Shown here: positions 1-54,408 of the stretch, one piece after another
Layout: each line of letters begins with the position of its first letter
Position numbering within the stretch: position 1 is the stretch's first letter
Origin: an uncultured Candidatus Saccharibacteria bacterium
GTDB lineage: Bacteria > Patescibacteriota > Minisyncoccia > Minisyncoccales > CAYTKG01
Length of the DNA: 54,408 bases
NCBI GenBank assembly: GCA_964615425.1
Contig: CAZTOB010000002.1
Location: 1-54,408, forward strand
Direction of reading: 5' to 3'
Notes under the pieces: model-generated
Seen by the model: the letters and a program-made list of their open reading frames with translations, nothing else
The model's database searches: none
What the model was told of the DNA's origin: nothing
Made by a program: the position numbers and the translations under genes

Positions 1-418
1 ATAAAGCCATATCCACATTGTTTAAAGCCGACAAAACTTCTTTTGCTTTGGTGGAGGTGGCAAGAAGACCTAAAAACAAGTGTTCCACGGAAATGAATTT
101 ATCTCCCATCTCACCTGCTTTTTTCTGCGCGAACTGGAGAACTTTGGCCATGTCCTGGGTTAAATAAAAGCTTCCCGCGTTTTTCGGAGCAGCTATTTTA
201 GGAATCTGACCCAAACTTACGGAAACTTTGTTCTTTAAATCTTCAATGTTAACTCCCAGCTTGGAAAGAAGAGTGATAACAATGCTTTTCTCCTGACTCA
301 ACAACGCGTAAAGAAGATGCAGTCCGTCAACCTGCTTTTGGCCTTTTTGTTTTGCTATTTTTTGGGCGCGTTTAAGCGCGGATTGTGCTTTGAATGTGAA
401 ATTTTGTCCTTGCATCAT
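1..418 (-). CDS. clpB: ClpB-type AAA+ chaperone, N-terminal fragment (gene continues past window start)
   Basis: My own minus-strand translation from the ATG at 416-418 gives MMQGQNFTFKAQSALKRAQKIAKQKGQKQVDGLHLLYALLSQ...DKFISVEHLFLGLL, i.e. two Clp_N repeats. The frame is open to position 1. It is missing from the ORF track because it is truncated by the window edge. Confidence 0.65.
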   Translation of the reverse strand, partial: MMQGQNFTFKAQSALKRAQKIAKQKGQKQVDGLHLLYALLSQEKSIVITLLSKLGVNIEDLKNKVSVSLGQIPKIAAPKNAGSFYLTQDMAKVLQFAQKKAGEMGDKFISVEHLFLGLLATSTKAKEVLSALNNVDMAL

Positions 419-520
419 ATACTTATTTGTAACACATGAAGAGGCCTTTTTCAAGGGAAAAAAGGAAGAATTTTTAATGGTTTTGAAACTTTTCTTTTAC
501 TTGAGGCTTTGTAAAACAAA

Positions 521-549
521 TTGACAAAAAAGAAAAAAATTGTTTTAAT
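521..549 (+). promoter_or_regulatory. Candidate sigma70-type promoter for the 596-907 gene
   Basis: TTGACA at 521-526, a 17-nt spacer ending in TGT, and TTTAAT at 544-549. An AAAGGAGG Shine-Dalgarno lies at 582-589 ahead of the GTG start at 596. Confidence 0.4.
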
Positions 550-595
550 AAAAGCAAACGCGGTTAAGGTACAATAGCAGAAAAGGAGGAAAAAA

Positions 596-907
596 GTGGA
601 TTTTCAAGAGATAAAGAGTACCGTTAAGAGACTGCTCCTTGTTGCCGGAGCACTTTCTTTGTTCTTTTTTATCGGGCTGGGAATTTTCTCGGGGTTGGGG
701 TGGCTAGCAGAAAACCCCCCGGAAGAAAGTCTTCTCCCCAGCCTGGCAAAAACTGCTGCTTTCGGCCTGGCGGTGGGAGTTGCAATCATCGCCTTGGTCA
801 AAGCAGCTGTTTTCACCGTCCAGTGGGTAACCCCACCTCGGGCGGCGAAAATAATAACCTTCATCACCGTCACAGCCGCTGTTGCGGCGGTGATAAAGAA
901 TTTGTAA
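596..907 (+). CDS. Small hydrophobic membrane protein, unknown function
   Basis: 103-aa ORF with a GTG start preceded by AAAGGAGG. It has 3 predicted TM helices and is followed by a hairpin terminator. Confidence 0.6.
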   Translation: MDFQEIKSTVKRLLLVAGALSLFFFIGLGIFSGLGWLAENPPEESLLPSLAKTAAFGLAVGVAIIALVKAAVFTVQWVTPPRAAKIITFITVTAAVAAVIKNL

Positions 908-912
908 GAGAG

Positions 913-940
913 AACCCTGCCTTCGCGGCAGGGTTTTTCC
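913..940 (+). terminator. Intrinsic terminator, usable in both directions (between convergent 596-907 and htrA-like genes)
   Basis: The AACCCTGCC (913-921) / GGCAGGGTT (927-935) stem has a 5-nt loop and is followed by TTTTT. Confidence 0.7.
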
Positions 941-941
941 T

Positions 942-2201
942 TTATTTTTGAGAAAGAGTCGCCTCTTTTGTAATTCTTTCTCCGTTCCTTACAATCTCCA
1001 AAGAGATGGTGTCTCCGGGCGAGTACTCGATAATGATATCAGCCAGAGTCTCCTGAAGAGAAATCTTTCTTCCATCAAACTTTGTAATAATATCGTCTCT
1101 TTTTAAACCGACCTCTTCACCCGGAGAACCGGGGAAAACCGCCGTTTCAGTTTTTTCTCCCGCAGCGTTTCTTCCCACCCATGCCCCATAGTCAACTGGG
1201 AGATCAAACTCCTCGGAAAGAGCAGGGGTGACCGTGGTGTAGTAAATACCGAGAAAGGGATAAACGACCTCGCCATGGGTTTTAACGTCTTCAATTGCTT
1301 TTTTAGCCCTGTTTATGGGAATGGCGAACCCGACGTTTTCCGCCCCCACCGCCATAGCGGTGTTGATACCTATCACCTCTCCTTTGAGATTTAGAAGCGG
1401 ACCTCCGGAATTACCCTGGTTTATGGCGGCATCGGTTTGAATAATCCCTCTTAAAGATTGCGAGGAGCCTCCCCCCGTAGCGGTAATGTTGCGGCTCAAA
1501 CCGGAAATGATCCCCGAGGTAGCTGAGTTTCTAAACTCCCCCAAAACGTTGCCGATAGCTACCACCGTCTGTCCTATCTGCGCTTCATCCGAGTCCCCGA
1601 GTTTTAAAACGGGCAGAGAGACGTCTTCTATCTTCAAAACGGCAATATCTTGAAGCGGATCAAGGGCTAAAACGTTTGCTTCGAACTTTTCTCCTTCGTT
1701 GGTAAAAACGGTGTATCTGGCGTCTTCCTCCCTTACCACGTGCTTATTGGTTAAAATCAAACCGTCGCTGGAAACAATAAAGCCGGTTCCTCCGCCTATC
1801 TCCCGCTCTTCAGTCCCTTTTTCCCTGTATTGAGGAACCCTAATGTCAAAATCTTCTCCGAAATAATCTTCATACTCTTCAAAGGGGTTGTAATAATATC
1901 TTTCCATAATGGGGACGTCTTTAGTGACAACGATGCTCACCACTCCTGGAGAAGCTTCACGCACAGTATCAACAATCGCATCCGCGGTTGACACCTTCTC
2001 TACCTCTTTTTCTTTTTCAGACAAAGAAAAGGAGGGAGGTTCATTTTCTTTTAAATCAAAAACGAACAAATAACCGACCAAAAAGCCCAAAAGAGAGGCC
2101 AGAAAAGAAGCTAAAACCAACCCCGCAACAAGCCTGCTCTTTCTTATTTTTTTTGTCTTTTGTTCTTTTTTTTCGTCTCCTGGAAAGTTGTAAATACTCA
2201 T
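942..2201 (-). CDS. htrA: HtrA/DegP-family serine protease (trypsin-like S1C domain + C-terminal PDZ), N-terminal TM anchor
   Basis: 419 aa. Motifs seen: TNKHVV (His), DIAVLK (Asp) and GNSGGPLLN (Ser), followed by a PDZ-like C-terminus. Confidence 0.9.
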   Translation of the reverse strand: MSIYNFPGDEKKEQKTKKIRKSRLVAGLVLASFLASLLGFLVGYLFVFDLKENEPPSFSLSEKEKEVEKVSTADAIVDTVREASPGVVSIVVTKDVPIMERYYYNPFEEYEDYFGEDFDIRVPQYREKGTEEREIGGGTGFIVSSDGLILTNKHVVREEDARYTVFTNEGEKFEANVLALDPLQDIAVLKIEDVSLPVLKLGDSDEAQIGQTVVAIGNVLGEFRNSATSGIISGLSRNITATGGGSSQSLRGIIQTDAAINQGNSGGPLLNLKGEVIGINTAMAVGAENVGFAIPINRAKKAIEDVKTHGEVVYPFLGIYYTTVTPALSEEFDLPVDYGAWVGRNAAGEKTETAVFPGSPGEEVGLKRDDIITKFDGRKISLQETLADIIIEYSPGDTISLEIVRNGERITKEATLSQK

Positions 2202-2211
2202 ATTTTAATTC

Positions 2212-3717
2212 TTAATTCTTTTCTTTTAGTTTATCAAAGATCAGCCCCTTTGAAAAGTGTTTGTTTTTAAGATAAAAAACAAAAAGAAAAAGAAAAAGGT
2301 AAGCTCCCGCCGCTGCCAAAAAAGGAATCCTCACTTTCACCGAAGCAAAAGGAACCTGGGAAGAAAGACTAACAATCCAAAGAACAAAACGAAGCCCCAG
2401 GCGGGAGGGAAGAGACAGAATCCGAGCCAACCCCACCGAAACAAAAGAAGCCAAAGCTGAAAAAGCGCCCCAGATTGTTAAAAAGGGAACTAAAGAAAGA
2501 ATGAGAAGGTTGGAAAAGGGAGCCACAACCGAAAACCGACCGAAGTTGTAAAGAAGAAGAGGCAAAACAAAAACCTGAGCACTTAAAGTGGTTACTAAAT
2601 TCTCTCTCGCCCCTAAAGCCTCCGGCAGAAAAGAAAAAACACCTTCCAAGGGTTTGTTTAAGAAAAGAAGGCCCAAAAAGGCGAGAAAGGAAAGCTGAAA
2701 CCCGACATCCAAAACGTCAAGAGGAGAAAAAAAGAGCATGAAAAAAGCACTTAAAACAGCCACCCTCTCGGCATCAGGGATACGCCCCATTTTAGTTGCC
2801 AAAAGAAGAAGTCCTCCCATAATACCCGCTCTTACTCCGCAGGCGGGAGCTCCGATTAAAAAAACATAAGAAAGTATAAAAACAAGAGTGGCCCAAAAAG
2901 CCCGCCCTCTAGCTACCCCGAAAGAAACCAAACTACTCAAAAGTATACCCGATAAGATGGTGATGTTGGTCCCCGAAACCGCCGCTATATGACGCGTCCC
3001 AGTTTCATTCAAACGCTCCTTCCACTCATAAGGAATATTCTCTTCTTCTCCAAAAACCAAAGCCTCGAAAAAACCCCTTGCCGGAGAGGGATAAACCCTG
3101 CCGAAGGCGTCCTTAAAAACGGACTTTATCCTCAAAAAAGGAGCGTCCCAAAAAGAACCCTTCTTCAAAACTTCAATCTCGGGATAGCTTATCAAAAAAT
3201 AAATACCTTGTCTTTTTAGGTAAGAAGAGTAGTCAAATCCGTTGAACGGAGCCGGTTTTTCAAGCTTCCCTTCAAGCAAAATAACGTCTCCGGAGGCTAC
3301 AACGGGATAAAGATGATCCGAGACCCTCGCCTTCACCCCAAGCTCTTCTATTTCCACCACAAAGTTCTTTTTAAAAGAAAGGGTCTCAACTCCTCCCACA
3401 ACCCTTCCTTCCCATACTTCTTTCTGGCCGAAGAAGCTCTCAAGATCAGGTCTTTCTGTTTTTTTAAGGTCTTTTTGGAAATGAAAAAAGCCCAAAAGAG
3501 AAAAACAAAGAAGCCCCGAAACAAAAAGAAATCTTTTGTCTTTTGAAAAACAGAAAAGAAAAATGAAAAAAGACACTAAAAAAAACAAACCTTGACCGAA
3601 AAGATCAAGGTTTGTCGCCCCGGCCAGAATTCCCAAAACGAAAAACAAGGCAACTTTTTCAACCGCCCCCGGCCACTTCAAAAAGGAGAAGGCATCACGG
3701 GACTGTCGGGAGAGCAC
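2212..3717 (-). CDS. comEC: ComEC/Rec2-family DNA internalisation channel (competence domain only, no beta-lactamase domain)
   Basis: 501 aa and polytopic, with a HIAAVSGTNITIL motif typical of the ComEC competence domain. The start is uncertain: GTG at 3717, or TTG at 3681 overlapping the upstream TGA. Confidence 0.8.
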   Translation of the reverse strand: MLSRQSRDAFSFLKWPGAVEKVALFFVLGILAGATNLDLFGQGLFFLVSFFIFLFCFSKDKRFLFVSGLLCFSLLGFFHFQKDLKKTERPDLESFFGQKEVWEGRVVGGVETLSFKKNFVVEIEELGVKARVSDHLYPVVASGDVILLEGKLEKPAPFNGFDYSSYLKRQGIYFLISYPEIEVLKKGSFWDAPFLRIKSVFKDAFGRVYPSPARGFFEALVFGEEENIPYEWKERLNETGTRHIAAVSGTNITILSGILLSSLVSFGVARGRAFWATLVFILSYVFLIGAPACGVRAGIMGGLLLLATKMGRIPDAERVAVLSAFFMLFFSPLDVLDVGFQLSFLAFLGLLFLNKPLEGVFSFLPEALGARENLVTTLSAQVFVLPLLLYNFGRFSVVAPFSNLLILSLVPFLTIWGAFSALASFVSVGLARILSLPSRLGLRFVLWIVSLSSQVPFASVKVRIPFLAAAGAYLFLFLFVFYLKNKHFSKGLIFDKLKEKN

Positions 3718-4865
3718 CTCAAATCAACCGGATTGCAATAAGAAGCGGGGCTGGTTTCTGTCTCTTCTGCATATCCAGTACTGTCAATACAATAATAATC
3801 CCCTCCGGGAAGCTCAACGTAAGCGCAGTAACTGTCGCCTTCCGCGTAAATCACAGGTTCCTCTCCCGCATACTCCCGGATATCTTCACATAACTCCTCG
3901 GCCTCGTCCTTGCCACAAGAGATGTCATAGCCGGTTTCATAATCACGCGTCACTTCCGCCACCGCACGAAGCTGACTCATAGAAGAAATTACACGGGCGG
4001 AAGAAGCTTTGGAGCGAGCTCCACGCAGAGAAAGCCCCATTATCACAGGAACCGAAGCCGCCATCAAAAGACCCAAAACAACAAGGATGATCATCAATGT
4101 TTTGGAAATGGCGGATTTTTTAACCTCAACCCCTTTTTTAATTTCCTTCAATTCCTCATACAAGACAACCAGCCAAACAACACTTAAAGGTGCGATTAAA
4201 AGCCCGGGAATATAACTAATCACTTCACTCAAGATGCCGGAAAAAGAAACAAGCGTAATCAGAAGACCGGCCGCAAGACTTAAAAGAAAGCTGATTATGG
4301 CAACAACCACCCCAAAAAGGAAAAAACGACCGACAATCCCCCACCAGTGTCCATCTACAAGCTGTTTGCTTCTTTGAAGCGTTTTAAAACCTTTTTTCCT
4401 TTCATCCACCGCTACCAAAGAGGAAAAAGCGAAACAAAAAGAAAGATAAATTCCCGGCACAATTAAAAACAAGAATCCGGCACCGGCAATCAGCGCACTT
4501 AAAACCCCGGCCCACCAAACAGCAAAAGCCACCTTCCAACTTTTCTTGTAGGCTTCTTTTATTCCCTTAACCTCATCTCTTTTTTGAACCGCCCAAAGAA
4601 GAGCCGCTTGACTCCAAATCATAATCACAAAAAGAGCTGGGGAAAAAACACCCAAGAAAACAATTGTGAAAGTGTTAATGCTTCCCGGAGCCCGAAACAT
4701 CTCTTCTCCCAAAAAAGAGAACAAAAAAGATACAAAAACAGGAACGGCTGCAACCCCCAGCAGCACCGGAAAGTTCTCTTTGTAAATCCGCCAGGTCTTT
4801 CTAAAAATGTCTTTAAAGCTTGAAAGACCGCGCTTTTTAAAACCTTCTCTCATTTCTTCTTGCAT
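3678..4865 (-). CDS. Polytopic membrane protein with C-terminal pilin-like, Cys-rich extracytoplasmic domain
   Basis: 395 aa. The N-terminal region of about 270 aa has about 6 TM helices. It is followed by a final TM helix plus ARSKASSARVISSMSQLRAVAEV...YCAYVELPGGDYYCIDSTG, which resembles a type IV pilin helix and head without the G|FTLxE cleavage site. Confidence 0.55.
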   Translation of the reverse strand: MQEEMREGFKKRGLSSFKDIFRKTWRIYKENFPVLLGVAAVPVFVSFLFSFLGEEMFRAPGSINTFTIVFLGVFSPALFVIMIWSQAALLWAVQKRDEVKGIKEAYKKSWKVAFAVWWAGVLSALIAGAGFLFLIVPGIYLSFCFAFSSLVAVDERKKGFKTLQRSKQLVDGHWWGIVGRFFLFGVVVAIISFLLSLAAGLLITLVSFSGILSEVISYIPGLLIAPLSVVWLVVLYEELKEIKKGVEVKKSAISKTLMIILVVLGLLMAASVPVIMGLSLRGARSKASSARVISSMSQLRAVAEVTRDYETGYDISCGKDEAEELCEDIREYAGEEPVIYAEGDSYCAYVELPGGDYYCIDSTGYAEETETSPASYCNPVDLRCSPDSPVMPSPF

Positions 4866-4883
4866 ATTTTTTATTATTTCTAA

Positions 4884-5630
4884 TTAACTTTTTCTCACCC
4901 CGCATTCGTCAAAAAAGGGTTCAATTTCTTTGGCCAACTTCCATAGAAAATCATCTTCGTATAAGGCTTTTTTCACATGATCCGGCAGTTCTGTGTCAGG
5001 CCTAAACTCCTGCAGATAGTAGCGCCGGGCGGGAGAGATCCATTTAGCTATCTTTTTAACGTCCCTTTCGCTTAAAAGCCCAGGAACAACGGTGGTGCGG
5101 AATTCGTATTCAACTCGTTCTTCCTTCAAAAACTCTATGCTTTTTTCCACGTTCTCTAAAAGATTATCCTTCCAAAAATCTCCCCGTCCGCCGTCTACCT
5201 CTTCAAAAAAAATCTTCCCTCCTATAGCCTGAAAATACTTCTCCCGCGGAGACTTAACATCCATTGCCACGTAATCAATCAAGTTTTTATTAGTCAGCTT
5301 TTTAATCATTTCCGGGTTGCAGCCGTTGGTGTCTAGTTTAACATCGTACTCCATTTCTTTCACCCGGCTGCAAAAAGAAGGAAGGTTTGGGTTGATAGTC
5401 GGCTCCCCTCCAGTAAGCACCACCCCTTCCAATCTGCCTTCTCTTCCTTTTAGGAAATCAAAAACTTCTTCAAGAGGTATTTGAGGGTGATTTCTTATTT
5501 TCTCAGGTAAAACAAGCTCCTTATTATGACACCATGGACACCGAAAAGAGCAACCGGAAAAAAATACGGTGCAGGCTAATTTTTCAGGATAATCGACGAG
5601 GGTAAATTTTTGAAAACCCCCTATCTTCAT
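4884..5630 (-). CDS. nrdG: Anaerobic ribonucleoside-triphosphate reductase activating protein (radical SAM)
   Basis: CSFRCPWCHN is the radical-SAM cluster motif. I chose the start at the ATG at 5628-5630 (MKIGGFQKFTLVDYP), which sits next to the nrdD stop. The longer track ORF reaching 5699 would overlap nrdD. Confidence 0.85.
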   Translation of the reverse strand: MKIGGFQKFTLVDYPEKLACTVFFSGCSFRCPWCHNKELVLPEKIRNHPQIPLEEVFDFLKGREGRLEGVVLTGGEPTINPNLPSFCSRVKEMEYDVKLDTNGCNPEMIKKLTNKNLIDYVAMDVKSPREKYFQAIGGKIFFEEVDGGRGDFWKDNLLENVEKSIEFLKEERVEYEFRTTVVPGLLSERDVKKIAKWISPARRYYLQEFRPDTELPDHVKKALYEDDFLWKLAKEIEPFFDECGVRKS

Positions 5631-5631
5631 T

Positions 5632-7740
5632 TTATTTTTGATGCTTATACTCCCTTCTCTCCGCAAACTCCTGCCTTTTGCCGTCGTTCCACTGACCAAC
5701 AGGACGGAGATAGCCGACGATTCTTGAGTAAACCTCGCAGGGCTGTTTTATGGTGCATTTCGGACATTCGAAATGCTCCCCGGAAAGATATCCGTGTGTC
5801 GGGCAGACCGAAAAAGTCGGAGTAAGACTGATATAAGGAAGTTCAAACTCCTCAAAGACGCTTCTCACCAGTTTTTTCGCTTGGTTGGGGTCATCAATTT
5901 TTTCACCGAGATAGAGATGTTGGACCGTACCCCCCGTGTATTTAGCCTGGATGTCATCCTGTAAGTCCAAAGCTTTAAACACGTCGTCGGTGTAGTCAAC
6001 CGGAAGCTGGGTGGAGTTGGTGTAATAGGGAGTTTCTTCGGTCCCCGAAGTTATGATGTCGGGATACTTTTCCTTGTCTTTAAGAGCCAAACGATAGCTT
6101 GTCCCCTCAGCCGGTGAGGCTTCTAAATTATAAAGGTTGCCTGTTTCTTTCTGGTATTCCAGAAGTTTGTCTCTCATAAAATCCATTACTTCCTTGGTGA
6201 ACGCCCTCCCTTTTCTCGTTCCGATGTCTTTTCCCATAAAGTTTAAGACGGCCTCGTTCATCCCCACCAAACCGATGGTTGAAAAGTGGTTGTCCCAATA
6301 CCCCCCTCTCATTTTTTTAACGCTGGAAAGCCAGTGCTTGCAATACGGGTAAAGCCCTTTTTCCGTAAAGTTTTCCACTGTCTTCCTTTTTATCTCCAGG
6401 CTTTCTTTAGACAGTTCCATCAATTCTCCCACACGACTTAAAAATTCTTTTTTGTTCTCGCTTAAATAACCGATGCGGGGCATGTTAAGGGTTACAACCC
6501 CGATAGAACCGGTTAAAGATCCGGCTCCGAAAAGACCTCCGCCGCCTCTGTTGTAAAGCTCTTTTTTATTAATTTGAAGACGGCAGCACATACTGCGAAT
6601 ATCCTTGGGGTCCATGTCGGAGTTAAGATAGTTTCCAAAATAATTGATACCGTACTTGGCCGTCGCCTCCCACATCGGCTCCAGAGATTTCTTCTCCCAA
6701 GGAAAATCATCAGTAATATTTATCGTCGGAATGGGAAAGGTGAAAACCCTTCCTTGGGCATCACCTTCGATCATCACTTCGTAAAGCGCCTTGTTCAGCA
6801 TGTTCATTTCTTCCTGGAAATCTCCGTAGGTGAAGTCCTGAGGTTCTCCACCGATAACAACGGATTGATCAGCAAAAAGAGGGGAAGGGGAAATATCAAG
6901 GGTGATATTGGTAAAGGGAGTTTGAAAACCGACTCTCGTAGGCACGTTCATATTAAACAAAAACTCCTGCATCGCCTGTTTGACATGCCTGTAGGAAAGA
7001 TGGTCAACCCGGATAAAAGGAGCCAGAAGGGTATCGAAGTTGGAAAAAGCAACTGCTCCCGCCACCTCCCCTTGAACCGTGTAAAGAAAATTTACAATCT
7101 GCCCCAGGGCGGTCTTGAAATGCTTGGGAGGCTTAGACTGAATCTTTCCTTTAACTCCCCCGAAACCCTCCGTTAATAACTCATAAAGGTCCCAACCGGC
7201 ACAATAAGCACCGAGCGTCTGAAGATCATGAATGTGGAGATCGCTTTCTCTTTCCGCCCTTCTTATCTCTTCGGGGTAAACTTTTTCCAGCCAGTACCTT
7301 TTAACTAAGTGAGCGGCGACATAGTTGTTAAGCCCCTGAAGGGAATAACTCATGTTGGCGTTTTCTTTCACCTCCCAGTCCAGCCTGCGGAGATACTGAT
7401 CTACCTTGTCTACACCTTCTTCCTCCGCCTGAGCCATTTCTCTCAACTTTCTATGCTGCTCCCGGTAGAGAATATATGCTTTAGCCGCCTTGAAAAGGTT
7501 TTTCCTGATTAAAACCTTTTCTACGCAGTCCTGGATATTTTCAACAGAAATGAGTTCTTCGCCCTCGAACTCCCGGTTAATAAGATCCACCACTTCACCG
7601 GACAGCGCCTCGGCTCTTTCTTCTCCGTTCTCCTTGGTGGCCCGAAGCGCCTCGTAAATAGCTTTTTTAATTTTTTCAGCCTTAAAGCTTACAATTTTTC
7701 CATCCCGCTTTTTAACACGGTTGACTTTCTTGTCCATCAA
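5632..7740 (-). CDS. nrdD: Class III (anaerobic) ribonucleoside-triphosphate reductase with N-terminal ATP-cone
   Basis: 702 aa with an ATP-cone at the N-terminus. The C-terminus has a Cys4 zinc site (CPTHG...CPKC...C) and the glycyl-radical motif SRIVGYLRPV..WNDGKRQE. Confidence 0.92.
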   Translation of the reverse strand: MMDKKVNRVKKRDGKIVSFKAEKIKKAIYEALRATKENGEERAEALSGEVVDLINREFEGEELISVENIQDCVEKVLIRKNLFKAAKAYILYREQHRKLREMAQAEEEGVDKVDQYLRRLDWEVKENANMSYSLQGLNNYVAAHLVKRYWLEKVYPEEIRRAERESDLHIHDLQTLGAYCAGWDLYELLTEGFGGVKGKIQSKPPKHFKTALGQIVNFLYTVQGEVAGAVAFSNFDTLLAPFIRVDHLSYRHVKQAMQEFLFNMNVPTRVGFQTPFTNITLDISPSPLFADQSVVIGGEPQDFTYGDFQEEMNMLNKALYEVMIEGDAQGRVFTFPIPTINITDDFPWEKKSLEPMWEATAKYGINYFGNYLNSDMDPKDIRSMCCRLQINKKELYNRGGGGLFGAGSLTGSIGVVTLNMPRIGYLSENKKEFLSRVGELMELSKESLEIKRKTVENFTEKGLYPYCKHWLSSVKKMRGGYWDNHFSTIGLVGMNEAVLNFMGKDIGTRKGRAFTKEVMDFMRDKLLEYQKETGNLYNLEASPAEGTSYRLALKDKEKYPDIITSGTEETPYYTNSTQLPVDYTDDVFKALDLQDDIQAKYTGGTVQHLYLGEKIDDPNQAKKLVRSVFEEFELPYISLTPTFSVCPTHGYLSGEHFECPKCTIKQPCEVYSRIVGYLRPVGQWNDGKRQEFAERREYKHQK

Positions 7741-7760
7741 ACTTAAAATTTTAAATTACT

Positions 7761-7784
7761 AAAAGGGCTGATTCTCAAAGGCCC
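7761..7784 (-). terminator. Possible intrinsic terminator after ftsZ
   Basis: On the minus strand GGGCCUUUGAGAAUCAGCCC forms an imperfect hairpin followed by UUUU. Confidence 0.4.
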
Positions 7785-7793
7785 AAAAACAAA

Positions 7794-8720
7794 TTAGAAA
7801 CCAGTGGCGATCACCGTTACCTTGATATTTCCTTTTTTCAGTTTTTCATCCTGAATCGCCCCAAATATCACTCTGGTATTTTTCCCTCCATTTTCTGTAA
7901 TCACCTCCGCCGCTTCGTTAATCTCGTGCAAGCTTATATCCTCCCCGCCCGAAATATTAAACAAAATTCCTCCCGCTTCGGAAATAGAAACATCCAAAAG
8001 AGGAGAAGAAAGGGCTTCTCTTGCCGCCCGGGCGGCTCTCTTTTTACCGCTCGCCTTGCCGATACCGAAAAAGGCGGTTCCCGAATCTTTCATAATTGAC
8101 TTTACGTCGGCAAAATTAACATTAACTATACCCGGCAGAGCAACAAGATCCGAAATTCCTTTAACCGCTTGATGTAAGACCTCGTCACATTTTTCAAAGG
8201 CCTCCGAAACGGACGTGCTTGAGTCAAGAACCCTAGTTAAATTAGCGTTCGGAATAACAATCAACGTATCAGTTGACTCTTCAAGCTCCCTTTTCGCTTT
8301 TTCGGCTACTTGGGACCTTACCTTGCCTTCAAACTCAAAAGGGGTGGTAATAACACCGATAGTCAAGGCTCCCATCTCTTGAGCGAGGTCGGCTACAACA
8401 GGAGCTGCTCCCGATCCAGTTCCTCCCCCCAGTCCAGTGGTTATAAAAATAATATCAGCTCCTTTTAAAGCCTCCCTTATTTCTTCTTTTTGCTCCAAAG
8501 CAGCTTCACGACCCACCTCGGGTCTCATCCCTGCTCCTAAACCTCTGGTTACTTTCTTACCAATTCTTATCTTTTTATCGGAAGCTTTCTTTTCCAAGTC
8601 TTGAGCGTCGGTGTTTATGGAAATAAGTTCCACGTTTTCCAGTTTTTTCTTTTTCATCCGGTTGACCGCGTTTCCTCCCGATCCTCCCACCCCAACAACT
8701 TTTATACTCACGTCTCTCAT
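7794..8720 (-). CDS. ftsZ: Cell division GTPase FtsZ, core domains only (no C-terminal linker/tail)
   Basis: The tubulin signature [13 protein letters not shown] is present. The 308-aa protein ends at ...KVTVIATGF immediately after the C-terminal globular domain. Confidence 0.93.
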
Positions 8721-8722
8721 AT

Positions 8723-9925
8723 TTAGGGTATAAAATCTTTTAAAATACTTTTTAGTTTTTTCAAAACTTTTCCGTTTATACCTCTTCTGTCCATTTCCCT
8801 GAATTTTTTAGCCTGCAGACAAAGACCGCAGACAGCTGCCAGTGAGGGATCTTTTTGACTGGGTGAAAAACCTTGCGGCGTTCCAATCCGCGAAACTATT
8901 TCCATTTCTTCTTTTGCCATCTCGGAAATCCCCGGCATGTTAGCCCCGCCGCCCGTTACAACCACCCCGCCCGGCAGCTTCAAAGAACCGTTCTCCTGCC
9001 AATCCTCTTTAACTAATTTAAATATCTCTTTTAAGCGGGGATCTATTATCCTCCCCAGCTCCGACTTGGAGAAGGTCAACTTTTTTTCTGATTTTTTTTC
9101 TTCTATTTCCAGTTTCTTATTACCTCTCATACCGCATTTTCCAAACTTCAGCTTTATTTCTTCCGCCGTATCAACGTCGGTTCTCAGTCCGACCCCAATA
9201 TCTTTTGTCACATTGAAAGAACCCACAGGCACAACCCCCGTTTTCTTTAAAACCCCCTCCTTATATACAGCATAACCGGTCGTGCCGCTTCCGATATTAA
9301 CCACCATCACCCCCAACTCCCTTTCCCGGGGGGTTGAAACAGCTTCAGCGGAGGCCAAGGGTTTAGCCATTACATGACCAATCTGCCATCCAGCGTTTAA
9401 AACCGCTTCGGTAAGGTTTTCAAAATAAGGAACGAAATGTAAAAGAGCCAATATCTTAACCTGGAGTCTAACCCCCTTCATCCCGACCGGCTTTTTAACC
9501 CCGCCCTCTTTATCAACTTTGTACTCTTGCGGGAAAACCCTCAAGATCTCCCAGTTGTCCCGGATGGGAAAGGTCTGAGCCGCATTTTTTACTCTTTTGA
9601 CATCTTCGTCTGAGACAACCTGATCAGCCCTGGAAACCGCTATCGTGCCGGTTGAATCGGTAGAGCGGAGGTGACTCCCGTTTAGAGTAATAAAAACTTC
9701 ATCAAATTTTTGACCCGCCGCCTTTTGGGTTCTCATTAAAACCTTAGAAACAATATCAGAAACCTTATCAGAATCAACCACCACCCCTCTCCGAACACCA
9801 AAGGAACTTTTTGAAACCTTGCTTATCACCTCCAACTTGGAACCTTCGGGAGAAAGGTATGCGGCCAAAGATTGAATCTTTGACGTCCCTATATCCAAAC
9901 TTACCAATAAATTATTCCTGGGCAT
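8723..9925 (-). CDS. ftsA: Cell division protein FtsA (actin-like ATPase)
   Basis: 400 aa with SLDIGTSK and VVNIGSGTT phosphate-binding motifs. It lies immediately upstream of ftsZ and has a basic amphipathic C-terminus (KVLKKLKSILKDFI). Confidence 0.9.
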   Translation of the reverse strand: MPRNNLLVSLDIGTSKIQSLAAYLSPEGSKLEVISKVSKSSFGVRRGVVVDSDKVSDIVSKVLMRTQKAAGQKFDEVFITLNGSHLRSTDSTGTIAVSRADQVVSDEDVKRVKNAAQTFPIRDNWEILRVFPQEYKVDKEGGVKKPVGMKGVRLQVKILALLHFVPYFENLTEAVLNAGWQIGHVMAKPLASAEAVSTPRERELGVMVVNIGSGTTGYAVYKEGVLKKTGVVPVGSFNVTKDIGVGLRTDVDTAEEIKLKFGKCGMRGNKKLEIEEKKSEKKLTFSKSELGRIIDPRLKEIFKLVKEDWQENGSLKLPGGVVVTGGGANMPGISEMAKEEMEIVSRIGTPQGFSPSQKDPSLAAVCGLCLQAKKFREMDRRGINGKVLKKLKSILKDFIP

Positions 9926-9942
9926 GTTTTTTTGTTTTTAAA

Positions 9943-9964
9943 CATGAACCGCGCGCGGTTCATG
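9943..9964. promoter_or_regulatory. Perfect 22-nt GC-cored palindrome between ybeY and ftsA
   Basis: CATGAACCGCG|CGCGGTTCATG overlaps the ybeY stop codon (9960-9962). On the minus strand it is followed by UUUAAAAAC. It could be a hairpin attenuator/terminator or an operator. Confidence 0.5.
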
Positions 9965-10364
9965 ATTGATTATAATATCTTTCCTTTTTTTTCATCTCTT
10001 CCGCTTCCTCACCCCTTTTATGATTGTACCCCAAAAGATGCAAAAGGCCATGGATGAAAGTTATCCTCAAGTCATTTTCAAAATCATCACCTCTTCGTTT
10101 TACAACCTCCGGGCAGATAAAGATTTGCCCCAATTCTTTTTTTGGGCCCGGAAAAGCGTTTTCCCGGAAGGGAAAGGATAAAACATCCGTTGCTTTTTCT
10201 TCCTTTCTCCAAATCTTGTTTATCCCCCGCATCTTATCTTTTTTTAAAAAAGCAACTGAAACCTCCGCCTCTTTGACACCTTCTTCTTTCAATATCTTCT
10301 CGGTTAACTCCCTTAGATCTTTTTCATCTATTTTGAAATCTGTCAGGTTTAAAAACTCCATCAT
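9960..10364 (-). CDS. ybeY: rRNA maturation endoribonuclease YbeY
   Basis: 134 aa with the zinc motif HGLLHLLGYNH. Confidence 0.9.
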   Translation of the reverse strand: MMEFLNLTDFKIDEKDLRELTEKILKEEGVKEAEVSVAFLKKDKMRGINKIWRKEEKATDVLSFPFRENAFPGPKKELGQIFICPEVVKRRGDDFENDLRITFIHGLLHLLGYNHKRGEEAEEMKKKERYYNQS

Positions 10365-10846
10365 GAAGAAAGAAGATCTTTTACCACCTCACTCACTACG
10401 GCCCCCTCCGTTTTTCCTCTCATCTCGGACATCAGCTTATTCATCACCCGGCCCATATCTTTAATACCTTCCGCTTCTTCTTCCTTTATCACCTCCCGGG
10501 CTCTTTCTTCCACCTCCCCCTTTGTTAGTTGCTGAGGAAGATATTCTTCCAAAATCTCTATTTCTTTTTCTTCTTTTTGAACCAGGTCGCTTCTATCCCC
10601 CTTCTTAAAGCCTTCTATCGCTTCTTTTCTCTTTTTAATTTCGGACAAGACCAACTGAGCAACTTCTTCTTCTTTTAGAGCGCTTTTTTTCTCCGGATCG
10701 GATTTTCCCTCTTTGACCAAGCGGTATCTTTTTTTCTTTCTTTTGTCCCGGATAACACTTACAAGAAGCCTCAAAACACTGAGCTTCCTTTTTTCTCCCT
10801 TCCTCAAGGCCTCCTTCATGTCCTTTTTGATTTTTTCTTCAAGCAT
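10361..10846 (-). CDS. GatB/YqeY domain protein
   Basis: 161 aa. The MLEEKIKKDMKEALRKGEKRKLSVLRLL... pattern is typical of the YqeY family. Confidence 0.75.
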   Translation of the reverse strand: MLEEKIKKDMKEALRKGEKRKLSVLRLLVSVIRDKRKKKRYRLVKEGKSDPEKKSALKEEEVAQLVLSEIKKRKEAIEGFKKGDRSDLVQKEEKEIEILEEYLPQQLTKGEVEERAREVIKEEEAEGIKDMGRVMNKLMSEMRGKTEGAVVSEVVKDLLSS

Positions 10847-10847
10847 T

Positions 10848-11066
10848 TTATAATCTTTTGCCCAGTTTTTTCATCCTCTCTCTTTCTTTTTTAATACGCA
10901 GCCCCCTTAAGGCTTTTTTCTTCTTCTTGCTTTCACTTAAAGGTCTTTCGTAAAACTGCGTTTCTTTTATTCTTCGATAAATACCGGTCCTTCTCATAAT
11001 TCTTGAAAACCGGCGCACCACGCTGCGCGAGGATTCGTTTTCTTTTCTTTCTACTCTTAAACTCAT
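10848..11066 (-). CDS. rpsU: 30S ribosomal protein S21
   Basis: 72 aa and very basic. The VERKENESSRSVVRRFSRIMRRTGI pattern matches S21. Confidence 0.85.
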   Translation of the reverse strand: MSLRVERKENESSRSVVRRFSRIMRRTGIYRRIKETQFYERPLSESKKKKKALRGLRIKKERERMKKLGKRL

Positions 11067-11070
11067 ATTT

Positions 11071-12336
11071 TTACAATATTTTTTTAATTTCTTTTACAAC
11101 TTTATCCAATTTGACCTTTTCTTGCTTCCCTTCCTTCCTATCTCTTATTATAATCTCTTCTTCCGCCAGCTCCATTTTGCCCAGAATGAGGGTGTAACGC
11201 GCCCCCAACTCTTCCGCCCGACTCAACTGGCTGCTCAAGGCATCGCGGGAAAAGTCTTCATAAACCAAGACCCCCTTGCTCCGCAGCTCTTCAAACAAAG
11301 ACAGGGCTCTTCTTTTAGCGGTAATGCCCACTTGGGCTAAAAATACTTGCGGTTTTTCGTATTCGTAGGGTTTTATCTTTCTTTTTTTCATAAGATCGGC
11401 TATTCTTTCCAAACCCATCGCCCCTCCACAGGCGGGGACCTTGCTTGATCCGAATTTTTTAAGAAGCTGATCGTAGCGCCCTCCTCCCACCAGGGCGGTG
11501 GATTTGTCTTCTTTTGAAGTTATCTCAAAAACTGTCCGGGTGTAGTAGTCAAGCCCCCTCACCAAAAAAGGGTCAAGTTCGTAGGGAACCTCCAGTTCAT
11601 CCAAAAATTCAAGCACCTCCCTAAAGTGCACCCGGCACTTTTTCCAGAGAGAATCCAAAACTTGCGGGGCCTCCCTGGCTATATCCTGACACTTTTTCTT
11701 CTTACAATCCAGAATGCGCATCACGTTTTTATCCAGCCGGCGCTTGCAGTCTTTGCATAAGTCTTTTTTTCTTTCCTCGAAAAATTCCTTCAAGTCCTCG
11801 CTGTATCTTTCCCGGCAGCGATTGCACCCAATAGAGTTAACGTAAATTTTAAGATCACCGAAACCAAGCTCCTTCAATAAGTTGTAAAAAAAGTAAATGA
11901 CAAAGGGATCAACCACGGAATTTTTTCTTCCCAAAACCTCCACTCCGAACTGCCTGAACTCTCTCCATCTTCCCGCCTGGGGTCTTTCGTGTCTGAAAAA
12001 CCGCCCCAAGTACCAAAGCTTAACCGGTTTAGTCCAGCTCTTCATTCCGTTTTCAATGTAAGCGCGGGCGATACCGGCCGTACCTTCCGGCCTCAAGGCA
12101 AGAGTTGTTTTCCCCTCCTTTAAGGTATACATCTCTTTTTCCACCACATCTGTTCCTTCCCCGACCCCTTCGGTAAAAAGACCCTTCTCTTCAAAAGAAG
12201 GGATTCTTATCTCCTGGAACCCGTAAGCTTCAGCCATTTCCCTGCAAACCTTTTCTATTTTCAAAAAAAAGTCAAGCCGCTCGCCAAAAAGATCATACGT
12301 TCCTCTCGGCCTTTGATATTTTTTATTCTTAGACAT
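11071..12336 (-). CDS. hisS: Histidine--tRNA ligase
   Basis: Class II aaRS motifs are present (RPEGT, FRHERPQAGRWREF, GGGRYD). I chose the ATG at 12334-12336 (MSKNKKYQRPRGTYD) rather than the longer track ORF. Confidence 0.9.
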   Translation of the reverse strand: MSKNKKYQRPRGTYDLFGERLDFFLKIEKVCREMAEAYGFQEIRIPSFEEKGLFTEGVGEGTDVVEKEMYTLKEGKTTLALRPEGTAGIARAYIENGMKSWTKPVKLWYLGRFFRHERPQAGRWREFRQFGVEVLGRKNSVVDPFVIYFFYNLLKELGFGDLKIYVNSIGCNRCRERYSEDLKEFFEERKKDLCKDCKRRLDKNVMRILDCKKKKCQDIAREAPQVLDSLWKKCRVHFREVLEFLDELEVPYELDPFLVRGLDYYTRTVFEITSKEDKSTALVGGGRYDQLLKKFGSSKVPACGGAMGLERIADLMKKRKIKPYEYEKPQVFLAQVGITAKRRALSLFEELRSKGVLVYEDFSRDALSSQLSRAEELGARYTLILGKMELAEEEIIIRDRKEGKQEKVKLDKVVKEIKKIL

Positions 12337-12928
12337 TTTCCTTAATGTTAACAGGATAAAAAAGAAAGCTGACCTCCTCCAAGCCATATACGGGAGGTTT
12401 GAACTTTTGCATATCGTACAAGGGGAGCACCCTGAAAAAGGCTCTTCCTATAATCCTCTCTTCAGAAAGAGGCCCCCAGCTTCTGGAATCAGACGAAAAA
12501 GAACGATTATCTCCCAATAGAAAATATTCGTCCTCGCTTAATTTGACATCTACTTTTCCGGTAGTTAAAGAGTCTTGAGGAAGGTAAAAAGACTCATCCA
12601 AAACATATTCCCCGTCCTCTTTAAAAACGTGAACCCCCTGGTCTTTGATCACCACTCTTTCTCCCGGCAGACCCACAATCCTTTTTATATACCTCGTTTG
12701 AGACTGCGTGGGGGCATGAAAAACAACGACCTCCCCCCGGACGGGAGAACGAAACCTGTAGGTAATCTCGTCAACGATAAGATAGTCTCCGTCTTCAAAG
12801 TTGGGATTCATGGAGCCGCCGTTGACAACAAAAGGCTGGAATAAAAAATAGCGGATAGGCAAAACGATGGCCAATGCCAAAACGGCCATCTTTATCACCT
12901 CCCAAAAAAATTTTAACGTTTCATCCAT
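12329..12928 (-). CDS. lepB: Signal peptidase I
   Basis: Motifs GGSMNPNF (catalytic Ser), YIKRIVGLPGE (Lys) and GDNRSFSSDSR. The start is set at the ATG at 12926-12928 (MDETLKFFWE...). The 49-aa N-terminal extension in the track looks non-coding. Confidence 0.88.
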   Translation of the reverse strand: MDETLKFFWEVIKMAVLALAIVLPIRYFLFQPFVVNGGSMNPNFEDGDYLIVDEITYRFRSPVRGEVVVFHAPTQSQTRYIKRIVGLPGERVVIKDQGVHVFKEDGEYVLDESFYLPQDSLTTGKVDVKLSEDEYFLLGDNRSFSSDSRSWGPLSEERIIGRAFFRVLPLYDMQKFKPPVYGLEEVSFLFYPVNIKENV

Positions 12929-13003
12929 ATTTAGGTTATTATAATAAAAATTGGGGAAATTGCAAAAGCGGGAAAAAAAATAATTTATGTTATTATAACA
13001 AAT

Positions 13004-13573
13004 ATGATTCTTTTTGTTGGGCTCGGCAATCCGGGGAAAAAATATGAAAACACCCCCCACAACATCGGTTTCCAAATGATCGATTCTTTAGCAGGTGAAA
13101 AAAAATGGAAGAAGGATAAAAAATGCCGATGTCTTAAAAAAAAGGTGGAAATTGCAGGAAAAATAGTGGAAACAGCCAAGCCCCTCACCTTTATGAACTC
13201 CTCGGGAGAAAGCGTAGCCTGCTTGAAAAAGAAACTTGGTTTGAAAACGCAGCGGATTGTCGTTATACACGACGACGCCGATTTAAAGCTGGGGAGGGTG
13301 AAGATAACGGTGGGAGCAGGAGCAGGCGGCCACAAGGGAGTAAAATCGATAATAAAGGAAGTGGGGTCAAAAGATTTTACCAGAATAAGAATTGGGGTTA
13401 AACCCCGGGAAGGATTAAAAGTTCCCTTGGAAAAGTTTGTTCTTCAAAGTTTTTCTCCGAGTGAAAAAAGAAAAGTTAAAGAAACAAAAAAGGCTTTCAA
13501 AGATATCGTAAACACCTTAATTTGTGAAGGAGTGGAAAAAACAATGAGTAAATTCAACAAAAAAAGGGAGTGA
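13004..13573 (+). CDS. pth: Peptidyl-tRNA hydrolase
   Basis: MILFVGLGNPGKKYENTPHNIGF is the canonical Pth N-terminus. Confidence 0.92.
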   Translation: MILFVGLGNPGKKYENTPHNIGFQMIDSLAGEKKWKKDKKCRCLKKKVEIAGKIVETAKPLTFMNSSGESVACLKKKLGLKTQRIVVIHDDADLKLGRVKITVGAGAGGHKGVKSIIKEVGSKDFTRIRIGVKPREGLKVPLEKFVLQSFSPSEKRKVKETKKAFKDIVNTLICEGVEKTMSKFNKKRE

Positions 13574-13574
13574 C

Positions 13575-13737
13575 ACTTGCTTTTGGCCTGAGAAAAAGCC
13601 AAAGGAACTGACGAGCAAAAGCTGCCGCCCCTTAATTTAAAAGAAACGAATCAAGGAGGAAAATCCGTTTCTCAACTTTTTCTCAGACCAGAAAGAAATG
13701 TCCCACCCATCTTTTTTTGTCCTACCCTTTTCTTAAC
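13575..13737 (-). ncRNA. Weak candidate small RNA (unknown class) in the 349-nt pth-topA spacer
   Basis: It lies downstream of the promoter above. A 12-bp hairpin (13641-13673) exposes a UUCCUCCUU loop. There is no clean terminator, so the 3' end is undefined. Confidence 0.25.
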
Positions 13738-13740
13738 TTG

Positions 13741-13769
13741 AATATAGGACAGCAAACCTTTATTGTCAA
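13741..13769 (-). promoter_or_regulatory. Candidate sigma70-type promoter firing away from topA into the pth-topA spacer
   Basis: On the minus strand TTGACA lies at 13769-13764, followed by a 17-nt spacer and TATATT at 13746-13741. Confidence 0.4.
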
Positions 13770-13922
13770 TAACAAAAAGAGGGTTAGCTTCCTCTTTTAA
13801 AAAGGAGGAAGAATCGTTGTGAAAACAAAAACAGTAAAAAACTTTGAAAAAACAACTTGCAAAATAAGTATGTCTGACGTTTTAAAGATTATTAAAAATA
13901 AGAAATTGCCCGGACTTTAAAC

Positions 13923-15920
13923 ATGAAACTTGTAATCGTAGAGAGCCCAACTAAAACAAAAACCCTAGGTAAGTACTTGGGTGAAAAATTCGAGGTGGCC
14001 GCTACCCTGGGACATATCAGAGATTTACCCAAGAAAAGTTTCGGGGTTGATTTAAAAAGTTTCGAACCGGAGTACGAAACAATAAAAGGGAAAAAGAAAG
14101 TAATCAAAAAGTTAAAAAAGTTAGAAAAAAAAGCGGACGAGGTAATTCTAGCTACAGACCTCGACCGTGAAGGAGAGGCAATCGCCTGGCACACTAAAGA
14201 GGTTCTTGGAGCAAGCGACTATCAAAGAATCGTCTTCCATGAGATCACAAAACAAGCTATTAAAAAAGCCCTTCAAAGCCCGAGAGAAATAGATGAAAAC
14301 TTAATCAACGCCCAGCAGGCAAGAAGAATCCTGGACCGGATCGTGGGATACAAACTCTCCCCCCTTCTTTGGAAAAAGGTAGCCAAAGGTCTTTCGGCCG
14401 GAAGAGTTCAGTCTGTCGCTCTCCGGCTCATAACGGAAAGAGAAAGGGAGATTGAAAAATTCACTCCCCGGGATTACTGGAGCGTCCACGCCTTCTTCAA
14501 ACACGACCCCGACTTCAACGCCAAACTGACAAAAATCAAAAAGGAGCGTCTTAAAAAATTCAGCATTGAATCCCCCGAAGAAGCAAAAAAAATTGTTCAA
14601 AGCCTCAAAAACGAAGAGTTTGTCGTTGATAAAATAACAAAAAAGAAAAAGAAGCGATCCCCTTTCGCCCCTTTCATAACCAGCACCCTGCAGCAGGAAG
14701 GATGGTACAAGTTCAGTTTTTCCTCCAAGCAGACAATCTACCTCGCTCAGCAGCTTTACGAAAAAGGTCTCATCACCTACCACCGTACAGACTCTCTTCA
14801 TCTTTCTAAGGAAGCAACAGACAAAGCGGAGAAAATTATCTTGAAAGAATTCGGAGAAAAGTACTGGCCCGGAAAGAAAAGAAGTTTTAAGACAAAGTCC
14901 ACCTCCGCTCAAGAGGCTCATGAAGCCATCCGCCCGGCCCACCCCGAGAAGAAACCCGGTGACATCAACTTAAAAGGAGGGGAGGCAAAACTATACCGGC
15001 TCATCTGGCAGAGATTTATAGCCTCCCAGATGAGCCCGGCCGTTTTCAATCAGGCAAGAGTTGGAATAAAAGCGGGGGAAGGAACCTTCAGAGCAACCGG
15101 TCAAACCCTTCTTTTTGATGGGTTTTTAAAGGTATACCCCGTCCGCTTCAAAGAAAACTTACTGCCGACGCTTTCAAAAGGAGAGAAGTTAAACCTTGAG
15201 AAACTGAAAAGCAAAAAACATTCGACCCGCCCCCCTGCAAGGTGGAGCGAAGCAACCTTAATTAAGGAAATGAAAAAACTGGAAATAGGGAGACCTTCAA
15301 CCTACGCCCCCATTATCTCCGTCATCCAGGAAAGAAATTATGTCGGCCTGAATCAAAAAAAGAGGTTTTACCCCACGGATCTGGGAAAAACCGTCAACGA
15401 TCTTTTGGTTGAACATTTTCCCAAAATCGTAAACGTAGAATTCACCGCCCGTATGGAAAAAAATCTGGACCAGGTAGCGGAAGGAAAAAAAGAATGGAAA
15501 GAGGTATTGCGAGAATTTTGGAAACCCTTCAAGGAAAATCTCGATAAAAAATATGAGGAAATAGAAAAAAAGGTGGAAAAAACGGACAAAGAATGCCCCG
15601 AATGCGGCGCCCCTCTTGTTTTAAGAATGAGCAAGTATGGAAAATTCTACGGGTGCAGTAAATTTCCAGAGTGCAAATACACCAAGCCGATCCTGAAAAA
15701 AGTCGGTGTCAGCTGCCCTCAGTGTGAAAAAGGAGAAATAATAGAAAAAAGAACCAGAAAAGGAAAAATATTTTACGGATGCAGCCGATGGCCCAAGTGT
15801 GACTTCGCTCTTTGGGAAAAACCCACCGGAGAAGAATGCCCCGAATGCGGATCCTTACTGACTATTAGCAAAAGGGGGAAAGTAAAATGCTCCAACAAAG
15901 AATGTGAGTGGCAAGAATAA
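13923..15920 (+). CDS. topA: DNA topoisomerase I (type IA) with three C-terminal zinc ribbons
   Basis: 665 aa with a TOPRIM N-terminus (LVIVESPTKTKTL, DLDREGEAIAWH), the active-site region YHRTDS and three CxxC...CxxC fingers. Confidence 0.93.
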   Translation: MKLVIVESPTKTKTLGKYLGEKFEVAATLGHIRDLPKKSFGVDLKSFEPEYETIKGKKKVIKKLKKLEKKADEVILATDLDREGEAIAWHTKEVLGASDYQRIVFHEITKQAIKKALQSPREIDENLINAQQARRILDRIVGYKLSPLLWKKVAKGLSAGRVQSVALRLITEREREIEKFTPRDYWSVHAFFKHDPDFNAKLTKIKKERLKKFSIESPEEAKKIVQSLKNEEFVVDKITKKKKKRSPFAPFITSTLQQEGWYKFSFSSKQTIYLAQQLYEKGLITYHRTDSLHLSKEATDKAEKIILKEFGEKYWPGKKRSFKTKSTSAQEAHEAIRPAHPEKKPGDINLKGGEAKLYRLIWQRFIASQMSPAVFNQARVGIKAGEGTFRATGQTLLFDGFLKVYPVRFKENLLPTLSKGEKLNLEKLKSKKHSTRPPARWSEATLIKEMKKLEIGRPSTYAPIISVIQERNYVGLNQKKRFYPTDLGKTVNDLLVEHFPKIVNVEFTARMEKNLDQVAEGKKEWKEVLREFWKPFKENLDKKYEEIEKKVEKTDKECPECGAPLVLRMSKYGKFYGCSKFPECKYTKPILKKVGVSCPQCEKGEIIEKRTRKGKIFYGCSRWPKCDFALWEKPTGEECPECGSLLTISKRGKVKCSNKECEWQE

Positions 15921-17037
15921 AAAATTAAAATTTCCGGGAGGTTTCCTCTGGGGAGCAGCGACCTCCGCCTACCAGGTGGAAGGAGGAATCACCAAAAACG
16001 ACTGGGCTGAAACCTTTCCGGCAAACAAAGCTGCTGGGCACTACCAACTTTTTGAAAAGGACTTCGACCTGGCTTTAAAACTCAACCACAATGCCCATCG
16101 TTTGTCTTTAGAGTGGTCAAGAATCGAACCGGAGCCGAATCACTTCAACCAAAAAGAGATAGACCATTATCGAGAAGTTTTAACCGCTCTAAAAGAAAGA
16201 GGGATGAAAACCTTTCTCACGCTTTTCCACTTCACCAGTCCTTCGTGGATGAGTTGGGCTGATTCTAAATCCCCCTTTTATTTCTCCCGATTTACAAAAC
16301 TAGCCTTGAAAGAATACCGGGATCTGGTCGATTTTTGGATAACAATAAACGAACCCGTGATTTACGCGCCTCTTTCCTACCTTACCGGAAAATGGCCCCC
16401 GCAAAAGAAAAACCCCTTTTTGTTTTTAAAAGTTTTAAAAAACATGATAAGGGCCCACAAAAAAGCTTACAAAGTTCTGCATCAAAAACAAGAAAAAGTG
16501 GGAATAGCTAAAAACAACGCCTGGTTCAACCCGGAAGGGTGTCCGCTGCTTAAGGCATTATTTATACCTGCCGGTTGGTTTAACAACCACTTTTTTCTTG
16601 AGAGAATAAAAGATCAGCTCGATTTCATCGGCCTCAATTATTACTTCGCTAAAGGCGGGAAGAAAAAAAACAAGCTGGTTTCCGATATAGGCTGGAAGAT
16701 AGATCCCGAGGGGCTGTATCACGTCTTGTGCGAACTCAAAAGATACAACTTGCCCATATACATCACCGAAAACGGGTTGGCCGACGAGAAAGACGAACTG
16801 CGGGAAGATTTCATCAAAAGACATCTTTACTGGGCCCACAAAGCGATGGAGGAAGGAGTTGATTTGAAAGGTTATCTCCATTGGTCTCTTTTGGACAACT
16901 TTGAGTGGGCGGAGGGTTTTTCACCCCGCTTCGGACTCATCAAAGTTGATTATGAAACCTTGGAGAGAGAAATAAGAAGCTCCGCTCGAAGTTATGCTGA
17001 TATTGCTAAAACAAATACTTTAAAAATATGTGGATAG
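15904..17037 (+). CDS. Glycoside hydrolase family 1 (beta-glucosidase-like), compact form
   Basis: FLWGAATSAYQVEGG, TINEP (acid/base) and YITENG (nucleophile) are all present. The GTG start overlaps the end of topA. Confidence 0.85.
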   Translation: MSGKNKKLKFPGGFLWGAATSAYQVEGGITKNDWAETFPANKAAGHYQLFEKDFDLALKLNHNAHRLSLEWSRIEPEPNHFNQKEIDHYREVLTALKERGMKTFLTLFHFTSPSWMSWADSKSPFYFSRFTKLALKEYRDLVDFWITINEPVIYAPLSYLTGKWPPQKKNPFLFLKVLKNMIRAHKKAYKVLHQKQEKVGIAKNNAWFNPEGCPLLKALFIPAGWFNNHFFLERIKDQLDFIGLNYYFAKGGKKKNKLVSDIGWKIDPEGLYHVLCELKRYNLPIYITENGLADEKDELREDFIKRHLYWAHKAMEEGVDLKGYLHWSLLDNFEWAEGFSPRFGLIKVDYETLEREIRSSARSYADIAKTNTLKICG

Positions 17038-17939
17038 CTGCTACAATTTTTTCCTACCTTCTTTTCGCCTTAGGATCGTTGATTGACCGCTTTATTCTGA
17101 CAAAGAAAAAGCTCAAGTCTTCAACTTACGCCTTTTTTGTCGGTCTTTTAGGCTTAATATTTGCAGCCGCCCTTCCCTTGCTTTGGAAATTTGTCCCGCC
17201 CCGGCCCCAGCCGCAAACGGTTCTTTTGGCCCTTACAGCTGGCTTTGTTTGGATCACAGCTGTTTTCTTGGCCTACAAAGCTATTAAAAAAAGCGAGGTT
17301 TCAAGGGCCTCCCCCACCATCGGCGCTTTTTTACCCATTCTTTCTTTACTTTTCTCTTTTCTTTTTTACTCTCAAAAACCCGTCTTGGCGCTTCCTCATT
17401 TTGGAGCTTTTTTTCTTTTGACAAGCGGGGGAGTGATTATCTCCCTAGAAAAGAAAAAGGAAGGAATAAAGATGGAAAATTTGAAAAGAGGAGGACTGGC
17501 GGCTTTAGCTTTTGCTCTCGGGTTTCTTCTTATGAAAAAAACTTACCTGAAGGCCGGTTTTCTTTGGGGTTTTGTGCTTATGAGGGCGGGAGGAGTGCTG
17601 GCTTCACTCTTATTCTTAACCTTTAAAGAAACACGAGGACAGATTTTAAATAAGAAAAAGAAAAAGAGAAAAACTTCTTTTTTTGTCATAGGAGGACAGA
17701 TAATTACGGGAGTTGCTTTTTTGCTTCAAAACTACGCTGTTTTTGAGGCTCACTTCAGCCAAGTTCCGGTAATAAACGCTTTGGAAGGCGTACGTTACGC
17801 GTTTTTGTTTCTTTTCGTTTTTCTCTTAGAAAAAACCAAGCCAGACATATTGAAAGAGGATATGGAAGGCGCAGCCATAATTCAAAAATCCATCGGGATT
17901 CTCCTAATTTGGGGAGGATTAATCTTACTCACCCTTTAA
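17028..17939 (+). CDS. EamA/DMT-superfamily-like 10-TM transporter
   Basis: 303 aa with two roughly 140-aa hydrophobic halves. The family assignment is by topology only. Confidence 0.5.
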   Translation: MWIAATIFSYLLFALGSLIDRFILTKKKLKSSTYAFFVGLLGLIFAAALPLLWKFVPPRPQPQTVLLALTAGFVWITAVFLAYKAIKKSEVSRASPTIGAFLPILSLLFSFLFYSQKPVLALPHFGAFFLLTSGGVIISLEKKKEGIKMENLKRGGLAALAFALGFLLMKKTYLKAGFLWGFVLMRAGGVLASLLFLTFKETRGQILNKKKKKRKTSFFVIGGQIITGVAFLLQNYAVFEAHFSQVPVINALEGVRYAFLFLFVFLLEKTKPDILKEDMEGAAIIQKSIGILLIWGGLILLTL

Positions 17940-17941
17940 AC

Positions 17942-18934
17942 ATGAAAAAATTTTTAATAATCCCCGGAGTAGTTTTTCTTCTCCTTTTTAGTTTCTTCTT
18001 TGTGGGGAAAGCACCACAAAAAGAAGTAAAATGGGGAGTTAACTATTCTTCCAAACACGCCCGTCAGTTGGGACTGGATCACCGAGAAACTTACCTCGCT
18101 ATTTTAAATGACTTAAAACCGGAAAGGATAAAGATGGCGACTCATTGGGACGAATTGGAGCCCGAAGAAAACGAATTTCATTTTACCGAGTTGGATTGGA
18201 TGATAAAAAAAGCGAAAGAAGAAAACACAAAAATACTTTTAGTGGTAGGGATGAAAACCCCCCGCTGGCCCGAGTGCCACGTTCCCCTGTGGGCTCAAGG
18301 CCTTTCAACTGAAAAAAGGGAAGAAAAAGTCAGACGCCTAATAAAAAAAGTAGTTTCCAGATACAGCGAGGAGGAAGCTATCTGGGCCTTTCAAATTGAA
18401 AACGAACCTTTTCTTAACTTCGGAATCTGCCCGCAAAGAGGAAAAGATTTTCTCAAAAAAGAAGTAGCTTTGGCCCGGTCCTTAACCGATAAGACAATTG
18501 TTGTTTCAGACAGCGGAGAATGGTCTTTCTGGACCAGAGCAGCTAAAGCGGGAGACATAGTGGCTACCACTATTTACCGGCGGGTTTGGTTTGATAAAAC
18601 AGAAAGGTATGCTACTTATCCCTTACCCCCTGTTTTTTACTGGCGAAAATCTCTCATTGTCCGCACTTTATTCAATAAAGAAGTTTTCTGCGGAGAACTG
18701 CAGGCAGAGCCTTGGGGTCCAGTTCTTTTGTATGATCTTCCAAGAAGCGAGCAGCAAAAAACCATGAATCTTGAACTTTTCGAAAATGTTTTAAATTACG
18801 CCCGAAAAACAGGCCTGAAAGAACACTACTTGTGGGGAACAGAATGGTGGTACTGGCTTAAAATTAAAGAAAACGACCCCTCTTTCTGGAACAAGGTTCA
18901 AGTTTTGCTTGAAAATTCAAGAGAGGTGGAATAA
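17942..18934 (+). CDS. Secreted/anchored clan GH-A (TIM-barrel) glycoside hydrolase, GH5/GH42-like
   Basis: It has an N-terminal signal/anchor (MKKFLIIPGVVFLLLFSFFFV) and an IENEP acid/base motif. I chose the ATG at 17942, just after the upstream stop. Confidence 0.55.
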   Translation: MKKFLIIPGVVFLLLFSFFFVGKAPQKEVKWGVNYSSKHARQLGLDHRETYLAILNDLKPERIKMATHWDELEPEENEFHFTELDWMIKKAKEENTKILLVVGMKTPRWPECHVPLWAQGLSTEKREEKVRRLIKKVVSRYSEEEAIWAFQIENEPFLNFGICPQRGKDFLKKEVALARSLTDKTIVVSDSGEWSFWTRAAKAGDIVATTIYRRVWFDKTERYATYPLPPVFYWRKSLIVRTLFNKEVFCGELQAEPWGPVLLYDLPRSEQQKTMNLELFENVLNYARKTGLKEHYLWGTEWWYWLKIKENDPSFWNKVQVLLENSREVE

Positions 18935-18948
18935 AATAAGGAAAGGGA

Positions 18949-19032
18949 GCCGCGGTGGCGGAACTGGCAGACGCGATGGATTCAAAATCCATTGGAGGCA
19001 ACTCCATGAGGGTTCGATTCCCTCCCGCGGCA
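18949..19032 (+). tRNA. tRNA-Leu(CAA)
   Basis: The cloverleaf was folded by hand. The acceptor stem is GCCGCGG/CCGCGGC, the anticodon loop is UUCAAAA, there is a long variable arm (GGAGGCAACUCC) and the T-loop is GGGUUCGAUUCCC. No CCA is encoded. Confidence 0.9.
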
Positions 19033-19055
19033 CCCATAATTAAATAAGAAAATCT

Positions 19056-19358
19056 ATGCCTATCAAAAAAGAACCAATTGACCTCTCTCAACCTGAAGAA
19101 GCAGGAAGCGAAAAGGAAGAAAAAAATGAACTTTCTTTCTCCCGATCTCTAGAAGACTCAAAGGTCGTAAAATACATTATTCAAAATACCGGAAAAACTA
19201 TCGATACCCCTAAAAAAGCTCTTTTTGTAGTAGTAGGGGTAAGTTTTTTACTGATCGGTCTTTCACTTTTCTTTGTTATCGCTCGACCTGCATTAACAAC
19301 TCTTGGGGAAAATAACGATTCTTCTCGTCCGGGAATAAAACTTGAATATGGAAGATAA
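19056..19358 (+). CDS. Small single-TM protein, unknown function
   Basis: 100 aa with an acidic N-terminus and one TM helix (ALFVVVGVSFLLIGLSLFFVIA). It is co-oriented with the downstream pilin gene. Confidence 0.5.
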   Translation: MPIKKEPIDLSQPEEAGSEKEEKNELSFSRSLEDSKVVKYIIQNTGKTIDTPKKALFVVVGVSFLLIGLSLFFVIARPALTTLGENNDSSRPGIKLEYGR

Positions 19359-19842
19359 AAAGCAAAAAGGATTCACTTTGGTAGAACTCTTACTGGTCAC
19401 AGCTTTGATTAGCCTTTTTGGAAGCACCATCATGATCACTTTTCAAACCATTAAAAGGCGGGCAGAAGCACAAAGGGCTCAACTTCAAATGCGTCAACTT
19501 GTTTACAAAATAGAAATAGAAAGATTAGACGAAGATGAAGTTTTAAAAGAAATAACCGGCAGCGACTGTTCCCAGTGCCCTTGTGAAGTGGAAATTGATT
19601 TAAGAGATCCAAGCTCAACATGTCGAAGCTCAATGCAAAACGCTCTTAGTGCAATAAAGGCTAGAATGATAGAAGATCCATGGGGAAATTTTACTTACTT
19701 CATTGAAGAGGGAGAGCTGGTAGAAGGAGATGACGACTGCACCAAAGACGTAATAAGGTCGGCTGGCCCGGATAGAGAACTTAAAACGTCAGATGACTTT
19801 TACATGGAAGTTCCTCTTTTCTCCAATCAATGCACCGACTGA
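19348..19842 (+). CDS. Type IV pilin / GspG-like pseudopilin (prepilin N-terminal cleavage/methylation motif)
   Basis: The leader MEDKKQKG|FTLVELLLVTALISL is a prepilin motif, and DPWGNFTY is a GspG-like motif. I prefer the ATG at 19348 over the TTG at 19342. Confidence 0.85.
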   Translation: MEDKKQKGFTLVELLLVTALISLFGSTIMITFQTIKRRAEAQRAQLQMRQLVYKIEIERLDEDEVLKEITGSDCSQCPCEVEIDLRDPSSTCRSSMQNALSAIKARMIEDPWGNFTYFIEEGELVEGDDDCTKDVIRSAGPDRELKTSDDFYMEVPLFSNQCTD

Positions 19843-20363
19843 AAGGTCACAAGATTTGAGATTATGGCCGCAATTGCTCCAACAAACCAACCGGCCAAGA
19901 CATCTAAAGGCCAGTGGACCCCAACCCCGACTCTTCCTAAAGATATTAAAACGCTTCCCAAAACAAAGGGAAGCGCTTTTTTACCCAAAGAAAGAAGAAG
20001 AACAAAAGCAAGGGAAGAGTAAAAAGAAGCATGCCCGGAGGGAAAACCAAAACTTCTAAAAAGGGGGATAAACTTTACTCCCTCTCCGGTAATAAAAGGT
20101 CTTGGTCTTTTAATAAGAAAGCGGAAAAGAGGTACTAAAATACCACGGGAAAGGCCTCCCGCGAAAAAAAGATTAAAAGCCAATTTGTTTTTTATCTTTT
20201 TTTCTGAGAAAACGATAAAAAACACTCCTGCTAGAAAAAATATCTCCAAATAGCGGGCGCAAAAAATAAAAAACTTGCGCCAAAATAAACTTTTTCGCGC
20301 CAACCCGTTCACCTTGTCAAATAAAAATTTATCAGCTGCGTAAATCGTTTTTAAAAACTTCAT
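19827..20363 (-). CDS. PAP2-family membrane phosphatase (undecaprenyl-diphosphatase-like)
   Basis: The PAP2 motifs are present: KRPRP, PSGH and GRVGVGVHWPLDV. Confidence 0.85.
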   Translation of the reverse strand: MKFLKTIYAADKFLFDKVNGLARKSLFWRKFFIFCARYLEIFFLAGVFFIVFSEKKIKNKLAFNLFFAGGLSRGILVPLFRFLIKRPRPFITGEGVKFIPLFRSFGFPSGHASFYSSLAFVLLLSLGKKALPFVLGSVLISLGRVGVGVHWPLDVLAGWFVGAIAAIISNLVTFQSVH

Positions 20364-20940
20364 AACCTGATCCTTTTCTAATTATCTTGAAAGGACGACG
20401 AGTAAGATCCACCACCGTAGAGGCTTCTTTTCTCACCAACTTCCCTGCGTCCATAATGATATCGGGTGAAAAATCTCCGTCTTTGAAAATTTCTTGGGCT
20501 GACTTAAAACTTCTAGCCGCCCCTTCACCACTAACATTGGCTGAAGTTTGCGCCAAGGGAACGTCTGTTTCTTTAAAAATTTCCCGAAACAATCCGTGTT
20601 CCGGAATTCTGATTCCTATCGTTTTTTTAGTGCCCACTCCCTCGGGAAAATCAACTTTCTTTTTTAAAACAAAGGTGAACTCCCCCGGCCAATATTTCTT
20701 TAAAATATCCTCCCTGCCTTCCGTCTTGGCAATTTTCCCAGCCGCTGCCACGCTGCCCACGAAAACACCGATGGGTTTTCTTTTTGATCTTTTTTTTATT
20801 CTAAAGATTTTATCCACCGCTTTTTCACTCAAGGCGTTGGCAAAAAGGCCGTAGACGGTGTCGGTGGGTAAAACCACCACCCCTTCCGAGTTTAAAACTT
20901 CAAGACACCTTTTTATCTCACCTCTTTCAATTTTTCTCAT
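20332..20940 (-). CDS. tsaC: L-threonylcarbamoyladenylate synthase (YrdC/TsaC/Sua5 family, YrdC domain only)
   Basis: VVVLPTDTVYGL and the SANVSG motif are present. The ATG at 20938-20940 is preferred over the TTG at 20955. Confidence 0.85.
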   Translation of the reverse strand: MRKIERGEIKRCLEVLNSEGVVVLPTDTVYGLFANALSEKAVDKIFRIKKRSKRKPIGVFVGSVAAAGKIAKTEGREDILKKYWPGEFTFVLKKKVDFPEGVGTKKTIGIRIPEHGLFREIFKETDVPLAQTSANVSGEGAARSFKSAQEIFKDGDFSPDIIMDAGKLVRKEASTVVDLTRRPFKIIRKGSGYEVFKNDLRS

Positions 20941-21850
20941 AACTTTCCAAAGCAATCCTTAGCGCTCCCTTAACCACTTCTTCCTTGGGTTCTAAAAACT
21001 CAACCCGACTTACATTCTTTTCAATCATTTCTTTCGTTTTTTGCAAAACAATACGTGACTTAAACATCCCTCCGACCAAAACCAGAGGAAATTTCTCCTC
21101 TTCGAAGTTTAATTCTCGAATAACAGTTAAGGCAGAAAGGGCCAGCTCTTCTCCGGCCCTTTGAAGAATAAACACGGCGGTTTCATCTCCCCGGGAAGCC
21201 GCCTCATCACAAAAAACGGAAAAACGAGGCACGAATAAAGTAGGAGGGGAGTTGTAAATCTCATCTAAAAGAATCTTTCTGCTTTTTACGCCAATCTCAT
21301 CAAAGGCGACCTCCGTGATCTTTGTGTCTTTTCCCCGGCCGTCAATATCTTTAAAGATCGCCTCCAAAGCAAGCCTCCCCACCCAGTAAGCTGATCCTTC
21401 ATCCGCTAAATATCCCCAGCCGTTTACTTTCACCTCTTTTTCCCCCCTCCAGCCTCTGGCCACCGCTCCCGTACCCGCAATCAAAACTACTCCTTCTTTA
21501 GAGTTTGTTCCCGCTCTAAAAGCCACCAGTTGGTCGCTTATTACCCTGGTTCTGTTCAAGAGAAATTCACTCAGCCCGTTTTCTCGTAAGAAATGTAGCA
21601 CCTCTTTTTTTAAATCGGGCTGTTCGGAAACGGCCGCCAACCCGATTATTATCTTCCCCACATTTTTTTCTTCCGGCATTATTTTGGAAACAGCCTCATA
21701 AATGTTTCGGGAAGCTTCACGTGATCCTAAGTTACGAGGAGAAGAAGGCCCCGCCTCAGCTTCTTTTATCGCCTTGCCGTTCAAATCAGCTAAAACCGCG
21801 CGGGTTCTCGTTCCTCCTCCGTCAACCCCGATTACAAATTCTTTTTTCAT
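20927..21850 (-). CDS. BadF/BadG/BcrA/BcrD-type ATPase (N-acetylglucosamine kinase-like)
   Basis: 307 aa with VIGVDGGGTRTR and IAGTGAV ASKHA-fold motifs. Confidence 0.75.
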   Translation of the reverse strand: MKKEFVIGVDGGGTRTRAVLADLNGKAIKEAEAGPSSPRNLGSREASRNIYEAVSKIMPEEKNVGKIIIGLAAVSEQPDLKKEVLHFLRENGLSEFLLNRTRVISDQLVAFRAGTNSKEGVVLIAGTGAVARGWRGEKEVKVNGWGYLADEGSAYWVGRLALEAIFKDIDGRGKDTKITEVAFDEIGVKSRKILLDEIYNSPPTLFVPRFSVFCDEAASRGDETAVFILQRAGEELALSALTVIRELNFEEEKFPLVLVGGMFKSRIVLQKTKEMIEKNVSRVEFLEPKEEVVKGALRIALESYEKN

Positions 21851-22770
21851 GGTTTAAATACATTAAAAGTTACATCTCCTTCTTCATTGGCATATTTTTT
21901 CGTAAGTTTTTTTGCTTTTTTCAAAGCCTCCTTCTTTATCTTGTTATTGTAAGACCTGATTAGGGTAGTGGGGCCGGGGGTATCTTCAAGTTCTACAAGC
22001 AAATCTTTCTCCCTGGCCAATTTTTTTATCTCAAGATTTTCCTCGTGATCTCTTCCCACGATTATCTTAACATCTCCGCACCAAAAATGCCTACCTAGTT
22101 TTAAAAGCAAAACATCACTTTCTTCAGGCTCTGATTTATTCATCAAGTTCTTAAAACGCTGAGCAAATTCTTTCTCGCACAAAATACAACCGCCTGCAGG
22201 ATGAGGATATTCTTTGATCCCCCACCGCTTAGCCAATTCAATTTGTTTTTTTCTACTTCTTCCCTTAATAGAAAAAAGTTCTTCCCTTTCAACCCATCCT
22301 TTTTTCTCCGGAACTGTAGTTTCAAGTTGAAGAGCGGAAAGAGGACGAAGTAAAAAACCGTTCAAGCTCGATTCTTTTTTAATAAGATCCATTGCTTTTT
22401 TGTTCTGACTCATCGGCCTTTCTCCCAAAACTTCGCCTGTGGCTACAAAGTCGAAACCTTCTTTGTCCATCATTTCTTTTGCTTTTTTAAGCATTAAAAG
22501 ATGACAATCAATACAAGGATTAACCCCCGACCCTCTCCCAAAACGAGGGTTTTTTACAATTTCCAAATGTTCTTTTGAAATATCAACGACCTCTAAAAAA
22601 AAACCTAACCTCCGAGCGGAGTTTTTAGCTTCTTGGCTAGAGAAGAAATAGCTTGTAAAGGAAACCAAATGAACCTCCACCCCCTGCCTTTTTAAGATCT
22701 CAACCACTAGAATAGAGTCAAGACCCCCTGAAAAAAGCACCAGCGCTTTTTTTTTCTTTTTACTTTTCAT
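21847..22770 (-). CDS. PP-loop ATP pyrophosphatase, MnmA/ThiI-like tRNA sulfurtransferase family
   Basis: It has the SGGLDS PP-loop (ALVLFSGGLDS), an NPCIDCH Cys pair and a later GGCILC pair. The exact subfamily is not resolved. Confidence 0.65.
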   Translation of the reverse strand: MKSKKKKKALVLFSGGLDSILVVEILKRQGVEVHLVSFTSYFFSSQEAKNSARRLGFFLEVVDISKEHLEIVKNPRFGRGSGVNPCIDCHLLMLKKAKEMMDKEGFDFVATGEVLGERPMSQNKKAMDLIKKESSLNGFLLRPLSALQLETTVPEKKGWVEREELFSIKGRSRKKQIELAKRWGIKEYPHPAGGCILCEKEFAQRFKNLMNKSEPEESDVLLLKLGRHFWCGDVKIIVGRDHEENLEIKKLAREKDLLVELEDTPGPTTLIRSYNNKIKKEALKKAKKLTKKYANEEGDVTFNVFKP

Positions 22771-22776
22771 TTTTTA

Positions 22777-22785
22777 ATTATATCA
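22777..22785 (-). promoter_or_regulatory. Extended -10 element (TGaTATAAT) placing the TSS on the A of the PP-loop gene's ATG (possible leaderless mRNA)
   Basis: The minus strand reads TTTGATATAATTAAAAAATG. The -10 ends 6 nt before the ATG at 22770, and no Shine-Dalgarno sequence is present. Confidence 0.4.
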
Positions 22786-22803
22786 AATTTATTCACTTCA
22801 AAG

Positions 22804-22830
22804 AAAAAAGCTCTCCCCGTGGGAGAGCTC
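22804..22830 (-). terminator. Intrinsic terminator of the candidate sRNA
   Basis: On the minus strand AGCUCUCC-CACG-GGAGAGCU is followed by UUUUUU. Confidence 0.8.
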
Positions 22831-22930
22831 GAATATAAGAAAAAAGAACAAAAAGTGCTAGTGCACCAGGGTGGAGATACGTGCTCCACGATCTTCTTCC
22901 AGCGTTATGCTTGTCCCCACCCCGATGCAC
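22804..22930 (-). ncRNA. Candidate stand-alone small RNA, about 127 nt, unknown class
   Basis: A perfect consensus promoter lies upstream. The 5' end forms a long hairpin (GUGCA..GGGGUGGGGA / UCUCCACCCU..UGCAC), followed by a U-rich linker and an intrinsic terminator. There is no ORF or RBS. Confidence 0.6.
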
Positions 22931-22934
22931 TTTT

Positions 22935-22963
22935 ATTATATTAAAACAAAATTGCCCTGTCAA
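22935..22963 (-). promoter_or_regulatory. Consensus sigma70 promoter (TTGACA-17-TATAAT)
   Basis: On the minus strand TTGACA lies at 22963-22958, followed by the 17-nt spacer GGGCAATTTTGTTTTAA and TATAAT at 22940-22935. Confidence 0.7.
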
Positions 22964-22975
22964 GAGCGTAAACCT

Positions 22976-24187
22976 TTATTTAAAAACCTGACCATCCTCC
23001 ACGTTGCGTGAAACTTTCACGTGGGGATAAACAACGACTTCTTTGCCGAGCAAAACCCCGGGCATCAAAGAAACGTTAACCCCTGTTTTAACACCCGACC
23101 CCAAAGCGCAGCCGAACTTCCTCCGCCGGGTATTTACCATTTTTCTTTTAACCTTGGCTTTTACTTCCTTGCCGTCAAAACGCAAGTTAGCCGTTATGGT
23201 GCCCGCCCCCAAAGAACACTCCCTTCCCAAAACGGAATCACCGACGTAGGAAAGATGAGAAACTCTACTTTTTTCTCCGAGAATCGAGTTTTTAATCTCA
23301 ACCGAATGACCTATCTTGCATCCATCCCTTACAACACTTCCTTCCCTGAGATAAGCATTGGGGCCCACAACCACGTTTTTGCCTATAAAAACCGGTCCCT
23401 CAATGCGAGTACCGCTTTTAATGAAAGCCCCCTTTCGAATTACAACCGGACCTACAATGTCAACGCCCTTATCCACGCTTCCTTCAATAAAAGACTCCTG
23501 TTTTTGAAAAAGAAGAAAATTGTTAATTGTTAAAACGTGCCAGGGGTAAGAAAGCGGAAACCAATTTTTAGCTTTTTTAAAATACAACTTGTTTTTCCGT
23601 GCAAAATCTCTCACCAAATCCGTTATCTCATATTCCCCCCTTTTTGATTTTTCAAAACTCTGGCTCAAAACTTCCTTGGGAAGAAAATATGCTCCAACGT
23701 TTGCCAGCCCGGGAGAAACTCTATCCGGTTTTTCAATTAAATCTCTTACGGAATCACCCTCAACAAACACCGCTCCAAAAGAGGATATATCATCCACCTC
23801 CTTGGTCAAGATGGAGGGAAATTTATCCGCTACTCGCTTAAGATCCGACGCTCCGTAAAAGTCATCCCCGTTTACAACCAAAAATCTGTCTTCAAGAAGA
23901 TTCTCGCACTGCCGAAGCGCATGAGCGGTGCCGAGACGCTTGTTTTGACTAACGTAATGAACCTTCATTTTTTCGTACTCTCCTCCGACTGTTTTTTTGA
24001 TTTTTTCTTCTCCCTCTCCCACTACTAAAATGGTTTCCTCAACAAAAGAGGAAAGATTTTTCAATTTTCTCTCCAAGATAGTGGAGGAAAGAAGGGGTGC
24101 AAGAACCTTTGGTTTCCCCGCAGAAACGGGCCACATCCGGGTTCCATCCCCCGCCGCCAGAACAACCGCTTGTTTAATTTTTTTCAT
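22976..24187 (-). CDS. Bifunctional sugar-1-phosphate nucleotidyltransferase / left-handed beta-helix acyltransferase (GlmU-like)
   Basis: VVLAAGDGTRMWP..GKPKVL marks the nucleotidyltransferase N-domain. The C-terminal half has hexapeptide repeats (VGPNAYLREGSVVRDGCKIGHSVEIKNS...). Confidence 0.8.
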   Translation of the reverse strand: MKKIKQAVVLAAGDGTRMWPVSAGKPKVLAPLLSSTILERKLKNLSSFVEETILVVGEGEEKIKKTVGGEYEKMKVHYVSQNKRLGTAHALRQCENLLEDRFLVVNGDDFYGASDLKRVADKFPSILTKEVDDISSFGAVFVEGDSVRDLIEKPDRVSPGLANVGAYFLPKEVLSQSFEKSKRGEYEITDLVRDFARKNKLYFKKAKNWFPLSYPWHVLTINNFLLFQKQESFIEGSVDKGVDIVGPVVIRKGAFIKSGTRIEGPVFIGKNVVVGPNAYLREGSVVRDGCKIGHSVEIKNSILGEKSRVSHLSYVGDSVLGRECSLGAGTITANLRFDGKEVKAKVKRKMVNTRRRKFGCALGSGVKTGVNVSLMPGVLLGKEVVVYPHVKVSRNVEDGQVFK

Positions 24188-25127
24188 AATATGAAAACAA
24201 AGTTTTGGCTACTTTTTCACTGTCATGCTCGATAGGGCCCTCATCCTTAACCAAGTCAAACCCGGCGAACCTCCCGTTTTCCCTTTTCGGCTTTACTAAA
24301 GAAGAAAGCTCAGGATGATTTTTTTTATAGTCTTCAACTCTTTTTTTATCCGGAAAATTATTATTAAAAAGAGCACGATCAACTTTTCTGCCAATCCAAT
24401 CTTCAACTTTAAAAACAAAATCTTCAACGGAAAAATTATCTGTTTCACCTTTTTTCGTCATTAGATTCACCAAATAAAAAACCTTCGCTTTTGTTTGTTG
24501 AAGAGCCTCGGAAATACCCTCGGGTAAAAGAACCTGGGCGATGGTGGAGTAAAGATCGCCCGGGCCGATTGTTACAATGTCCGCTTCTTTGATTTTTTCA
24601 AGCACCTTGTCGTAGGCTTTAGGCGAAGGGTCAAGAAAAACCCTTTCAATGCCAATCTTCGGGTTGTGTTTCGGACAATCTATATTCCCCTCTCCCTCCA
24701 CAAGTCTTCCGTTTTCCAGACGAGCATAAAGATTGGACTTTTCCAGGGTTACCGGCAATACCTCATGCTCCACGTTTAAAAACTTTTTCAACTCGTCAAT
24801 CGTTTTTTCATAATCATTAAGATTCAACTCCAAGGCGGTGATTAAAAGATTGGCAAAATTGTGTCCAGCCAGCTCCCCCATTTCAAATCTAAAATCAAAA
24901 AGCTCCTCCATAACGGGGGAGGTATTGGCTAAAGCAAGAAGAGCCCTGCGAAGATCTCCGGGGGCCCTTATTCCATAGTCTTTTCTCAACCTGCCGGAGG
25001 AACCGCCGGTGTCAAACATAGCACACACCGCCGTCACTTCGGCCGGTTTCTTTTTAACGCCTGAAAGAACCGCCTTCGGCATACCGTTTCCTCCTCCAAA
25101 ACAGACTATTTTCGCAGGTTTCTTCAT
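24174..25127 (-). CDS. yvcK: YvcK/CofD-family protein (gluconeogenesis factor-like)
   Basis: IVCFGGGNG, FDTGGSSGRLR, GHNFANLL, GPGDLYSTI and LMTKKGETD match the YvcK pattern. Confidence 0.8.
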   Translation of the reverse strand: MKKPAKIVCFGGGNGMPKAVLSGVKKKPAEVTAVCAMFDTGGSSGRLRKDYGIRAPGDLRRALLALANTSPVMEELFDFRFEMGELAGHNFANLLITALELNLNDYEKTIDELKKFLNVEHEVLPVTLEKSNLYARLENGRLVEGEGNIDCPKHNPKIGIERVFLDPSPKAYDKVLEKIKEADIVTIGPGDLYSTIAQVLLPEGISEALQQTKAKVFYLVNLMTKKGETDNFSVEDFVFKVEDWIGRKVDRALFNNNFPDKKRVEDYKKNHPELSSLVKPKRENGRFAGFDLVKDEGPIEHDSEKVAKTLFSYYEKN

Positions 25128-25687
25128 CGAGCAAGATTAAAAGCTTTTTCGTTAAGATCTTGATATTTTTCTGGAACGTTTTCTAAAACCGCTTTTAAAA
25201 GATGATCCGGTTTAAGAGGAATAATATCCTTAAAAGAAGCAAAAGCTAAAAGGTAAACACCGGCAACGATCTCGTTTCCCAACTCCTTTTTACATTTCGA
25301 AGAAGCAGGAATAATTTTCATCTCAACATCCAGTTTTTCAAACTCTTTTTCTATTTCCTTTTTATTTAAACCACCTTCAAAAGAAACCACCTTGTCATCG
25401 ACCAAGACCTTTGTTTCGCTTCCGGTAAAAGAAAGAGTTCTCAACGCCTCGTTAAGCTCGAGAGACAAAATCAAATCCGCCTTACCGGCGCCAATCAAGG
25501 GAGAATGAACCTCCTTTCCCATCCGCACGTGAGCTTGAACGGTTCCTCCTTTTTGACTCAACCCGTGGAGTTCGGAAGTTCTAACCATCAACCCTTGTTT
25601 TAAAGCCCCGTCGGCAAGAATACGCAAAAGAGTAATCACCCCCTGTCCCCCCACTCCGGATAAAATAATGTTAAAGTTTTTATTCAT
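25124..25687 (-). CDS. iorB: Indolepyruvate/2-oxoacid:ferredoxin oxidoreductase, beta (gamma-like) subunit
   Basis: 187 aa with ILSGVGGQGVITL. It lies immediately downstream of the TPP subunit. Confidence 0.75.
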   Translation of the reverse strand: MNKNFNIILSGVGGQGVITLLRILADGALKQGLMVRTSELHGLSQKGGTVQAHVRMGKEVHSPLIGAGKADLILSLELNEALRTLSFTGSETKVLVDDKVVSFEGGLNKKEIEKEFEKLDVEMKIIPASSKCKKELGNEIVAGVYLLAFASFKDIIPLKPDHLLKAVLENVPEKYQDLNEKAFNLAR

Positions 25688-25689
25688 AA

Positions 25690-27312
25690 TTAGTTTTTTC
25701 TTCTAATGAAAAGACAAGGACTGCGGGCTATTATCACTCCCGCCTCGTCCTTTTTCAAAAACTCTTTGATGGTTGACTTTAAAGAATCAACTTCTTTTAC
25801 AGGATCCAAAACAGCCAAGTTTTTTACTCCCAACCCTCTAACAACCTGCTCAATCTTCATTTTTTCACCAGGGTTGGGCTGCTGTCCGGTCATAGCGGTT
25901 GTTCTGTTGTCCATAATAATAATCAAAGGATCGGACTCATTAAAAACCACATTGGCTAAACTTGTCATTCCGGAATGAAAAAACGTTGAATCTCCTATAA
26001 AAGCAACCACCTTTTGATCGGGCGAAGCCTTTTTAATGCCGTGCGCTATCCCAACTCCCGACCCCATGCAGGAAAGATAATCCTGCAGGCCAAGTTGAGG
26101 AATCCCGGCCAGCATATAACAACCTATATCCCCTCCAAAAACAACGTTTTCGCCTTCGGTAGCTTTTTTCACCGCTCCGAAAGTTGTCCAATAAGGACAT
26201 CCCGGACAAGGCCGGGGGCTTCTTGTGGAAACTTCAGACAAAGAAACTTGATTCTTTTTCATTTTCTTACCCGTAAAACTAACAAAGGCTTTTAAAACCA
26301 AGTCAGGAGTCAGTTCTCCAGTTTGGGGAATTAAATCTTTCCCCCTCACCAAAAGATTACAGTTTACTTCTTTCGCCAGCCGCTTAACGTCTTTTTCAAG
26401 GATGCCTTCAAGTTCTTCCACAACAAGAACTTTCTCTTTTCCTTTTAAAAACTTTTTTATTCTCTCCTCTTGAAGGGGAAAGAATAAATTATTTTTAAAA
26501 ACAGGCAAAGAAACATCTAAGTCCCGCATCGCTTCCAAGGCGTAAAGGTGAGAAACTCCAGAAGTTAGAACCCCCCATTTTTTTCTTTTGCCGGGAAAAA
26601 CATTATCTGTTTCAACGAACTTTCTTATTTTTTCTTCTTTAGCCAAAAGTTCTTTTTTCATCTCAAGAACTCGCGGCGGCATAGTAATGAACCTTTCGGG
26701 GTTTTTATGAAACTTTCCTTTGGGTTTTCCTTTGTCGGGAAGCCCCCTCAACTTTACGGGTGCTCTTTGGTGGGAAACTCTGGTTGTCAGCCTCACCACC
26801 ACCGGAAGATTGAACTTTTCCGAGATACGAAAAGCAAGCTTAGTAAATTCCTTAGCCTCCTCGGGAGTAGCCGGCTCCAAAGTCGGAACATGAGCTAAAC
26901 GATCCATAAAACGAGTGTTCTGTTCCGACTGAGCAGAACTATGACATGAAGGATCGTCTGAAACGGCCACAACGGTCGGCCCCACCGACCCGGTATAAAG
27001 AAAGGGGAGTAGAGCTTCCTGAGCCACGTTTTGGCCGAAATGCTTCATAGCCACCAATGTTTTAAGCCCTGAAAAGCTGGCCCCTACCCCTGCTTCCATA
27101 GCCGCTTTTTCATTGGTTGAGTATTCAAAATAAAAGGTTTTTTTCACCTTTTGGTCCGATTTTTTAATCAGATAAAAACTATTTCCGATTTCAGAGGCAG
27201 GGGTGCCTGGATAAGTCGAAACAAAATCAACCCCCGACTCCAAAGCGCCTCTTGTCACCGCTTCGTTTCCTAAAAGAACCGCCTTCCCTTTTTCTTTTAA
27301 AATGTTTTTCAT
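25690..27312 (-). CDS. iorA: Indolepyruvate:ferredoxin oxidoreductase alpha subunit-like (TPP-binding), no ferredoxin-type Cys motifs visible
   Basis: 540 aa with the N-terminal motif GNEAVTRGALESGVDFVSTYPGTPASEI, plus CPGCPY and GDIGCY/GDSTFFHSG TPP-domain motifs. Confidence 0.75.
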   Translation of the reverse strand: MKNILKEKGKAVLLGNEAVTRGALESGVDFVSTYPGTPASEIGNSFYLIKKSDQKVKKTFYFEYSTNEKAAMEAGVGASFSGLKTLVAMKHFGQNVAQEALLPFLYTGSVGPTVVAVSDDPSCHSSAQSEQNTRFMDRLAHVPTLEPATPEEAKEFTKLAFRISEKFNLPVVVRLTTRVSHQRAPVKLRGLPDKGKPKGKFHKNPERFITMPPRVLEMKKELLAKEEKIRKFVETDNVFPGKRKKWGVLTSGVSHLYALEAMRDLDVSLPVFKNNLFFPLQEERIKKFLKGKEKVLVVEELEGILEKDVKRLAKEVNCNLLVRGKDLIPQTGELTPDLVLKAFVSFTGKKMKKNQVSLSEVSTRSPRPCPGCPYWTTFGAVKKATEGENVVFGGDIGCYMLAGIPQLGLQDYLSCMGSGVGIAHGIKKASPDQKVVAFIGDSTFFHSGMTSLANVVFNESDPLIIIMDNRTTAMTGQQPNPGEKMKIEQVVRGLGVKNLAVLDPVKEVDSLKSTIKEFLKKDEAGVIIARSPCLFIRRKN

Positions 27313-27334
27313 ATTGGTATTATAACATAAACTT

Positions 27335-29167
27335 TTATTCCACCGTGACCGACTTGGCCAAGTTCCGGGGCTTGTCTACGTTGAAGCCTTTAGCAACTCC
27401 GGCGTAGTAAGCAAAAAGCTGGAGAGGCACAACGTTTAAAAGAGGAGAAAGAACTTCCAGAGTAGGAGGAGCAAACAAAACGTCATCAGCTATTTTCTTA
27501 ATTTTTTCATCTCCTTCCGTCGCCAGGGCTAAAACCCTGCCCCCCCTCGCCTTAATCTCTTCGATGTTGGAAATGGTTTTTCCGTAAACACTGTCTTTGG
27601 GACAGAGAGCGAAAGTGGGAAAATCTTCATCAATCAACGCTATAGGGCCGTGCTTCATTTCCGCAGCCTCATAGCCTTCGGCGTGAATATAGGAAACTTC
27701 TTTTAACTTCAAGGCTCCCTCCAAAGCAGCCGGGTAGCTGTATTTTCTTCCTATGTAATAGAAGTTGTCATACTTCGCATACCGCTCGGCCAACTTTTTT
27801 ATACCCTCTCTTTTCTCTAAAATGAGCTCTATCTTTTTGGGAACTCTTTCCAGTTCTTCAGCAATCATTTTTGCTCTCTTTCTGCTCAAACCTCTTTTAC
27901 GCCCCCAAAAAAGAGAGTAAAGGGTAAGAGCCGCCAATTGGCAAATAAAGGCCTTGGTGGAGGCAACGCTGATCTCAGGACCGGCGTGAAGATAGGTTCC
28001 GGCTTGCGTCTTTCGAGCAATGGAAGAACCGACAACATTAACGATACCCATTGTTAACAAACCGGCTTCTTCAGCCTTGCTAAGTGCAGCCAGTGTGTCA
28101 GCTGTTTCTCCCGACTGAGAAACAGCCATGAAAACGGTGCCTTTTTCCAAGGGCCTTTTTCTGTATCTAAACTCGGGGGCATAAGCTGCCTCCGTCGGTA
28201 TCCCTCCCACCTCTTCTAAAATATACTTTCCAGCTAAAGAAGCAAAATATGAGGTGCCGCAGGCTGAAAGGATGAGACGATTTGCCGCCTCAAGTTCTTT
28301 TTCCACCTCTTCCGCACCACCCAGTCTCACCTCTCCCTTATTAGAAACCACCCTTCCCCGCAAAGTATTTTGAAGAGCTTTAGGTTCTTCAAAAATCTCC
28401 TTCAGCATAAAATGGGGGAAGCCTGATTTTTGAGCATCCTCGATCTCCCACTCTATCTCCTTTATTAATTTTTTTCTTTCATTTAAATTAAGGTCCGTAA
28501 TCACCGCGTCGCCAGAGGTTAAAATAGCCATCTCCCCGTCTTTTAAATAAATAACTCTTTTTGTTTTTGGAATAATGGCCGAGGCGTCGGAGGCGACCAA
28601 GTTTTCCCCCTCCCCCAACCCGACAAGAACAGGGGAGGAGTTACGAGCGGCCACTATTTTACCGGGATCACCAGCGGAAAGAACAGCAAGCCCATAAGTT
28701 CCCTCAACTAATTTAAGAGCTCTTTTCAAAGCTTCCTCCAAGTTTCCTTCGAAGAACTTCTCAACTAAATGAGCCAATACTTCGGTGTCGGTCTCAGAGG
28801 TAAATTCGTGCCCCTCTTTTTCAAGACGACTTTTTAAAACTTTGTAGTTTTCAATAATTCCGTTGTGAACCAGAAATATATTCTTCGAACAACCAAAATG
28901 AGGGTGAGCATTTTCTTCCGTCACCCCGCCGTGGGTCGCCCATCGGGTGTGAAAGATAGCGGGAGAACCACGAAAAGAGTTTTTTTTAAATTTCTTTTCC
29001 AAGTTAACAATCTTCCCGGTGGCTTTAAGCCACTCCATCTTTTCTTCTTTCTCATTCCAAGCAGCCATCCCGGCCGAATCATACCCCCTGTATTCCAAAC
29101 GAGACAAAAGATCAAGCCCCGCCCGGGGATCTTTTTCCCTGCCGATGTAACCCACGATGCCGCACAT
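27335..29167 (-). CDS. glmS: Glutamine--fructose-6-phosphate aminotransferase (isomerising)
   Basis: MCGIVGYIG is the Ntn amidotransferase start, followed by two SIS domains and the C-terminus ...NLAKSVTVE. Confidence 0.95.
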   Translation of the reverse strand: MCGIVGYIGREKDPRAGLDLLSRLEYRGYDSAGMAAWNEKEEKMEWLKATGKIVNLEKKFKKNSFRGSPAIFHTRWATHGGVTEENAHPHFGCSKNIFLVHNGIIENYKVLKSRLEKEGHEFTSETDTEVLAHLVEKFFEGNLEEALKRALKLVEGTYGLAVLSAGDPGKIVAARNSSPVLVGLGEGENLVASDASAIIPKTKRVIYLKDGEMAILTSGDAVITDLNLNERKKLIKEIEWEIEDAQKSGFPHFMLKEIFEEPKALQNTLRGRVVSNKGEVRLGGAEEVEKELEAANRLILSACGTSYFASLAGKYILEEVGGIPTEAAYAPEFRYRKRPLEKGTVFMAVSQSGETADTLAALSKAEEAGLLTMGIVNVVGSSIARKTQAGTYLHAGPEISVASTKAFICQLAALTLYSLFWGRKRGLSRKRAKMIAEELERVPKKIELILEKREGIKKLAERYAKYDNFYYIGRKYSYPAALEGALKLKEVSYIHAEGYEAAEMKHGPIALIDEDFPTFALCPKDSVYGKTISNIEEIKARGGRVLALATEGDEKIKKIADDVLFAPPTLEVLSPLLNVVPLQLFAYYAGVAKGFNVDKPRNLAKSVTVE

Positions 29168-29169
29168 AT

Positions 29170-31644
29170 TCAGTCTGTTACAAAATTAATTAACTTATCA
29201 GGAACGTAAACTGTTTTTTTCACCTTTTTTCCCTTCAACCATTTTTTAACTCTTTTTTCTCTCAATGCTTTCTTCTCAGCATCTTCTTCGGAAAGACCCG
29301 CTTCAGCTTTCACCCTGCCCCGAACCTTGCCGTCTACTTGAATGATTAAAGTAGTTTCCTTTTTTTGCGCCATTTTTTCACTGTAAGAAGGCCAAGATGA
29401 CTTATGTATACTTTCTTTTTTTCCAATTTCACTCCAAAATTCTTCCGCTAAGTGAGGGGCGAAGGGGGCAATAAGCTTCAACAAGTTTTTTAAATCTTTT
29501 AAAGAAAACTTTTCACCTTCCGCCTCGTTTAAAAACTCCATCATTTTAGCCACGGCGGTGTTAAACTTCATCTCCTCAATGTCTTCTCCCACATCTCTTA
29601 TCAATCGGTGCAGTTTTCTCTTTAGATCTTTTTCGGTTTCTTCTTTTTTTTCCAGCTTTTCTTCTGCAAAAGAGTAAAGTCTGCTTAAAAAACGGAAAAC
29701 GCCCCTGATTCCCGAGTCCTGCCAAGGGAAAGTACCGTCATAAGGACCAATAAAAGCCAGGTAAGTTCTTAAGGCGTCCGCTCCATATTTTTCTATTATC
29801 TCCCCCGGTAGAATATAATTTCCTTTTGACTTGGACATTTTACGGTGGTCTTCTCCGAGAATAAGACCCCTGTTTCTACGTCGAAGATAAGGTTCTTTAC
29901 CCGGCACCTTGCCGATATCGTTTAAAAACTTATGCCAAAAGCGGGAATAAAGAAGGTGCAAGGTTGTATGTTCAGCTCCGCCGATATAAATATCGACCGG
30001 CATCCAGTGTTCCAACTTTTCTATGTCAGCCAAATCTTCATCGTTTCCCGGATCACAATATCTCAGGTAATACCAGGATGAGCCGGCCCAGTTGGGCATC
30101 GTGTCGGTTTCTCTTTCCGCCACCCCGCCGCAGTGAGGACATTTTGTCTCAACCCAGTCTTTCATTTCAGCCAGAGGAGATTCCCCCGTATCTGTCGGTT
30201 CGTAATTTTCAACCTCGGGAAGTTCTAAGGGAAGCTCTCTTTTTGATATTGGAAACCACCCGGCGAGATCCTCAGAAGGTGAAAAATTAGGTTCAAAATC
30301 ACACACGTCCCAATAAGTTTTTCCCTCCTTGGCACACTTTTCACAATAAACCATGGGGATCGGCTCCCCCCAGTAATGCTGCCGGGAGAAAATCCAGTCT
30401 CGAAGATGATAATCCACCGCTTTTGAAGCCAACCCTCTTTCTTCTAAATCTTGAACTATTTTTTCTCCAGCATCTTTAGAGTTCATTCCGTTGTATCCTT
30501 CGGTATTAATAACCTTACCTTCTCCGCTAAAACACTTCTTCTCCGTTTCAGAATCATGTTTTATCACCTCCCTGATTTCTAAACCATGTTTTTTAGCAAA
30601 AGCAAAGTCACGCTCATCATGAGCAGGAACACCCATAAGAGCCCCGGTCCCGTAATCCATCATAACGTAGTCAGCTACAAAAACCGGAATTTCCTCTCCA
30701 GTTAAGGGGTTTCTTACAAACCCGCCGGTGGGAACTCCGGTCTTTTCCCTGTCTTGAGATTTTCTTTCCAAATCCATCTTGTTTTTGGCCTCTTCTACGT
30801 ATTTTTCAACCCTTTTCTTATTTTCATCCGTCGTCAATTCAAAAACTTTCGGGTGCTCCGGAGCCAAAACAAAAAAGGTAGCTCCTCCCAAAGTATCAGG
30901 CCGGGTGGTAAAAACTGAGATCGCTCCTTCCTTGGAAGCCAAAGGAAAATCTATTTTAGCTCCCCTTGAACGACCGATCCAATTCCGCTGGGCCGACACA
31001 ATAGATTCATCAAAATCAACCAAGTCAAGCTCGTCTATAAGGCGGTCGGCATAAGCAGTGATTTTTAAAAGCCACTGAGAAATCTTTCTCTGTTCAACTT
31101 CAGCCCCGCACCTTTCACAGGTTCCGTTTATCACTTCTTCGTTGGCCAAGCCTATCTTGCACGAAGGACACCAATTTATATCCATCTTCTCCTTGTAGGC
31201 TAACCCGTGTTTGAACATTTCCCGGAAAATCCACTGAGTCCATTTGTAATAACCCGGGTCGGTGGTGTTTATCTCTCTATCCCAGTTAAACCCCAGTCCC
31301 AAATTTTTCATTTGACGACGGAAGTTGTCGGTATTTTTCTTGGTCGCTTCTCTCGGATGAATCCCGGTTCTTATGGCAAAATTCTCCGTGGGAAGACCGA
31401 AAGCGTCCCATCCTATAGGAGAAAGAACGTTTTTTCCCTCCATCCTTTTCTTGCGGGCAAAAAAATCCAAAAGAACATAATTGAAGCAATGCCCAAGGTG
31501 AAGACCCGAGCCGGAAGGGTAGGGAAACTCAACCAAAGCGTAATACTTTTCTTTTTCCGACTGATCCTCAGCCTTAAAAAATCCTTTCTCATCCCAGTAG
31601 TTTTGCCACTTTTTTTCTATTTTTTTAGGATTGTAACTTGACAT
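29170..31644 (-). CDS. leuS: Leucine--tRNA ligase
   Basis: 824 aa with a HLGH (HIGH) motif, KMSKSKGN, and zinc-binding Cys clusters in the CP1/editing region. Confidence 0.95.
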   Translation of the reverse strand: MSSYNPKKIEKKWQNYWDEKGFFKAEDQSEKEKYYALVEFPYPSGSGLHLGHCFNYVLLDFFARKKRMEGKNVLSPIGWDAFGLPTENFAIRTGIHPREATKKNTDNFRRQMKNLGLGFNWDREINTTDPGYYKWTQWIFREMFKHGLAYKEKMDINWCPSCKIGLANEEVINGTCERCGAEVEQRKISQWLLKITAYADRLIDELDLVDFDESIVSAQRNWIGRSRGAKIDFPLASKEGAISVFTTRPDTLGGATFFVLAPEHPKVFELTTDENKKRVEKYVEEAKNKMDLERKSQDREKTGVPTGGFVRNPLTGEEIPVFVADYVMMDYGTGALMGVPAHDERDFAFAKKHGLEIREVIKHDSETEKKCFSGEGKVINTEGYNGMNSKDAGEKIVQDLEERGLASKAVDYHLRDWIFSRQHYWGEPIPMVYCEKCAKEGKTYWDVCDFEPNFSPSEDLAGWFPISKRELPLELPEVENYEPTDTGESPLAEMKDWVETKCPHCGGVAERETDTMPNWAGSSWYYLRYCDPGNDEDLADIEKLEHWMPVDIYIGGAEHTTLHLLYSRFWHKFLNDIGKVPGKEPYLRRRNRGLILGEDHRKMSKSKGNYILPGEIIEKYGADALRTYLAFIGPYDGTFPWQDSGIRGVFRFLSRLYSFAEEKLEKKEETEKDLKRKLHRLIRDVGEDIEEMKFNTAVAKMMEFLNEAEGEKFSLKDLKNLLKLIAPFAPHLAEEFWSEIGKKESIHKSSWPSYSEKMAQKKETTLIIQVDGKVRGRVKAEAGLSEEDAEKKALREKRVKKWLKGKKVKKTVYVPDKLINFVTD

Positions 31645-31656
31645 ATCTTCTTATTA

Positions 31657-33123
31657 CTACTTTATCCTAGGAAAAAGAGATTCTCCCCTCCGAGGTGAAA
31701 CGGTCCAATCTTTTTTTTCTTCTTCTTTCACCCCAAGGCGGAAAAGAATCCTAGAAGAAGTTTGAGGCAGGAAGGGTTTCAAAAGAACCCCGATTTCCAA
31801 AAGAGAAGCCAGAAGGTTTTTTAAAACCTTTTTATCCCCTGTTTCCCACGGTTTCTTTTCATCGACGTATCTGTCACAAAAAGAAACCAAACCCCAAACG
31901 GCAGCCAAAGCCCGGTGAAAATGATAGTCCTTGACGCTTCGCCCGACCTCAAGGGAAACGCTTTGAAACTTTTTTTCAAAAACTTCATTCGGTTGAGCTT
32001 CAACTTTTCCTTCGAACTCTTTTTCAGCCAAGGTCAAAACTCTGCTTACCAAATTACCCAGTCCGTCCGCCAAATCCCCATTATATCTTTTTTCAAACTT
32101 TTCGTAAGTGAAATCACCGTCTTGAAAAGGGGATATCTCCCTCAAGAAAAAGTAACGGACCGCTTCGCTTCCGTATTGATGAATCAAGTCAATCGGATTA
32201 ACGACGTTGCCGATTGTTTTCGACATCTTTTGTCCTTCAACCGTAACATAGTCATGAACAAAGATACGGCGGGGGAGAGGAACTCCGGCTGAAAGAAGAA
32301 AAGCGGGCCAATAAACAGCGTGAAACCGGAGAATGCCTTTTCCTATCACGTGGATATCTGCCGGCCAAAACTTGGAAAATAAATCATTCTCCCGCCCGTA
32401 ACCGAGAGCAGTGATGTAGTTGGCCAAAGCGTCCATCCAGCAGTAGATTATCTGATCTTTGTCCTCGGGTACGGGAACTCCCCACCCTTTCATTCTTTCC
32501 GCTGGACGAGAGATGCTGAAATCTTCCAATCCGCTTTCGATAAAACTCAAGACTTCCTTTTTTCTTTTCTCGGGAACAATTTTCAAACCATCGTTTTCAA
32601 TCAATCTTTTCAACTTGTCTTGATACTTGGAAAGACGGAAAAAGTAATTTTCCTCCGAAACTTTCTCCGGCTCTTTCAAATGCTCGGGACACTTACCGTC
32701 CACCAAATCCTTTTTGGTGACAAAAGCCTCACACCCGACGCAATAAAACCCGCTGTATTTCTTTTTGTATATATCTCCGTTTTCAAAACACTTTTCCCAT
32801 AGCTTTTGAACCCCCGGCCAATGTTTTTTTCTATCGCTGGTTCTGATAAAATCATCAAAGCTGATATCTAAAAGATCAGCCATTTCTTTAAAGCTTTGCG
32901 CGTTTTCTTGAATAAATTCTTCTACAGGAACACCTCTTTTTTCAGCCGCTAGCACGTTTTTTTGGGCATTTTCGTCAGTCCCCCCCAAAAAGAAAACTTC
33001 CTCTCCGCTTAAACGGTGAAAGCGGGCTAAAACATCTGCTTCTATTTTTTCCAAGGCGTGGCCGATGTGGGGCTTGCCGTTTACATAGTCTATGGCGGTT
33101 GTAATGTAGTAATTCTTTTTCAT
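31657..33123 (-). CDS. metG: Methionine--tRNA ligase (short form, no C-terminal tRNA-binding domain)
   Basis: 488 aa with HIGH-type GHALE, KMSKTIGN and a CxxC...C knuckle (CVGCEAF..CPEH). Confidence 0.92.
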   Translation of the reverse strand: MKKNYYITTAIDYVNGKPHIGHALEKIEADVLARFHRLSGEEVFFLGGTDENAQKNVLAAEKRGVPVEEFIQENAQSFKEMADLLDISFDDFIRTSDRKKHWPGVQKLWEKCFENGDIYKKKYSGFYCVGCEAFVTKKDLVDGKCPEHLKEPEKVSEENYFFRLSKYQDKLKRLIENDGLKIVPEKRKKEVLSFIESGLEDFSISRPAERMKGWGVPVPEDKDQIIYCWMDALANYITALGYGRENDLFSKFWPADIHVIGKGILRFHAVYWPAFLLSAGVPLPRRIFVHDYVTVEGQKMSKTIGNVVNPIDLIHQYGSEAVRYFFLREISPFQDGDFTYEKFEKRYNGDLADGLGNLVSRVLTLAEKEFEGKVEAQPNEVFEKKFQSVSLEVGRSVKDYHFHRALAAVWGLVSFCDRYVDEKKPWETGDKKVLKNLLASLLEIGVLLKPFLPQTSSRILFRLGVKEEEKKDWTVSPRRGESLFPRIK

Positions 33124-33782
33124 ATTTTAACTATTATGGTAAACTCCCCCTTTACATCATCATTTTTAATGTTTTCCATCACTTCGTCAAGCCTGCCCCT
33201 GTAAATTGTTTCGTATTTTTTCGTTAATTCCCGGCCCACCACTACTTCCTTTTCTCCCGCCGTTTCCTTTAATTCCTTAAGGGTTTTAATAATCCGGTAT
33301 TTAGCTTCAAAAAAAACGACCGGATGGGTTGACTCCGCCACCTCTTTAAAAAAGCTCTTTCTTTTGTTCTTCTTGGGCGGATAACCTAAAAACAAAAACC
33401 GATCCATGAAAAACCCGCTCACCGAAGCAAGGGCCAGGATGGAAGAGGGACCGGGAACAGGAGATATCCTCGTTTCGGGTCTTTTTTCTAAAATGAATTG
33501 AATCAGCTTCCCCCCGGGATCGCTGACTCCCGGGGTGCCCGCATCAGAGACCAAAGCTAAGTTCTTCTCTTCTTCCAGCAAGCGAACGATTTTTTTCTTT
33601 TTTCCCAGCCGGCTGTGGAAGTGATAACTTTCCGTCGGTGTATCAATTTCGTAATAATTTAAAAGCTTTTTTGTCCGCCGCTGATCCTCGCATAAAACCA
33701 AATCAACTTCTTTTAAAACTTCCAGGGCTCTTTTTGTGATGTCTTTCAGGTTCCCAATTGGGGTGGCAACGACATAAAACAT
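33120..33782 (-). CDS. rsmI: 16S rRNA (cytidine1402-2'-O)-methyltransferase
   Basis: FYVVATPIGNLKDIT and SDAGTPGVSDPG are tetrapyrrole-methylase-fold motifs. The ATG at 33780-33782 is preferred over the TTG at 33797. Confidence 0.88.
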   Translation of the reverse strand: MFYVVATPIGNLKDITKRALEVLKEVDLVLCEDQRRTKKLLNYYEIDTPTESYHFHSRLGKKKKIVRLLEEEKNLALVSDAGTPGVSDPGGKLIQFILEKRPETRISPVPGPSSILALASVSGFFMDRFLFLGYPPKKNKRKSFFKEVAESTHPVVFFEAKYRIIKTLKELKETAGEKEVVVGRELTKKYETIYRGRLDEVMENIKNDDVKGEFTIIVKI

Positions 33783-33783
33783 G

Positions 33784-34812
33784 TTAGGCTTCTTCAACTT
33801 CTATTCTTTCCGATTCCTGCTTTTTTGAAAAAGCTTTTATAAACTCAACGATGATCCCCACCAGAGGAACCATCAGAATGGATCCCAGCAGCCCGAAAAG
33901 CTTCCCCCCTGCAGCCAAACTAACCAAAACCAAAACAGGAGAAAGACCCACCAGCTTCTTGGTTAAAAGGGGCCCGATGATATTGTTTTCAATCTGCTGA
34001 AGGATGAAATAAACGGCGACCGCGAGAATGGCCCGGGGTAGAGAATCAAGAGAAACGATCATGAAAATGGCTATTGAAGAAACCGCCGGGCCGATCATAG
34101 GAATAAAATCCGCTATCCCGGCTAAGACCCCCAAAGAAAGAGGGTAATCTGTCCCGATGAGAAGAAAGGAGATATAAGATGTGACCCCGAGAAAGATGCA
34201 GCCGATTATAATCTTGAAAAACCAGAAGCCGACTCTTCTTTCCGCCCGGTCCCAAACTTTTTTCACCCACTCCCTTTTTCTTTGTGGAAAGGCAATAACT
34301 AAGGCATCTTCTATCTCTTTTCCTCCAAGGGAAATAAAAAGCGCAATAGAAAGAACAAACACCGTAGAAGCCAGCCCTCCGAAAAAAGAAAAGAAAACAT
34401 TAAGAACATTTGACCTTAAAACAACGGCTAACTCTTCCAAGTAAGTGGTAAATGTTTCTATGTCTTCAAAAGCATCAAAACCAAGTCTGCGCAAAGGAGG
34501 GGAAATTTGTTCGAAATAAACAGGAAAAAGGTTCAAGAAATCTTTAACCTCTTCAACCAAAGAAGAAATGGGAAGATAAATCAAAAAAGAAAGAAGAGCA
34601 AAGGTGGCAACATACAAAAAAACAGTGGCCAGAGGACGAGAGGTATAACGAGAAAGCTTTTTAATAGGGCCTTCAAAAAGCATAGCGATAACAAGCCCGA
34701 AAACAGCAAGAATCAGAATATCCTGCACTAAAAAAACTAAATAAGAAGCGAAAAAAACAAGAACCAGCCTCAATATCGCTCCCCATGAAAGTTCCAAAAG
34801 TTGTTTTTCCAT
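33784..34812 (-). CDS. AI-2E family transporter (PerM-like permease)
   Basis: 342 aa and polytopic. The conserved tail pattern IPMIGPAVS...GGKLFGLLGSILMVP is typical of this family. Confidence 0.75.
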   Translation of the reverse strand: MEKQLLELSWGAILRLVLVFFASYLVFLVQDILILAVFGLVIAMLFEGPIKKLSRYTSRPLATVFLYVATFALLSFLIYLPISSLVEEVKDFLNLFPVYFEQISPPLRRLGFDAFEDIETFTTYLEELAVVLRSNVLNVFFSFFGGLASTVFVLSIALFISLGGKEIEDALVIAFPQRKREWVKKVWDRAERRVGFWFFKIIIGCIFLGVTSYISFLLIGTDYPLSLGVLAGIADFIPMIGPAVSSIAIFMIVSLDSLPRAILAVAVYFILQQIENNIIGPLLTKKLVGLSPVLVLVSLAAGGKLFGLLGSILMVPLVGIIVEFIKAFSKKQESERIEVEEA

Positions 34813-34813
34813 A

Positions 34814-36067
34814 TTAAATGTTTAATATTCCTTTTAAATTTTCTTTTGTTTTCCCTATCAAAGCCAGGTTTAAATTCTTTGGTTTAAAGATATGCCGGGC
34901 CGTTTCTTTAACCGCCTCCAAGCTAACTTCCTCTATTCTTTCAAAAACCTCTTCGGGTGTTAAAACTTCTTCTTTTAAAACCTCCTGTTTGCCGAAAAAA
35001 GACGCCTGCTCGCTTGAAGACTCGAGGCTCAAGGCTAAAGAGCCTTTCAAGTACTCCTTGCCTCTTTGAAGTTCTTCGGCAGTAATTCCTTTTTCTCGCA
35101 CTTTTTTGTATTCTTCCACTATGATCGAGGCCGCTTGTTTGGTTTTATCTTTGTCAACCCCGGCTAAAGTAACTAAGTAACCGGAATCGGTGTAGTTTTG
35201 AGAAATGGTGTAAACGTTGTAAGCCAGCCCCGCCCCCCTTATCTTCAAAAATAAACGAGAGCTCATCATACCCCCGAGTACTTTGGCTAAGACAGCTTGA
35301 GAAAACCTCTCTTCATCAAACATGTTAAACCCTCTCACTCCCAAGGCTAAGTGGTTCTGGTCGGTTCTTTTTTCTTCCATGAGAAACCCGGGTGAATTTT
35401 GTTCTTCTTTAACTCTTTTTTTAGCTGCAGAAGAACCGCCTCTCGCGCTTTCAAAATACTTTTCCATCAACTTCAAACCTTTTTCCTCCTTGAAGTTCCC
35501 CGCCAATACAACAACGGTGTCTTGAGCTAGATAATGACTTTCGAAAAAAGACCTCATTTTTTTACTGTTGATGCTTTCTATCGTTTCTTTTTCACCCAGA
35601 ACACGCCTTCCGGCTGGTTGATCACCGTAAAGAAGTTTTTCCCAGACGTTTTCAATGTAAACACGGGGGGTGTCAAGATACATATTAATCTCCTCCACGA
35701 TCACACCTTTTTCCCTTTCAACGTCTTCCGGGTTCATTTTGGGGTGAAGATAAATATCGCTTATCCACCTTAAAGCCTTTTTCAGATGAAGCGAGTTTAC
35801 TTTGGCCCAGTAGCCGGTGTGTTCCTTGCCGGTGAAAGCGTTAAACTTTCCTCCTATCTTATCTAAAGCCTCAGCTACTTCAAACTCCGTCGGGTAAAGA
35901 CTGCTCCCCTTAAAAAGCATGTGTTCTATAAAATGAGAAATTCCACTTTCTTGCTTCTTCTCATATTTGGACCCATTTTTAACAAGCACTAAAACAGCAG
36001 CTGTTTTGACATCTTTCATCGGCACAGACAAAAAACGGACTTCTGATTTTAGTCTTTCTTTTTTCAT
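34814..36067 (-). CDS. M16-family zinc peptidase (insulinase/pitrilysin-like)
   Basis: The inverted zinc motif HFIEHMLFKG (HxxEH) is present in a 417-aa two-domain protein. Confidence 0.88.
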   Translation of the reverse strand: MKKERLKSEVRFLSVPMKDVKTAAVLVLVKNGSKYEKKQESGISHFIEHMLFKGSSLYPTEFEVAEALDKIGGKFNAFTGKEHTGYWAKVNSLHLKKALRWISDIYLHPKMNPEDVEREKGVIVEEINMYLDTPRVYIENVWEKLLYGDQPAGRRVLGEKETIESINSKKMRSFFESHYLAQDTVVVLAGNFKEEKGLKLMEKYFESARGGSSAAKKRVKEEQNSPGFLMEEKRTDQNHLALGVRGFNMFDEERFSQAVLAKVLGGMMSSRLFLKIRGAGLAYNVYTISQNYTDSGYLVTLAGVDKDKTKQAASIIVEEYKKVREKGITAEELQRGKEYLKGSLALSLESSSEQASFFGKQEVLKEEVLTPEEVFERIEEVSLEAVKETARHIFKPKNLNLALIGKTKENLKGILNI

Positions 36068-36387
36068 TATAATTTAAGCTTCTTCTGCCGGAACAGATTA
36101 ATGGTTTGCAAAGATTCTTTTTTTCCTTTTCCTGTTAGAGAAAATCCTTCCTCCGGCGATCCTTTAACCAACCCTTCTTCACGCAGAAAACGCAGGGGTC
36201 TCCCCAGTTTACGAGCATCCGGCCAATTTTTATGGTTTTGAAAAGAGAATTTCTCAGGAAAAAGATTAAAACAGGTTGCAAGAAGTTCTTCAAACCTTGA
36301 CTCTTTCTGCAATTCATAAAGCGAGACTAAAACAAGGTCCTTAACACTTGCCTTTTTGTAAACTTCCAATGGCCAAGACATATTCAA
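36067..36387 (-). CDS. Hypothetical small protein (possible winged-helix fold)
   Basis: 106-aa ORF whose stop overlaps the downstream start (TAATG). I recognised no motif. Confidence 0.5.
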   Translation of the reverse strand: MNMSWPLEVYKKASVKDLVLVSLYELQKESRFEELLATCFNLFPEKFSFQNHKNWPDARKLGRPLRFLREEGLVKGSPEEGFSLTGKGKKESLQTINLFRQKKLKL

Positions 36388-36399
36388 AAAATTAAAACT

Positions 36400-36675
36400 T
36401 CACTCTTTGTAGACTTTGTAGCCGTCCCGCACCTTTTCTTCCACCTTCAGCCCTACCTCGTCCCCCTTGCCCGCTTTGGCAATTTTTTCATGATCCACCT
36501 CCATTGAAGAAACATCCTGTTCAAAATCAGTGTCCATACCTCCGACTATTCTTATCCGGTCTCCCTCTTTTAAGGTGCCGGAAAGTTTCAAAACGGCCAC
36601 CTTCAAGTCACCGAAGTAGTGAATTATTTCTCCCACCTCCTTCCATTCGGATAGTTTTTTTTCTTCTTTTGCCAT
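36400..36675 (-). CDS. Small beta-barrel protein resembling translation-factor domain II (EF-Tu/IF2 D2-like)
   Basis: 91 aa. The VAVLKLSGTLKEGDRIRIVG...GDEVGLKV pattern is typical of the translation-protein beta-barrel. Confidence 0.45.
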   Translation of the reverse strand: MAKEEKKLSEWKEVGEIIHYFGDLKVAVLKLSGTLKEGDRIRIVGGMDTDFEQDVSSMEVDHEKIAKAGKGDEVGLKVEEKVRDGYKVYKE

Positions 36676-36696
36676 TTGATTTAAAAAATTAGCTTG

Positions 36697-37314
36697 TCAA
36701 ATCTTACGACCTTTAAAATACTTTTGAGCTTCGAAATAAGTTTCCATCTTTTTTTTGTGATCTTCCACCTTGTCACAAACCCGCTCCACCAAGGCCTTCG
36801 GATCGCTGTCATAAACAATGTGGCCCGGCCCTTTGTTGGCTCTTTTGACAATTTCTTTTATCATATCCGCCGTTCCCCCCGTACCTTCCAGAACCCCCAC
36901 CAATCTATCATCTTCGAAACAAACAGTAAATTCATTCAAGGTTCCCATACGACCGCAAATAAAGATAACGGCGTCAGCCATTCTCATTAACCATACGTTG
37001 CGGGCGGAAAATCCGTAGCCGGTATAAAAAATTAGATCAAAAATATCAGTGGGCATCTTAAACTGATTGTAGTGGTCTTTTTCTGAAATAGCGGGCGAGA
37101 CCCCGATGGAAAGACCTCCTTTTTCCTTGGCTCCCCGAACCGCTTCATAGGGCATTCCCCAACAGGCGCCGGTTAAAACCGCACCGTCGTGGGAGACGAT
37201 TTGCCTTCCTATTTCCCTTGCTTTTTCAGTCGCCCCCGAAAGGCAATGATCGGTCGTTTCAGCCCCGGAGACGGCAATTTTGTACTTAAAATTAAAATCT
37301 TTCAGACTCTGCAT
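36697..37314 (-). CDS. LOG/SLOG-superfamily Rossmann protein (TIGR00725-like)
   Basis: 205 aa with IAVSGAE...GAVLTGACWGMPYEAVRGAKEKGGLSIGVSP...ADAVIFICGRMGTLNEF. Confidence 0.6.
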   Translation of the reverse strand: MQSLKDFNFKYKIAVSGAETTDHCLSGATEKAREIGRQIVSHDGAVLTGACWGMPYEAVRGAKEKGGLSIGVSPAISEKDHYNQFKMPTDIFDLIFYTGYGFSARNVWLMRMADAVIFICGRMGTLNEFTVCFEDDRLVGVLEGTGGTADMIKEIVKRANKGPGHIVYDSDPKALVERVCDKVEDHKKKMETYFEAQKYFKGRKI

Positions 37315-37377
37315 AAGGTAAATAATTTAAAAACTCATATTACCTTATTATATTCCAAATATGCTTTTTATCCAAAT

Positions 37378-37408
37378 AAAAAGCTCCCCACCTGGACAGG
37401 TGGGGAGC
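37378..37408 (-). terminator. Intrinsic terminator
   Basis: On the minus strand GCUCCCCACC-UGUCCA-GGUGGGGAGC forms a 10-bp stem followed by UUUUU. Confidence 0.85.
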
Positions 37409-37548
37409 AAGGGGTTTTGGCCTGCTCAAAAGACAAGTTCCGGAAACCCGCGGGGGACAATCCCACTGGGCTATGCACATCTTAATCTTTTAAGCAGGGG
37501 GTTGTCCTTGGGGAACTAGAAGCTCTTGCTCCCGTCCCCTCACCCCTC
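37378..37548 (-). ncRNA. Candidate structured RNA, about 171 nt: riboswitch-like leader or sRNA of unknown class
   Basis: It has its own TTGACA-16-TAAAAT promoter. Structural elements include a 13-bp helix (37486-37498 / 37421-37433), a possible pseudoknot (37499-37507 / 37455-37464), and a 5' segment that can pair with the left arm of the terminator. A strong terminator is followed by the LOG-like gene 64 nt downstream. Confidence 0.6.
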
Positions 37549-37554
37549 AAAATT

Positions 37555-37582
37555 ATTTTACTCTTTAAAAGCGGATTGTCAA
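37555..37582 (-). promoter_or_regulatory. Sigma70-type promoter directly after tRNA-Arg
   Basis: On the minus strand TTGACA lies at 37582-37577, followed by a 16-nt spacer and TAAAAT at 37560-37555. Confidence 0.55.
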
Positions 37583-37583
37583 G

Positions 37584-37655
37584 TGCTCCCAGAAGGATTC
37601 GAACCTTCAGCTCGGCCTCCGGAGGGCCGCGCTTTATCCATTAAGCGATGGGAGC
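37584..37655 (-). tRNA. tRNA-Arg(CCG)
   Basis: The fold was done by hand. The acceptor stem is GCUCCCA/UGGGAGC, the D-stem is GCUU/AAGC, the anticodon stem is CGGCC/GGCCG with loop CUCCGGA, and the T-arm is GAAGG-UUCGAAU-CCUUC with discriminator A. No CCA is encoded. Confidence 0.9.
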
Positions 37656-38351
37656 TTTTGAAACAACATAAATGTTTCTTTTAGAGGTCAAAAATCCGCT
37701 TTCTTCAACTATCAATCCGGCCTCTTTCGTTAATCCTACCAACTCTCTTTTGGTAAAACAATGAAAAAACCTTTGGGCAATTATTTCACTTTTTTCGTTT
37801 TTCCAGGGGTAATGTAAGTCCCTCCAGCCCAAATCACCACCTATAATTTTTTCTTTCCAGGAAGCAAAATGATTTTTTAAAAACCTCATCCTCCATAAAT
37901 TCCAAACAACAACAATTAGAACCCCGCCTTCTTTTAAGACCCGGGAGGCTTCTTGGAGAAACAAAAGACGTTGACTGCGGGAAGGGATGTGGTGCAAGAC
38001 TGCAACCGCAAAAACCGCGTCAAACTCATTTTCAGAAAAAGGGAGATCAGCCCCGTCCGCTTTTAAAAATTTTTGGTTTTCAAGTTCAAATTTTTTACTC
38101 CTGCGAGCTAGAGAAATCAGTTTCCGAGAAACATCAACACCGACATACTCCACCTGTTTGTTTTTAAACAAGACCCGCAGACGACCGTTTCCGCACCCGA
38201 CGTCTAAAACCTTGTCTTTAGAACCAATTAAATCTCTAAACTTGAAAAGAGCGGGCCAGACCTTAAAACGGGTCCGGGAAAAATCATCCGCTATTTTATC
38301 ATAGTCTCTTTCCGTTTTTTTCTTTATTGTTTTTGCGGTTTTTTCTTTCAT
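37641..38351 (-). CDS. Class I SAM-dependent methyltransferase, Trm9/ALKBH8-MT-like (putative tRNA cm5U34 methyltransferase)
   Basis: YDKIADDFSRTRFKVWP resembles yeast Trm9 YNEIAPHFSQTRYKPWP. VLDVGCGNGR is SAM motif I, and AVAVLHHIPSRSQR and the later RFFHCFTKRELVGL also fit. The gene is divergent from elp3. Confidence 0.6.
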   Translation of the reverse strand: MKEKTAKTIKKKTERDYDKIADDFSRTRFKVWPALFKFRDLIGSKDKVLDVGCGNGRLRVLFKNKQVEYVGVDVSRKLISLARRSKKFELENQKFLKADGADLPFSENEFDAVFAVAVLHHIPSRSQRLLFLQEASRVLKEGGVLIVVVWNLWRMRFLKNHFASWKEKIIGGDLGWRDLHYPWKNEKSEIIAQRFFHCFTKRELVGLTKEAGLIVEESGFLTSKRNIYVVSKAPIA

Positions 38352-38378
38352 AAATTAGTATTAGTATAAAGAAAAACT

Positions 38379-39944
38379 ATGAATTTGGAAAAAGAAATCG
38401 TTAAAAATTTAGAAAGAATCAAAGAAAAAGACCGGGATTTGGTAAGAAAGGTGAAAAGAAAAGTTTGCAGGAAATACGGCAAACCCCTTCCTAAAAACAC
38501 GGATCTTCTTAGCACCTACCGCGAAATGGTGGAAAAGAAAGAAATGAAAAGAAATCGTCTTCTCGAATGGCTTCTTATCACCCGCCCCGTCCGTTCACTT
38601 TCCGGAATCGTTAACGTCACCGTTTTAACCAAACCTTTTCTCTGCCCCGGACAATGCATCTTTTGCCCCAATGAACCGGGTTTCCCCAAAAGTTACCTAG
38701 CCGGAGAGCCGGCAGCCGACCGAGCCGAAGGAGTAGATTTTGACCCCTATCTTCAGGTAAATGAAAGATTGAAAAGTCTAAGAGCCCAGGGCCACCCGGT
38801 AGAAAAAATTGAACTTAGAATAGTGGGAGGAACCTGGAGCGCTTACCCGGAAGAATACAAAAAAAACTTTTTAAAAAACTGTTTTGAGGCGGCAAACAAC
38901 TTTCCTGATGTTTTTAAAACTAAAAAAACATTGCCTGAGCTCCAAAAAGAAAACGAAAAAGCAAAATCAAGGATTGTCGGTCTTTCCGTTGAAACACGGC
39001 CTGACCACATCAACAAGAAGGAGATAAGAAGTCTCAGGGAGTCGGGGGTAACCCTTGTGGAGATAGGAGTTCAAACTGTTTTTGACGAGATACACCGTAA
39101 GTGCCAAACCAATCTTTCTGTTAAAAAAATAAGTCGGGCCAACCGTCTTTTAAAAGACGCAGGGTTTAAGGTCTTGTGGCAGGTAATGCCCGGGCTGCCG
39201 GGCTCAAACTTGAAAAAAGACCTTGAGATGTTTGAAATTATTTTTCAAGATCCCCGCTTCAAACCGGACTGGCTGAAAATATATCCTTGTTTGGTTTGTG
39301 AAAACACCAAGCTTTACCAGTTATGGAAAGAAAAAAAATACAAACCCTATTCACAAGAACAACTTATTGAACTTTTGAAAAAAGTGCGTTTAAAACTCCC
39401 CCGCTGGGTCAGGGTAGCCCGCATCTTTAGAGACATCCCAGCGGAAAAGATAAAAGGGGGGTGTACCACTTCCAACCTGAGGGAGCTTCTTGACCAGGAA
39501 CAAAAGTGCGGGTGTATAAGATGCAGAGAGGTTAAAGACCGCTTTGACCCAGAAGAAGAAGTATTCCTGTTCCGAGAAGACTACAAAGCTTCAGGCGGAA
39601 GAGAAATATTTCTATCCTTTGAAAATAAAAAGAGAACAAAACTTTTCTCTCTTCTCCGCCTCCGTCTGCCGGGAGAAGAAATTTTCCCTCTTTTTAAAAA
39701 CTCCGGAATTATAAGAGAGGTCCAAACCTTCGGCCCCCAGATCCCCTTGACCCAAAGGGGGAAAGGAGTCCAGCACAAAGGGTTGGGCCGGAAGCTCATT
39801 AAAAAAGCGGAGGAAATAGCTGAAAACGAATTCAATAAAAAAAAGATGGTAATTATTTCAGGCGTAGGGGCAAAAGAGTATTACCGCCAAAAACACAACT
39901 ACCACCTGGAGAAAACTTACATGACCAAAAGACTAAACTCGTGA
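38379..39944 (+). CDS. elp3: Elp3-family radical SAM + GNAT enzyme (tRNA U34 carboxymethyl-forming Elongator subunit 3 homologue)
   Basis: 521 aa. It has a radical-SAM cluster region (CPGQCIFCPNE), the elongated Elp3 architecture and a C-terminal GNAT acetyl-CoA motif (VQHKGLGRKLIKKAEEIA). Confidence 0.85.
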   Translation: MNLEKEIVKNLERIKEKDRDLVRKVKRKVCRKYGKPLPKNTDLLSTYREMVEKKEMKRNRLLEWLLITRPVRSLSGIVNVTVLTKPFLCPGQCIFCPNEPGFPKSYLAGEPAADRAEGVDFDPYLQVNERLKSLRAQGHPVEKIELRIVGGTWSAYPEEYKKNFLKNCFEAANNFPDVFKTKKTLPELQKENEKAKSRIVGLSVETRPDHINKKEIRSLRESGVTLVEIGVQTVFDEIHRKCQTNLSVKKISRANRLLKDAGFKVLWQVMPGLPGSNLKKDLEMFEIIFQDPRFKPDWLKIYPCLVCENTKLYQLWKEKKYKPYSQEQLIELLKKVRLKLPRWVRVARIFRDIPAEKIKGGCTTSNLRELLDQEQKCGCIRCREVKDRFDPEEEVFLFREDYKASGGREIFLSFENKKRTKLFSLLRLRLPGEEIFPLFKNSGIIREVQTFGPQIPLTQRGKGVQHKGLGRKLIKKAEEIAENEFNKKKMVIISGVGAKEYYRQKHNYHLEKTYMTKRLNS

Positions 39945-40877
39945 AACGCGGGTAAAGCCGGAGCAGGGTACCACCTTAACACCCCCTTTTTCCAACTGGT
40001 CTGCAAATAAATTAACACCCAGCGAGTCAGAAGACATGTGCCCGGCAATTACAACATTTAAAAGGGCCTTCTTGGCTTCTTCATAGTGCTCTTTGCCGAT
40101 GTGCATCCCCACCACCGTTCCTATGCCCGCCTGAGCCATTTTTTCATAAATTTTGGGAGAGCCCTCGGTTCCCCCCGTTATCTCCGTAAGAGCAATCTTT
40201 CCGCACCTTCTTTCCGGACTGCCGACAAACGCCTTCGGGCCGGCCCCTATCTCTTTGGCTTTTTCGTACTCAGGGATATTTTTCAAAAGTTCAAGAAGGT
40301 CCTTTAGTCTTTTTGGCTTTTCTTTTTCAACTTTCTTTTTCAAAAAATTGGCCGCCAAGTTGTCACAAACCGTATGAAGACACATCAAGTTGGTGCCTAA
40401 AATATTTGCCGCATCCACCGTGCGCTGATGGTTGGCGGCGTTGACTCCTCTTGCCACCTCGCTCATTCTTTCTTTAATCAAGGCCTCCCCGATATTGATG
40501 GGAACCCCGTAACTAGCTAAAACATCAGCCTGAAGGCTCATCACTTCGGAAAGACGGGCCAAACCTTTTCCCAAAGGATGATGAGATATAACAAGGTCAA
40601 TGTCTCCAAGCTTGTCCGCCATCAAAAGCTCCCCCGGCCCTATATCTATCCCCACCATGACCTTTTTTATCTCCCCATCCCGGCTGATATGTAAAACCCG
40701 GGAGTCAAAATAAGGATTATGAAGATCACTCTTGTCATATTCCTTTTTCTTTTTGGAAGAAAGCTTGTCATATTTTTCTTTTCTTCTTTTAAGAACTTCT
40801 TTTACACCTTCTTTTCCTCGAAAGTCCGCTCTCATCCCCATTTTAACCGCCAGTTTGTGTATTTCCTTAGTTTTCAT
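39933..40877 (-). CDS. NIF3-family (dinuclear metal centre) protein
   Basis: DLVISHHPL and the C-terminal AGHMSSD motif are present. I prefer the ATG at 40875-40877 because the longer TTG start at 40955 lies inside the U-tract of a terminator-like hairpin. Confidence 0.6.
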   Translation of the reverse strand: MKTKEIHKLAVKMGMRADFRGKEGVKEVLKRRKEKYDKLSSKKKKEYDKSDLHNPYFDSRVLHISRDGEIKKVMVGIDIGPGELLMADKLGDIDLVISHHPLGKGLARLSEVMSLQADVLASYGVPINIGEALIKERMSEVARGVNAANHQRTVDAANILGTNLMCLHTVCDNLAANFLKKKVEKEKPKRLKDLLELLKNIPEYEKAKEIGAGPKAFVGSPERRCGKIALTEITGGTEGSPKIYEKMAQAGIGTVVGMHIGKEHYEEAKKALLNVVIAGHMSSDSLGVNLFADQLEKGGVKVVPCSGFTRVSRV

Positions 40878-40953
40878 CTTTTTGTTTGTTATCCCTGTAA
40901 TTTTTAAACCTCGAGTAAAGCTCTTCTTCTTGTTTCTCTCTTTCTTTTTTGTC

Positions 40954-40977
40954 AAAAACCTCCCGCCTTATGCGGGC
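40954..40977 (-). terminator. Possible intrinsic terminator after rtcB
   Basis: On the minus strand CCCGC-AUAAG-GCGGG is followed by AGGUUUUUG. The stem is short, at 5 GC pairs. Confidence 0.4.
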
Positions 40978-41024
40978 TTTTTCCTTTCTTATGAATTTTT
41001 TTAAACCTTTGGATAGCTTCATAT

Positions 41025-42467
41025 TTATTCTCCCTTGATTACCGCCAAAGGACGCACCTTAGCCACCTTACGGGCTAAGCCTGCCCCCTCCACCACCTCA
41101 ACCACATTGTTTACATCTTTATAAGCCAGGGGTGCTTCTTCAGCCACTCCGCGCATCGAATAACACCTTACCAAAACTCCCTTTCTATCCAAATCGTCCA
41201 CCAACTTGCCCCCGGAAACCCTTCTTTTAGCCTCGGTCCTGGACATTGTTCTCCCCGCACCGTGGCAGACGCTGTAAAAAGCATCTCCTCCAGAAGAACT
41301 CCCGGCTAAAATATACGAGGATGTTCCCATGGAACCCGGGACAAGAACCGGCTGACCTGCCTCAGCGTATCTTTGAGGCAGGTCCTCCCACCCAGGAGGA
41401 AAAGCTCTTGTGGCTCCTTTTCTGTGAACACAGACCTTCTTTAAAGAACCTCCCACCTTATGACGCTCCACCTTGGCGATATTGTGAGCCACGTCATAAA
41501 CCAAATTTAAAGAAACTTTCTTGCCGAAAACTTGAGCCCAGGCCCTGCGTACATAGTGAGTAATGGACTGCCTGTTGGCCCAAGCATAATTGGAAGCAGC
41601 GCTTAAAGCTTTTAAGAATCTTTGCCCCTCGCTGGATTTAAACGGCATACAAGCCAACTCTCTGTCGGGAAGGGTTATATTATACTTGTTCATAGCTTGT
41701 CGAGCCACCTTCAAGTAGTCGTTGCAGTTTTGATGTCCGAGGCCTCGTGAGCCTGTATGAATCATAACTGTCACCATCCCCTCCTCAAGCCCAAAAATGT
41801 CAGCCGTTTTCTTATCAAAGATCTTTTCCACAACTTGAATTTCTAAAAAGTGGTTGCCACTCCCCAGGGTTCCTATCTGATCATTGCCTCTCTTTTTTGC
41901 CTTGTCGCTTACGAAGCTTGCATCGGCAATTTCCAACCTTCCGTTCGATTCACAGTTTTCAACATCTCTTTTCTCCCCGTAACCCTGGCTTACAAGGTAG
42001 GGAACACCGCCTTCCAAAACCTTGTTCATTTGCGAACGGCTCAAAGAACTCTTTCTTCCCTGGCCAAGCCCGGAGGGCACATTTTCCTGCATTGAATCAG
42101 CCAGCTTTTTTATATAAGGCTTGATTTCTTCCTCATTAAAATCACTTGTTAAAAGTCGGACTCCGCAGTTCTCATCATAGCCGATCGCGCCAGGGGAGAT
42201 GACACCCTTTTCAAGATCCATTGCCGCTACCCCGCCGATGGGAAAACCATATCCCTGGTGCATATCGGGCATAGCCAAAGCATACTTAACAATCCCGGGC
42301 AAAGTGGTCGCATTGACCAATTGGTCCAAAGATTTATCTTCAAAGGCCATGTCAAACATCTTATCGGAAGAGTAAAAACGAGCCGGAACCCGCATGTCTT
42401 CACGAAAAGACTTGGGAATCTCCCAGATGTAATCATTTATCCTTTTTGTATCTTCTTTTTTGATCAT
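41025..42467 (-). CDS. rtcB: RtcB RNA 3'-phosphate/2',3'-cyclic phosphate ligase
   Basis: 480 aa with DMHQGYGFPIGG, GSGNHF, HTGSRGLGHQ and the C-terminal region HGAGR. Confidence 0.93.
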   Translation of the reverse strand: MIKKEDTKRINDYIWEIPKSFREDMRVPARFYSSDKMFDMAFEDKSLDQLVNATTLPGIVKYALAMPDMHQGYGFPIGGVAAMDLEKGVISPGAIGYDENCGVRLLTSDFNEEEIKPYIKKLADSMQENVPSGLGQGRKSSLSRSQMNKVLEGGVPYLVSQGYGEKRDVENCESNGRLEIADASFVSDKAKKRGNDQIGTLGSGNHFLEIQVVEKIFDKKTADIFGLEEGMVTVMIHTGSRGLGHQNCNDYLKVARQAMNKYNITLPDRELACMPFKSSEGQRFLKALSAASNYAWANRQSITHYVRRAWAQVFGKKVSLNLVYDVAHNIAKVERHKVGGSLKKVCVHRKGATRAFPPGWEDLPQRYAEAGQPVLVPGSMGTSSYILAGSSSGGDAFYSVCHGAGRTMSRTEAKRRVSGGKLVDDLDRKGVLVRCYSMRGVAEEAPLAYKDVNNVVEVVEGAGLARKVAKVRPLAVIKGE

Positions 42468-42871
42468 ATATCAAACAAAATCTTAGCCCTCCATCTTTTT
42501 CCACGTTTTTCAAGTTCCAAGTCATGAAAGGTGGCCGCTTTAACTTGAAGACCGAACCTTCTCACCTTCCATCCATATATCTTTCCCACCAGCTCGTTGT
42601 CTTCAAACTTGGAGAAATGAACGTGGGTGTAAACCTCGCGTTTAACCTCGCTTAAATAATTAACTTCATTTAAAAAATCCACCAAAAGCGCTTCCGCATC
42701 TTCAGAAAGGATCCTTATCTTCTCCTCAGCTTTTTCATCTTTCTTTTCCGGCCGCAGACCTTCTGCTAAAGCCTGCATCGCATTTTCAAAGAGAAGCTCC
42801 TTGTTTTTTCCGAAGACTTCAACCTCAAAATCAGCGGGATGCTCTAGGATTTTGTAAGGTTTTTGTGTCAT
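42464..42871 (-). CDS. Archease (RtcB activator)
   Basis: 135 aa. The N-terminal YKILEHPADFEVEVFG signature is present, and the stop overlaps the rtcB start (ATGA). Confidence 0.85.
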   Translation of the reverse strand: MTQKPYKILEHPADFEVEVFGKNKELLFENAMQALAEGLRPEKKDEKAEEKIRILSEDAEALLVDFLNEVNYLSEVKREVYTHVHFSKFEDNELVGKIYGWKVRRFGLQVKAATFHDLELEKRGKRWRAKILFDI

Positions 42872-42877
42872 AGACCG

Positions 42878-43444
42878 TTACTTCTTTTCCCCCAGCTTTT
42901 TTAAAGATTCTTCCACCATCTCCTCGGGATCATCTACCCCGTCAGGAAGCTCCAAAAGAACCTGCTCTACTTCATCCCGGGAAAATCCTAAGGAGACAAG
43001 CGCCTTGCGGGCCTCTTTCTTTTCAGAGAGTTCTTTCTTGTCAAGCTCTTTTACCCTGCCCGTAATCTCCAGTAAAACCCTTTTCATCTTTTTGGGACCG
43101 ACTCCTTTTATCTTTTTTGTAACTTGGCTTCCTCTTTTTTCAATCGCTTCTTTCAGCTTCTTCGCGTTGTCAAATCGCGCAAGAGAAAGAGCCGTCTTAC
43201 CTCCTATCCCTGAAATTCCGGATAAAAACTTGAAAAACTCCATCTTTTCAGAAGAAGAAAGTCCGTAAATATTCAGCTTGTCCCGACCCAAAACCGTTTC
43301 GGTGAAAAGTTCCACTTCGTCTCCCACTTTTTTCTTTTCAATCAATTTTTGGGTGACATAAACTTTGTAGCCGACATTAGTTGGGGCTACAACTAAAAAA
43401 TCCTCGCCCTTGGCTTTCACCTCTCCTTTTAAATAACCGATCAT
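42878..43444 (-). CDS. ruvA: Holliday junction branch migration complex subunit RuvA
   Basis: MIGYLKGEV is the N-terminal OB region, followed by HhH motifs (ISGIGGKTA, IKGVGPKKM). Confidence 0.9.
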   Translation of the reverse strand: MIGYLKGEVKAKGEDFLVVAPTNVGYKVYVTQKLIEKKKVGDEVELFTETVLGRDKLNIYGLSSSEKMEFFKFLSGISGIGGKTALSLARFDNAKKLKEAIEKRGSQVTKKIKGVGPKKMKRVLLEITGRVKELDKKELSEKKEARKALVSLGFSRDEVEQVLLELPDGVDDPEEMVEESLKKLGEKK

Positions 43445-43704
43445 GAATCTCCCTTAATTTTTTTCACGAGACGTGACTTGAGCCGGGCAGCCTTGTTTTT
43501 GTGAATTGCTCCCTTTTTAGCCGCCTTGTCAACCGCTTTTTGAAAATCAGGTAAAAGCTTCTCGGCTTTTTCAAGTTCCTTTTTGGAAACAAGGCCTTCT
43601 ATTTTTTTCCTCAAGGACTTATACTTTCTTTTTCTCCTCAAGTTGGCCGCTCTTCTTTTTTTATTCTGCCTCAATGACTTTTTGGCTGCGTCTTTAATTG
43701 GCAT
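43441..43704 (-). CDS. rpsT: 30S ribosomal protein S20
   Basis: 87 aa, highly basic and helical. The N-terminal segment SLRQNKKRRAANLRRKRKYKS is S20-like. Confidence 0.8.
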   Translation of the reverse strand: MPIKDAAKKSLRQNKKRRAANLRRKRKYKSLRKKIEGLVSKKELEKAEKLLPDFQKAVDKAAKKGAIHKNKAARLKSRLVKKIKGDS

Positions 43705-43787
43705 ATTTAATTTTTTTAATGATGATTACTATTATTAACATTATAGTAATTTAATAAACTGGGCAAGTGTGCTATACTTTGCTAAAT

Positions 43788-44714
43788 ATGATCCTGCTGC
43801 TTCACGGAAAATGCAACTTCCTTTCTCTAAGAGAGTTAAAAAGAATCACTTCGGAGCAAAAGAAAAAAGGCTCCAGCTTAGAATATGTCGATCTAAAAGA
43901 AAAACACTATCAAAACTTCAAAAGCGCTTTCTTTTCCCGTTCGATGTTTTCTAAAAAAAAGACGGTAGTGGTTAAAAACGGAGCGGGCAGACAAAAGTTT
44001 GAGAAAAAGTTCTTGAAGGATAAAGAAAGGTTTCTCGCTAGTCCCTATCTTCTAATCTTTTACTCCAGAAAAAAACTTAAAAAAAGTAAACTTTTAAAGT
44101 TTTTAGAAAAAAACGCCAAAGTCAAAGAGTTTAAGAAGCCCTCCAAAAGGAAACTCGAAAAATGGATTAAAAATGAAGCGTCCCGCTACAACGCGGAACT
44201 TACTCCCTCCGCCCTAAAAGCTCTTTTAAATCTTCAAAGAAAAGATCTTTGGCGCCTGTCTCTTGAAATTAATAAATTAGCCAACTACAAGGGAGCCTCT
44301 AAAGAAAAAAGAGCAACCATAACCGAAAAAGACATCGACCTTTTGATTAGAGAAGAAGTCGAAAAAGACATCTTCAAAAGCATCGACGCTTTAGCTTTAA
44401 AAAAGAAGAAAAAAGCTCTCGCCTTAATCAGAAACCATCTGGAGGAAGGAGACCACCCAGCCTATCTTTTATCCATGATCGCCTGGCAGATTTCCCGTCT
44501 TTTGGTTATAAAGGAAAGAGAGGAGAGAGGTGAAAGCTTGAAAGATTTAGGTTGGCATCCTTACGTTGTCAAAAAAAGCAGGAGGATAAGTAGAAATTTC
44601 TCTCTTAATGAGTTAAAGTCTTTTTTTCACCTTACAGCGGAGTTCGACTTGAAAATAAAAACGGGCCGCGTTGACCCGGAATTAGCCTTAGAACTTTTAG
44701 TGGCCAAAATCTAA
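43788..44714 (+). CDS. holA: DNA polymerase III delta subunit
   Basis: MILLLHG is a typical start. The ELTPSALKALL...INKLANY...ITEKDIDLL...IFKSIDAL pattern matches HolA. The ATG at 43788 is preferred over the GTG at 43767. Confidence 0.75.
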   Translation: MILLLHGKCNFLSLRELKRITSEQKKKGSSLEYVDLKEKHYQNFKSAFFSRSMFSKKKTVVVKNGAGRQKFEKKFLKDKERFLASPYLLIFYSRKKLKKSKLLKFLEKNAKVKEFKKPSKRKLEKWIKNEASRYNAELTPSALKALLNLQRKDLWRLSLEINKLANYKGASKEKRATITEKDIDLLIREEVEKDIFKSIDALALKKKKKALALIRNHLEEGDHPAYLLSMIAWQISRLLVIKEREERGESLKDLGWHPYVVKKSRRISRNFSLNELKSFFHLTAEFDLKIKTGRVDPELALELLVAKI

Positions 44715-45589
44715 CCTTGGCATTCAGGGCAAAATCTGGTAGAGCGGCTCCCTATTTTTCTTCTTTTGATTTTCTCACCGCAGCGGGGGCATTTTTCCCC
44801 GTCTTTGCCGTAGACTACAAGCTCTTTGTCGTAGTCACCTTTTTCACCCGAAGGCCTTCTGTAGTCCGAGGTGCTGGTGCCTCCTTTCTTAACAGCTTCT
44901 TTTAACACACTTTTCATCTCTTCGAAGATTCTTTCCAGCTCCTTCTTAGTTAAAGTGTCAGCCTTTCTAAAAGGATGAACCTTAGCCCTCCACAAAATCT
45001 CATCACTGTAGATATTGCCCACCCCAGCTATAAACTCCTGGTTCATAAGGAGGGATTTCACCCTTCCCCTCCGGCCCTTAAAAAGCTTTTTAAACTTTGA
45101 AAAAGAAAAGCTAGAAGAAAGAGGCTCGGGCCCCAAATTCTCTAAAATCTCTTTTGTCCCTTTTTCATCTTGAAGCTCCACCCTTCCAAACTTACGCATA
45201 TCGGAAAGAGCGATCATAAAGTCATTGTCAAGGGTAAAAAGAAGATGAATATAGGAGTTCATCTTATCACTCATCGCTTTTTTACGAGAAAGAGGCTCCC
45301 ACTTTTCTCCTTTTTTTTCCCACCGGCCGTACAAAAGATGACCGGTCATTTTTTGATGGATTAAAAGGTTTTGCTCTGAACTTAACTTAAAGATGATCCA
45401 CTTCCCCCGCCTTCTAATATCTTTTATCATTTCTCCCCTGATTCTTTTTTTAAAAATCTTGAAGCTTCCAGGATTTTTAATGAGTTTCGGAGCATCACTC
45501 CATACATCCAAAAAACAAGCCCCTAAGATAGAGGGGCTTTGGTTTCTTAAATCCTGCACTATATTTTCCACTTCCGGAAGCTCCGGCAT
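44711..45589 (-). CDS. mutM: Formamidopyrimidine-DNA glycosylase (Fpg/MutM)
   Basis: MPELPEVE is the catalytic Pro2/Glu3 N-terminus. An H2TH region and a C-terminal zinc finger (CPRCGEKI...FCPECQ) follow. Confidence 0.92.
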   Translation of the reverse strand: MPELPEVENIVQDLRNQSPSILGACFLDVWSDAPKLIKNPGSFKIFKKRIRGEMIKDIRRRGKWIIFKLSSEQNLLIHQKMTGHLLYGRWEKKGEKWEPLSRKKAMSDKMNSYIHLLFTLDNDFMIALSDMRKFGRVELQDEKGTKEILENLGPEPLSSSFSFSKFKKLFKGRRGRVKSLLMNQEFIAGVGNIYSDEILWRAKVHPFRKADTLTKKELERIFEEMKSVLKEAVKKGGTSTSDYRRPSGEKGDYDKELVVYGKDGEKCPRCGEKIKRRKIGSRSTRFCPECQG

Positions 45590-45590
45590 T

Positions 45591-45968
45591 TTAACTTAAA
45601 ACCTCTTTTACTTTTTCGATTATCTCCTGAGGGGTAAAATGAGCCTTGATTAAATAGTCGATAGCGCCAAGGTTGAGACCTCTCTCAATGTCTTCCCTTT
45701 GACCCAGGTTGGAAAGAATAATAATTGGGATGTTTTCTACCTCCTTCTCTTTTTTAACCCGGGACAAAACCTCAAAACCGTCAATTCCGGGTAGAATAAG
45801 GTCCAGCAAAACAACATCAGGTTTTATTTTTTTAAGCTTTTTAAAGCCGTCTTCCCCATCAACCGCTGTCTCGACTTCATAACCCCGTCCCGCCAACTTG
45901 CGGCTGATTAATTCTCTTAAAAACTTATCGTCTTCAACGATTAAAATTTTTTCTTTCGAATTTGACAT
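45591..45968 (-). CDS. Single-domain response regulator (receiver only, CheY-like)
   Basis: 125 aa with acidic pocket EDD, the phospho-acceptor context VLLDLILPGIDG, and conserved S(N) and K (IKAHFTP). Confidence 0.88.
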   Translation of the reverse strand: MSNSKEKILIVEDDKFLRELISRKLAGRGYEVETAVDGEDGFKKLKKIKPDVVLLDLILPGIDGFEVLSRVKKEKEVENIPIIILSNLGQREDIERGLNLGAIDYLIKAHFTPQEIIEKVKEVLS

Positions 45969-45999
45969 ATTCTTTTTTCTTAAACTTTTGAATTTGTTT

Positions 46000-46371
46000 T
46001 CAAATGTTTTCTTTTACCTTTTGAATCACTTCCATAGGATCAAACTCCGTTTTAACCAGCCAGTCATTGGCTCCCAGCTCTCTAGCTTTGTCAAGTTCTA
46101 CAGGCTGCCCGGAGTTGGAAATGATGACCACGGGGATATCTTTAGTTATCTCATTTAACTTGGCCTTTTTCAAAACTTCCATCCCGTCCATTTTAGGCAA
46201 AACAATGTCCAAAAGCACCAAATCAGGTTTTTCTTCCTCTACCTTTTCAAGACCTTCCTCGCCGTCCCGAGCCATAACTACTTCATAACCACTAGCTATA
46301 AGCTTTTTAGCTAAAAGCTCGATTATGATTCTTTCGTCTTCAATAATCAATATTTTCTTTTTAGAGGACAT
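46000..46371 (-). CDS. Single-domain response regulator (receiver only, CheY-like)
   Basis: 123 aa with IEDE, VLLDIVLPKMDG and VKTEFDP. It is a paralogue of the adjacent receiver. Confidence 0.88.
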   Translation of the reverse strand: MSSKKKILIIEDERIIIELLAKKLIASGYEVVMARDGEEGLEKVEEEKPDLVLLDIVLPKMDGMEVLKKAKLNEITKDIPVVIISNSGQPVELDKARELGANDWLVKTEFDPMEVIQKVKENI

Positions 46372-46376
46372 AGATA

Positions 46377-46715
46377 TTATTCACTAAAACTTTTAATTTC
46401 TGTTTTCCTGCTCTCACCCCTAAGGCGTTTTCTTAAAAAACCCACCACGGCTAGACAAAGAAGAGCTAAGGCAGCAATTTCAGTTGTTTCAGAATAAAAG
46501 TTAATGGTGGCAAAAGCCTGTTCGTGAACAGAGGTAAAAATATCCACCAACTCAGATAGGCCGAGCAGAAAAAGCCCAGCGGTAAAAACTTTCCAACTGG
46601 AAGATACCTTCCCGCTTTTTCTTTTTGCCTTTAAACCAGTAACCAAAGCAAAGAAAAATGTCCCGAAAGCAAGGAGAGTGATCAAACAATGCAAGATGAC
46701 AAGATAAGTAACCAT
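46377..46715 (-). CDS. Small 4-TM membrane protein, unknown function
   Basis: 112 aa. It shares an LLGLSE(L/V)(V/I)D motif with the adjacent 122-aa protein. Confidence 0.55.
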   Translation of the reverse strand: MVTYLVILHCLITLLAFGTFFFALVTGLKAKRKSGKVSSSWKVFTAGLFLLGLSELVDIFTSVHEQAFATINFYSETTEIAALALLCLAVVGFLRKRLRGESRKTEIKSFSE

Positions 46716-46717
46716 AA

Positions 46718-47086
46718 TCAGCTGTATCTTTTTTGAATTTTAAACATCGCAAAAAATATTAAGGCAAAGCCCGCTATTCTTAAAACCTCTTGAACGCTAT
46801 AAATCGGAGGGTAAAAAACTAGATAACCAGCCCTGGAAACCAATATGCTCTGCCACCAATCAATGACCTCGCTCACAAGAAGTGTTAAAAACCCGACCCC
46901 AAGCAAGGGGAAGAAGTATTCAAGACGGGAAGAGGGAATCTTTCTTAAAAGGTAGAAAACAACAGCTACCAGGATCACGTTAACAAGAATGGTAAAAAAG
47001 CCCATCGCCTGACATGTACACCCTAAATCCAAGGGCCACACGCTCCGCAAAACTTCTTGGTTGAAACTTATTAAAGAATCCATCAT
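46718..47086 (-). CDS. Small 3-4-TM membrane protein, unknown function
   Basis: 122 aa. Its TLLVSEVIDWW motif is similar to that of the 112-aa neighbour. Confidence 0.55.
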   Translation of the reverse strand: MMDSLISFNQEVLRSVWPLDLGCTCQAMGFFTILVNVILVAVVFYLLRKIPSSRLEYFFPLLGVGFLTLLVSEVIDWWQSILVSRAGYLVFYPPIYSVQEVLRIAGFALIFFAMFKIQKRYS

Positions 47087-47096
47087 TTTTTCCTTT

Positions 47097-47534
47097 TTAC
47101 TCTCTTCTAAAAAGCCACAAAATTATACCGACAAAAGAAACAATAAATGAAAAGGCGATATCCCAAAATATCTGACTCATCACCCAAAAATCAAGCATTC
47201 CCGTTACAAGCCAAATGCCTACGTTGAGAGCGTAGGCCAAAGCACCCACCCCGAAAGAAAACACCACTCTTTCCAAAAGAGGAAGATTCGGATACATCGC
47301 CAAAGTCAAACTGAAGCCCGGCAGAAAGAAAAAAAGCGAATACAAAAAAACTTGGCAAAAAATTATCAAAAGAGGATAAACATGCAGTTTTCCCGGAGCT
47401 CCCACCAGCTGCTCTGTCTGCTCGGCAGCCCCTCCCGCTACAATAGCCATAAAACCCATGAGAAAAGTTAAAAGAGCTGCTACAAGATAAGCAATCATTT
47501 GCGGAGATTTTAACTTGAATTTGGCTAGACTCAT
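47097..47534 (-). CDS. Small 4-TM membrane protein, unknown function
   Basis: 145 aa and hydrophobic throughout, with no recognisable motif. Confidence 0.55.
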   Translation of the reverse strand: MSLAKFKLKSPQMIAYLVAALLTFLMGFMAIVAGGAAEQTEQLVGAPGKLHVYPLLIIFCQVFLYSLFFFLPGFSLTLAMYPNLPLLERVVFSFGVGALAYALNVGIWLVTGMLDFWVMSQIFWDIAFSFIVSFVGIILWLFRRE

Positions 47535-47577
47535 AATTACTTTTCTTATTATACCTTCTTTGATTTTTTAATCAAGC

Positions 47578-49140
47578 CTATCCTTCCACGAATCTTTCCG
47601 ATTCATGTTCTATCGGCAGAATGAACCAAAAAACCGAGCCTTCTCCTTCTTCGGATTCAAACTGGATTTTTCCTCCGTGGGCTTCAACAATATTTTTGGT
47701 TATGAAAAGCCCCAAGCCCGTTCCAACCGTCTCCAATCTCATAACATTGGACCCGCGGAAAAATTTACTAAAAACTCTGTCCTTTTGATCTTCAGGGATT
47801 CCTACTCCCTGATCTTTAACTGCAAACTGAATCTCGTCGTTTTTTCTTTCGATACTCACCCACACTTTTTTCCCCGATAAGGTATATTTTACAGCATTAT
47901 CAATCAAGTTTTGAACAGCAATTCTTATCTTTTCTTCATCAAGCGGTATCTCGGGAATCTCCCCGGACTTTTCAAAAACAATTTCTATTCCTTTTTGTTC
48001 CACCTCGGGTCTTTCAGCATCGATGATTGATTTAACAAGTTCAACAAAATCAACCGGCTTTGGTTTGTAAACAAACCTTCCTTCTTCAATCCGAGTCACA
48101 TTAAGAAGCGAGTTAACCAAATTGATCATTCTTTCATTGGAGCTATAAGTTTTTCCCAAGAACTCTCTTTGTTCTTCCGTCAACTCCCCCAAATCCCCGT
48201 CCAAAAGCATCTTAAGAGTCCACTTGATAGCCGAAAGAGGAGTTCTCAGCTGATGAGCAGCAATGGAGACAAATTCTGTTTTCAAGCGTTGAACCACCTT
48301 TTCTCGTGTCACATCGTGGAGAATAACAAGGTGGCCCATATCTTCCGCCTCCTGCTTCATATCCACGTTGGAAACTTCCAAGATAAGGTCTTCCCTCAAA
48401 TCTAAATCTTCCCTGGAAAAAGAATCTTCCACTCTGCCTTCTATGAATTCAAGGAACTTGCCCGCCTTCCCTTCCCGCGGAACATCTTCCAGCCTCTTTC
48501 CCTCCACCTCATCCCCCTTAATATTTAAAAACTCTTCCGCCTTGGGGTTGACAAACATAACTTCGTGACTCGAACTAAAAACAATCAACCCATCACTCAA
48601 ATTAGTAATGACAGCCTTGGTTTTTTCCCTTTCCTGCTCCGCCCTTTTTCTTGCTTCTTCTGTGTCTTCTAAAATATTTAAAAGTGCGGTTTGGGATTTT
48701 CTAAGCTCCTTTTCCTTTTCTTTGATTTCCGAAAGATCCAGTATTCCGAGGAAATAACCGATTGTCTTTCCTTCTTCGTCCTTTCTAGTTCTCAAGAAAA
48801 TCTGAACCGGCATCAACTTTCCATCCTTGGTTTCCATCACCGCTTCCCTTCCTTCTACCCTCTCCCCAGCCAAAACTTTTTCACTCATCTCGGTAATTTC
48901 TTTCGATTTAAAAAGTTCTTCTACTGATTTGCCGATCAATTCGTTGAAATCATAGCCTGTTATCTCTTCAAAAGCGGGGTTGATTTCAAGAAGAATGTTC
49001 AAGGGACTCACAAAACAGATAGGAAGGGGGGAAAAGTTAAAAAGTTCGTGCACATAGTTTTCTAAAGAAGCAAGATCTTCCAAAAGAAGTTCAGTTCTTT
49101 CTTTTTTGGCTTTTTCTGATTTAATTACCTGGTTTTTCAT
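47578..49140 (-). CDS. Soluble PAS-PAS sensor histidine kinase (HisKA + HATPase_c)
   Basis: The H-box is FVSIAAHQLRTPLSAIKW, the N-box NLIDNAVKYT, G1 DQGVGIP and G2 GTGLGLFITKNIV. There is no TM segment. The ATG at 49138-49140 (MKNQVIK) is preferred: it is preceded by GGGAG and lies 1 nt after the upstream stop. Confidence 0.9.
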   Translation of the reverse strand: MKNQVIKSEKAKKERTELLLEDLASLENYVHELFNFSPLPICFVSPLNILLEINPAFEEITGYDFNELIGKSVEELFKSKEITEMSEKVLAGERVEGREAVMETKDGKLMPVQIFLRTRKDEEGKTIGYFLGILDLSEIKEKEKELRKSQTALLNILEDTEEARKRAEQEREKTKAVITNLSDGLIVFSSSHEVMFVNPKAEEFLNIKGDEVEGKRLEDVPREGKAGKFLEFIEGRVEDSFSREDLDLREDLILEVSNVDMKQEAEDMGHLVILHDVTREKVVQRLKTEFVSIAAHQLRTPLSAIKWTLKMLLDGDLGELTEEQREFLGKTYSSNERMINLVNSLLNVTRIEEGRFVYKPKPVDFVELVKSIIDAERPEVEQKGIEIVFEKSGEIPEIPLDEEKIRIAVQNLIDNAVKYTLSGKKVWVSIERKNDEIQFAVKDQGVGIPEDQKDRVFSKFFRGSNVMRLETVGTGLGLFITKNIVEAHGGKIQFESEEGEGSVFWFILPIEHESERFVEG

Positions 49141-49141
49141 T

Positions 49142-49726
49142 TCACTCCCATTTGACATAGTATTTGTGAATTCCTTTTTCTGGTTCACATTTTTCGTCCA
49201 CCTCGACCTTACTTTTTGTCACCATCCGGCCGAGGCCTTTAAAATAACCTTTCATGCACTCGCAATAAATAGGATGGCAGCGAAAATCGCTTACCACCAG
49301 CTCTATCTCTTTTTTTTCTTCCTCGAATTTTAAAACCTCCACTTTGCCAAAACTCCAATACTCTCTCCACATACGTGACACCTTTTTTAAAAGTTTAGAG
49401 ACGGAATAGAAATACTTAAGATAAAGACGAACGGCAAAAGAAACACCGGCTGCAAACTCACACATTTTTCTTATATCTTCCTTTTCCCAACCGAAAACTT
49501 CTTTAGCCGCTAAAAGAGAAAGAGTTCTCCATCCAGCTGGATAAAACTTAAGATTTTGAATCTCGCTGTAACGGAAATCAACGCCCCACGAGGAAAGTTT
49601 TTTCTCTACTTTTTCTAAACCCTCCTTTCCTTTTTCTTTTAAGATATATTCCGCATCGTTTTTCAAGTGAATTCCTCTCGCTTCTCCTTTCAACTCTTTC
49701 AACTCTTTTATCGCTTTCTTTTTCAT
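49142..49726 (-). CDS. V4R/H-NOX-superfamily-like small-molecule-binding protein (DUF2378/V4R-like), paralogue A
   Basis: 194 aa. The C-terminal pattern HPIYCECMKGYFKGLGRMV...VEVDEKCEPEKG...YYVKW resembles the V4R C..G...G....v.E..C...G consensus. Confidence 0.45.
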   Translation of the reverse strand: MKKKAIKELKELKGEARGIHLKNDAEYILKEKGKEGLEKVEKKLSSWGVDFRYSEIQNLKFYPAGWRTLSLLAAKEVFGWEKEDIRKMCEFAAGVSFAVRLYLKYFYSVSKLLKKVSRMWREYWSFGKVEVLKFEEEKKEIELVVSDFRCHPIYCECMKGYFKGLGRMVTKSKVEVDEKCEPEKGIHKYYVKWE

Positions 49727-49728
49727 TT

Positions 49729-50319
49729 TTAATTCCAGGTAATATGAAACTCGTGAGCCTTGACTCTTCCATCTTCAAAAGGACATTTTACTTCTTCGCA
49801 TTTTACTTTTCCATTAACCACCATATTCAAAATCGTCTCCAGATAACCTTCAAGATAAATGCAAAAAAGAGGGTGACCCTTAAAGTTTTCCAGACGTACG
49901 GTCGCTTCTTTTTTCTCTTCGTCCGCTTCAGCTGAAAGATCTCCCATCGTGTAATGTTTACTCCACATCTGAGGAGATTGCTTAACAGTTCTTTCCACGG
50001 AAAAAAAGAAACGGGCAAAAAGTTTAATTACCAAGGACTCCTTGGGAGCCATCCTTCCCATATCTTTGAAGTCCTTTTCCGTAAACCCAATTTCGTCGCG
50101 GTAAATAATAAAAGACAAAAGACGAAGGCTCAAGGGATAGAAATCCATCGGTTTTATCCTGCTGTAAAGAAACAGCTTTCCTTCTTTACTCAAGGCCCTT
50201 TCCGCCTTACCCAGCGCCTCCTGACCGAATCTTCTCGAAATGAACCGGGCGTCGGTAGCGAAGGTTACCCCTCTTGTTTCACCCTCCATTTCTTTAACTT
50301 TCTCTTTTTCGTCATTCAT
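49729..50319 (-). CDS. V4R/H-NOX-superfamily-like small-molecule-binding protein, paralogue B
   Basis: 196 aa and collinear with paralogue A (GE.RG, FYP, W..., HPLFCIYLEGYLETILNMV...CEEVKCPFEDG...FHITW), at roughly 30% identity by eye. Confidence 0.45.
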   Translation of the reverse strand: MNDEKEKVKEMEGETRGVTFATDARFISRRFGQEALGKAERALSKEGKLFLYSRIKPMDFYPLSLRLLSFIIYRDEIGFTEKDFKDMGRMAPKESLVIKLFARFFFSVERTVKQSPQMWSKHYTMGDLSAEADEEKKEATVRLENFKGHPLFCIYLEGYLETILNMVVNGKVKCEEVKCPFEDGRVKAHEFHITWN

Positions 50320-50854
50320 CTCCGGTTTTTTGTTTTTTACCGTATTTCAAATTTCTTATTTCTTCTTTAAGTTTTATCATTTTAAGCTCCCGGCCCACCG
50401 CCACCTTGCGAAATTTCTCCAGCTCTTCCACTTTTTTTTCCAGCTCTTTTTCTTTTTCTTTAATCTCACTCAGGTCAAAAACACCTAGGAAAAGACCAAC
50501 CGGATCATTTTTTTCTCCCTTGCGGGCTTTTCCGAAAATGCTGACAGGACATTCCTCTCCGTTCTTTTTAACCAAGGTCATCTCTTTAGCCTTAACACTG
50601 TCTTCCTTCAAAACCTTTTTTATAACCTCCTCAACCGTCTCTTTAAATAGTTTTGCCACGTCTTCTCCCACCGCCTCATAAGCCGGGTAACCCGTCATCC
50701 TTTCAAAAGCGGGGTTGAATTCTAAAATAACGCCTAAAGGAGAGATGAAGGCGATGGGAAGAGGAGAAAAGGTAAAAAGATCGGAGATGTAGCTTTCAAG
50801 GGCGGACAAGTCATCCATCAAGGTCTTTATCTTTTGTTTTTCTTCTTTGGCCAT
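50312..50854 (-). CDS. Stand-alone PAS domain protein with C-terminal coiled-coil (VGRELKMIKLK motif)
   Basis: 180 aa. The PAS region (FSPLPIAFISPLGVILEFNPAFERMTGY) is paralogous to the first PAS domain of the kinase. There is no kinase or other output domain. Confidence 0.8.
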   Translation of the reverse strand: MAKEEKQKIKTLMDDLSALESYISDLFTFSPLPIAFISPLGVILEFNPAFERMTGYPAYEAVGEDVAKLFKETVEEVIKKVLKEDSVKAKEMTLVKKNGEECPVSIFGKARKGEKNDPVGLFLGVFDLSEIKEKEKELEKKVEELEKFRKVAVGRELKMIKLKEEIRNLKYGKKQKTGDE

Positions 50855-50856
50855 TT

Positions 50857-52023
50857 TTATTCTTTAGATATTTTCTCCGCCACAACCTCAGCTGTGTGAA
50901 TAGAAGTGTCGTAAGGATAGTAGTAGAAGTCACCTGCTAAATAAACTCCTTTAAGATTTGTCTCCAGCTCGGGCACTTTCGGATCCGGTCTTAAACAGGG
51001 GAGAGGCAGTATCTCTTCTTCGGAAATGATCTCGTAATCATCATAGATAAACCCGAGATCAACCTTTTCATTTTTGTTCCAAGGAAGAAAGTATTGTTCC
51101 TCCTCAACGAAATTAAGGAAAAGCCTCAAATTAAACGCGTTGCCCGGAAGACCCATAAGAAGTCTTCTTTTGGGATGTTTGAGCTTTCCCCGAACCAGAA
51201 TAATTCTGTTTTCCGGATAAAAGACACCAGAAGGAATCTCCACATCAGGAAAGATCTTAGAAACCTCCGGCAGAGGCAGAGCGAAAACTATCTTGTCAAC
51301 CTGCATGTCTTTTTCTTCGTCCAGTTTCAAGTAATTAACTTGGAATCCCTCTTCTTTTTGAGAAACTCTTTTTGCCTCGCAGCCGGTTAGAACTTCACCC
51401 CCATTTTTTCCTATGGAGTTTAAAAGGACATTCGTTAAACTCATCATGTTGAGTTCTTCAAAGCGAAGCGCCTCCCCGGACATCACCTCGTTTCCCATCC
51501 GGATCAAATGCAGACCGTAATCGGCACTTATCTTGCTCAAATCATCTTTTCCGGAGAGTATCCAGGCAGCAGCGAAAGCCATGTTTTTAACCTCTTCAGA
51601 AAGATTTTCTCCGTACTCCGCTAAAGACTGACTTCTAACCTTCAAAAGTTCTTGGGAGGGAGAAAAAGGATCAAAACTCAAAGAGTTAACCATTTGCGAA
51701 AAATCCTGAAACTCGCTCATCTGCTCTTCGCTTAAAGCTTCCTTTAAGACAGAGGGAAATTTTTCCAGAGGAAGAAAATCTTCTCCGAAAAAACCAATCT
51801 CTTTTACTTTTAGAGGAATTGACATCTCATCAATTCCCATCTCTTCCACCAGGCCCATAAGGTGTTTTTGAAAGTCTTTAGAGCCGATCACCGCAGCATA
51901 TTGTATTCTTCCTCCGGCAACCGCTTCCTTTTCAAAAACAACCGGCTTAAAACCTTTTTCTGCCAGGCGGTGGGCACAGGCCAAACCCGCCAAACCGCCT
52001 CCAATAATACCTACTTTTTTCAT
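50857..52023 (-). CDS. FAD/NAD(P)-binding oxidoreductase (amine-oxidase / phytoene-desaturase / protoporphyrinogen-oxidase-like fold)
   Basis: The N-terminal dinucleotide fold is KVGIIGGGLAGLACAHRLAEKGFKPVVFEKE..GGR, and the C-terminal motif is GVYLAGDF. Confidence 0.75.
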   Translation of the reverse strand: MKKVGIIGGGLAGLACAHRLAEKGFKPVVFEKEAVAGGRIQYAAVIGSKDFQKHLMGLVEEMGIDEMSIPLKVKEIGFFGEDFLPLEKFPSVLKEALSEEQMSEFQDFSQMVNSLSFDPFSPSQELLKVRSQSLAEYGENLSEEVKNMAFAAAWILSGKDDLSKISADYGLHLIRMGNEVMSGEALRFEELNMMSLTNVLLNSIGKNGGEVLTGCEAKRVSQKEEGFQVNYLKLDEEKDMQVDKIVFALPLPEVSKIFPDVEIPSGVFYPENRIILVRGKLKHPKRRLLMGLPGNAFNLRLFLNFVEEEQYFLPWNKNEKVDLGFIYDDYEIISEEEILPLPCLRPDPKVPELETNLKGVYLAGDFYYYPYDTSIHTAEVVAEKISKE

Positions 52024-52035
52024 AATAGTATTTTT

Positions 52036-52887
52036 TTAATTTTTTAATCTTTTTTGTAAATTTTTTATCCTTCTCTCAGCTTCCTTAAGCTCTCTCTTAA
52101 GCTCCACCATCTTAAGCTCCCGGCCCACCACCAATCTTTGAAATCTTTCCAAATCCTTTATCTTTTTCCTAAGCTCCCGGGTCCTTTCCTTTATTAAGTC
52201 TTCTCTTTTTTCCGCCAACTCCCGCAGTTCCTGAGTGCGCGCCTTGACTCTTACTTCGAGAACTTTTTCCGCCTCCTTCGCTTTTTCCCTTTCTTCTTCC
52301 AACTGCCTTCTGCTTTCTTTAAACATCTCAGAAAAGGTGCCGGCTGAAGAAGAAACAAAGAAGAAGAAGACACCACTTATCAAAACCTGGGCTAAGGCCC
52401 GAGCAAAAGTAAAGGTGAAAATCTCCTGCTTGAAAACTTGTTGATGCGGCAAAAATCCAAAATACTCCAAAAAGATAAGTCCGGAATAAAGAAGAAGAGC
52501 GCAGGAAGGAACAAGAAAATTCTTTTTCTTAGGAAGAAGAAGCCCTCCTAAAACAATGGTGAAGGTATAAAACAAGGATCCGATCCAGACGGTAGCGCCC
52601 AGAAAATAAATAAAAAAGGTTTCAAACAGAAGGTCGGCTAGGTTGAAAAAGAAGTAAAGGTTGTAAAGACCATCTTTCGTTTGCGGTTTTTCAAGTATCT
52701 TTTGCCAAAAGAAGATATAGGTAAGCTCCCAAAAAAGAAGCCCTCCGATGACAAGATAGGGAACGGGCACGTTAAGAACAACCCTGAACAAAACCGCTAA
52801 AATACAAAAACTGGCCACCGACTGAGCGGATATGCGGACATCAACCCTGAACTTTCTTTTGGTCTCTTTAAACTCGACGCCGGGCAT
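52036..52887 (-). CDS. Membrane protein (about 6 TM) with cytoplasmic coiled-coil ending in the VGRELKMVELK motif
   Basis: 283 aa with a hydrophobic N-terminal region of about 180 aa, then EEEREKAKEAEKVLEVRVKARTQELRE...VVGRELKMVELKRELKE. Confidence 0.65.
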   Translation of the reverse strand: MPGVEFKETKRKFRVDVRISAQSVASFCILAVLFRVVLNVPVPYLVIGGLLFWELTYIFFWQKILEKPQTKDGLYNLYFFFNLADLLFETFFIYFLGATVWIGSLFYTFTIVLGGLLLPKKKNFLVPSCALLLYSGLIFLEYFGFLPHQQVFKQEIFTFTFARALAQVLISGVFFFFVSSSAGTFSEMFKESRRQLEEEREKAKEAEKVLEVRVKARTQELRELAEKREDLIKERTRELRKKIKDLERFQRLVVGRELKMVELKRELKEAERRIKNLQKRLKN

Positions 52888-52899
52888 AAGATTTTAATT

Positions 52900-53451
52900 T
52901 TAGACGTTAAAAAGTTCTCTTAAAGCGGTTTCCTCGGCTAAAATACCTACCAATTTAGCCAATCTTTCCGCTCTCTCTTTCATCTCCTCCTCCGTAACCG
53001 ACTCTATCTCATCCACCGCCGCTTTAACAAACTCATCTTTTTTGTCTATACCTAGCTCCTCAGCCAAATTCTTGTAATACTCTTTTAGATCCTCCTCGCT
53101 TTTGCCCCGTTCATATCTCCCGCCGCACCCGGTAATAGAACCCACTATCCTCCCTTCCACCTTAATCGGAACCCACAAAGAGGCAAATCCCGCATAGCAG
53201 TCCATAAAAATTGACTCTTCTTGACTTTCCACCAAGGAAAGAGCTGTTTTGTAAGCTTTCTGACATTCTTTTTTGCCTTCCTCGGTTTCCATAATCATCT
53301 TGCAGACCTTCTGCTGGCCGCTCATCTCGGTGATGAGGTTGCCTTCACTGTCCGTGGTTACGATTTGTCCGCCGACAGAATCAGCGAAGTTGTCTTGGAG
53401 TGTCTGAAGATTTTTAACAAACCACTCCGTTTCTTTTGAAATTTTGTTCAT
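52900..53451 (-). CDS. Stand-alone PocR sensory domain protein
   Basis: 183 aa. LQDNFADSVGGQIVTTDSEGNLIT...CKMI...G...C, then CYAGFASLWVPIKVEGRIVGSITGCG, matches the PocR domain pattern. Confidence 0.7.
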   Translation of the reverse strand: MNKISKETEWFVKNLQTLQDNFADSVGGQIVTTDSEGNLITEMSGQQKVCKMIMETEEGKKECQKAYKTALSLVESQEESIFMDCYAGFASLWVPIKVEGRIVGSITGCGGRYERGKSEEDLKEYYKNLAEELGIDKKDEFVKAAVDEIESVTEEEMKERAERLAKLVGILAEETALRELFNV

Positions 53452-53506
53452 ATTTTTGTTTTTAAACTTGTATCCCTTAAACCTTTTTTCATTTTAACAC
53501 AAAAAC

Positions 53507-54408
53507 TTATGAAAAAAGATTGTTTTGTTTCCTCCTGTTGCCCGGAAGACGAGGAATGAGAGAGTGAAACCCCCACCGGCGGAAAAGATCTTCAATTTTG
53601 TCTTTTTCATGATTTTGAAAAGAACACTCGTCAAGTTTAAAATCCAAAGGAACGTCTTTTCTTGCCGTAGCCAGCTCTTTGGAGAAATAAGCTTCATCTT
53701 TTTTTTCCTTTAAAAGCTTTTTTACTCTTTTTCTTCTCGAGTAACCTTTTAAAAACTCCTGGGGAGCGTTTTCCAACGCCTCGTAAACAGCATCAAGATC
53801 TCCGTATTTAAAAAGAAGCTTTGAAGCTGTAACGTCTCCCACGCCTTTAACTCCCGGAATGTTGTCCGAAGGATCACCCTTAAGCCCCCGGTAGTCGTCC
53901 AAAAGCTCGGGGCTGAATCCGTATCTTTTCCTAACCGCTTCCTCGCTATAAAGAACGGTGTCTTTCATGCCCCTTTTCAACCCGTAAACCTTCACGTTTT
54001 CATCAACCAGCTGTAGGGTGTCCAGATCTCCGCTTACTATGACAACTTCCGTCTTTTCCCCTGCCACCTTTTCTGCCACCGTTGCTATAATATCATCCGC
54101 TTCAAACCCGGGCTTTTCTAAAACAGGGATCTCCATCGCTTCCAGAGCTTTTTTAATCAAAGGTATCTGATCGGCCAGCTCATCAGGAGTTTTGGGCCTT
54201 TGGGCTTTGTAATCCTTGAATTTTTTATGGCGGAAGGTCGGCTCCGGCCGGTCAAAGGCCGCGCAGACGTAATCCGGCTCTATTTCTTTAACCGCCTTTA
54301 AAAAAACCAAAAAGAACCCGTAAACCGCGTTTACAAGTTTTCCTTCCGGAGTTTTAAGATCCGGAAGAGCGTGATATCCCCGATGGACCAGGGCATTGCC
54401 GTCTATTA
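53507..54408 (-). CDS. Stand-alone 5'-3' exonuclease / flap endonuclease (Pol I N-terminal domain homologue), 5' end outside window
   Basis: The frame stays open beyond the track ORF to the window edge (..IDGNALVHRGYHALPDLKTPEGKLVNAVYGFFLVFLKAV..). Motifs FDRPEPTFRHK, EADDIIAT, SGDLDTLQLV and GVKGVGDVTASKLL are present. The protein stops at about 300 aa with no polymerase domain. Confidence 0.85.
   Translation of the reverse strand, partial: IDGNALVHRGYHALPDLKTPEGKLVNAVYGFFLVFLKAVKEIEPDYVCAAFDRPEPTFRHKKFKDYKAQRPKTPDELADQIPLIKKALEAMEIPVLEKPGFEADDIIATVAEKVAGEKTEVVIVSGDLDTLQLVDENVKVYGLKRGMKDTVLYSEEAVRKRYGFSPELLDDYRGLKGDPSDNIPGVKGVGDVTASKLLFKYGDLDAVYEALENAPQEFLKGYSRRKRVKKLLKEKKDEAYFSKELATARKDVPLDFKLDECSFQNHEKDKIEDLFRRWGFHSLIPRLPGNRRKQNNLFS

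What the first reader, a model, noticed from the sequence alone, without database searches (positions are those of the whole stretch)
37378..37548. About 171-nt structured RNA with own promoter, possible pseudoknot and antiterminator/terminator competition
Seen in sequence on the minus strand:
- A TTGACA-16-TAAAAT promoter starts 1 nt after tRNA-Arg.
- The transcript begins around GAGGGGUGAGGGGACGGGAGCAAG.
- A perfect 13-bp helix forms between CCUGCUUAAAAGA (37498-37486) and UCUUUUGAGCAGG (37433-37421), extended by UAAG/CUUG.
- GGACAACCC (37507-37499), just 5' of that helix, can pair with GGGAUUGUCC (37464-37455) in its apical loop. This gives an H-type pseudoknot topology.
- The transcript ends in a 10-bp terminator (GCUCCCCACC/GGUGGGGAGC plus U5).

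The 5' segment GGUG[AGGGGAC]GGGAGCAAG (37544-37525) is complementary to CUUGCUCCCCACC (37411-37399). That target contains the whole left arm of the terminator, so the closing helix and the terminator are mutually exclusive.

This is the architecture of a transcriptional ON riboswitch or attenuator. A LOG/TIGR00725-like gene starts 64 nt downstream and heads a long co-directional gene array. I could not match the RNA to SRP, 6S, tmRNA, RNase P, TPP, ykkC, ZTP, c-di-GMP or Mn riboswitch consensus sequences from memory.
Basis: partly seen in the sequence, partly recalled or inferred. Interest (0 to 1): 0.65.

Follow-up and report, generated by a model that had tools for sequence, protein, structure and literature searches.

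The report
New dimer-prone structured RNA of Patescibacteria
The 171-nt element is a real RNA gene with its own promoter and terminator, belongs to an uncatalogued pseudoknotted RNA family widespread in Patescibacteria, probably pairs with a second copy of itself, and is not a riboswitch for the LOG-like gene.

Summary
The sequence features exist at the stated coordinates: promoter, long helix, pseudoknot and terminator. The RNA matches none of 4,227 Rfam families. I found 61 distinct homologs, all in Patescibacteria (CPR) genomes or metagenomes.

On an unfitted alignment of 52 of them, covariation supports P1, P2, a long arm P4-P5 and pseudoknot P3. In P3 the 7-nt apical loop A-UUGUCC pairs with GGACAA.

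The riboswitch reading fails on two counts. All 52 homologs checked end in a terminator, followed in most by a separate promoter for the next gene. The proposed antiterminator pairing is no better than chance and is not conserved.

The conserved downstream partner is a 91-aa EF-Tu-domain-2-like protein gene, not LOG. LOG is an insertion between the two in some lineages.

Each strand of the internal loop carries a palindrome that is conserved as a palindrome while its sequence varies. Even the adjacent central bases covary as complements. This suggests a symmetric RNA homodimer.

Function is unknown. My best guess is a trans-acting dimeric RNA or RNP linked to translation.

The parts
37577..37582 (-). 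-35 box TTGACA of the RNA gene
   Evidence: TTGACA-N15-18-TAnnnT is correctly placed in 49 of 52 homologs.
37555..37560 (-). -10 box TAAAAT of the RNA gene
   Evidence: GAGGG starts 6 nt downstream in all homologs.
37378..37548 (-). Whole RNA, from the inferred start to the end of the U-tract. The 140-nt core is 37409-37548.
   Evidence: Covariance-model (CM) hit at 37409-37548, 68.5 bits, the only copy in the window. MFE z = -6.5.
37542..37548 (-). P1 5' strand, GAGGGGU
   Evidence: Pairs with 37409-37415. P1 is 97% paired, with A-U/G-C swaps, across homologs.
37510..37539 (-). P2 hairpin. The base pairs are GGGGA/UCCCC and the tip is variable.
   Evidence: All five base pairs show changes on both sides. 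P2 is 86-89% paired in the 52-61 sequence alignments.
37502..37507 (-). P3 5' strand (pseudoknot), GGACAA, preceded by the conserved AA
   Evidence: Pairs with 37455-37460. It is 91.5-92.5% paired. Variants include GGGCAG/UUGCCC, AGGCAA/UUGCCU, AGACAA/UUGUCU, GAACAA/UUGUUC and GGUC/GACC.
37481..37498 (-). P4 5' strand, CCUGCUUAAAAGAUUAAG
   Evidence: Pairs with 37421-37437. Of 13 modelled pairs, 12-13 show changes on both sides.
37473..37480 (-). X palindrome, AUGUGCAU. It is self-complementary with two central G.U pairs.
   Evidence: The palindrome keeps its position while its sequence varies. It is 82.7% complementary, including the adjacent central columns. 27 of 52 sequences have a Watson-Crick palindrome of 8 nt or more, against a null of 6.8%.
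37462..37472 (-). P5 5' strand
   Evidence: Pairs with 37445-37454. All nine modelled pairs covary.
37455..37461 (-). Apical 7-nt loop A-UUGUCC of P5, which is the P3 3' strand
37445..37454 (-). P5 3' strand
37438..37445 (-). Y palindrome, UUCCGGAA
   Evidence: 25 of 52 sequences have a Watson-Crick palindrome of 8 nt or more here, against a null of 9.5%. Variants include CUCGAG, CCUAGG, CCCGGG, CUUUAAAG, GGAAUUCC and UCUUCGAAGA.
37421..37437 (-). P4 3' strand
37409..37415 (-). P1 3' strand, ACCCCUU
37378..37408 (-). Intrinsic terminator: 11-bp stem, 4-nt loop and U5
   Evidence: A terminator directly follows P1 in all 52 homologs checked, and the stems vary freely in sequence.
37347..37374 (-). 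Separate promoter of the downstream LOG-like gene, TGGATA-16-TATAAT
   Evidence: TATAAT is conserved across the LOG-linked homologs. L004 has TTGACA-17-TATAAT.
36697..37314 (-). LOG-like / SLOG cluster-4 (TIGR00725-like) gene. It is a neighbour, not a regulated target.
   Evidence: Pfam PF18306, 1.3e-30. It is absent between the RNA and the 91-aa gene in 32 loci.
36400..36675 (-). 91-aa EF-Tu-domain-2-like beta-barrel protein gene, the conserved genomic partner of the RNA
   Evidence: Pfam GTP_EFTU_D2, 33.5 bits, above the cutoff. PDB profile hits to eIF5B domain IV and EF-1alpha/EF-Tu domain 2. The RNA lies upstream in 52 of 80 loci.
36707..36714 (-). AAAGGTCG motif, 31 nt upstream of the start of the 91-aa gene and here inside the 3' end of LOG
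   Evidence: The same 8-mer lies 20-60 nt upstream of the gene in nearly all loci, including loci without the RNA.
37583..37655 (-). tRNA-Arg(CCG), directly upstream
   Evidence: A tRNA-Arg (CCG or CCU) recurs immediately upstream of the RNA in many relatives.

Best explanation
The element is a stand-alone, probably abundant, trans-acting structured non-coding RNA gene. It belongs to a previously uncatalogued family that is widespread in Patescibacteria (the Parcubacteria group and relatives).

Transcription (inferred from sequence only): it starts about 6 nt after a near-consensus sigma-70-type promoter and stops at an intrinsic terminator.

Fold of the ~140-nt core (shown by covariation):
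- P1 is a closing helix.
- P2 is a hairpin of variable length.
- P4-P5 form a long bent arm.
- The 7-nt apical loop (A-UUGUCC) of P5 folds back and pairs with GGACAA at the foot of the arm. This is pseudoknot P3.
- P3 closes a compact two-stack fold in which the segment lengths are conserved.

Dimerisation (inferred): between P4 and P5, each strand of the internal loop carries a self-complementary tract. Its palindromy is conserved while its sequence drifts. I infer that two copies pair through these tracts to form a symmetric homodimer.

Partner (weakest step, inferred from gene linkage): the RNA works together with the product of its conserved downstream neighbour. That product is a 91-aa beta-barrel protein of the EF-Tu domain 2 / IF2-eIF5B C-terminal type. 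The likely setting is a translation- or tRNA-related process.

It is not a riboswitch or attenuator of the LOG-like gene.
For: Not a known family:
- No Rfam family matches in the window or in 10 divergent loci.
- ARAGORN finds no tmRNA.

Structure:
- 61 distinct homologs were found.
- On the unfitted MAFFT alignment of 52 sequences, 83% of cells are paired, against 70.4 +/- 0.6 for shuffles and 35-59% for slid controls. 32 of 40 pairs change on both sides.
- The pseudoknot was left out of the covariance model. It is still 92.5% paired, with compensatory changes at three positions.
- The helix-strand alignment is 97.7% paired.

Independent transcription unit:
- 49 of 52 homologs have TTGACA-N15-18-TAnnnT in place, and 52 of 52 have a terminator right after P1.
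- A second promoter precedes the next gene.
- The antiterminator pairing is not better than chance.

Dimer:
- The X palindrome is 82.7% complementary, against 62.1 +/- 2.0 for shuffles.
- This includes the adjacent columns 125/126 (UA 27, CG 9, GC 6, UG 5, AU 3). Adjacent bases cannot pair within one strand.
- G.U mismatches outnumber A.C by 28 to 14.
- Watson-Crick palindromes of 8 nt or more occur in 27 of 52 (X) and 25 of 52 (Y) sequences. The null rates are 6.8% and 9.5%.
- Mean self-duplex energies are -11.6 and -11.0 kcal/mol, against -5.8 and -7.2 for shuffled tracts.

Linkage:
- The RNA lies upstream, on the same strand, in 52 of 80 loci fetched through the 91-aa protein. In 32 of them it is directly adjacent.
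- Every true hit from the context-independent pattern scans lies in this same neighbourhood.
Against: - There are no expression data. The start site, the 3' end and the abundance are inferred from sequence alone.
- Function is unknown.
- The homodimer is inferred from palindrome covariation only. The Y palindrome could not be tested column by column, because the gaps are placed inconsistently. Small alternative hairpins around both tracts are not excluded.
- 28 of 80 protein loci have no RNA within 2.5 kb. The linkage could therefore be conserved gene order rather than shared function.
- Most homologs were found by looking next to the LOG or 91-aa genes, which is an ascertainment bias. The context-free scans used strict patterns.
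- I could not check whether these genomes carry ordinary 6S, SRP or RNase P RNAs elsewhere.
Confidence: 0.75

Rival explanations
1. Transcriptional ON riboswitch or attenuator. A ligand-stabilised 5'/3' closing helix competes with the terminator and allows read-through into the LOG-like gene and the array behind it.
For: - The fold is conserved and pseudoknotted, like an aptamer.
- The terminator abuts the P1 3' strand with a 0-3 nt gap.
- The downstream genes always run in the same direction.
- In the window, the 5' G-rich segment can pair with the terminator's left arm.
Against: - A separate promoter lies between the terminator and the next gene, including perfect TGnTATAAT and TTGACA-17-TATAAT examples.
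- The antiterminator pairing equals that of shuffled arms (z from -2.2 to +1.3). It is impossible in L080 and L090, whose terminator arms are not C-rich.
- The terminator (-16 to -27 kcal/mol) is always more stable than the alternative pairing.
- The downstream gene differs between lineages: LOG in some, the 91-aa gene in others.
Confidence: 0.07
2. Protein-titrating or autoregulatory RNA of the 91-aa protein operon. The RNA is a monomeric decoy that binds the EF-Tu-domain-2-like protein. The protein also recognises the AAAGGUCG tract of its own mRNA leader, giving feedback control. The palindromes would be structural details rather than dimer contacts.
For: - The RNA is tightly linked to the 91-aa gene.
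- Single-stranded AAGGAC in the RNA resembles the conserved AAAGGUCG in the leader.
- The protein belongs to a fold class that binds tRNA 3' ends.
Against: - The leader motif is also present in loci that lack the RNA.
- It does not covary with P3. In L115, P3 becomes GGUC/GACC while the leader stays AAAGGUC.
- There are no binding data.
- Covariation of the adjacent central bases in the palindrome is not explained by a monomer.
Confidence: 0.12
3. A highly divergent form of a housekeeping RNA (6S, 4.5S/SRP, RNase P or tmRNA) that the standard models miss in reduced CPR genomes.
For: - It has a strong constitutive promoter, sits next to a tRNA gene and is broadly distributed in the phylum.
- P4, the large internal loop and P5 loosely recall the closing stem, bubble and terminal stem of 6S RNA.
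Against: - No Rfam match even at E <= 10, and ARAGORN is negative.
- By my reading of the sequences, there is no SRP domain IV motif (GNAR loop with AGCA) and no RNase P P4 consensus.
- The pseudoknot from the apical loop to the foot of the arm, together with the P1/P2 junction, does not fit a 6S rod.
- The core is too short (~140 nt) for RNase P or tmRNA.
Confidence: 0.04

Closest known systems
Orphan structured bacterial ncRNAs that self-assemble: OLE, ROOL and GOLLD (Kretsch et al., Nature 2025, PMC12286853), and small self-assembling motifs (bioRxiv 10.64898/2026.07.01.735769)
   Same: These are stand-alone, conserved, intricately folded RNAs of unknown or poorly known function. Their quaternary structure is built from RNA-RNA contacts. 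OLE forms a homodimer. Here, self-association is predicted from two palindromic tracts.
   Different: There is no sequence or structural homology (Rfam negative). This RNA is far smaller, with a ~140-nt core. It occurs in a different phylum. Its dimerisation is only inferred from covariation, not observed.
Palindromic dimerisation sites such as the HIV-1 DIS kissing loop (GCGCGC / GUGCAC) - from my own knowledge
   Same: A short, zero-spacer self-complementary tract is presented in a loop and flanked by purines. Its sequence can change as long as it stays a palindrome. Some family members carry GUGCAC or GCGCGC-type tracts.
   Different: Here there are two tracts, one on each strand of an internal loop, in a cellular bacterial RNA. 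The geometry (kissing contact or strand exchange) is unknown.
Riboswitches with H-type pseudoknots and terminator platforms (for example SAM-II/V, preQ1-II and c-di-GMP-II classes)
   Same: A conserved pseudoknotted fold is followed by an intrinsic terminator, upstream of genes that run in the same direction.
   Different: The terminator/antiterminator alternative is not conserved. A promoter separates the RNA from the next gene. The downstream gene is not constant. No Rfam riboswitch model matches.
6S RNA (ssrS)
   Same: It is a housekeeping-style sRNA of about 170 nt with its own strong promoter. It has long irregular helices flanking a large internal loop.
   Different: It has a pseudoknot and an extra P1/P2 junction. 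The loop strands are palindromic. There is no match to the Rfam 6S models.

Membership tests
Transcription-terminating riboswitch / attenuator | The element lies in the 5' UTR of the regulated gene, with no promoter between it and the gene | tested here: not met
   A second promoter follows the terminator in the window and in relatives, including TGnTATAAT and TTGACA-17-TATAAT examples. A -10-like hexamer is found in 43 of 52 homologs.
Transcription-terminating riboswitch / attenuator | A conserved, mutually exclusive terminator/antiterminator pairing | tested here: not met
   The duplex between the 5' 30 nt and the terminator's left arm is no better than for shuffled arms in 15 homologs (z from -2.2 to +1.3).
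Transcription-terminating riboswitch / attenuator | A conserved structured aptamer domain | tested here: met
   Covariation supports P1-P5 and the pseudoknot. This feature is not specific to riboswitches.
Transcription-terminating riboswitch / attenuator | Specific ligand binding that changes the structure | not testable with these tools
   This needs in-line probing or ITC.
Transcription-terminating riboswitch / attenuator | Consistent functional class of the downstream gene | tested here: not met
   The next gene is LOG-like in about 19 loci and the 91-aa beta-barrel protein gene in 32 loci.
Any Rfam 15 family (4,227 models) | Covariance-model score at or above the gathering threshold | tested here: not met
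   Only tRNAs pass, in the window and in 10 divergent loci. The best sub-threshold hit is rnk_pseudo at 26.4 bits against a threshold of 55, and it is driven by the terminator.
6S RNA | An unbranched rod (closing stem, central bubble, terminal stem) with no pseudoknot | tested here: not met
   The RNA has a P1/P2/P4 junction and a covarying pseudoknot from the apical loop to the foot of P4.
SRP (4.5S) RNA | Domain IV helix with a GNAR tetraloop and conserved symmetric/asymmetric loops (AGCA motif) | tested here: not met
   No Rfam SRP hit at E <= 10. The motif is absent from the aligned family (my reading of the sequences).
tmRNA | A tRNA-like domain plus a tag reading frame | tested here: not met
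   ARAGORN finds only two tRNAs in the window.
RNase P RNA | The P4 core with conserved regions CR-I and CR-V; length over 200 nt | tested here: not met
   No Rfam hit. The core is about 140 nt.
Homo-oligomeric RNA (functional analogy only, not a sequence family) | Intermolecular RNA-RNA pairing between identical copies | tested here: inconclusive
   Palindrome covariation, including adjacent central columns, argues for it.

The most novel reading that the evidence does not exclude
The RNA is an obligate symmetric homodimer held together by two intermolecular palindromic helices. This would be a new, very small natural RNA quaternary architecture specific to Patescibacteria. Most family members also carry a near-perfect Shine-Dalgarno-like tract (GAAGGAGGU). 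The conserved neighbour is an EF-Tu-D2 / IF2-C2-like protein, and a tRNA-Arg gene often sits next door. Together these leave open that the dimer bridges two ribosomal subunits or two tRNA-protein complexes, acting as an RNA-based translation-silencing or hibernation particle in these reduced bacteria.
Probability: 0.1. Interest if true: 0.9.

Novelty: categorically new. Interest (0 to 1): 0.75.

Why it matters
Patescibacteria (CPR) make up a large share of bacterial diversity, yet almost nothing is known about their non-coding RNAs.

This family has three notable properties. It is phylum-wide, apparently strongly expressed, and absent from Rfam. It folds into a compact pseudoknot. It also carries a rare signature of self-pairing: palindromy is conserved while the sequence is free, even for neighbouring bases.

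If the dimer is real, it adds a ~140-nt natural example to the recently opened field of RNA-only quaternary structures. It would also give a tractable target for cryo-EM.

The link to a stand-alone translation-factor-like beta-barrel protein points to an unexplored RNP in organisms with pared-down translation machinery.

It also matters for annotation. 'Terminator plus conserved fold upstream of a gene' should not be read as a riboswitch without checking for an intervening promoter.

Tried and rejected
1. Archaeal origin. ELP3, RtcB and archease nearby suggested a TATA-type promoter. I rejected this because the window encodes RuvA, the Pol III delta subunit, Fpg, TopA and FtsZ/FtsA, and because the sigma-70 boxes are conserved.
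2. Strict sequence patterns for homolog discovery. These recovered only the closest clade plus about 25 chance hits per scan. Protein-anchored retrieval was far more productive.
3. LOG as the functional partner. I dropped this once L087 and L090 showed the RNA directly upstream of the 91-aa gene and 32 further loci agreed.
4. A hidden small ORF. In L141 and L087, AAGGAGGU is followed by AUG. The AUG is not conserved in L164 or L167.
5. Pairing of the mRNA leader AAAGGUCG with the P3 loop. There is no complementarity and no covariation. L115 changes P3 but keeps the leader motif.
6. Extra local hairpins: AGG/CCU around the X palindrome, and GGCU/AGCC or CUCG/CGAG around the Y palindrome. These are seen in subsets and overlap P5 or the palindromes. 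They remain unresolved.
7. A column-wise test of the Y palindrome. The gaps in A7 are placed inconsistently, so I report only centre-anchored counts.
8. RNAcofold for the dimer. I did not attempt this, because the proposed contacts are pseudoknotted in a concatenated representation.
9. Literature searches for a prior description. None was found in the held library.

Full report
**1. Observation**

On the minus strand the window reads as follows.
- tRNA-Arg(CCG) lies at 37655-37583.
- A TTGACA-16-TAAAAT promoter lies at 37582-37555.
- GAGGGG starts at 37548.
- A stem-loop-rich 140-nt core follows.
- An 11-bp terminator with U5 lies at 37408-37378.

- CCUGCUUAAAAGA / UCUUUUGAGCAGG has 12 Watson-Crick pairs and one U.G, and extends to about 17 bp.
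- GGACAA / UUGUCC is also present.

The 171-nt RNA folds at -87.6 kcal/mol, with z = -6.5 against dinucleotide shuffles.

No Rfam family reaches its threshold, either in the whole window or in a permissive scan of the region. The best sub-threshold hit, rnk_pseudo at 26.4 bits against a threshold of 55, aligns only the terminator.

**2. Organism and neighbours**

The window is bacterial: RuvA, HolA, Fpg, TopA, FtsZ/FtsA, ComEC and NrdD.

Homologs of the neighbouring proteins carry Patescibacteria names in their source records, such as Pacebacteria, Azambacteria and Portnoybacteria. RNA-bearing genomes are titled Staskawicz-, Nealson-, Parcubacteria or Paceibacterota. These belong to the Patescibacteria/Parcubacteria group. 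The 'Saccharibacteria' titles of the closest MAGs are probably coarse labels.

Downstream of the RNA lie:
- a LOG-like SLOG cluster-4 gene (36697-37314);
- a 91-aa EF-Tu-domain-2-like gene (36400-36675);
- an unknown ORF, an M16 peptidase, an AI-2E transporter, a TP_methylase, MetRS and LeuRS.

**3. Homologs**

- Loci fetched through the LOG protein showed the RNA in five related MAGs. The promoter boxes, the 5' GAGGGgGUGAGG and CCAAGGRCA were invariant.
- Two strict pattern scans added three metagenome copies, all in the same context.
- Contigs carrying LOG homologs of 68-78% identity added six more types with different upstream genes.
- A scan for the promoter plus the 5' motif found two copies (L087, L090) in which LOG is missing. 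There the RNA directly precedes the 91-aa gene.
- I therefore fetched 80 loci through an alignment of the 91-aa protein. At least 498 such loci exist in GTDB representative genomes.
- nhmmer and a covariance model found the RNA upstream, on the same strand, in 52 of the 80 loci.
  - 32 are directly adjacent (49-352 nt).
  - About 19 have a LOG-sized gap.
  - One lies at 1.3 kb.
  - 28 have none within 2.5 kb.
- The window holds one copy. In total there are 61 distinct sequences.

**4. Structure**

- On helix strands extracted from 14 diverse members, 97.7% of cells pair. Nine of 19 pairs change on both sides. Slid controls give 51-65%.
- On a plain MAFFT alignment of 52 cores, which is not fitted to any structure, 83% of cells pair. 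Column shuffles give 70.4 +/- 0.6 and slid controls give 35-59%. 32 of 40 pairs carry compensatory changes.
- Per helix on that alignment: P2 86%, P3 91.5%, P4 80% (12 of 13 pairs covary), P5 78% (9 of 9 covary).
- On the model-based alignment of 61, the pseudoknot is 92.5% paired although it was deliberately left out of the model. The GGAC/GUCC core is nearly invariantly paired, with swaps to GGGC/GCCC, AGGC/GCCU, AGAC/GUCU, GAAC/GUUC and GGUC/GACC.
- The 3' strand of P3 is the 7-nt apical loop of P5.
- In the 16 diverse homologs checked, the spacings P3-5' to P3-3' (41-46 nt) and P3-3' to P1-3' (38-43 nt) are nearly constant despite sequence turnover.
- From these spacings I infer that P5+P3 stack and run back alongside P4.
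- P2 varies in length. It carries insertions in L140 and L167 and is absent in L110 and L123.

**5. Why it is not a riboswitch**

- All 52 homologs checked have a terminator immediately after P1. 49 have the promoter in register.
- A second promoter lies between the terminator and the next ORF.
  - In the window it is TGGATA-16-TATAAT.
  - L004 has TTGACA-17-TATAAT.
  - Many others have TGnTATAAT.
- The proposed antiterminator is not conserved. Pairing of the first 30 nt with the terminator's left arm is no better than for shuffled arms.
  - The window gives z = -1.0.
  - L001, which differs by a few bases, gives +0.3.
  - The range over 15 homologs is -2.2 to +1.3.
- Terminator arms that are not C-rich (L080, L090) cannot pair with the 5' end at all.
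- Terminator stems drift freely in sequence, as plain terminators do.
- The downstream gene also differs between lineages.

**6. The palindromes**

Between P4 and P5, each strand of the internal loop contains a zero-spacer self-complementary tract.

- On the 5' side (X), examples are AUGUGCAU (window), AUAUAUAU, AUAGCUAU, GGACGUCC, GGAUAUCC, GUAUAUAC, GCAAUUGC, GAGCGCUC, UCUGCGCAGA and UGCGCGCGCGCA.
- On the 3' side (Y), examples are UUCCGGAA (window), CUCGAG, CCUAGG, CCCGGG, CUUUAAAG, CCUUAAGG, GGAAUUCC and UCUUCGAAGA.
- Perfect Watson-Crick palindromes of 8 nt or more occur in 27 of 52 (X) and 25 of 52 (Y) sequences. Shuffles of the same stretches give 6.8% and 9.5%.
- I treated the four nested X positions as 'pairs' on the 61-sequence alignment. 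82.7% of cells are complementary, against 62.1 +/- 2.0 for shuffles. The covariation score is 0.616 against 0.257, and slid controls give 28-66%.
- The innermost pair consists of adjacent columns. It is complementary in 50 of 59 sequences: UA 27, CG 9, GC 6, UG 5, AU 3.
- Adjacent bases cannot pair within one strand. A hairpin therefore does not explain this, whereas an antiparallel duplex between two copies does.
- G.U mismatches outnumber A.C by 28 to 14, which favours selection at the RNA level on this strand.
- Self-duplex energies are about twice those of shuffled tracts.

I therefore infer a symmetric homodimer with two intermolecular helices. This is an inference only.

**7. Context clues**

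- The 91-aa protein passes the Pfam GTP_EFTU_D2 threshold. Its profile finds eIF5B domain IV, EF-1alpha/EF-Tu domain 2 and the U32 C-terminal barrel in the PDB.
- From established knowledge, those barrels hold the aminoacylated 3' end of tRNA.
- About half of the aligned family members (none in the window's own sub-clade) carry GGAGG within a purine-rich tract of consensus GAAGGAGGU, just 5' of the X palindrome. This is a near-perfect Shine-Dalgarno sequence. Its last bases may pair with a conserved RRCC on the other strand.
- A tRNA-Arg (CCG or CCU) sits directly upstream in many loci.
- The leader of the 91-aa gene carries an unexplained conserved 8-mer, AAAGGUCG, even where the RNA is absent.

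**8. Verdict**

The riboswitch/attenuator interpretation is not supported.

The element is a member of a new family of stand-alone, pseudoknotted RNAs that are probably homodimeric. The family is found across Patescibacteria and is genomically tied to a small translation-factor-like protein.

No description was found in Rfam 15 or in the searchable literature. The nearest analogies are the self-assembling orphan RNAs OLE, ROOL and GOLLD (PMC12286853) and small assembling motifs.

Function remains to be shown. I commit to a trans-acting dimeric RNA or RNP in translation or tRNA biology as the most likely reading. That last step is the least certain.

Noticed in passing
window 36707-36714 (-); also L096-L171, 20-60 nt upstream of the 91-aa gene: The conserved 8-mer AAAGGUCG lies in the leader of the 91-aa EF-Tu-D2-like gene. 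That gene has no Shine-Dalgarno sequence next to its AUG. In the window the motif lies inside the 3' end of the LOG ORF. It is also present in loci that lack the RNA. It does not covary with the RNA's P3.
   Followed up: partly
window 37583-37655 (-); L100-L102, L106, L115, L125, L128, L132, L139, L155, L073, L074, L079: A tRNA-Arg gene (anticodon CCG or CCU, never another amino acid) recurs directly upstream of the RNA. In some RNA-negative loci it sits directly upstream of the LOG or 91-aa gene instead.
   Followed up: partly
window 36400-36675 (-): This stand-alone 91-aa beta-barrel protein of the EF-Tu domain 2 / eIF5B domain IV type has at least 498 loci in GTDB representative genomes. 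Nearly all of the 80 listed are titled Patescibacteria-group MAGs (two are titled Woesearchaeota, several just 'bacterium'). Its function is unknown.
   Followed up: partly
L141, L125, L155, L164 and others (about half of the aligned family members); not in the window's sub-clade: A near-perfect Shine-Dalgarno-like tract, GAAGGAGGU, lies just 5' of the X palindrome in an RNA with no conserved ORF. In the window's sub-clade the equivalent purine-rich stretch is base-paired within a longer P4.
   Followed up: partly
L110 (~1598-1703), L123 (~2283-2392), L140 (2050-2217), L167 (2253-2399): P2 is dispensable or expandable. It is missing in L110 and L123. It carries insertions of about 20 nt (L167) and about 40 nt (L140).
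   Followed up: no
L090 ~1075-1190; L140, L100 and L139 between the RNA terminator and the 91-aa gene: Extra long inverted repeats or repeated tracts are inserted in the leader of the 91-aa gene in some genomes. One example is a ~100-nt hairpin in L090. Another is the CACGAAT-type repeats in L140. These may be small mobile or regulatory elements.
   Followed up: no
window 41025-42871 (-), 39933-40955 (-), 38379-39944 (+): An RtcB RNA ligase with archease, a NIF3-like protein and an ELP3-like radical-SAM protein cluster just upstream of the tRNA/RNA locus. In L087 and L090 the NIF3-like gene directly precedes the RNA.
   Followed up: no
window 37641-38351 (-): The class I methyltransferase ORF, as listed, overlaps the 5' end of tRNA-Arg by 15 nt. 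The same methyltransferase-tRNA order recurs in L053, L073, L079 and L080.
   Followed up: no
L001-L006, L092-L171 record titles: Many MAGs that carry this locus are titled 'uncultured Candidatus Saccharibacteria bacterium'. Two are titled 'Woesearchaeota archaeon'. Their gene content and closest named relatives point to the Parcubacteria/Paceibacteria group, so these labels look unreliable.
   Followed up: no

What the first reader, a model, noticed from the sequence alone, without database searches (positions are those of the whole stretch)
45591..53451. 12-gene 'split-sensor' two-component operon with no output domain
Seen in sequence: twelve minus-strand genes lie with gaps of 12 nt or less or with overlaps, apart from one 43-nt and one 31-nt gap. 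In transcription order they are:
- a PocR-only protein;
- a 6-TM protein with a coiled-coil tail;
- an FAD oxidoreductase;
- a PAS-only protein with a coiled-coil tail;
- two tandem V4R/H-NOX-like paralogues;
- a soluble PAS-PAS histidine kinase;
- three small polytopic membrane proteins;
- two receiver-only response regulators.

mutM follows 1 nt later. Domains that are normally fused into one large sensor kinase (PocR, PAS, V4R, membrane anchor) are encoded here as separate polypeptides. No DNA-binding, cyclase, phosphodiesterase or methylation output is present.

Established knowledge: PocR and V4R domains are predicted binders of small hydrocarbon-like ligands. Single-domain receivers act on motors or pili (CheY, PilG/PilH) or as phosphorelay intermediates.

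Inference: this is a multi-input, redox- and/or small-molecule-sensing module whose output is protein-protein. One possible target is the type IV pilus/competence machinery encoded elsewhere in the window. Such elaborate signalling is unexpected in a reduced, probably symbiotic genome, and I do not recognise this gene combination as a described system.
Basis: partly seen in the sequence, partly recalled or inferred. Interest (0 to 1): 0.7.

Follow-up and report, generated by a model that had tools for sequence, protein, structure and literature searches.

The report
Split-sensor signalling hub of Parcubacteria
The twelve genes are a real, lineage-specific enlargement of a signalling locus conserved across many Parcubacteria (candidate phyla radiation), in which separate sensor proteins, many ending in the same undescribed helical tail, appear to feed one soluble histidine kinase and two receiver-only proteins whose target is unknown.

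Summary
Twelve tightly packed minus-strand genes lie at the stated coordinates, with the stated domains and no output domain.

The twelve genes are not one conserved unit.
- **Conserved core.** More than 40 Patescibacteria loci share this order: 5'-3' exonuclease, at least one "tail" sensor, 0-5 V4R/H-NOX-fold proteins, a PAS histidine kinase, REC, REC, then mutM or holA.
- **Accessory genes.** PocR recurs in a few loci. The FAD enzyme occurs only in the window and its nearest relative. The three small membrane genes are deleted in that relative.

New points:
1. G2 and G4 share a C-terminal module of about 75 aa: two S-helix units plus the motif ERFxxLxVGRELKMxELK. At least 533 metagenomic genes carry it, behind interchangeable sensor domains. 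It is always terminal, no Pfam model covers it, and 31 of 38 testable loci have this kinase type downstream.
2. G5 and G6 have an H-NOX-like fold with a MopR-type Cys/Glu/Cys/His site and no conserved heme ligands. Their presence tracks the kinase's first PAS domain.

Best reading: stand-alone sensors control a soluble kinase in trans, as H-NOX/HnoK and NosP/NahK do. The output partner is unknown, and a type IV pilus link is only a lead. This is a new variant of a known kind.

The parts
52900..53451 (-). G1: stand-alone PocR-domain protein (183 aa). Accessory sensor, not part of the conserved core.
   Evidence: Pfam PocR E 2.5e-28. Orthologues sit in the same position, just after the 5'-3' exonuclease, in L028 (phmmer 1e-85) and in L071 and L076. 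It is absent from most related loci.
52036..52887 (-). G2: PilS-like 6-TM sensor whose last TM helix runs straight into the conserved C-terminal tail (283 aa).
   Evidence: 6TM_PilS E 0.037 for G2 itself; 10 of 29 family members hit it (best 2e-6). The AF2 model (pLDDT 83) shows one continuous helix over residues 161-282. Orthologues lie directly after the exonuclease gene in many loci.
52039..52290 (-). Tail module of G2 (about residues 200-283): two S-helix-type units (ART/ERT) followed by the terminal motif ERFQRLVVGRELKMVELK.
   Evidence: 115 of the 120 listed G2 hits carry it 9-36 aa from the C-terminus, behind unrelated N-terminal sensor domains. Invariant residues are listed. No Pfam model covers it. 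Weak matches to the DctB S-helix and the NosR REC-HD-GYP linker.
50857..52023 (-). G3: divergent FAD-dependent oxidoreductase (388 aa; amine-oxidase/phytoene-desaturase/HpnE-like Rossmann fold). Lineage-specific accessory gene.
   Evidence: Pfam Amino_oxidase 3.8e-12 and NAD_binding_8 4.7e-11. NCBIfam PRK07233 and HpnE hits lie far below their cut-offs. PDB hits cover only the N-terminal dinucleotide motif. Found only in the window and L001 among about 110 loci.
50312..50854 (-). G4: PAS domain plus short tail (180 aa). The PAS domain is a paralogue of the kinase's first PAS domain.
   Evidence: PAS_9 2.6e-13. 45% identity to G7 residues 26-200. Tail shared with G2. Orthologues occur in L003, L004, L010, L012, L013, L024 and many metagenomic loci.
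50315..50473 (-). Tail of G4 (residues about 128-180), ending in EKFRKVAVGRELKMIKLK.
   Evidence: BLASTP alignment to the G2 tail, 54% identity over 37 aa; motif search.
49729..50319 (-). G5: stand-alone sensor protein with an H-NOX-like fold and a V4R-type C-terminal half (196 aa).
   Evidence: 448 representative clusters in its family, almost all about 200 aa. V4R hit in 32 of 61 members. AF2 pLDDT 95. Foldseek top hits are H-NOX domains, TM 0.74. C153/E176/C179/H189 are conserved in 52-55 of 61 sequences and align with the MopR zinc-site residues.
49142..49726 (-). G6: paralogue of G5 (194 aa).
   Evidence: 33% identity over 189 aa, E 2e-36. It keeps the Cys/Glu/Cys/His positions.
47578..49188 (-). 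G7: soluble PAS1 - coiled coil - PAS2 - HisKA - HATPase_c histidine kinase. The start is uncertain (GTG 49188, ATG 49158 or ATG 49140).
   Evidence: HATPase_c 8.2e-30, HisKA 4.1e-17, two PAS stretches. Best NCBIfam resemblance is to PnpS/WalK/PhoR, below the cut-offs. H-box AAHQLRTP is read in the translation. Alternative starts are listed. The L001 gene call uses the ATG equivalent to 49158.
48589..48687 (-). Helix 'SQTALLNILEDTEEARKRAEQEREKT' in front of PAS2. Candidate docking site for the tails (inference only).
   Evidence: 52 of 58 related kinases carry this helix about 143 residues before the phospho-His, whether or not PAS1 is present. In short kinases it is preceded by an ERT S-helix unit at the very N-terminus.
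47548..47575 (-). Sigma-70-like promoter match (TTGATT-16-TATAAT) in the 43-nt gap after the kinase gene. Possible internal promoter.
   Evidence: 10 of 12 matches; promoter-like sites are not enriched overall. The same sequence is kept after the kinase gene in L001.
47097..47534 (-). G8: small 4-TM protein (145 aa), no recognisable relatives. Dispensable accessory.
   Evidence: No family hit. No homologue in 865 small ORFs from related loci. Deleted in L001.
46718..47086 (-). G9: small 3-TM protein (122 aa), with a remote resemblance to the small TM proteins found between kinase and REC genes in other loci.
   Evidence: Its best, marginal phmmer hits are the 129-aa proteins at the same position in L028, L039 and L050 (E 0.08-0.18). 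Shares the motif RKIPxS...SE(V/L)xD. Deleted in L001.
46377..46715 (-). G10: small 3-TM protein (112 aa) with the same motif as G9.
   Evidence: BLASTP against the L028 117-aa protein, E 3e-4 without composition correction. phmmer E 0.024 to the L050 129-aa protein. Only its last 30 nt survive in L001.
46000..46371 (-). G11: receiver-only response regulator, type A (123 aa).
   Evidence: Response_reg 1.6e-24, no other domain. The acidic pocket, phospho-Asp (LLDIVLP), Ser and Lys are read in the translation. Orthologues occur in every complete locus.
45591..45968 (-). G12: receiver-only response regulator, type B (125 aa).
   Evidence: Response_reg 3e-26. It is consistently the second REC gene and forms an orthologue group distinct from G11.
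53507..54310 (-). Upstream boundary marker, not part of the system: stand-alone 5'-3' exonuclease.
   Evidence: 5_3_exonuc_N 1.5e-42. It lies within 4.5 kb upstream of the first tail gene in 29 of 44 metagenomic loci.
44711..45589 (-). Downstream boundary marker, not part of the system: mutM (Fpg).
   Evidence: H2TH and Fapy_DNA_glyco hits. It follows the second REC gene in most loci; in others holA does.

Best explanation
The region is an enlarged, lineage-specific version of a multi-component two-component locus conserved at one genomic position in Parcubacteria-type Patescibacteria.

**Shown**
- The invariant core is one or more 'tail' sensors, one soluble HisKA-type kinase and two distinct receiver-only proteins. 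It lies between a 5'-3' exonuclease gene and mutM or holA.
- Between the boundary genes, the set of stand-alone sensor genes differs from genome to genome. It includes 6TM, HAMP, Cache, flavodoxin-TM and PAS modules that carry the tail. It also includes V4R/H-NOX-fold, FIST/NosP-type, HbpS-like, PocR, solute-binding, metallo-beta-lactamase-fold and small 3-TM proteins.
- In this window the set is PocR (G1), 6TM-tail (G2), an FAD enzyme (G3), PAS-tail (G4), two V4R/H-NOX-fold proteins (G5, G6) and three small membrane proteins (G8-G10).

**Inferred mechanism**
1. G2 and G4 are the sensor halves of a kinase split within its signalling-helix region. Their parallel coiled-coil tails (two S-helix units plus the terminal VGRELKM motif) dock non-covalently on the kinase dimer. 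The most likely site is the conserved ERT/ALLNxLED helix in front of PAS2. In this way they set the autokinase/phosphatase balance.
2. G5 and G6 bind a small hydrophobic ligand next to a structural zinc site. They act on PAS1-type domains, namely the kinase's PAS1 and the paralogous PAS of G4, as H-NOX proteins act on their kinases.
3. The kinase phosphorylates G11 and/or G12. These act by protein-protein contact on a partner encoded elsewhere, or one of them serves as a phosphate sink.

PocR, the FAD enzyme and G8-G10 are optional add-ons with no established role.
For: **Domains and spacing.**

**Conserved order.** The same order is found in the 87%-identical relative, in 10 further genome loci and in dozens of metagenomic loci.

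**Tail module.**
- 115 of the 120 listed G2 hits share the tail, strictly C-terminal, behind HAMP, dCache, flavodoxin, PAS, 7TM, 6TM or DUF4395 modules.
- At least 533 tail-encoding stretches were found in metagenomes.
- 5 of 7 sampled tail genes, and 31 of 38 metagenomic loci with enough downstream sequence, have this kinase type within 6 kb on the same strand.
- 44 of 47 kinase loci with at least 3 kb upstream carry at least one tail gene, including all 11 loci that were ascertained through V4R and not through the tail.
- The tail carries two ART/ERT S-helix signatures and weakly matches the DctB S-helix. According to PMC1592074, S-helices almost always lie between a sensor domain and an effector domain. 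Here nothing follows the tail, and the motif is never internal in any ORF of about 110 loci.
- In the G2 model, TM6 is continuous with the tail.

**Kinase helix.** 52 of 58 kinases share the ALLNxLED helix. In short kinases it begins with an ERT unit.

**V4R/H-NOX-fold proteins.**
- H-NOX-like fold, V4R hits and a conserved Cys/Glu/Cys/His set aligned to the MopR zinc site.
- V4R genes occur in 26 of 29 loci whose kinase has PAS1, against 3 of 20 without it (Fisher 1.5e-7). In the tail-ascertained subset the split is 14 of 17 against 3 of 20.

**Sensors in homologous loci.** FIST/NosP-type, HbpS-like and solute-binding proteins, all known classes of trans-acting kinase co-sensors, occupy the same slots.

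**Precedent.** H-NOX and NosP bind and regulate neighbouring kinases, and a Legionella hnox gene lies next to a kinase and a CheY-like regulator (PMC8738867).
Against: - No physical interaction, phosphotransfer or transcript was tested. Every coupling is inferred from gene neighbourhood.
- Genomes in this group are compact and highly syntenic, so adjacency is weaker evidence than usual. mutM and the exonuclease are packed just as tightly and are clearly unrelated to signalling.
- No fused 'Rosetta stone' protein (tail motif followed by the kinase) was found.
- Profile comparison gave no similarity between the tail and the kinase DHp domain.
- V4R-fold paralogues are also scattered next to unrelated housekeeping genes. 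They are therefore not dedicated kinase partners by position.
- Two of seven sampled tail genes lie away from any kinase.
- The loci are not phylogenetically independent, and the 80 metagenomic loci are those most similar to G2's tail. The counts therefore overstate independence.
- The FAD enzyme and G8 have no parallel in other loci.
- G8-G10 are dispensable in the closest relative.
Confidence: 0.68

Rival explanations
1. Only the kinase and the two receivers form a functional unit. The other nine genes are unrelated neighbours held together by the compaction and strong synteny of a reduced genome: a metabolic flavoenzyme, membrane proteins of other function, and general ligand-binding proteins.
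For: - mutM (1 nt away) and the exonuclease (55 nt away) are equally tightly packed and clearly unrelated.
- The FAD enzyme is confined to one lineage.
- G8-G10 are deleted in the nearest relative without other change.
- V4R paralogues also sit next to radical-SAM, methyltransferase, LeuRS, ExoVII and PRTase genes.
- A promoter-like site follows the kinase gene.
Against: - The neighbours are almost all classical signalling input domains.
- The slot between the exonuclease and the kinase is filled in different genomes by different sensor types that share one tail.
- Tail genes accompany the kinase in 44 of 47 loci, and V4R genes track PAS1. Synteny alone does not explain this.
Confidence: 0.12
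2. The system is a split PilS-like pilin or envelope sensor that controls type IV pili or DNA uptake. G2's PilS-like 6TM domain monitors pilin or membrane state. The soluble kinase then phosphorylates PilG/PilH-like receivers, which act on a pilus ATPase.
For: - 10 of 29 G2-family members hit the 6TM_PilS model (precomputed hits).
- The receivers are CheY-like single domains.
- A T2SSE-family ATPase lies within 3.5 kb upstream of the exonuclease gene in 21 of 27 related loci.
- The window encodes a prepilin-like protein and ComEC.
Against: - G2's own 6TM_PilS score is below the threshold.
- In many loci the 6TM sensor is replaced by HAMP, Cache or flavodoxin sensors while the kinase and receivers stay the same. 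Pilin sensing therefore cannot be the general input.
- The ATPase is divergently transcribed, is separated from the locus by tsaE and the exonuclease, and is missing upstream in the window's nearest relative.
- No PilR-type regulator is present.
Confidence: 0.12
3. The tail proteins are not inputs to the kinase. They are instead membrane scaffolds or targets on which the phosphorylated receivers act, so that the tail is a receiver-docking site.
For: - Tail genes co-occur with the two REC genes as consistently as with the kinase (28 of 38 against 31 of 38 loci). Neighbourhood data therefore cannot separate the two partners.
- No output protein is otherwise visible in the locus.
Against: - The N-terminal parts of tail proteins are typical input modules (HAMP, dCache, PAS, flavodoxin, 7TM).
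- The tail consists of S-helix units, which transmit signals from sensors to downstream domains (PMC1592074).
- The kinases begin with a matching ERT helix.
Confidence: 0.06
4. It is a reduced chemotaxis-type pathway, with HAMP/coiled-coil receptors acting as short MCPs and CheY-like receivers.
For: Some databases label HAMP-tail relatives as methyl-accepting chemotaxis proteins. The receivers are single-domain.
Against: - No MCP signalling domain and no CheA, CheW, CheR or CheB was found in the window cluster or in any related locus examined.
- The tail is only about 75 aa.
- The kinase is HisKA-type, not CheA.
Confidence: 0.02

Closest known systems
H-NOX/HnoK (HqsK) and NosP/NahK (VpsS) systems: stand-alone sensor proteins that control a neighbouring histidine kinase in trans
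   Same: - A small stand-alone sensor gene sits next to a soluble or hybrid kinase and regulates it by binding (PMC8738867).
- G5 and G6 have the H-NOX fold.
- FIST/NosP-type genes occupy the same slot in homologous loci.
- In Legionella an hnox gene lies beside a kinase and a CheY-like regulator (PMC8738867).
   Different: - No conserved proximal His or YxSxR heme motif; a Cys/Glu/Cys/His zinc-type site is present instead.
- One to five paralogues per locus.
- Additional tail sensors are present.
- The receivers carry no EAL, HD-GYP or HTH output domain.
Canonical membrane sensor kinases with a signalling helix (for example DctB and NarX/NarQ): sensor - TM - (HAMP) - S-helix - DHp - CA in one chain
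   Same: The modules and their order are the same: a membrane or PAS sensor, S-helix units with the ERT signature, then PAS-DHp-CA (PMC1592074, PMC4077058).
   Different: - The chain is broken here. The sensor and S-helices end in a conserved terminal motif on one protein, and the kinase starts on another.
- Several different sensor halves accompany one kinase.
Accessory-protein ('three-component') systems: HbpS-SenS-SenR, QseG-QseE, LiaF-LiaS
   Same: Extra proteins encoded with the two-component pair modulate the kinase (PMC4991794, PMC12691602, PMC3543457). An HbpS-like gene is found in a homologous locus.
   Different: Those systems have one dedicated accessory protein and a membrane kinase with its own sensor. 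Here there are up to nine accessory genes, a soluble kinase and a shared docking-type tail.
PilS-PilR
   Same: The 6-TM domain of the G2 family resembles the PilS transmembrane domain. It is followed functionally by a PAS-HisKA kinase.
   Different: - The TM domain and the kinase are separate proteins.
- There is no PilR-type REC-AAA+-HTH regulator.
- The 6TM sensor is interchangeable with other sensors in related loci.
MopR/DmpR/XylR/PoxR aromatic-effector sensor domains (XylR_N + V4R)
   Same: A sensor unit of about 200 aa with a V4R C-terminal half. The Cys/Glu/Cys residues have the same spacing as MopR C155/E178/C181, shown by the alignment. That these residues form the MopR zinc site is from my own recollection. 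DmpR appears among the fold matches (rank 50).
   Different: - Stand-alone, not fused to an AAA+ activator.
- The fourth ligand is His, not Cys.
- The overall fold is closer to H-NOX than to DmpR in the Foldseek ranking.
- The ligand is unknown.

Membership tests
Two-component system (HisKA-type kinase plus receiver) | Kinase with a HisKA H-box histidine and a HATPase_c catalytic domain | tested here: met
   HisKA 4.1e-17 and HATPase_c 8.2e-30. AAHQLRTP H-box read in the translation.
Two-component system (HisKA-type kinase plus receiver) | Receiver domains with an acidic pocket, phospho-acceptor Asp, and conserved Ser/Thr and Lys | tested here: met
   Response_reg 1.6e-24 and 3e-26. The residues IEDE/VEDD, LLD(I/L), SN and K are read in the translations.
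Two-component system (HisKA-type kinase plus receiver) | Phosphotransfer from this kinase to these receivers | not testable with these tools
   Needs in vitro phosphotransfer profiling.
H-NOX heme sensors | H-NOX fold over about 180-190 residues | tested here: met
   Foldseek top 40 hits are H-NOX domains. Best is 2o09_A: TM 0.74, rmsd 2.9 over 191 columns. Model pLDDT 95.
H-NOX heme sensors | Proximal heme-ligating His on helix F and the YxSxR propionate-binding motif (these features are from my own knowledge of the family) | tested here: not met
   Across 61 family members, His exceeds 30% only at positions 122, 149 and 189. None lies in the 90-115 helix, and no YxSxR motif is conserved. There is no sequence-level match to any H-NOX chain. 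A structure-based residue alignment could not be made.
H-NOX heme sensors | Encoded next to a kinase or cyclase partner | tested here: met
   G5 and G6 directly precede the kinase gene. The same holds in 26 of 29 PAS1-kinase loci.
V4R domain (PF02830) / MopR-type sensor | Match to the Pfam V4R model at its gathering score | tested here: inconclusive
   G5 scores 18.4 bits against a cut-off of 31, and G6 has no hit. However, 32 of 61 relatives hit V4R at E <= 0.01 (best 1.4e-7). A 180-aa relative in L092 scores 41.7 bits.
V4R domain (PF02830) / MopR-type sensor | Cys/Glu/Cys/Cys zinc site in the C-terminal half | tested here: met
   C153, E176, C179 and H189 are conserved in 55, 54, 55 and 52 of 61 sequences. 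They align to MopR C155/E178/C181, with the fourth position next to H188/C189. The fourth ligand is His here. Metal binding itself was not tested.
PocR sensory domain (PF10114) | Full-length match above the gathering score | tested here: met
   99.3 bits against a cut-off of 23.9, covering profile positions 6-160 of 162. G1 is not the PocR regulator itself (NCBIfam 26.8 bits against a cut-off of 500).
Signalling helix (S-helix; PMC1592074) | Parallel coiled-coil segment of about 40 residues with the ERT signature | tested here: met
   Two units: A24-R25-T26 and (E/K)-R43-T44 are invariant or nearly invariant in the tail alignment. Weak match to the DctB S-helix crystal construct (E 0.06).
Signalling helix (S-helix; PMC1592074) | Lies between an upstream sensor domain and a downstream signalling domain in the same protein | tested here: not met
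   The tail ends 9-36 residues after the terminal motif in 115 proteins. It is never internal in any ORF of about 110 loci.
PilS-type sensor kinase | 6TM_PilS transmembrane domain | tested here: inconclusive
   G2 itself has E 0.037, below the cut-off. 10 of 29 family members hit at E <= 0.01, best 2e-6.
PilS-type sensor kinase | TM domain fused to PAS-HisKA-HATPase, with a PilR (REC-AAA+-HTH) partner | tested here: not met
   G2 ends after the tail, the kinase is a separate soluble protein, and both regulators are receiver-only.
Chemotaxis pathway (MCP/CheA/CheW/CheY) | MCP signalling domain together with CheA and CheW | tested here: not met
   No such domains were found in the cluster or in the related loci examined.
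   G5 and G6 gave no NCBIfam hit at E <= 0.1 and no such Pfam hit at E <= 1.

The most novel reading that the evidence does not exclude
The C-terminal module of about 75 aa (two S-helix units plus ERFxxLxVGRELKMxELK) is an undescribed portable 'plug'. It lets many interchangeable sensor proteins (6TM, HAMP, Cache, flavodoxin, PAS) couple non-covalently to one soluble histidine kinase. Parcubacteria would then build their main receptor from exchangeable parts, rather than by domain fusion. V4R/H-NOX-fold proteins would add ligand inputs through PAS1. The two receiver-only outputs would act directly on cell-surface machinery such as the neighbouring T2SSE-type pilus ATPase. A related motif (ERFNRLAVGRELRMIELKxEVN) at the end of PAS proteins in other phyla suggests that the plug is used more widely.
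Probability: 0.3. Interest if true: 0.8.

Novelty: new variant of a known kind. Interest (0 to 1): 0.6.

Why it matters
- **A handle on what these organisms sense.** Patescibacteria have tiny genomes and few regulators, and almost nothing is known about what they sense. This locus is one of the few signalling systems they keep, and it sits at a fixed position with a fast-changing set of sensors. It therefore offers a route to the signals that matter for their probably host-dependent life, which may include redox state, gases, small hydrophobic ligands and envelope state.
- **A possible new coupling principle.** A conserved signalling-helix tail with nothing fused behind it suggests that sensor-to-kinase coupling can be achieved between separate polypeptides through a dedicated coiled-coil module. 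That would be of general interest for two-component signalling and for engineering modular receptors.
- **A possible missed motif.** The tail is not covered by any Pfam model and has relatives outside this group. It may be a widespread motif that has been overlooked.

Tried and rejected
1. **Tail as a His-less mimic of the kinase DHp helix.** hhalign of 117 tails against 18 DHp segments gave no alignment. Rejected.
2. **Fused tail-kinase 'Rosetta stone' proteins.** The terminal motif is never more than 60 aa from a C-terminus in any ORF of about 110 loci, and it occurs in none of 58 kinases.
3. **tblastn of the tail against plasmids.** No match, probably because of low-complexity masking.
4. 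**Pfam and NCBIfam scans of the tail consensus.** Only sub-threshold coiled-coil noise, plus one weak match to the NosR REC-HD-GYP linker.
5. **PDB sequence and fold searches.** For the tail, only a weak DctB S-helix match. For the G2 model, nothing significant: the best hits are ImcA and the adenylyl cyclase 9 TM region at E 0.09 and above.
6. **Contexts of the extra V4R paralogues.** No consistent partner; the neighbours are housekeeping genes.
7. **DUF2378/TIGR02265 assignment for G5 and G6.** No hit.
8. **Chemotaxis reading.** No MCP, CheA or CheW domains.
9. **Internal terminators.** No terminator-like hairpin lies in an intergenic gap of the cluster. Promoter-like sites are not enriched (8 found against 12.1 expected), so operon structure stays unresolved.
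10. **Homologues of G8.** None found.
11. **Exact-sequence look-up of G5.** Not on record. The word-index search found only the 92%-identical relative, and the exhaustive search was needed to see the family.
12. **Literature searches.** Searches for the motif and for Patescibacteria two-component systems found no description of this locus.
13. **KaiC association of the tail.** The idea rests on one locus only (L034), which is too thin to use.

Full report
**1. Observation**

The twelve minus-strand ORFs exist exactly as described. I call them G1 to G12 in transcription order.

- **Spacing.** The gaps are 12, 12, 2, -8 and 2 nt. Next comes -47 nt, or +1 nt if the kinase starts at the ATG at 49140 instead of the GTG at 49188. 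The remaining gaps are 43, 10, 2, 5 and 31 nt. mutM begins 1 nt after G12, and a 5'-3' exonuclease gene ends 55 nt before G1.
- **Secure domain calls.** These are PocR (G1, 2.5e-28), an amine-oxidase-type FAD protein (G3), PAS (G4), PAS-PAS-HisKA-HATPase_c with no membrane segment (G7), and two receiver-only proteins (G11, G12).
- **Weaker calls.** G2 has five to six hydrophobic helices and a long C-terminal helix. G8, G9 and G10 have 4, 3 and 3 hydrophobic segments and no family. G5 reaches V4R only at E 0.0024, and G6 has no hit.
- **No output domain** is present anywhere in the cluster.
- **Operon signals.** No terminator-like hairpin falls in an intergenic gap. One promoter-like site (TTGATT-16-TATAAT, 47575-47548) lies in the 43-nt gap after the kinase gene.

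Tight spacing proves little here, because the clearly unrelated flanking genes are packed just as tightly.

**2. Internal relationships**

- G5 and G6 are paralogues (33% identity, E 2e-36).
- G4 is a paralogue of the first PAS domain of the kinase (45% identity over 178 residues).
- G2 and G4 share a C-terminal segment ending in VGRELKM(V/I)(E/K)LK (54% identity over 37 residues).

**3. Conservation**

*Nearest relative.* The closest relative found is contig CAYLVJ010000006.1. Its record title says 'uncultured Candidatus Saccharibacteria', which is probably a generic label. It is collinear with the window at about 87% nucleotide identity and has the same genes and flanks. The one difference is that window positions 47532-46407 (G8, G9 and most of G10) are replaced by 74 bp. 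The last 30 nt of G10 survive there, so that lineage lost the three genes.

*Genome survey.* An exhaustive profile search shows that G5 belongs to a family of 448 representative clusters. Almost all members are stand-alone proteins of about 200 aa. Scanning one genome per species with this family returned 22 loci. Those whose record titles name a lineage are Patescibacteria (Nealsonbacteria, Paceibacterota and similar), and a few titles say only 'bacterium' (lineage).

Ten of them (besides the window's own relative) repeat this order:

5'-3' exonuclease, [6TM-tail], one to five V4R-like genes, [PAS-tail], PAS kinase, REC-A, REC-B, mutM.

*What is core and what is not.* The core is conserved but the twelve-gene set is not.
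- The FAD enzyme occurs only in the window and its close relative.
- PocR recurs in three other loci: L028 (phmmer 1e-85, same position), L071 and L076.
- Small 3-TM proteins recur between the kinase and REC genes in L028, L039, L050 and L092. They share a motif, RKIPxSWK...(A/S)E(I/L)x(E/D), with G9 and G10. The statistical support is marginal.

**4. The tail**

*Distribution.* A search with G2 returned 143 proteins. Of the 120 listed, 115 carry the same C-terminal module of about 75 residues, placed 9-36 residues from the end. Its consensus is:

LEEAKxVLEIKVxARTRELRELAExLEExVKERTKELQEKxxELERFQRLxVGRELKMIELKKEI

The N-terminal parts are unrelated to one another. They include PilS-like 6TM, HAMP, dCache, flavodoxin plus TM, PAS, HisKA_7TM and DUF4395.

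*Composition.* The first two thirds are two S-helix units with the ART/ERT signature. They weakly match the DctB S-helix and the linker of a REC-HD-GYP family. The last third is a motif of its own. No Pfam model covers the module.

According to Anantharaman et al., S-helices almost always sit between a sensor domain and a downstream signalling domain (PMC1592074). Here nothing follows, and the terminal motif is never internal in any ORF of about 110 loci. In the AlphaFold model of G2 (pLDDT 83), the sixth TM helix continues as a single helix through the whole tail. This is the geometry of a sensor kinase cut off before its DHp domain.

*Where tail genes lie.*
- Five of seven sampled tail genes sit in the same syntenic slot: tsaE, exonuclease (or full PolA), tail sensor(s), kinase, REC, REC, then mutM or holA. 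Two sit elsewhere.
- A metagenome scan with the tail profile found at least 533 confirmed genes.
- Among the 80 best loci, 38 have at least 3.5 kb downstream. Of those, 31 have the G7-type kinase within 6 kb on the same strand and 28 have REC genes.
- Conversely, 44 of 47 kinase loci with at least 3 kb upstream contain at least one tail gene. This includes all 11 loci that had been found through V4R rather than through the tail.
- The minimal version is tail sensor, short kinase, REC, REC (L026).

*The matching kinase helix.* 52 of 58 kinases share a helix, (S/T)xxAL(L/M)N(I/M)LED...EEKNKT, about 143 residues before the phospho-His. It is present with or without PAS1. In the short kinases it stands at the very N-terminus and is preceded by an ERT unit. 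Both halves therefore carry S-helix-type segments. I infer, but cannot show, that these associate and rebuild the signalling path.

**5. The V4R/H-NOX-like proteins**

- The G5 model is confident (pLDDT 95).
- Its best structural matches are H-NOX domains over the full length (TM 0.74). TRAPP Bet3 and DmpR rank lower.
- At sequence level the family matches V4R (32 of 61 members).
- Cys153, Glu176, Cys179 and His189 are conserved in 52-55 of 61 members. The first three align with MopR C155, E178 and C181, which I recall to be the MopR zinc ligands.
- No His is conserved where H-NOX proteins ligate heme, and no YxSxR motif is conserved.

G5 and G6 are therefore V4R-type ligand binders with an H-NOX-like overall fold, and not demonstrable heme sensors.

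Their presence tracks the kinase's PAS1 domain. They occur in 26 of 29 PAS1-positive loci against 3 of 20 PAS1-negative loci (Fisher 1.5e-7). In the subset ascertained through the tail, the split is 14 of 17 against 3 of 20. This points to PAS1, and its paralogue in G4, as their contact.

Two caveats apply. The loci are not phylogenetically independent. Further paralogues are scattered among housekeeping genes elsewhere in the same genomes.

**6. Other sensors in homologous loci**

The same slots hold FIST/NosP-type proteins, solute-binding proteins (ABC_sub_bind, SBP_bac_3), metallo-beta-lactamase-fold proteins, a short V4R protein and an HbpS-like protein.

Several of these classes are known trans-acting partners of kinases: H-NOX and NosP (PMC8738867) and HbpS (PMC4991794). 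This supports the functional reading of the locus as one kinase with exchangeable stand-alone sensors.

**7. Mechanism**

*Shown:*
- a conserved kinase and two-receiver core;
- obligatory tail sensors;
- optional V4R, PocR, FAD and small-TM genes;
- no output domain.

*Inferred:*
- G2 (membrane) and G4 (cytoplasmic) dock on the kinase dimer through their tails.
- G5 and G6 modulate PAS1-type domains when ligand binds.
- The kinase phosphorylates G11 and/or G12. Both have the full set of receiver residues.
- The receivers act by protein-protein contact, or one of them is a phosphate sink.

*The target is unknown.* A T2SSE-family ATPase lies within 3.5 kb upstream of the exonuclease gene in 21 of 27 related loci. 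The window encodes a prepilin-like protein (19342-19842) and ComEC (2212-3717).

**8. Comparison and novelty**

Regulation of a kinase by separately encoded sensors is well known. So are receiver-only outputs.

Three things differ here:
- the number and interchangeability of the sensors;
- the soluble kinase with no membrane sensor domain of its own;
- above all, the shared terminal S-helix module, which I could not find described.

A related motif, ERFNRLAVGRELRMIELKxEVN...PPRY, ends PAS proteins outside this group. I therefore rate the finding as a new variant of a known kind. It is real and conserved, with an interesting but untested coupling mechanism.

**9. Limits**

- Everything beyond domain content and gene neighbourhood is inference.
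- No interaction, cofactor, transcript or phosphotransfer could be tested.
- The counts come from related, non-independent loci that were partly selected through the features being counted.

Noticed in passing
window 46407-47532 versus L001 12785-12858: A 1,126-bp segment (G8, G9 and most of G10) is replaced by 74 bp in the 87%-identical relative. The last 30 nt of G10 are retained there, which indicates a recent clean deletion in that lineage.
   Followed up: yes
window 47548-47575 (-); L001 about 12741-12777: A sigma-70-like promoter match lies directly after the kinase stop codon and is conserved in the relative. It would drive the small TM genes and the two REC genes separately from the sensor and kinase genes.
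   Followed up: partly
L011, L017-L023 (Patescibacteria genome contigs): The 200-aa V4R/H-NOX-fold family is multi-copy and dispersed in these small genomes, with up to five copies in 20 kb. Copies lie next to unrelated housekeeping genes. Two tandem-fused members exist (P0002, 405 aa; P0005, 410 aa).
   Followed up: partly
L034 5001-5210 and 5226-6503; L033 1392-5252: Outside Patescibacteria, a variant of the tail motif (ERFNRLAVGRELRMIELKxEVN...PPRY) ends PAS proteins. One copy sits 16 nt upstream of a KaiC-like double-ATPase gene. Another closes what looks like a fragmented CheB-CheR-PAS protein next to HWE/HisKA kinases.
   Followed up: partly
L032 2762-4906: A PAS-tail gene lies directly after a FIST/FIST_C (NosP-type) gene, on a contig with no kinase nearby. 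It sits among toxin-antitoxin genes (ParE, HicA).
   Followed up: no
L024, L026, L029, L030 and 21 of 27 related loci, upstream of tsaE and the exonuclease: A T2SSE-family (pilus/secretion) ATPase of about 435-460 aa is a conserved, divergently transcribed neighbour of the signalling locus. It is missing at this position in the window's nearest relative, where PDDEXK, AAA_14/DUF4143 and 23S_rRNA_IVP genes lie instead.
   Followed up: partly
L029, L040, L059, L095 compared with window 53507-54310: In most loci the upstream boundary gene is a stand-alone 5'-3' exonuclease of about 300 aa. In some it is a protein of about 740-750 aa; in L029 this carries the DNA_pol_A domain, and the others were judged by length only. 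The polymerase domain appears to have been lost or split off in many of these genomes.
   Followed up: no
L039, L092, L104 kinases: The kinase helix motif is tandemly duplicated (ALMNMLEDVEGSRKALMNMLEDVEE) in three related loci.
   Followed up: no
window 2212-3717, 5632-7740, 19342-19842, 41025-42871: Elsewhere the window encodes ComEC, an anaerobic ribonucleotide reductase (NrdD with ATP-cone) and a prepilin-type protein (N_methyl motif). By synteny with L001 it also encodes an archease-RtcB pair. This fits an anaerobic Patescibacteria genome that is competent for DNA uptake.
   Followed up: partly
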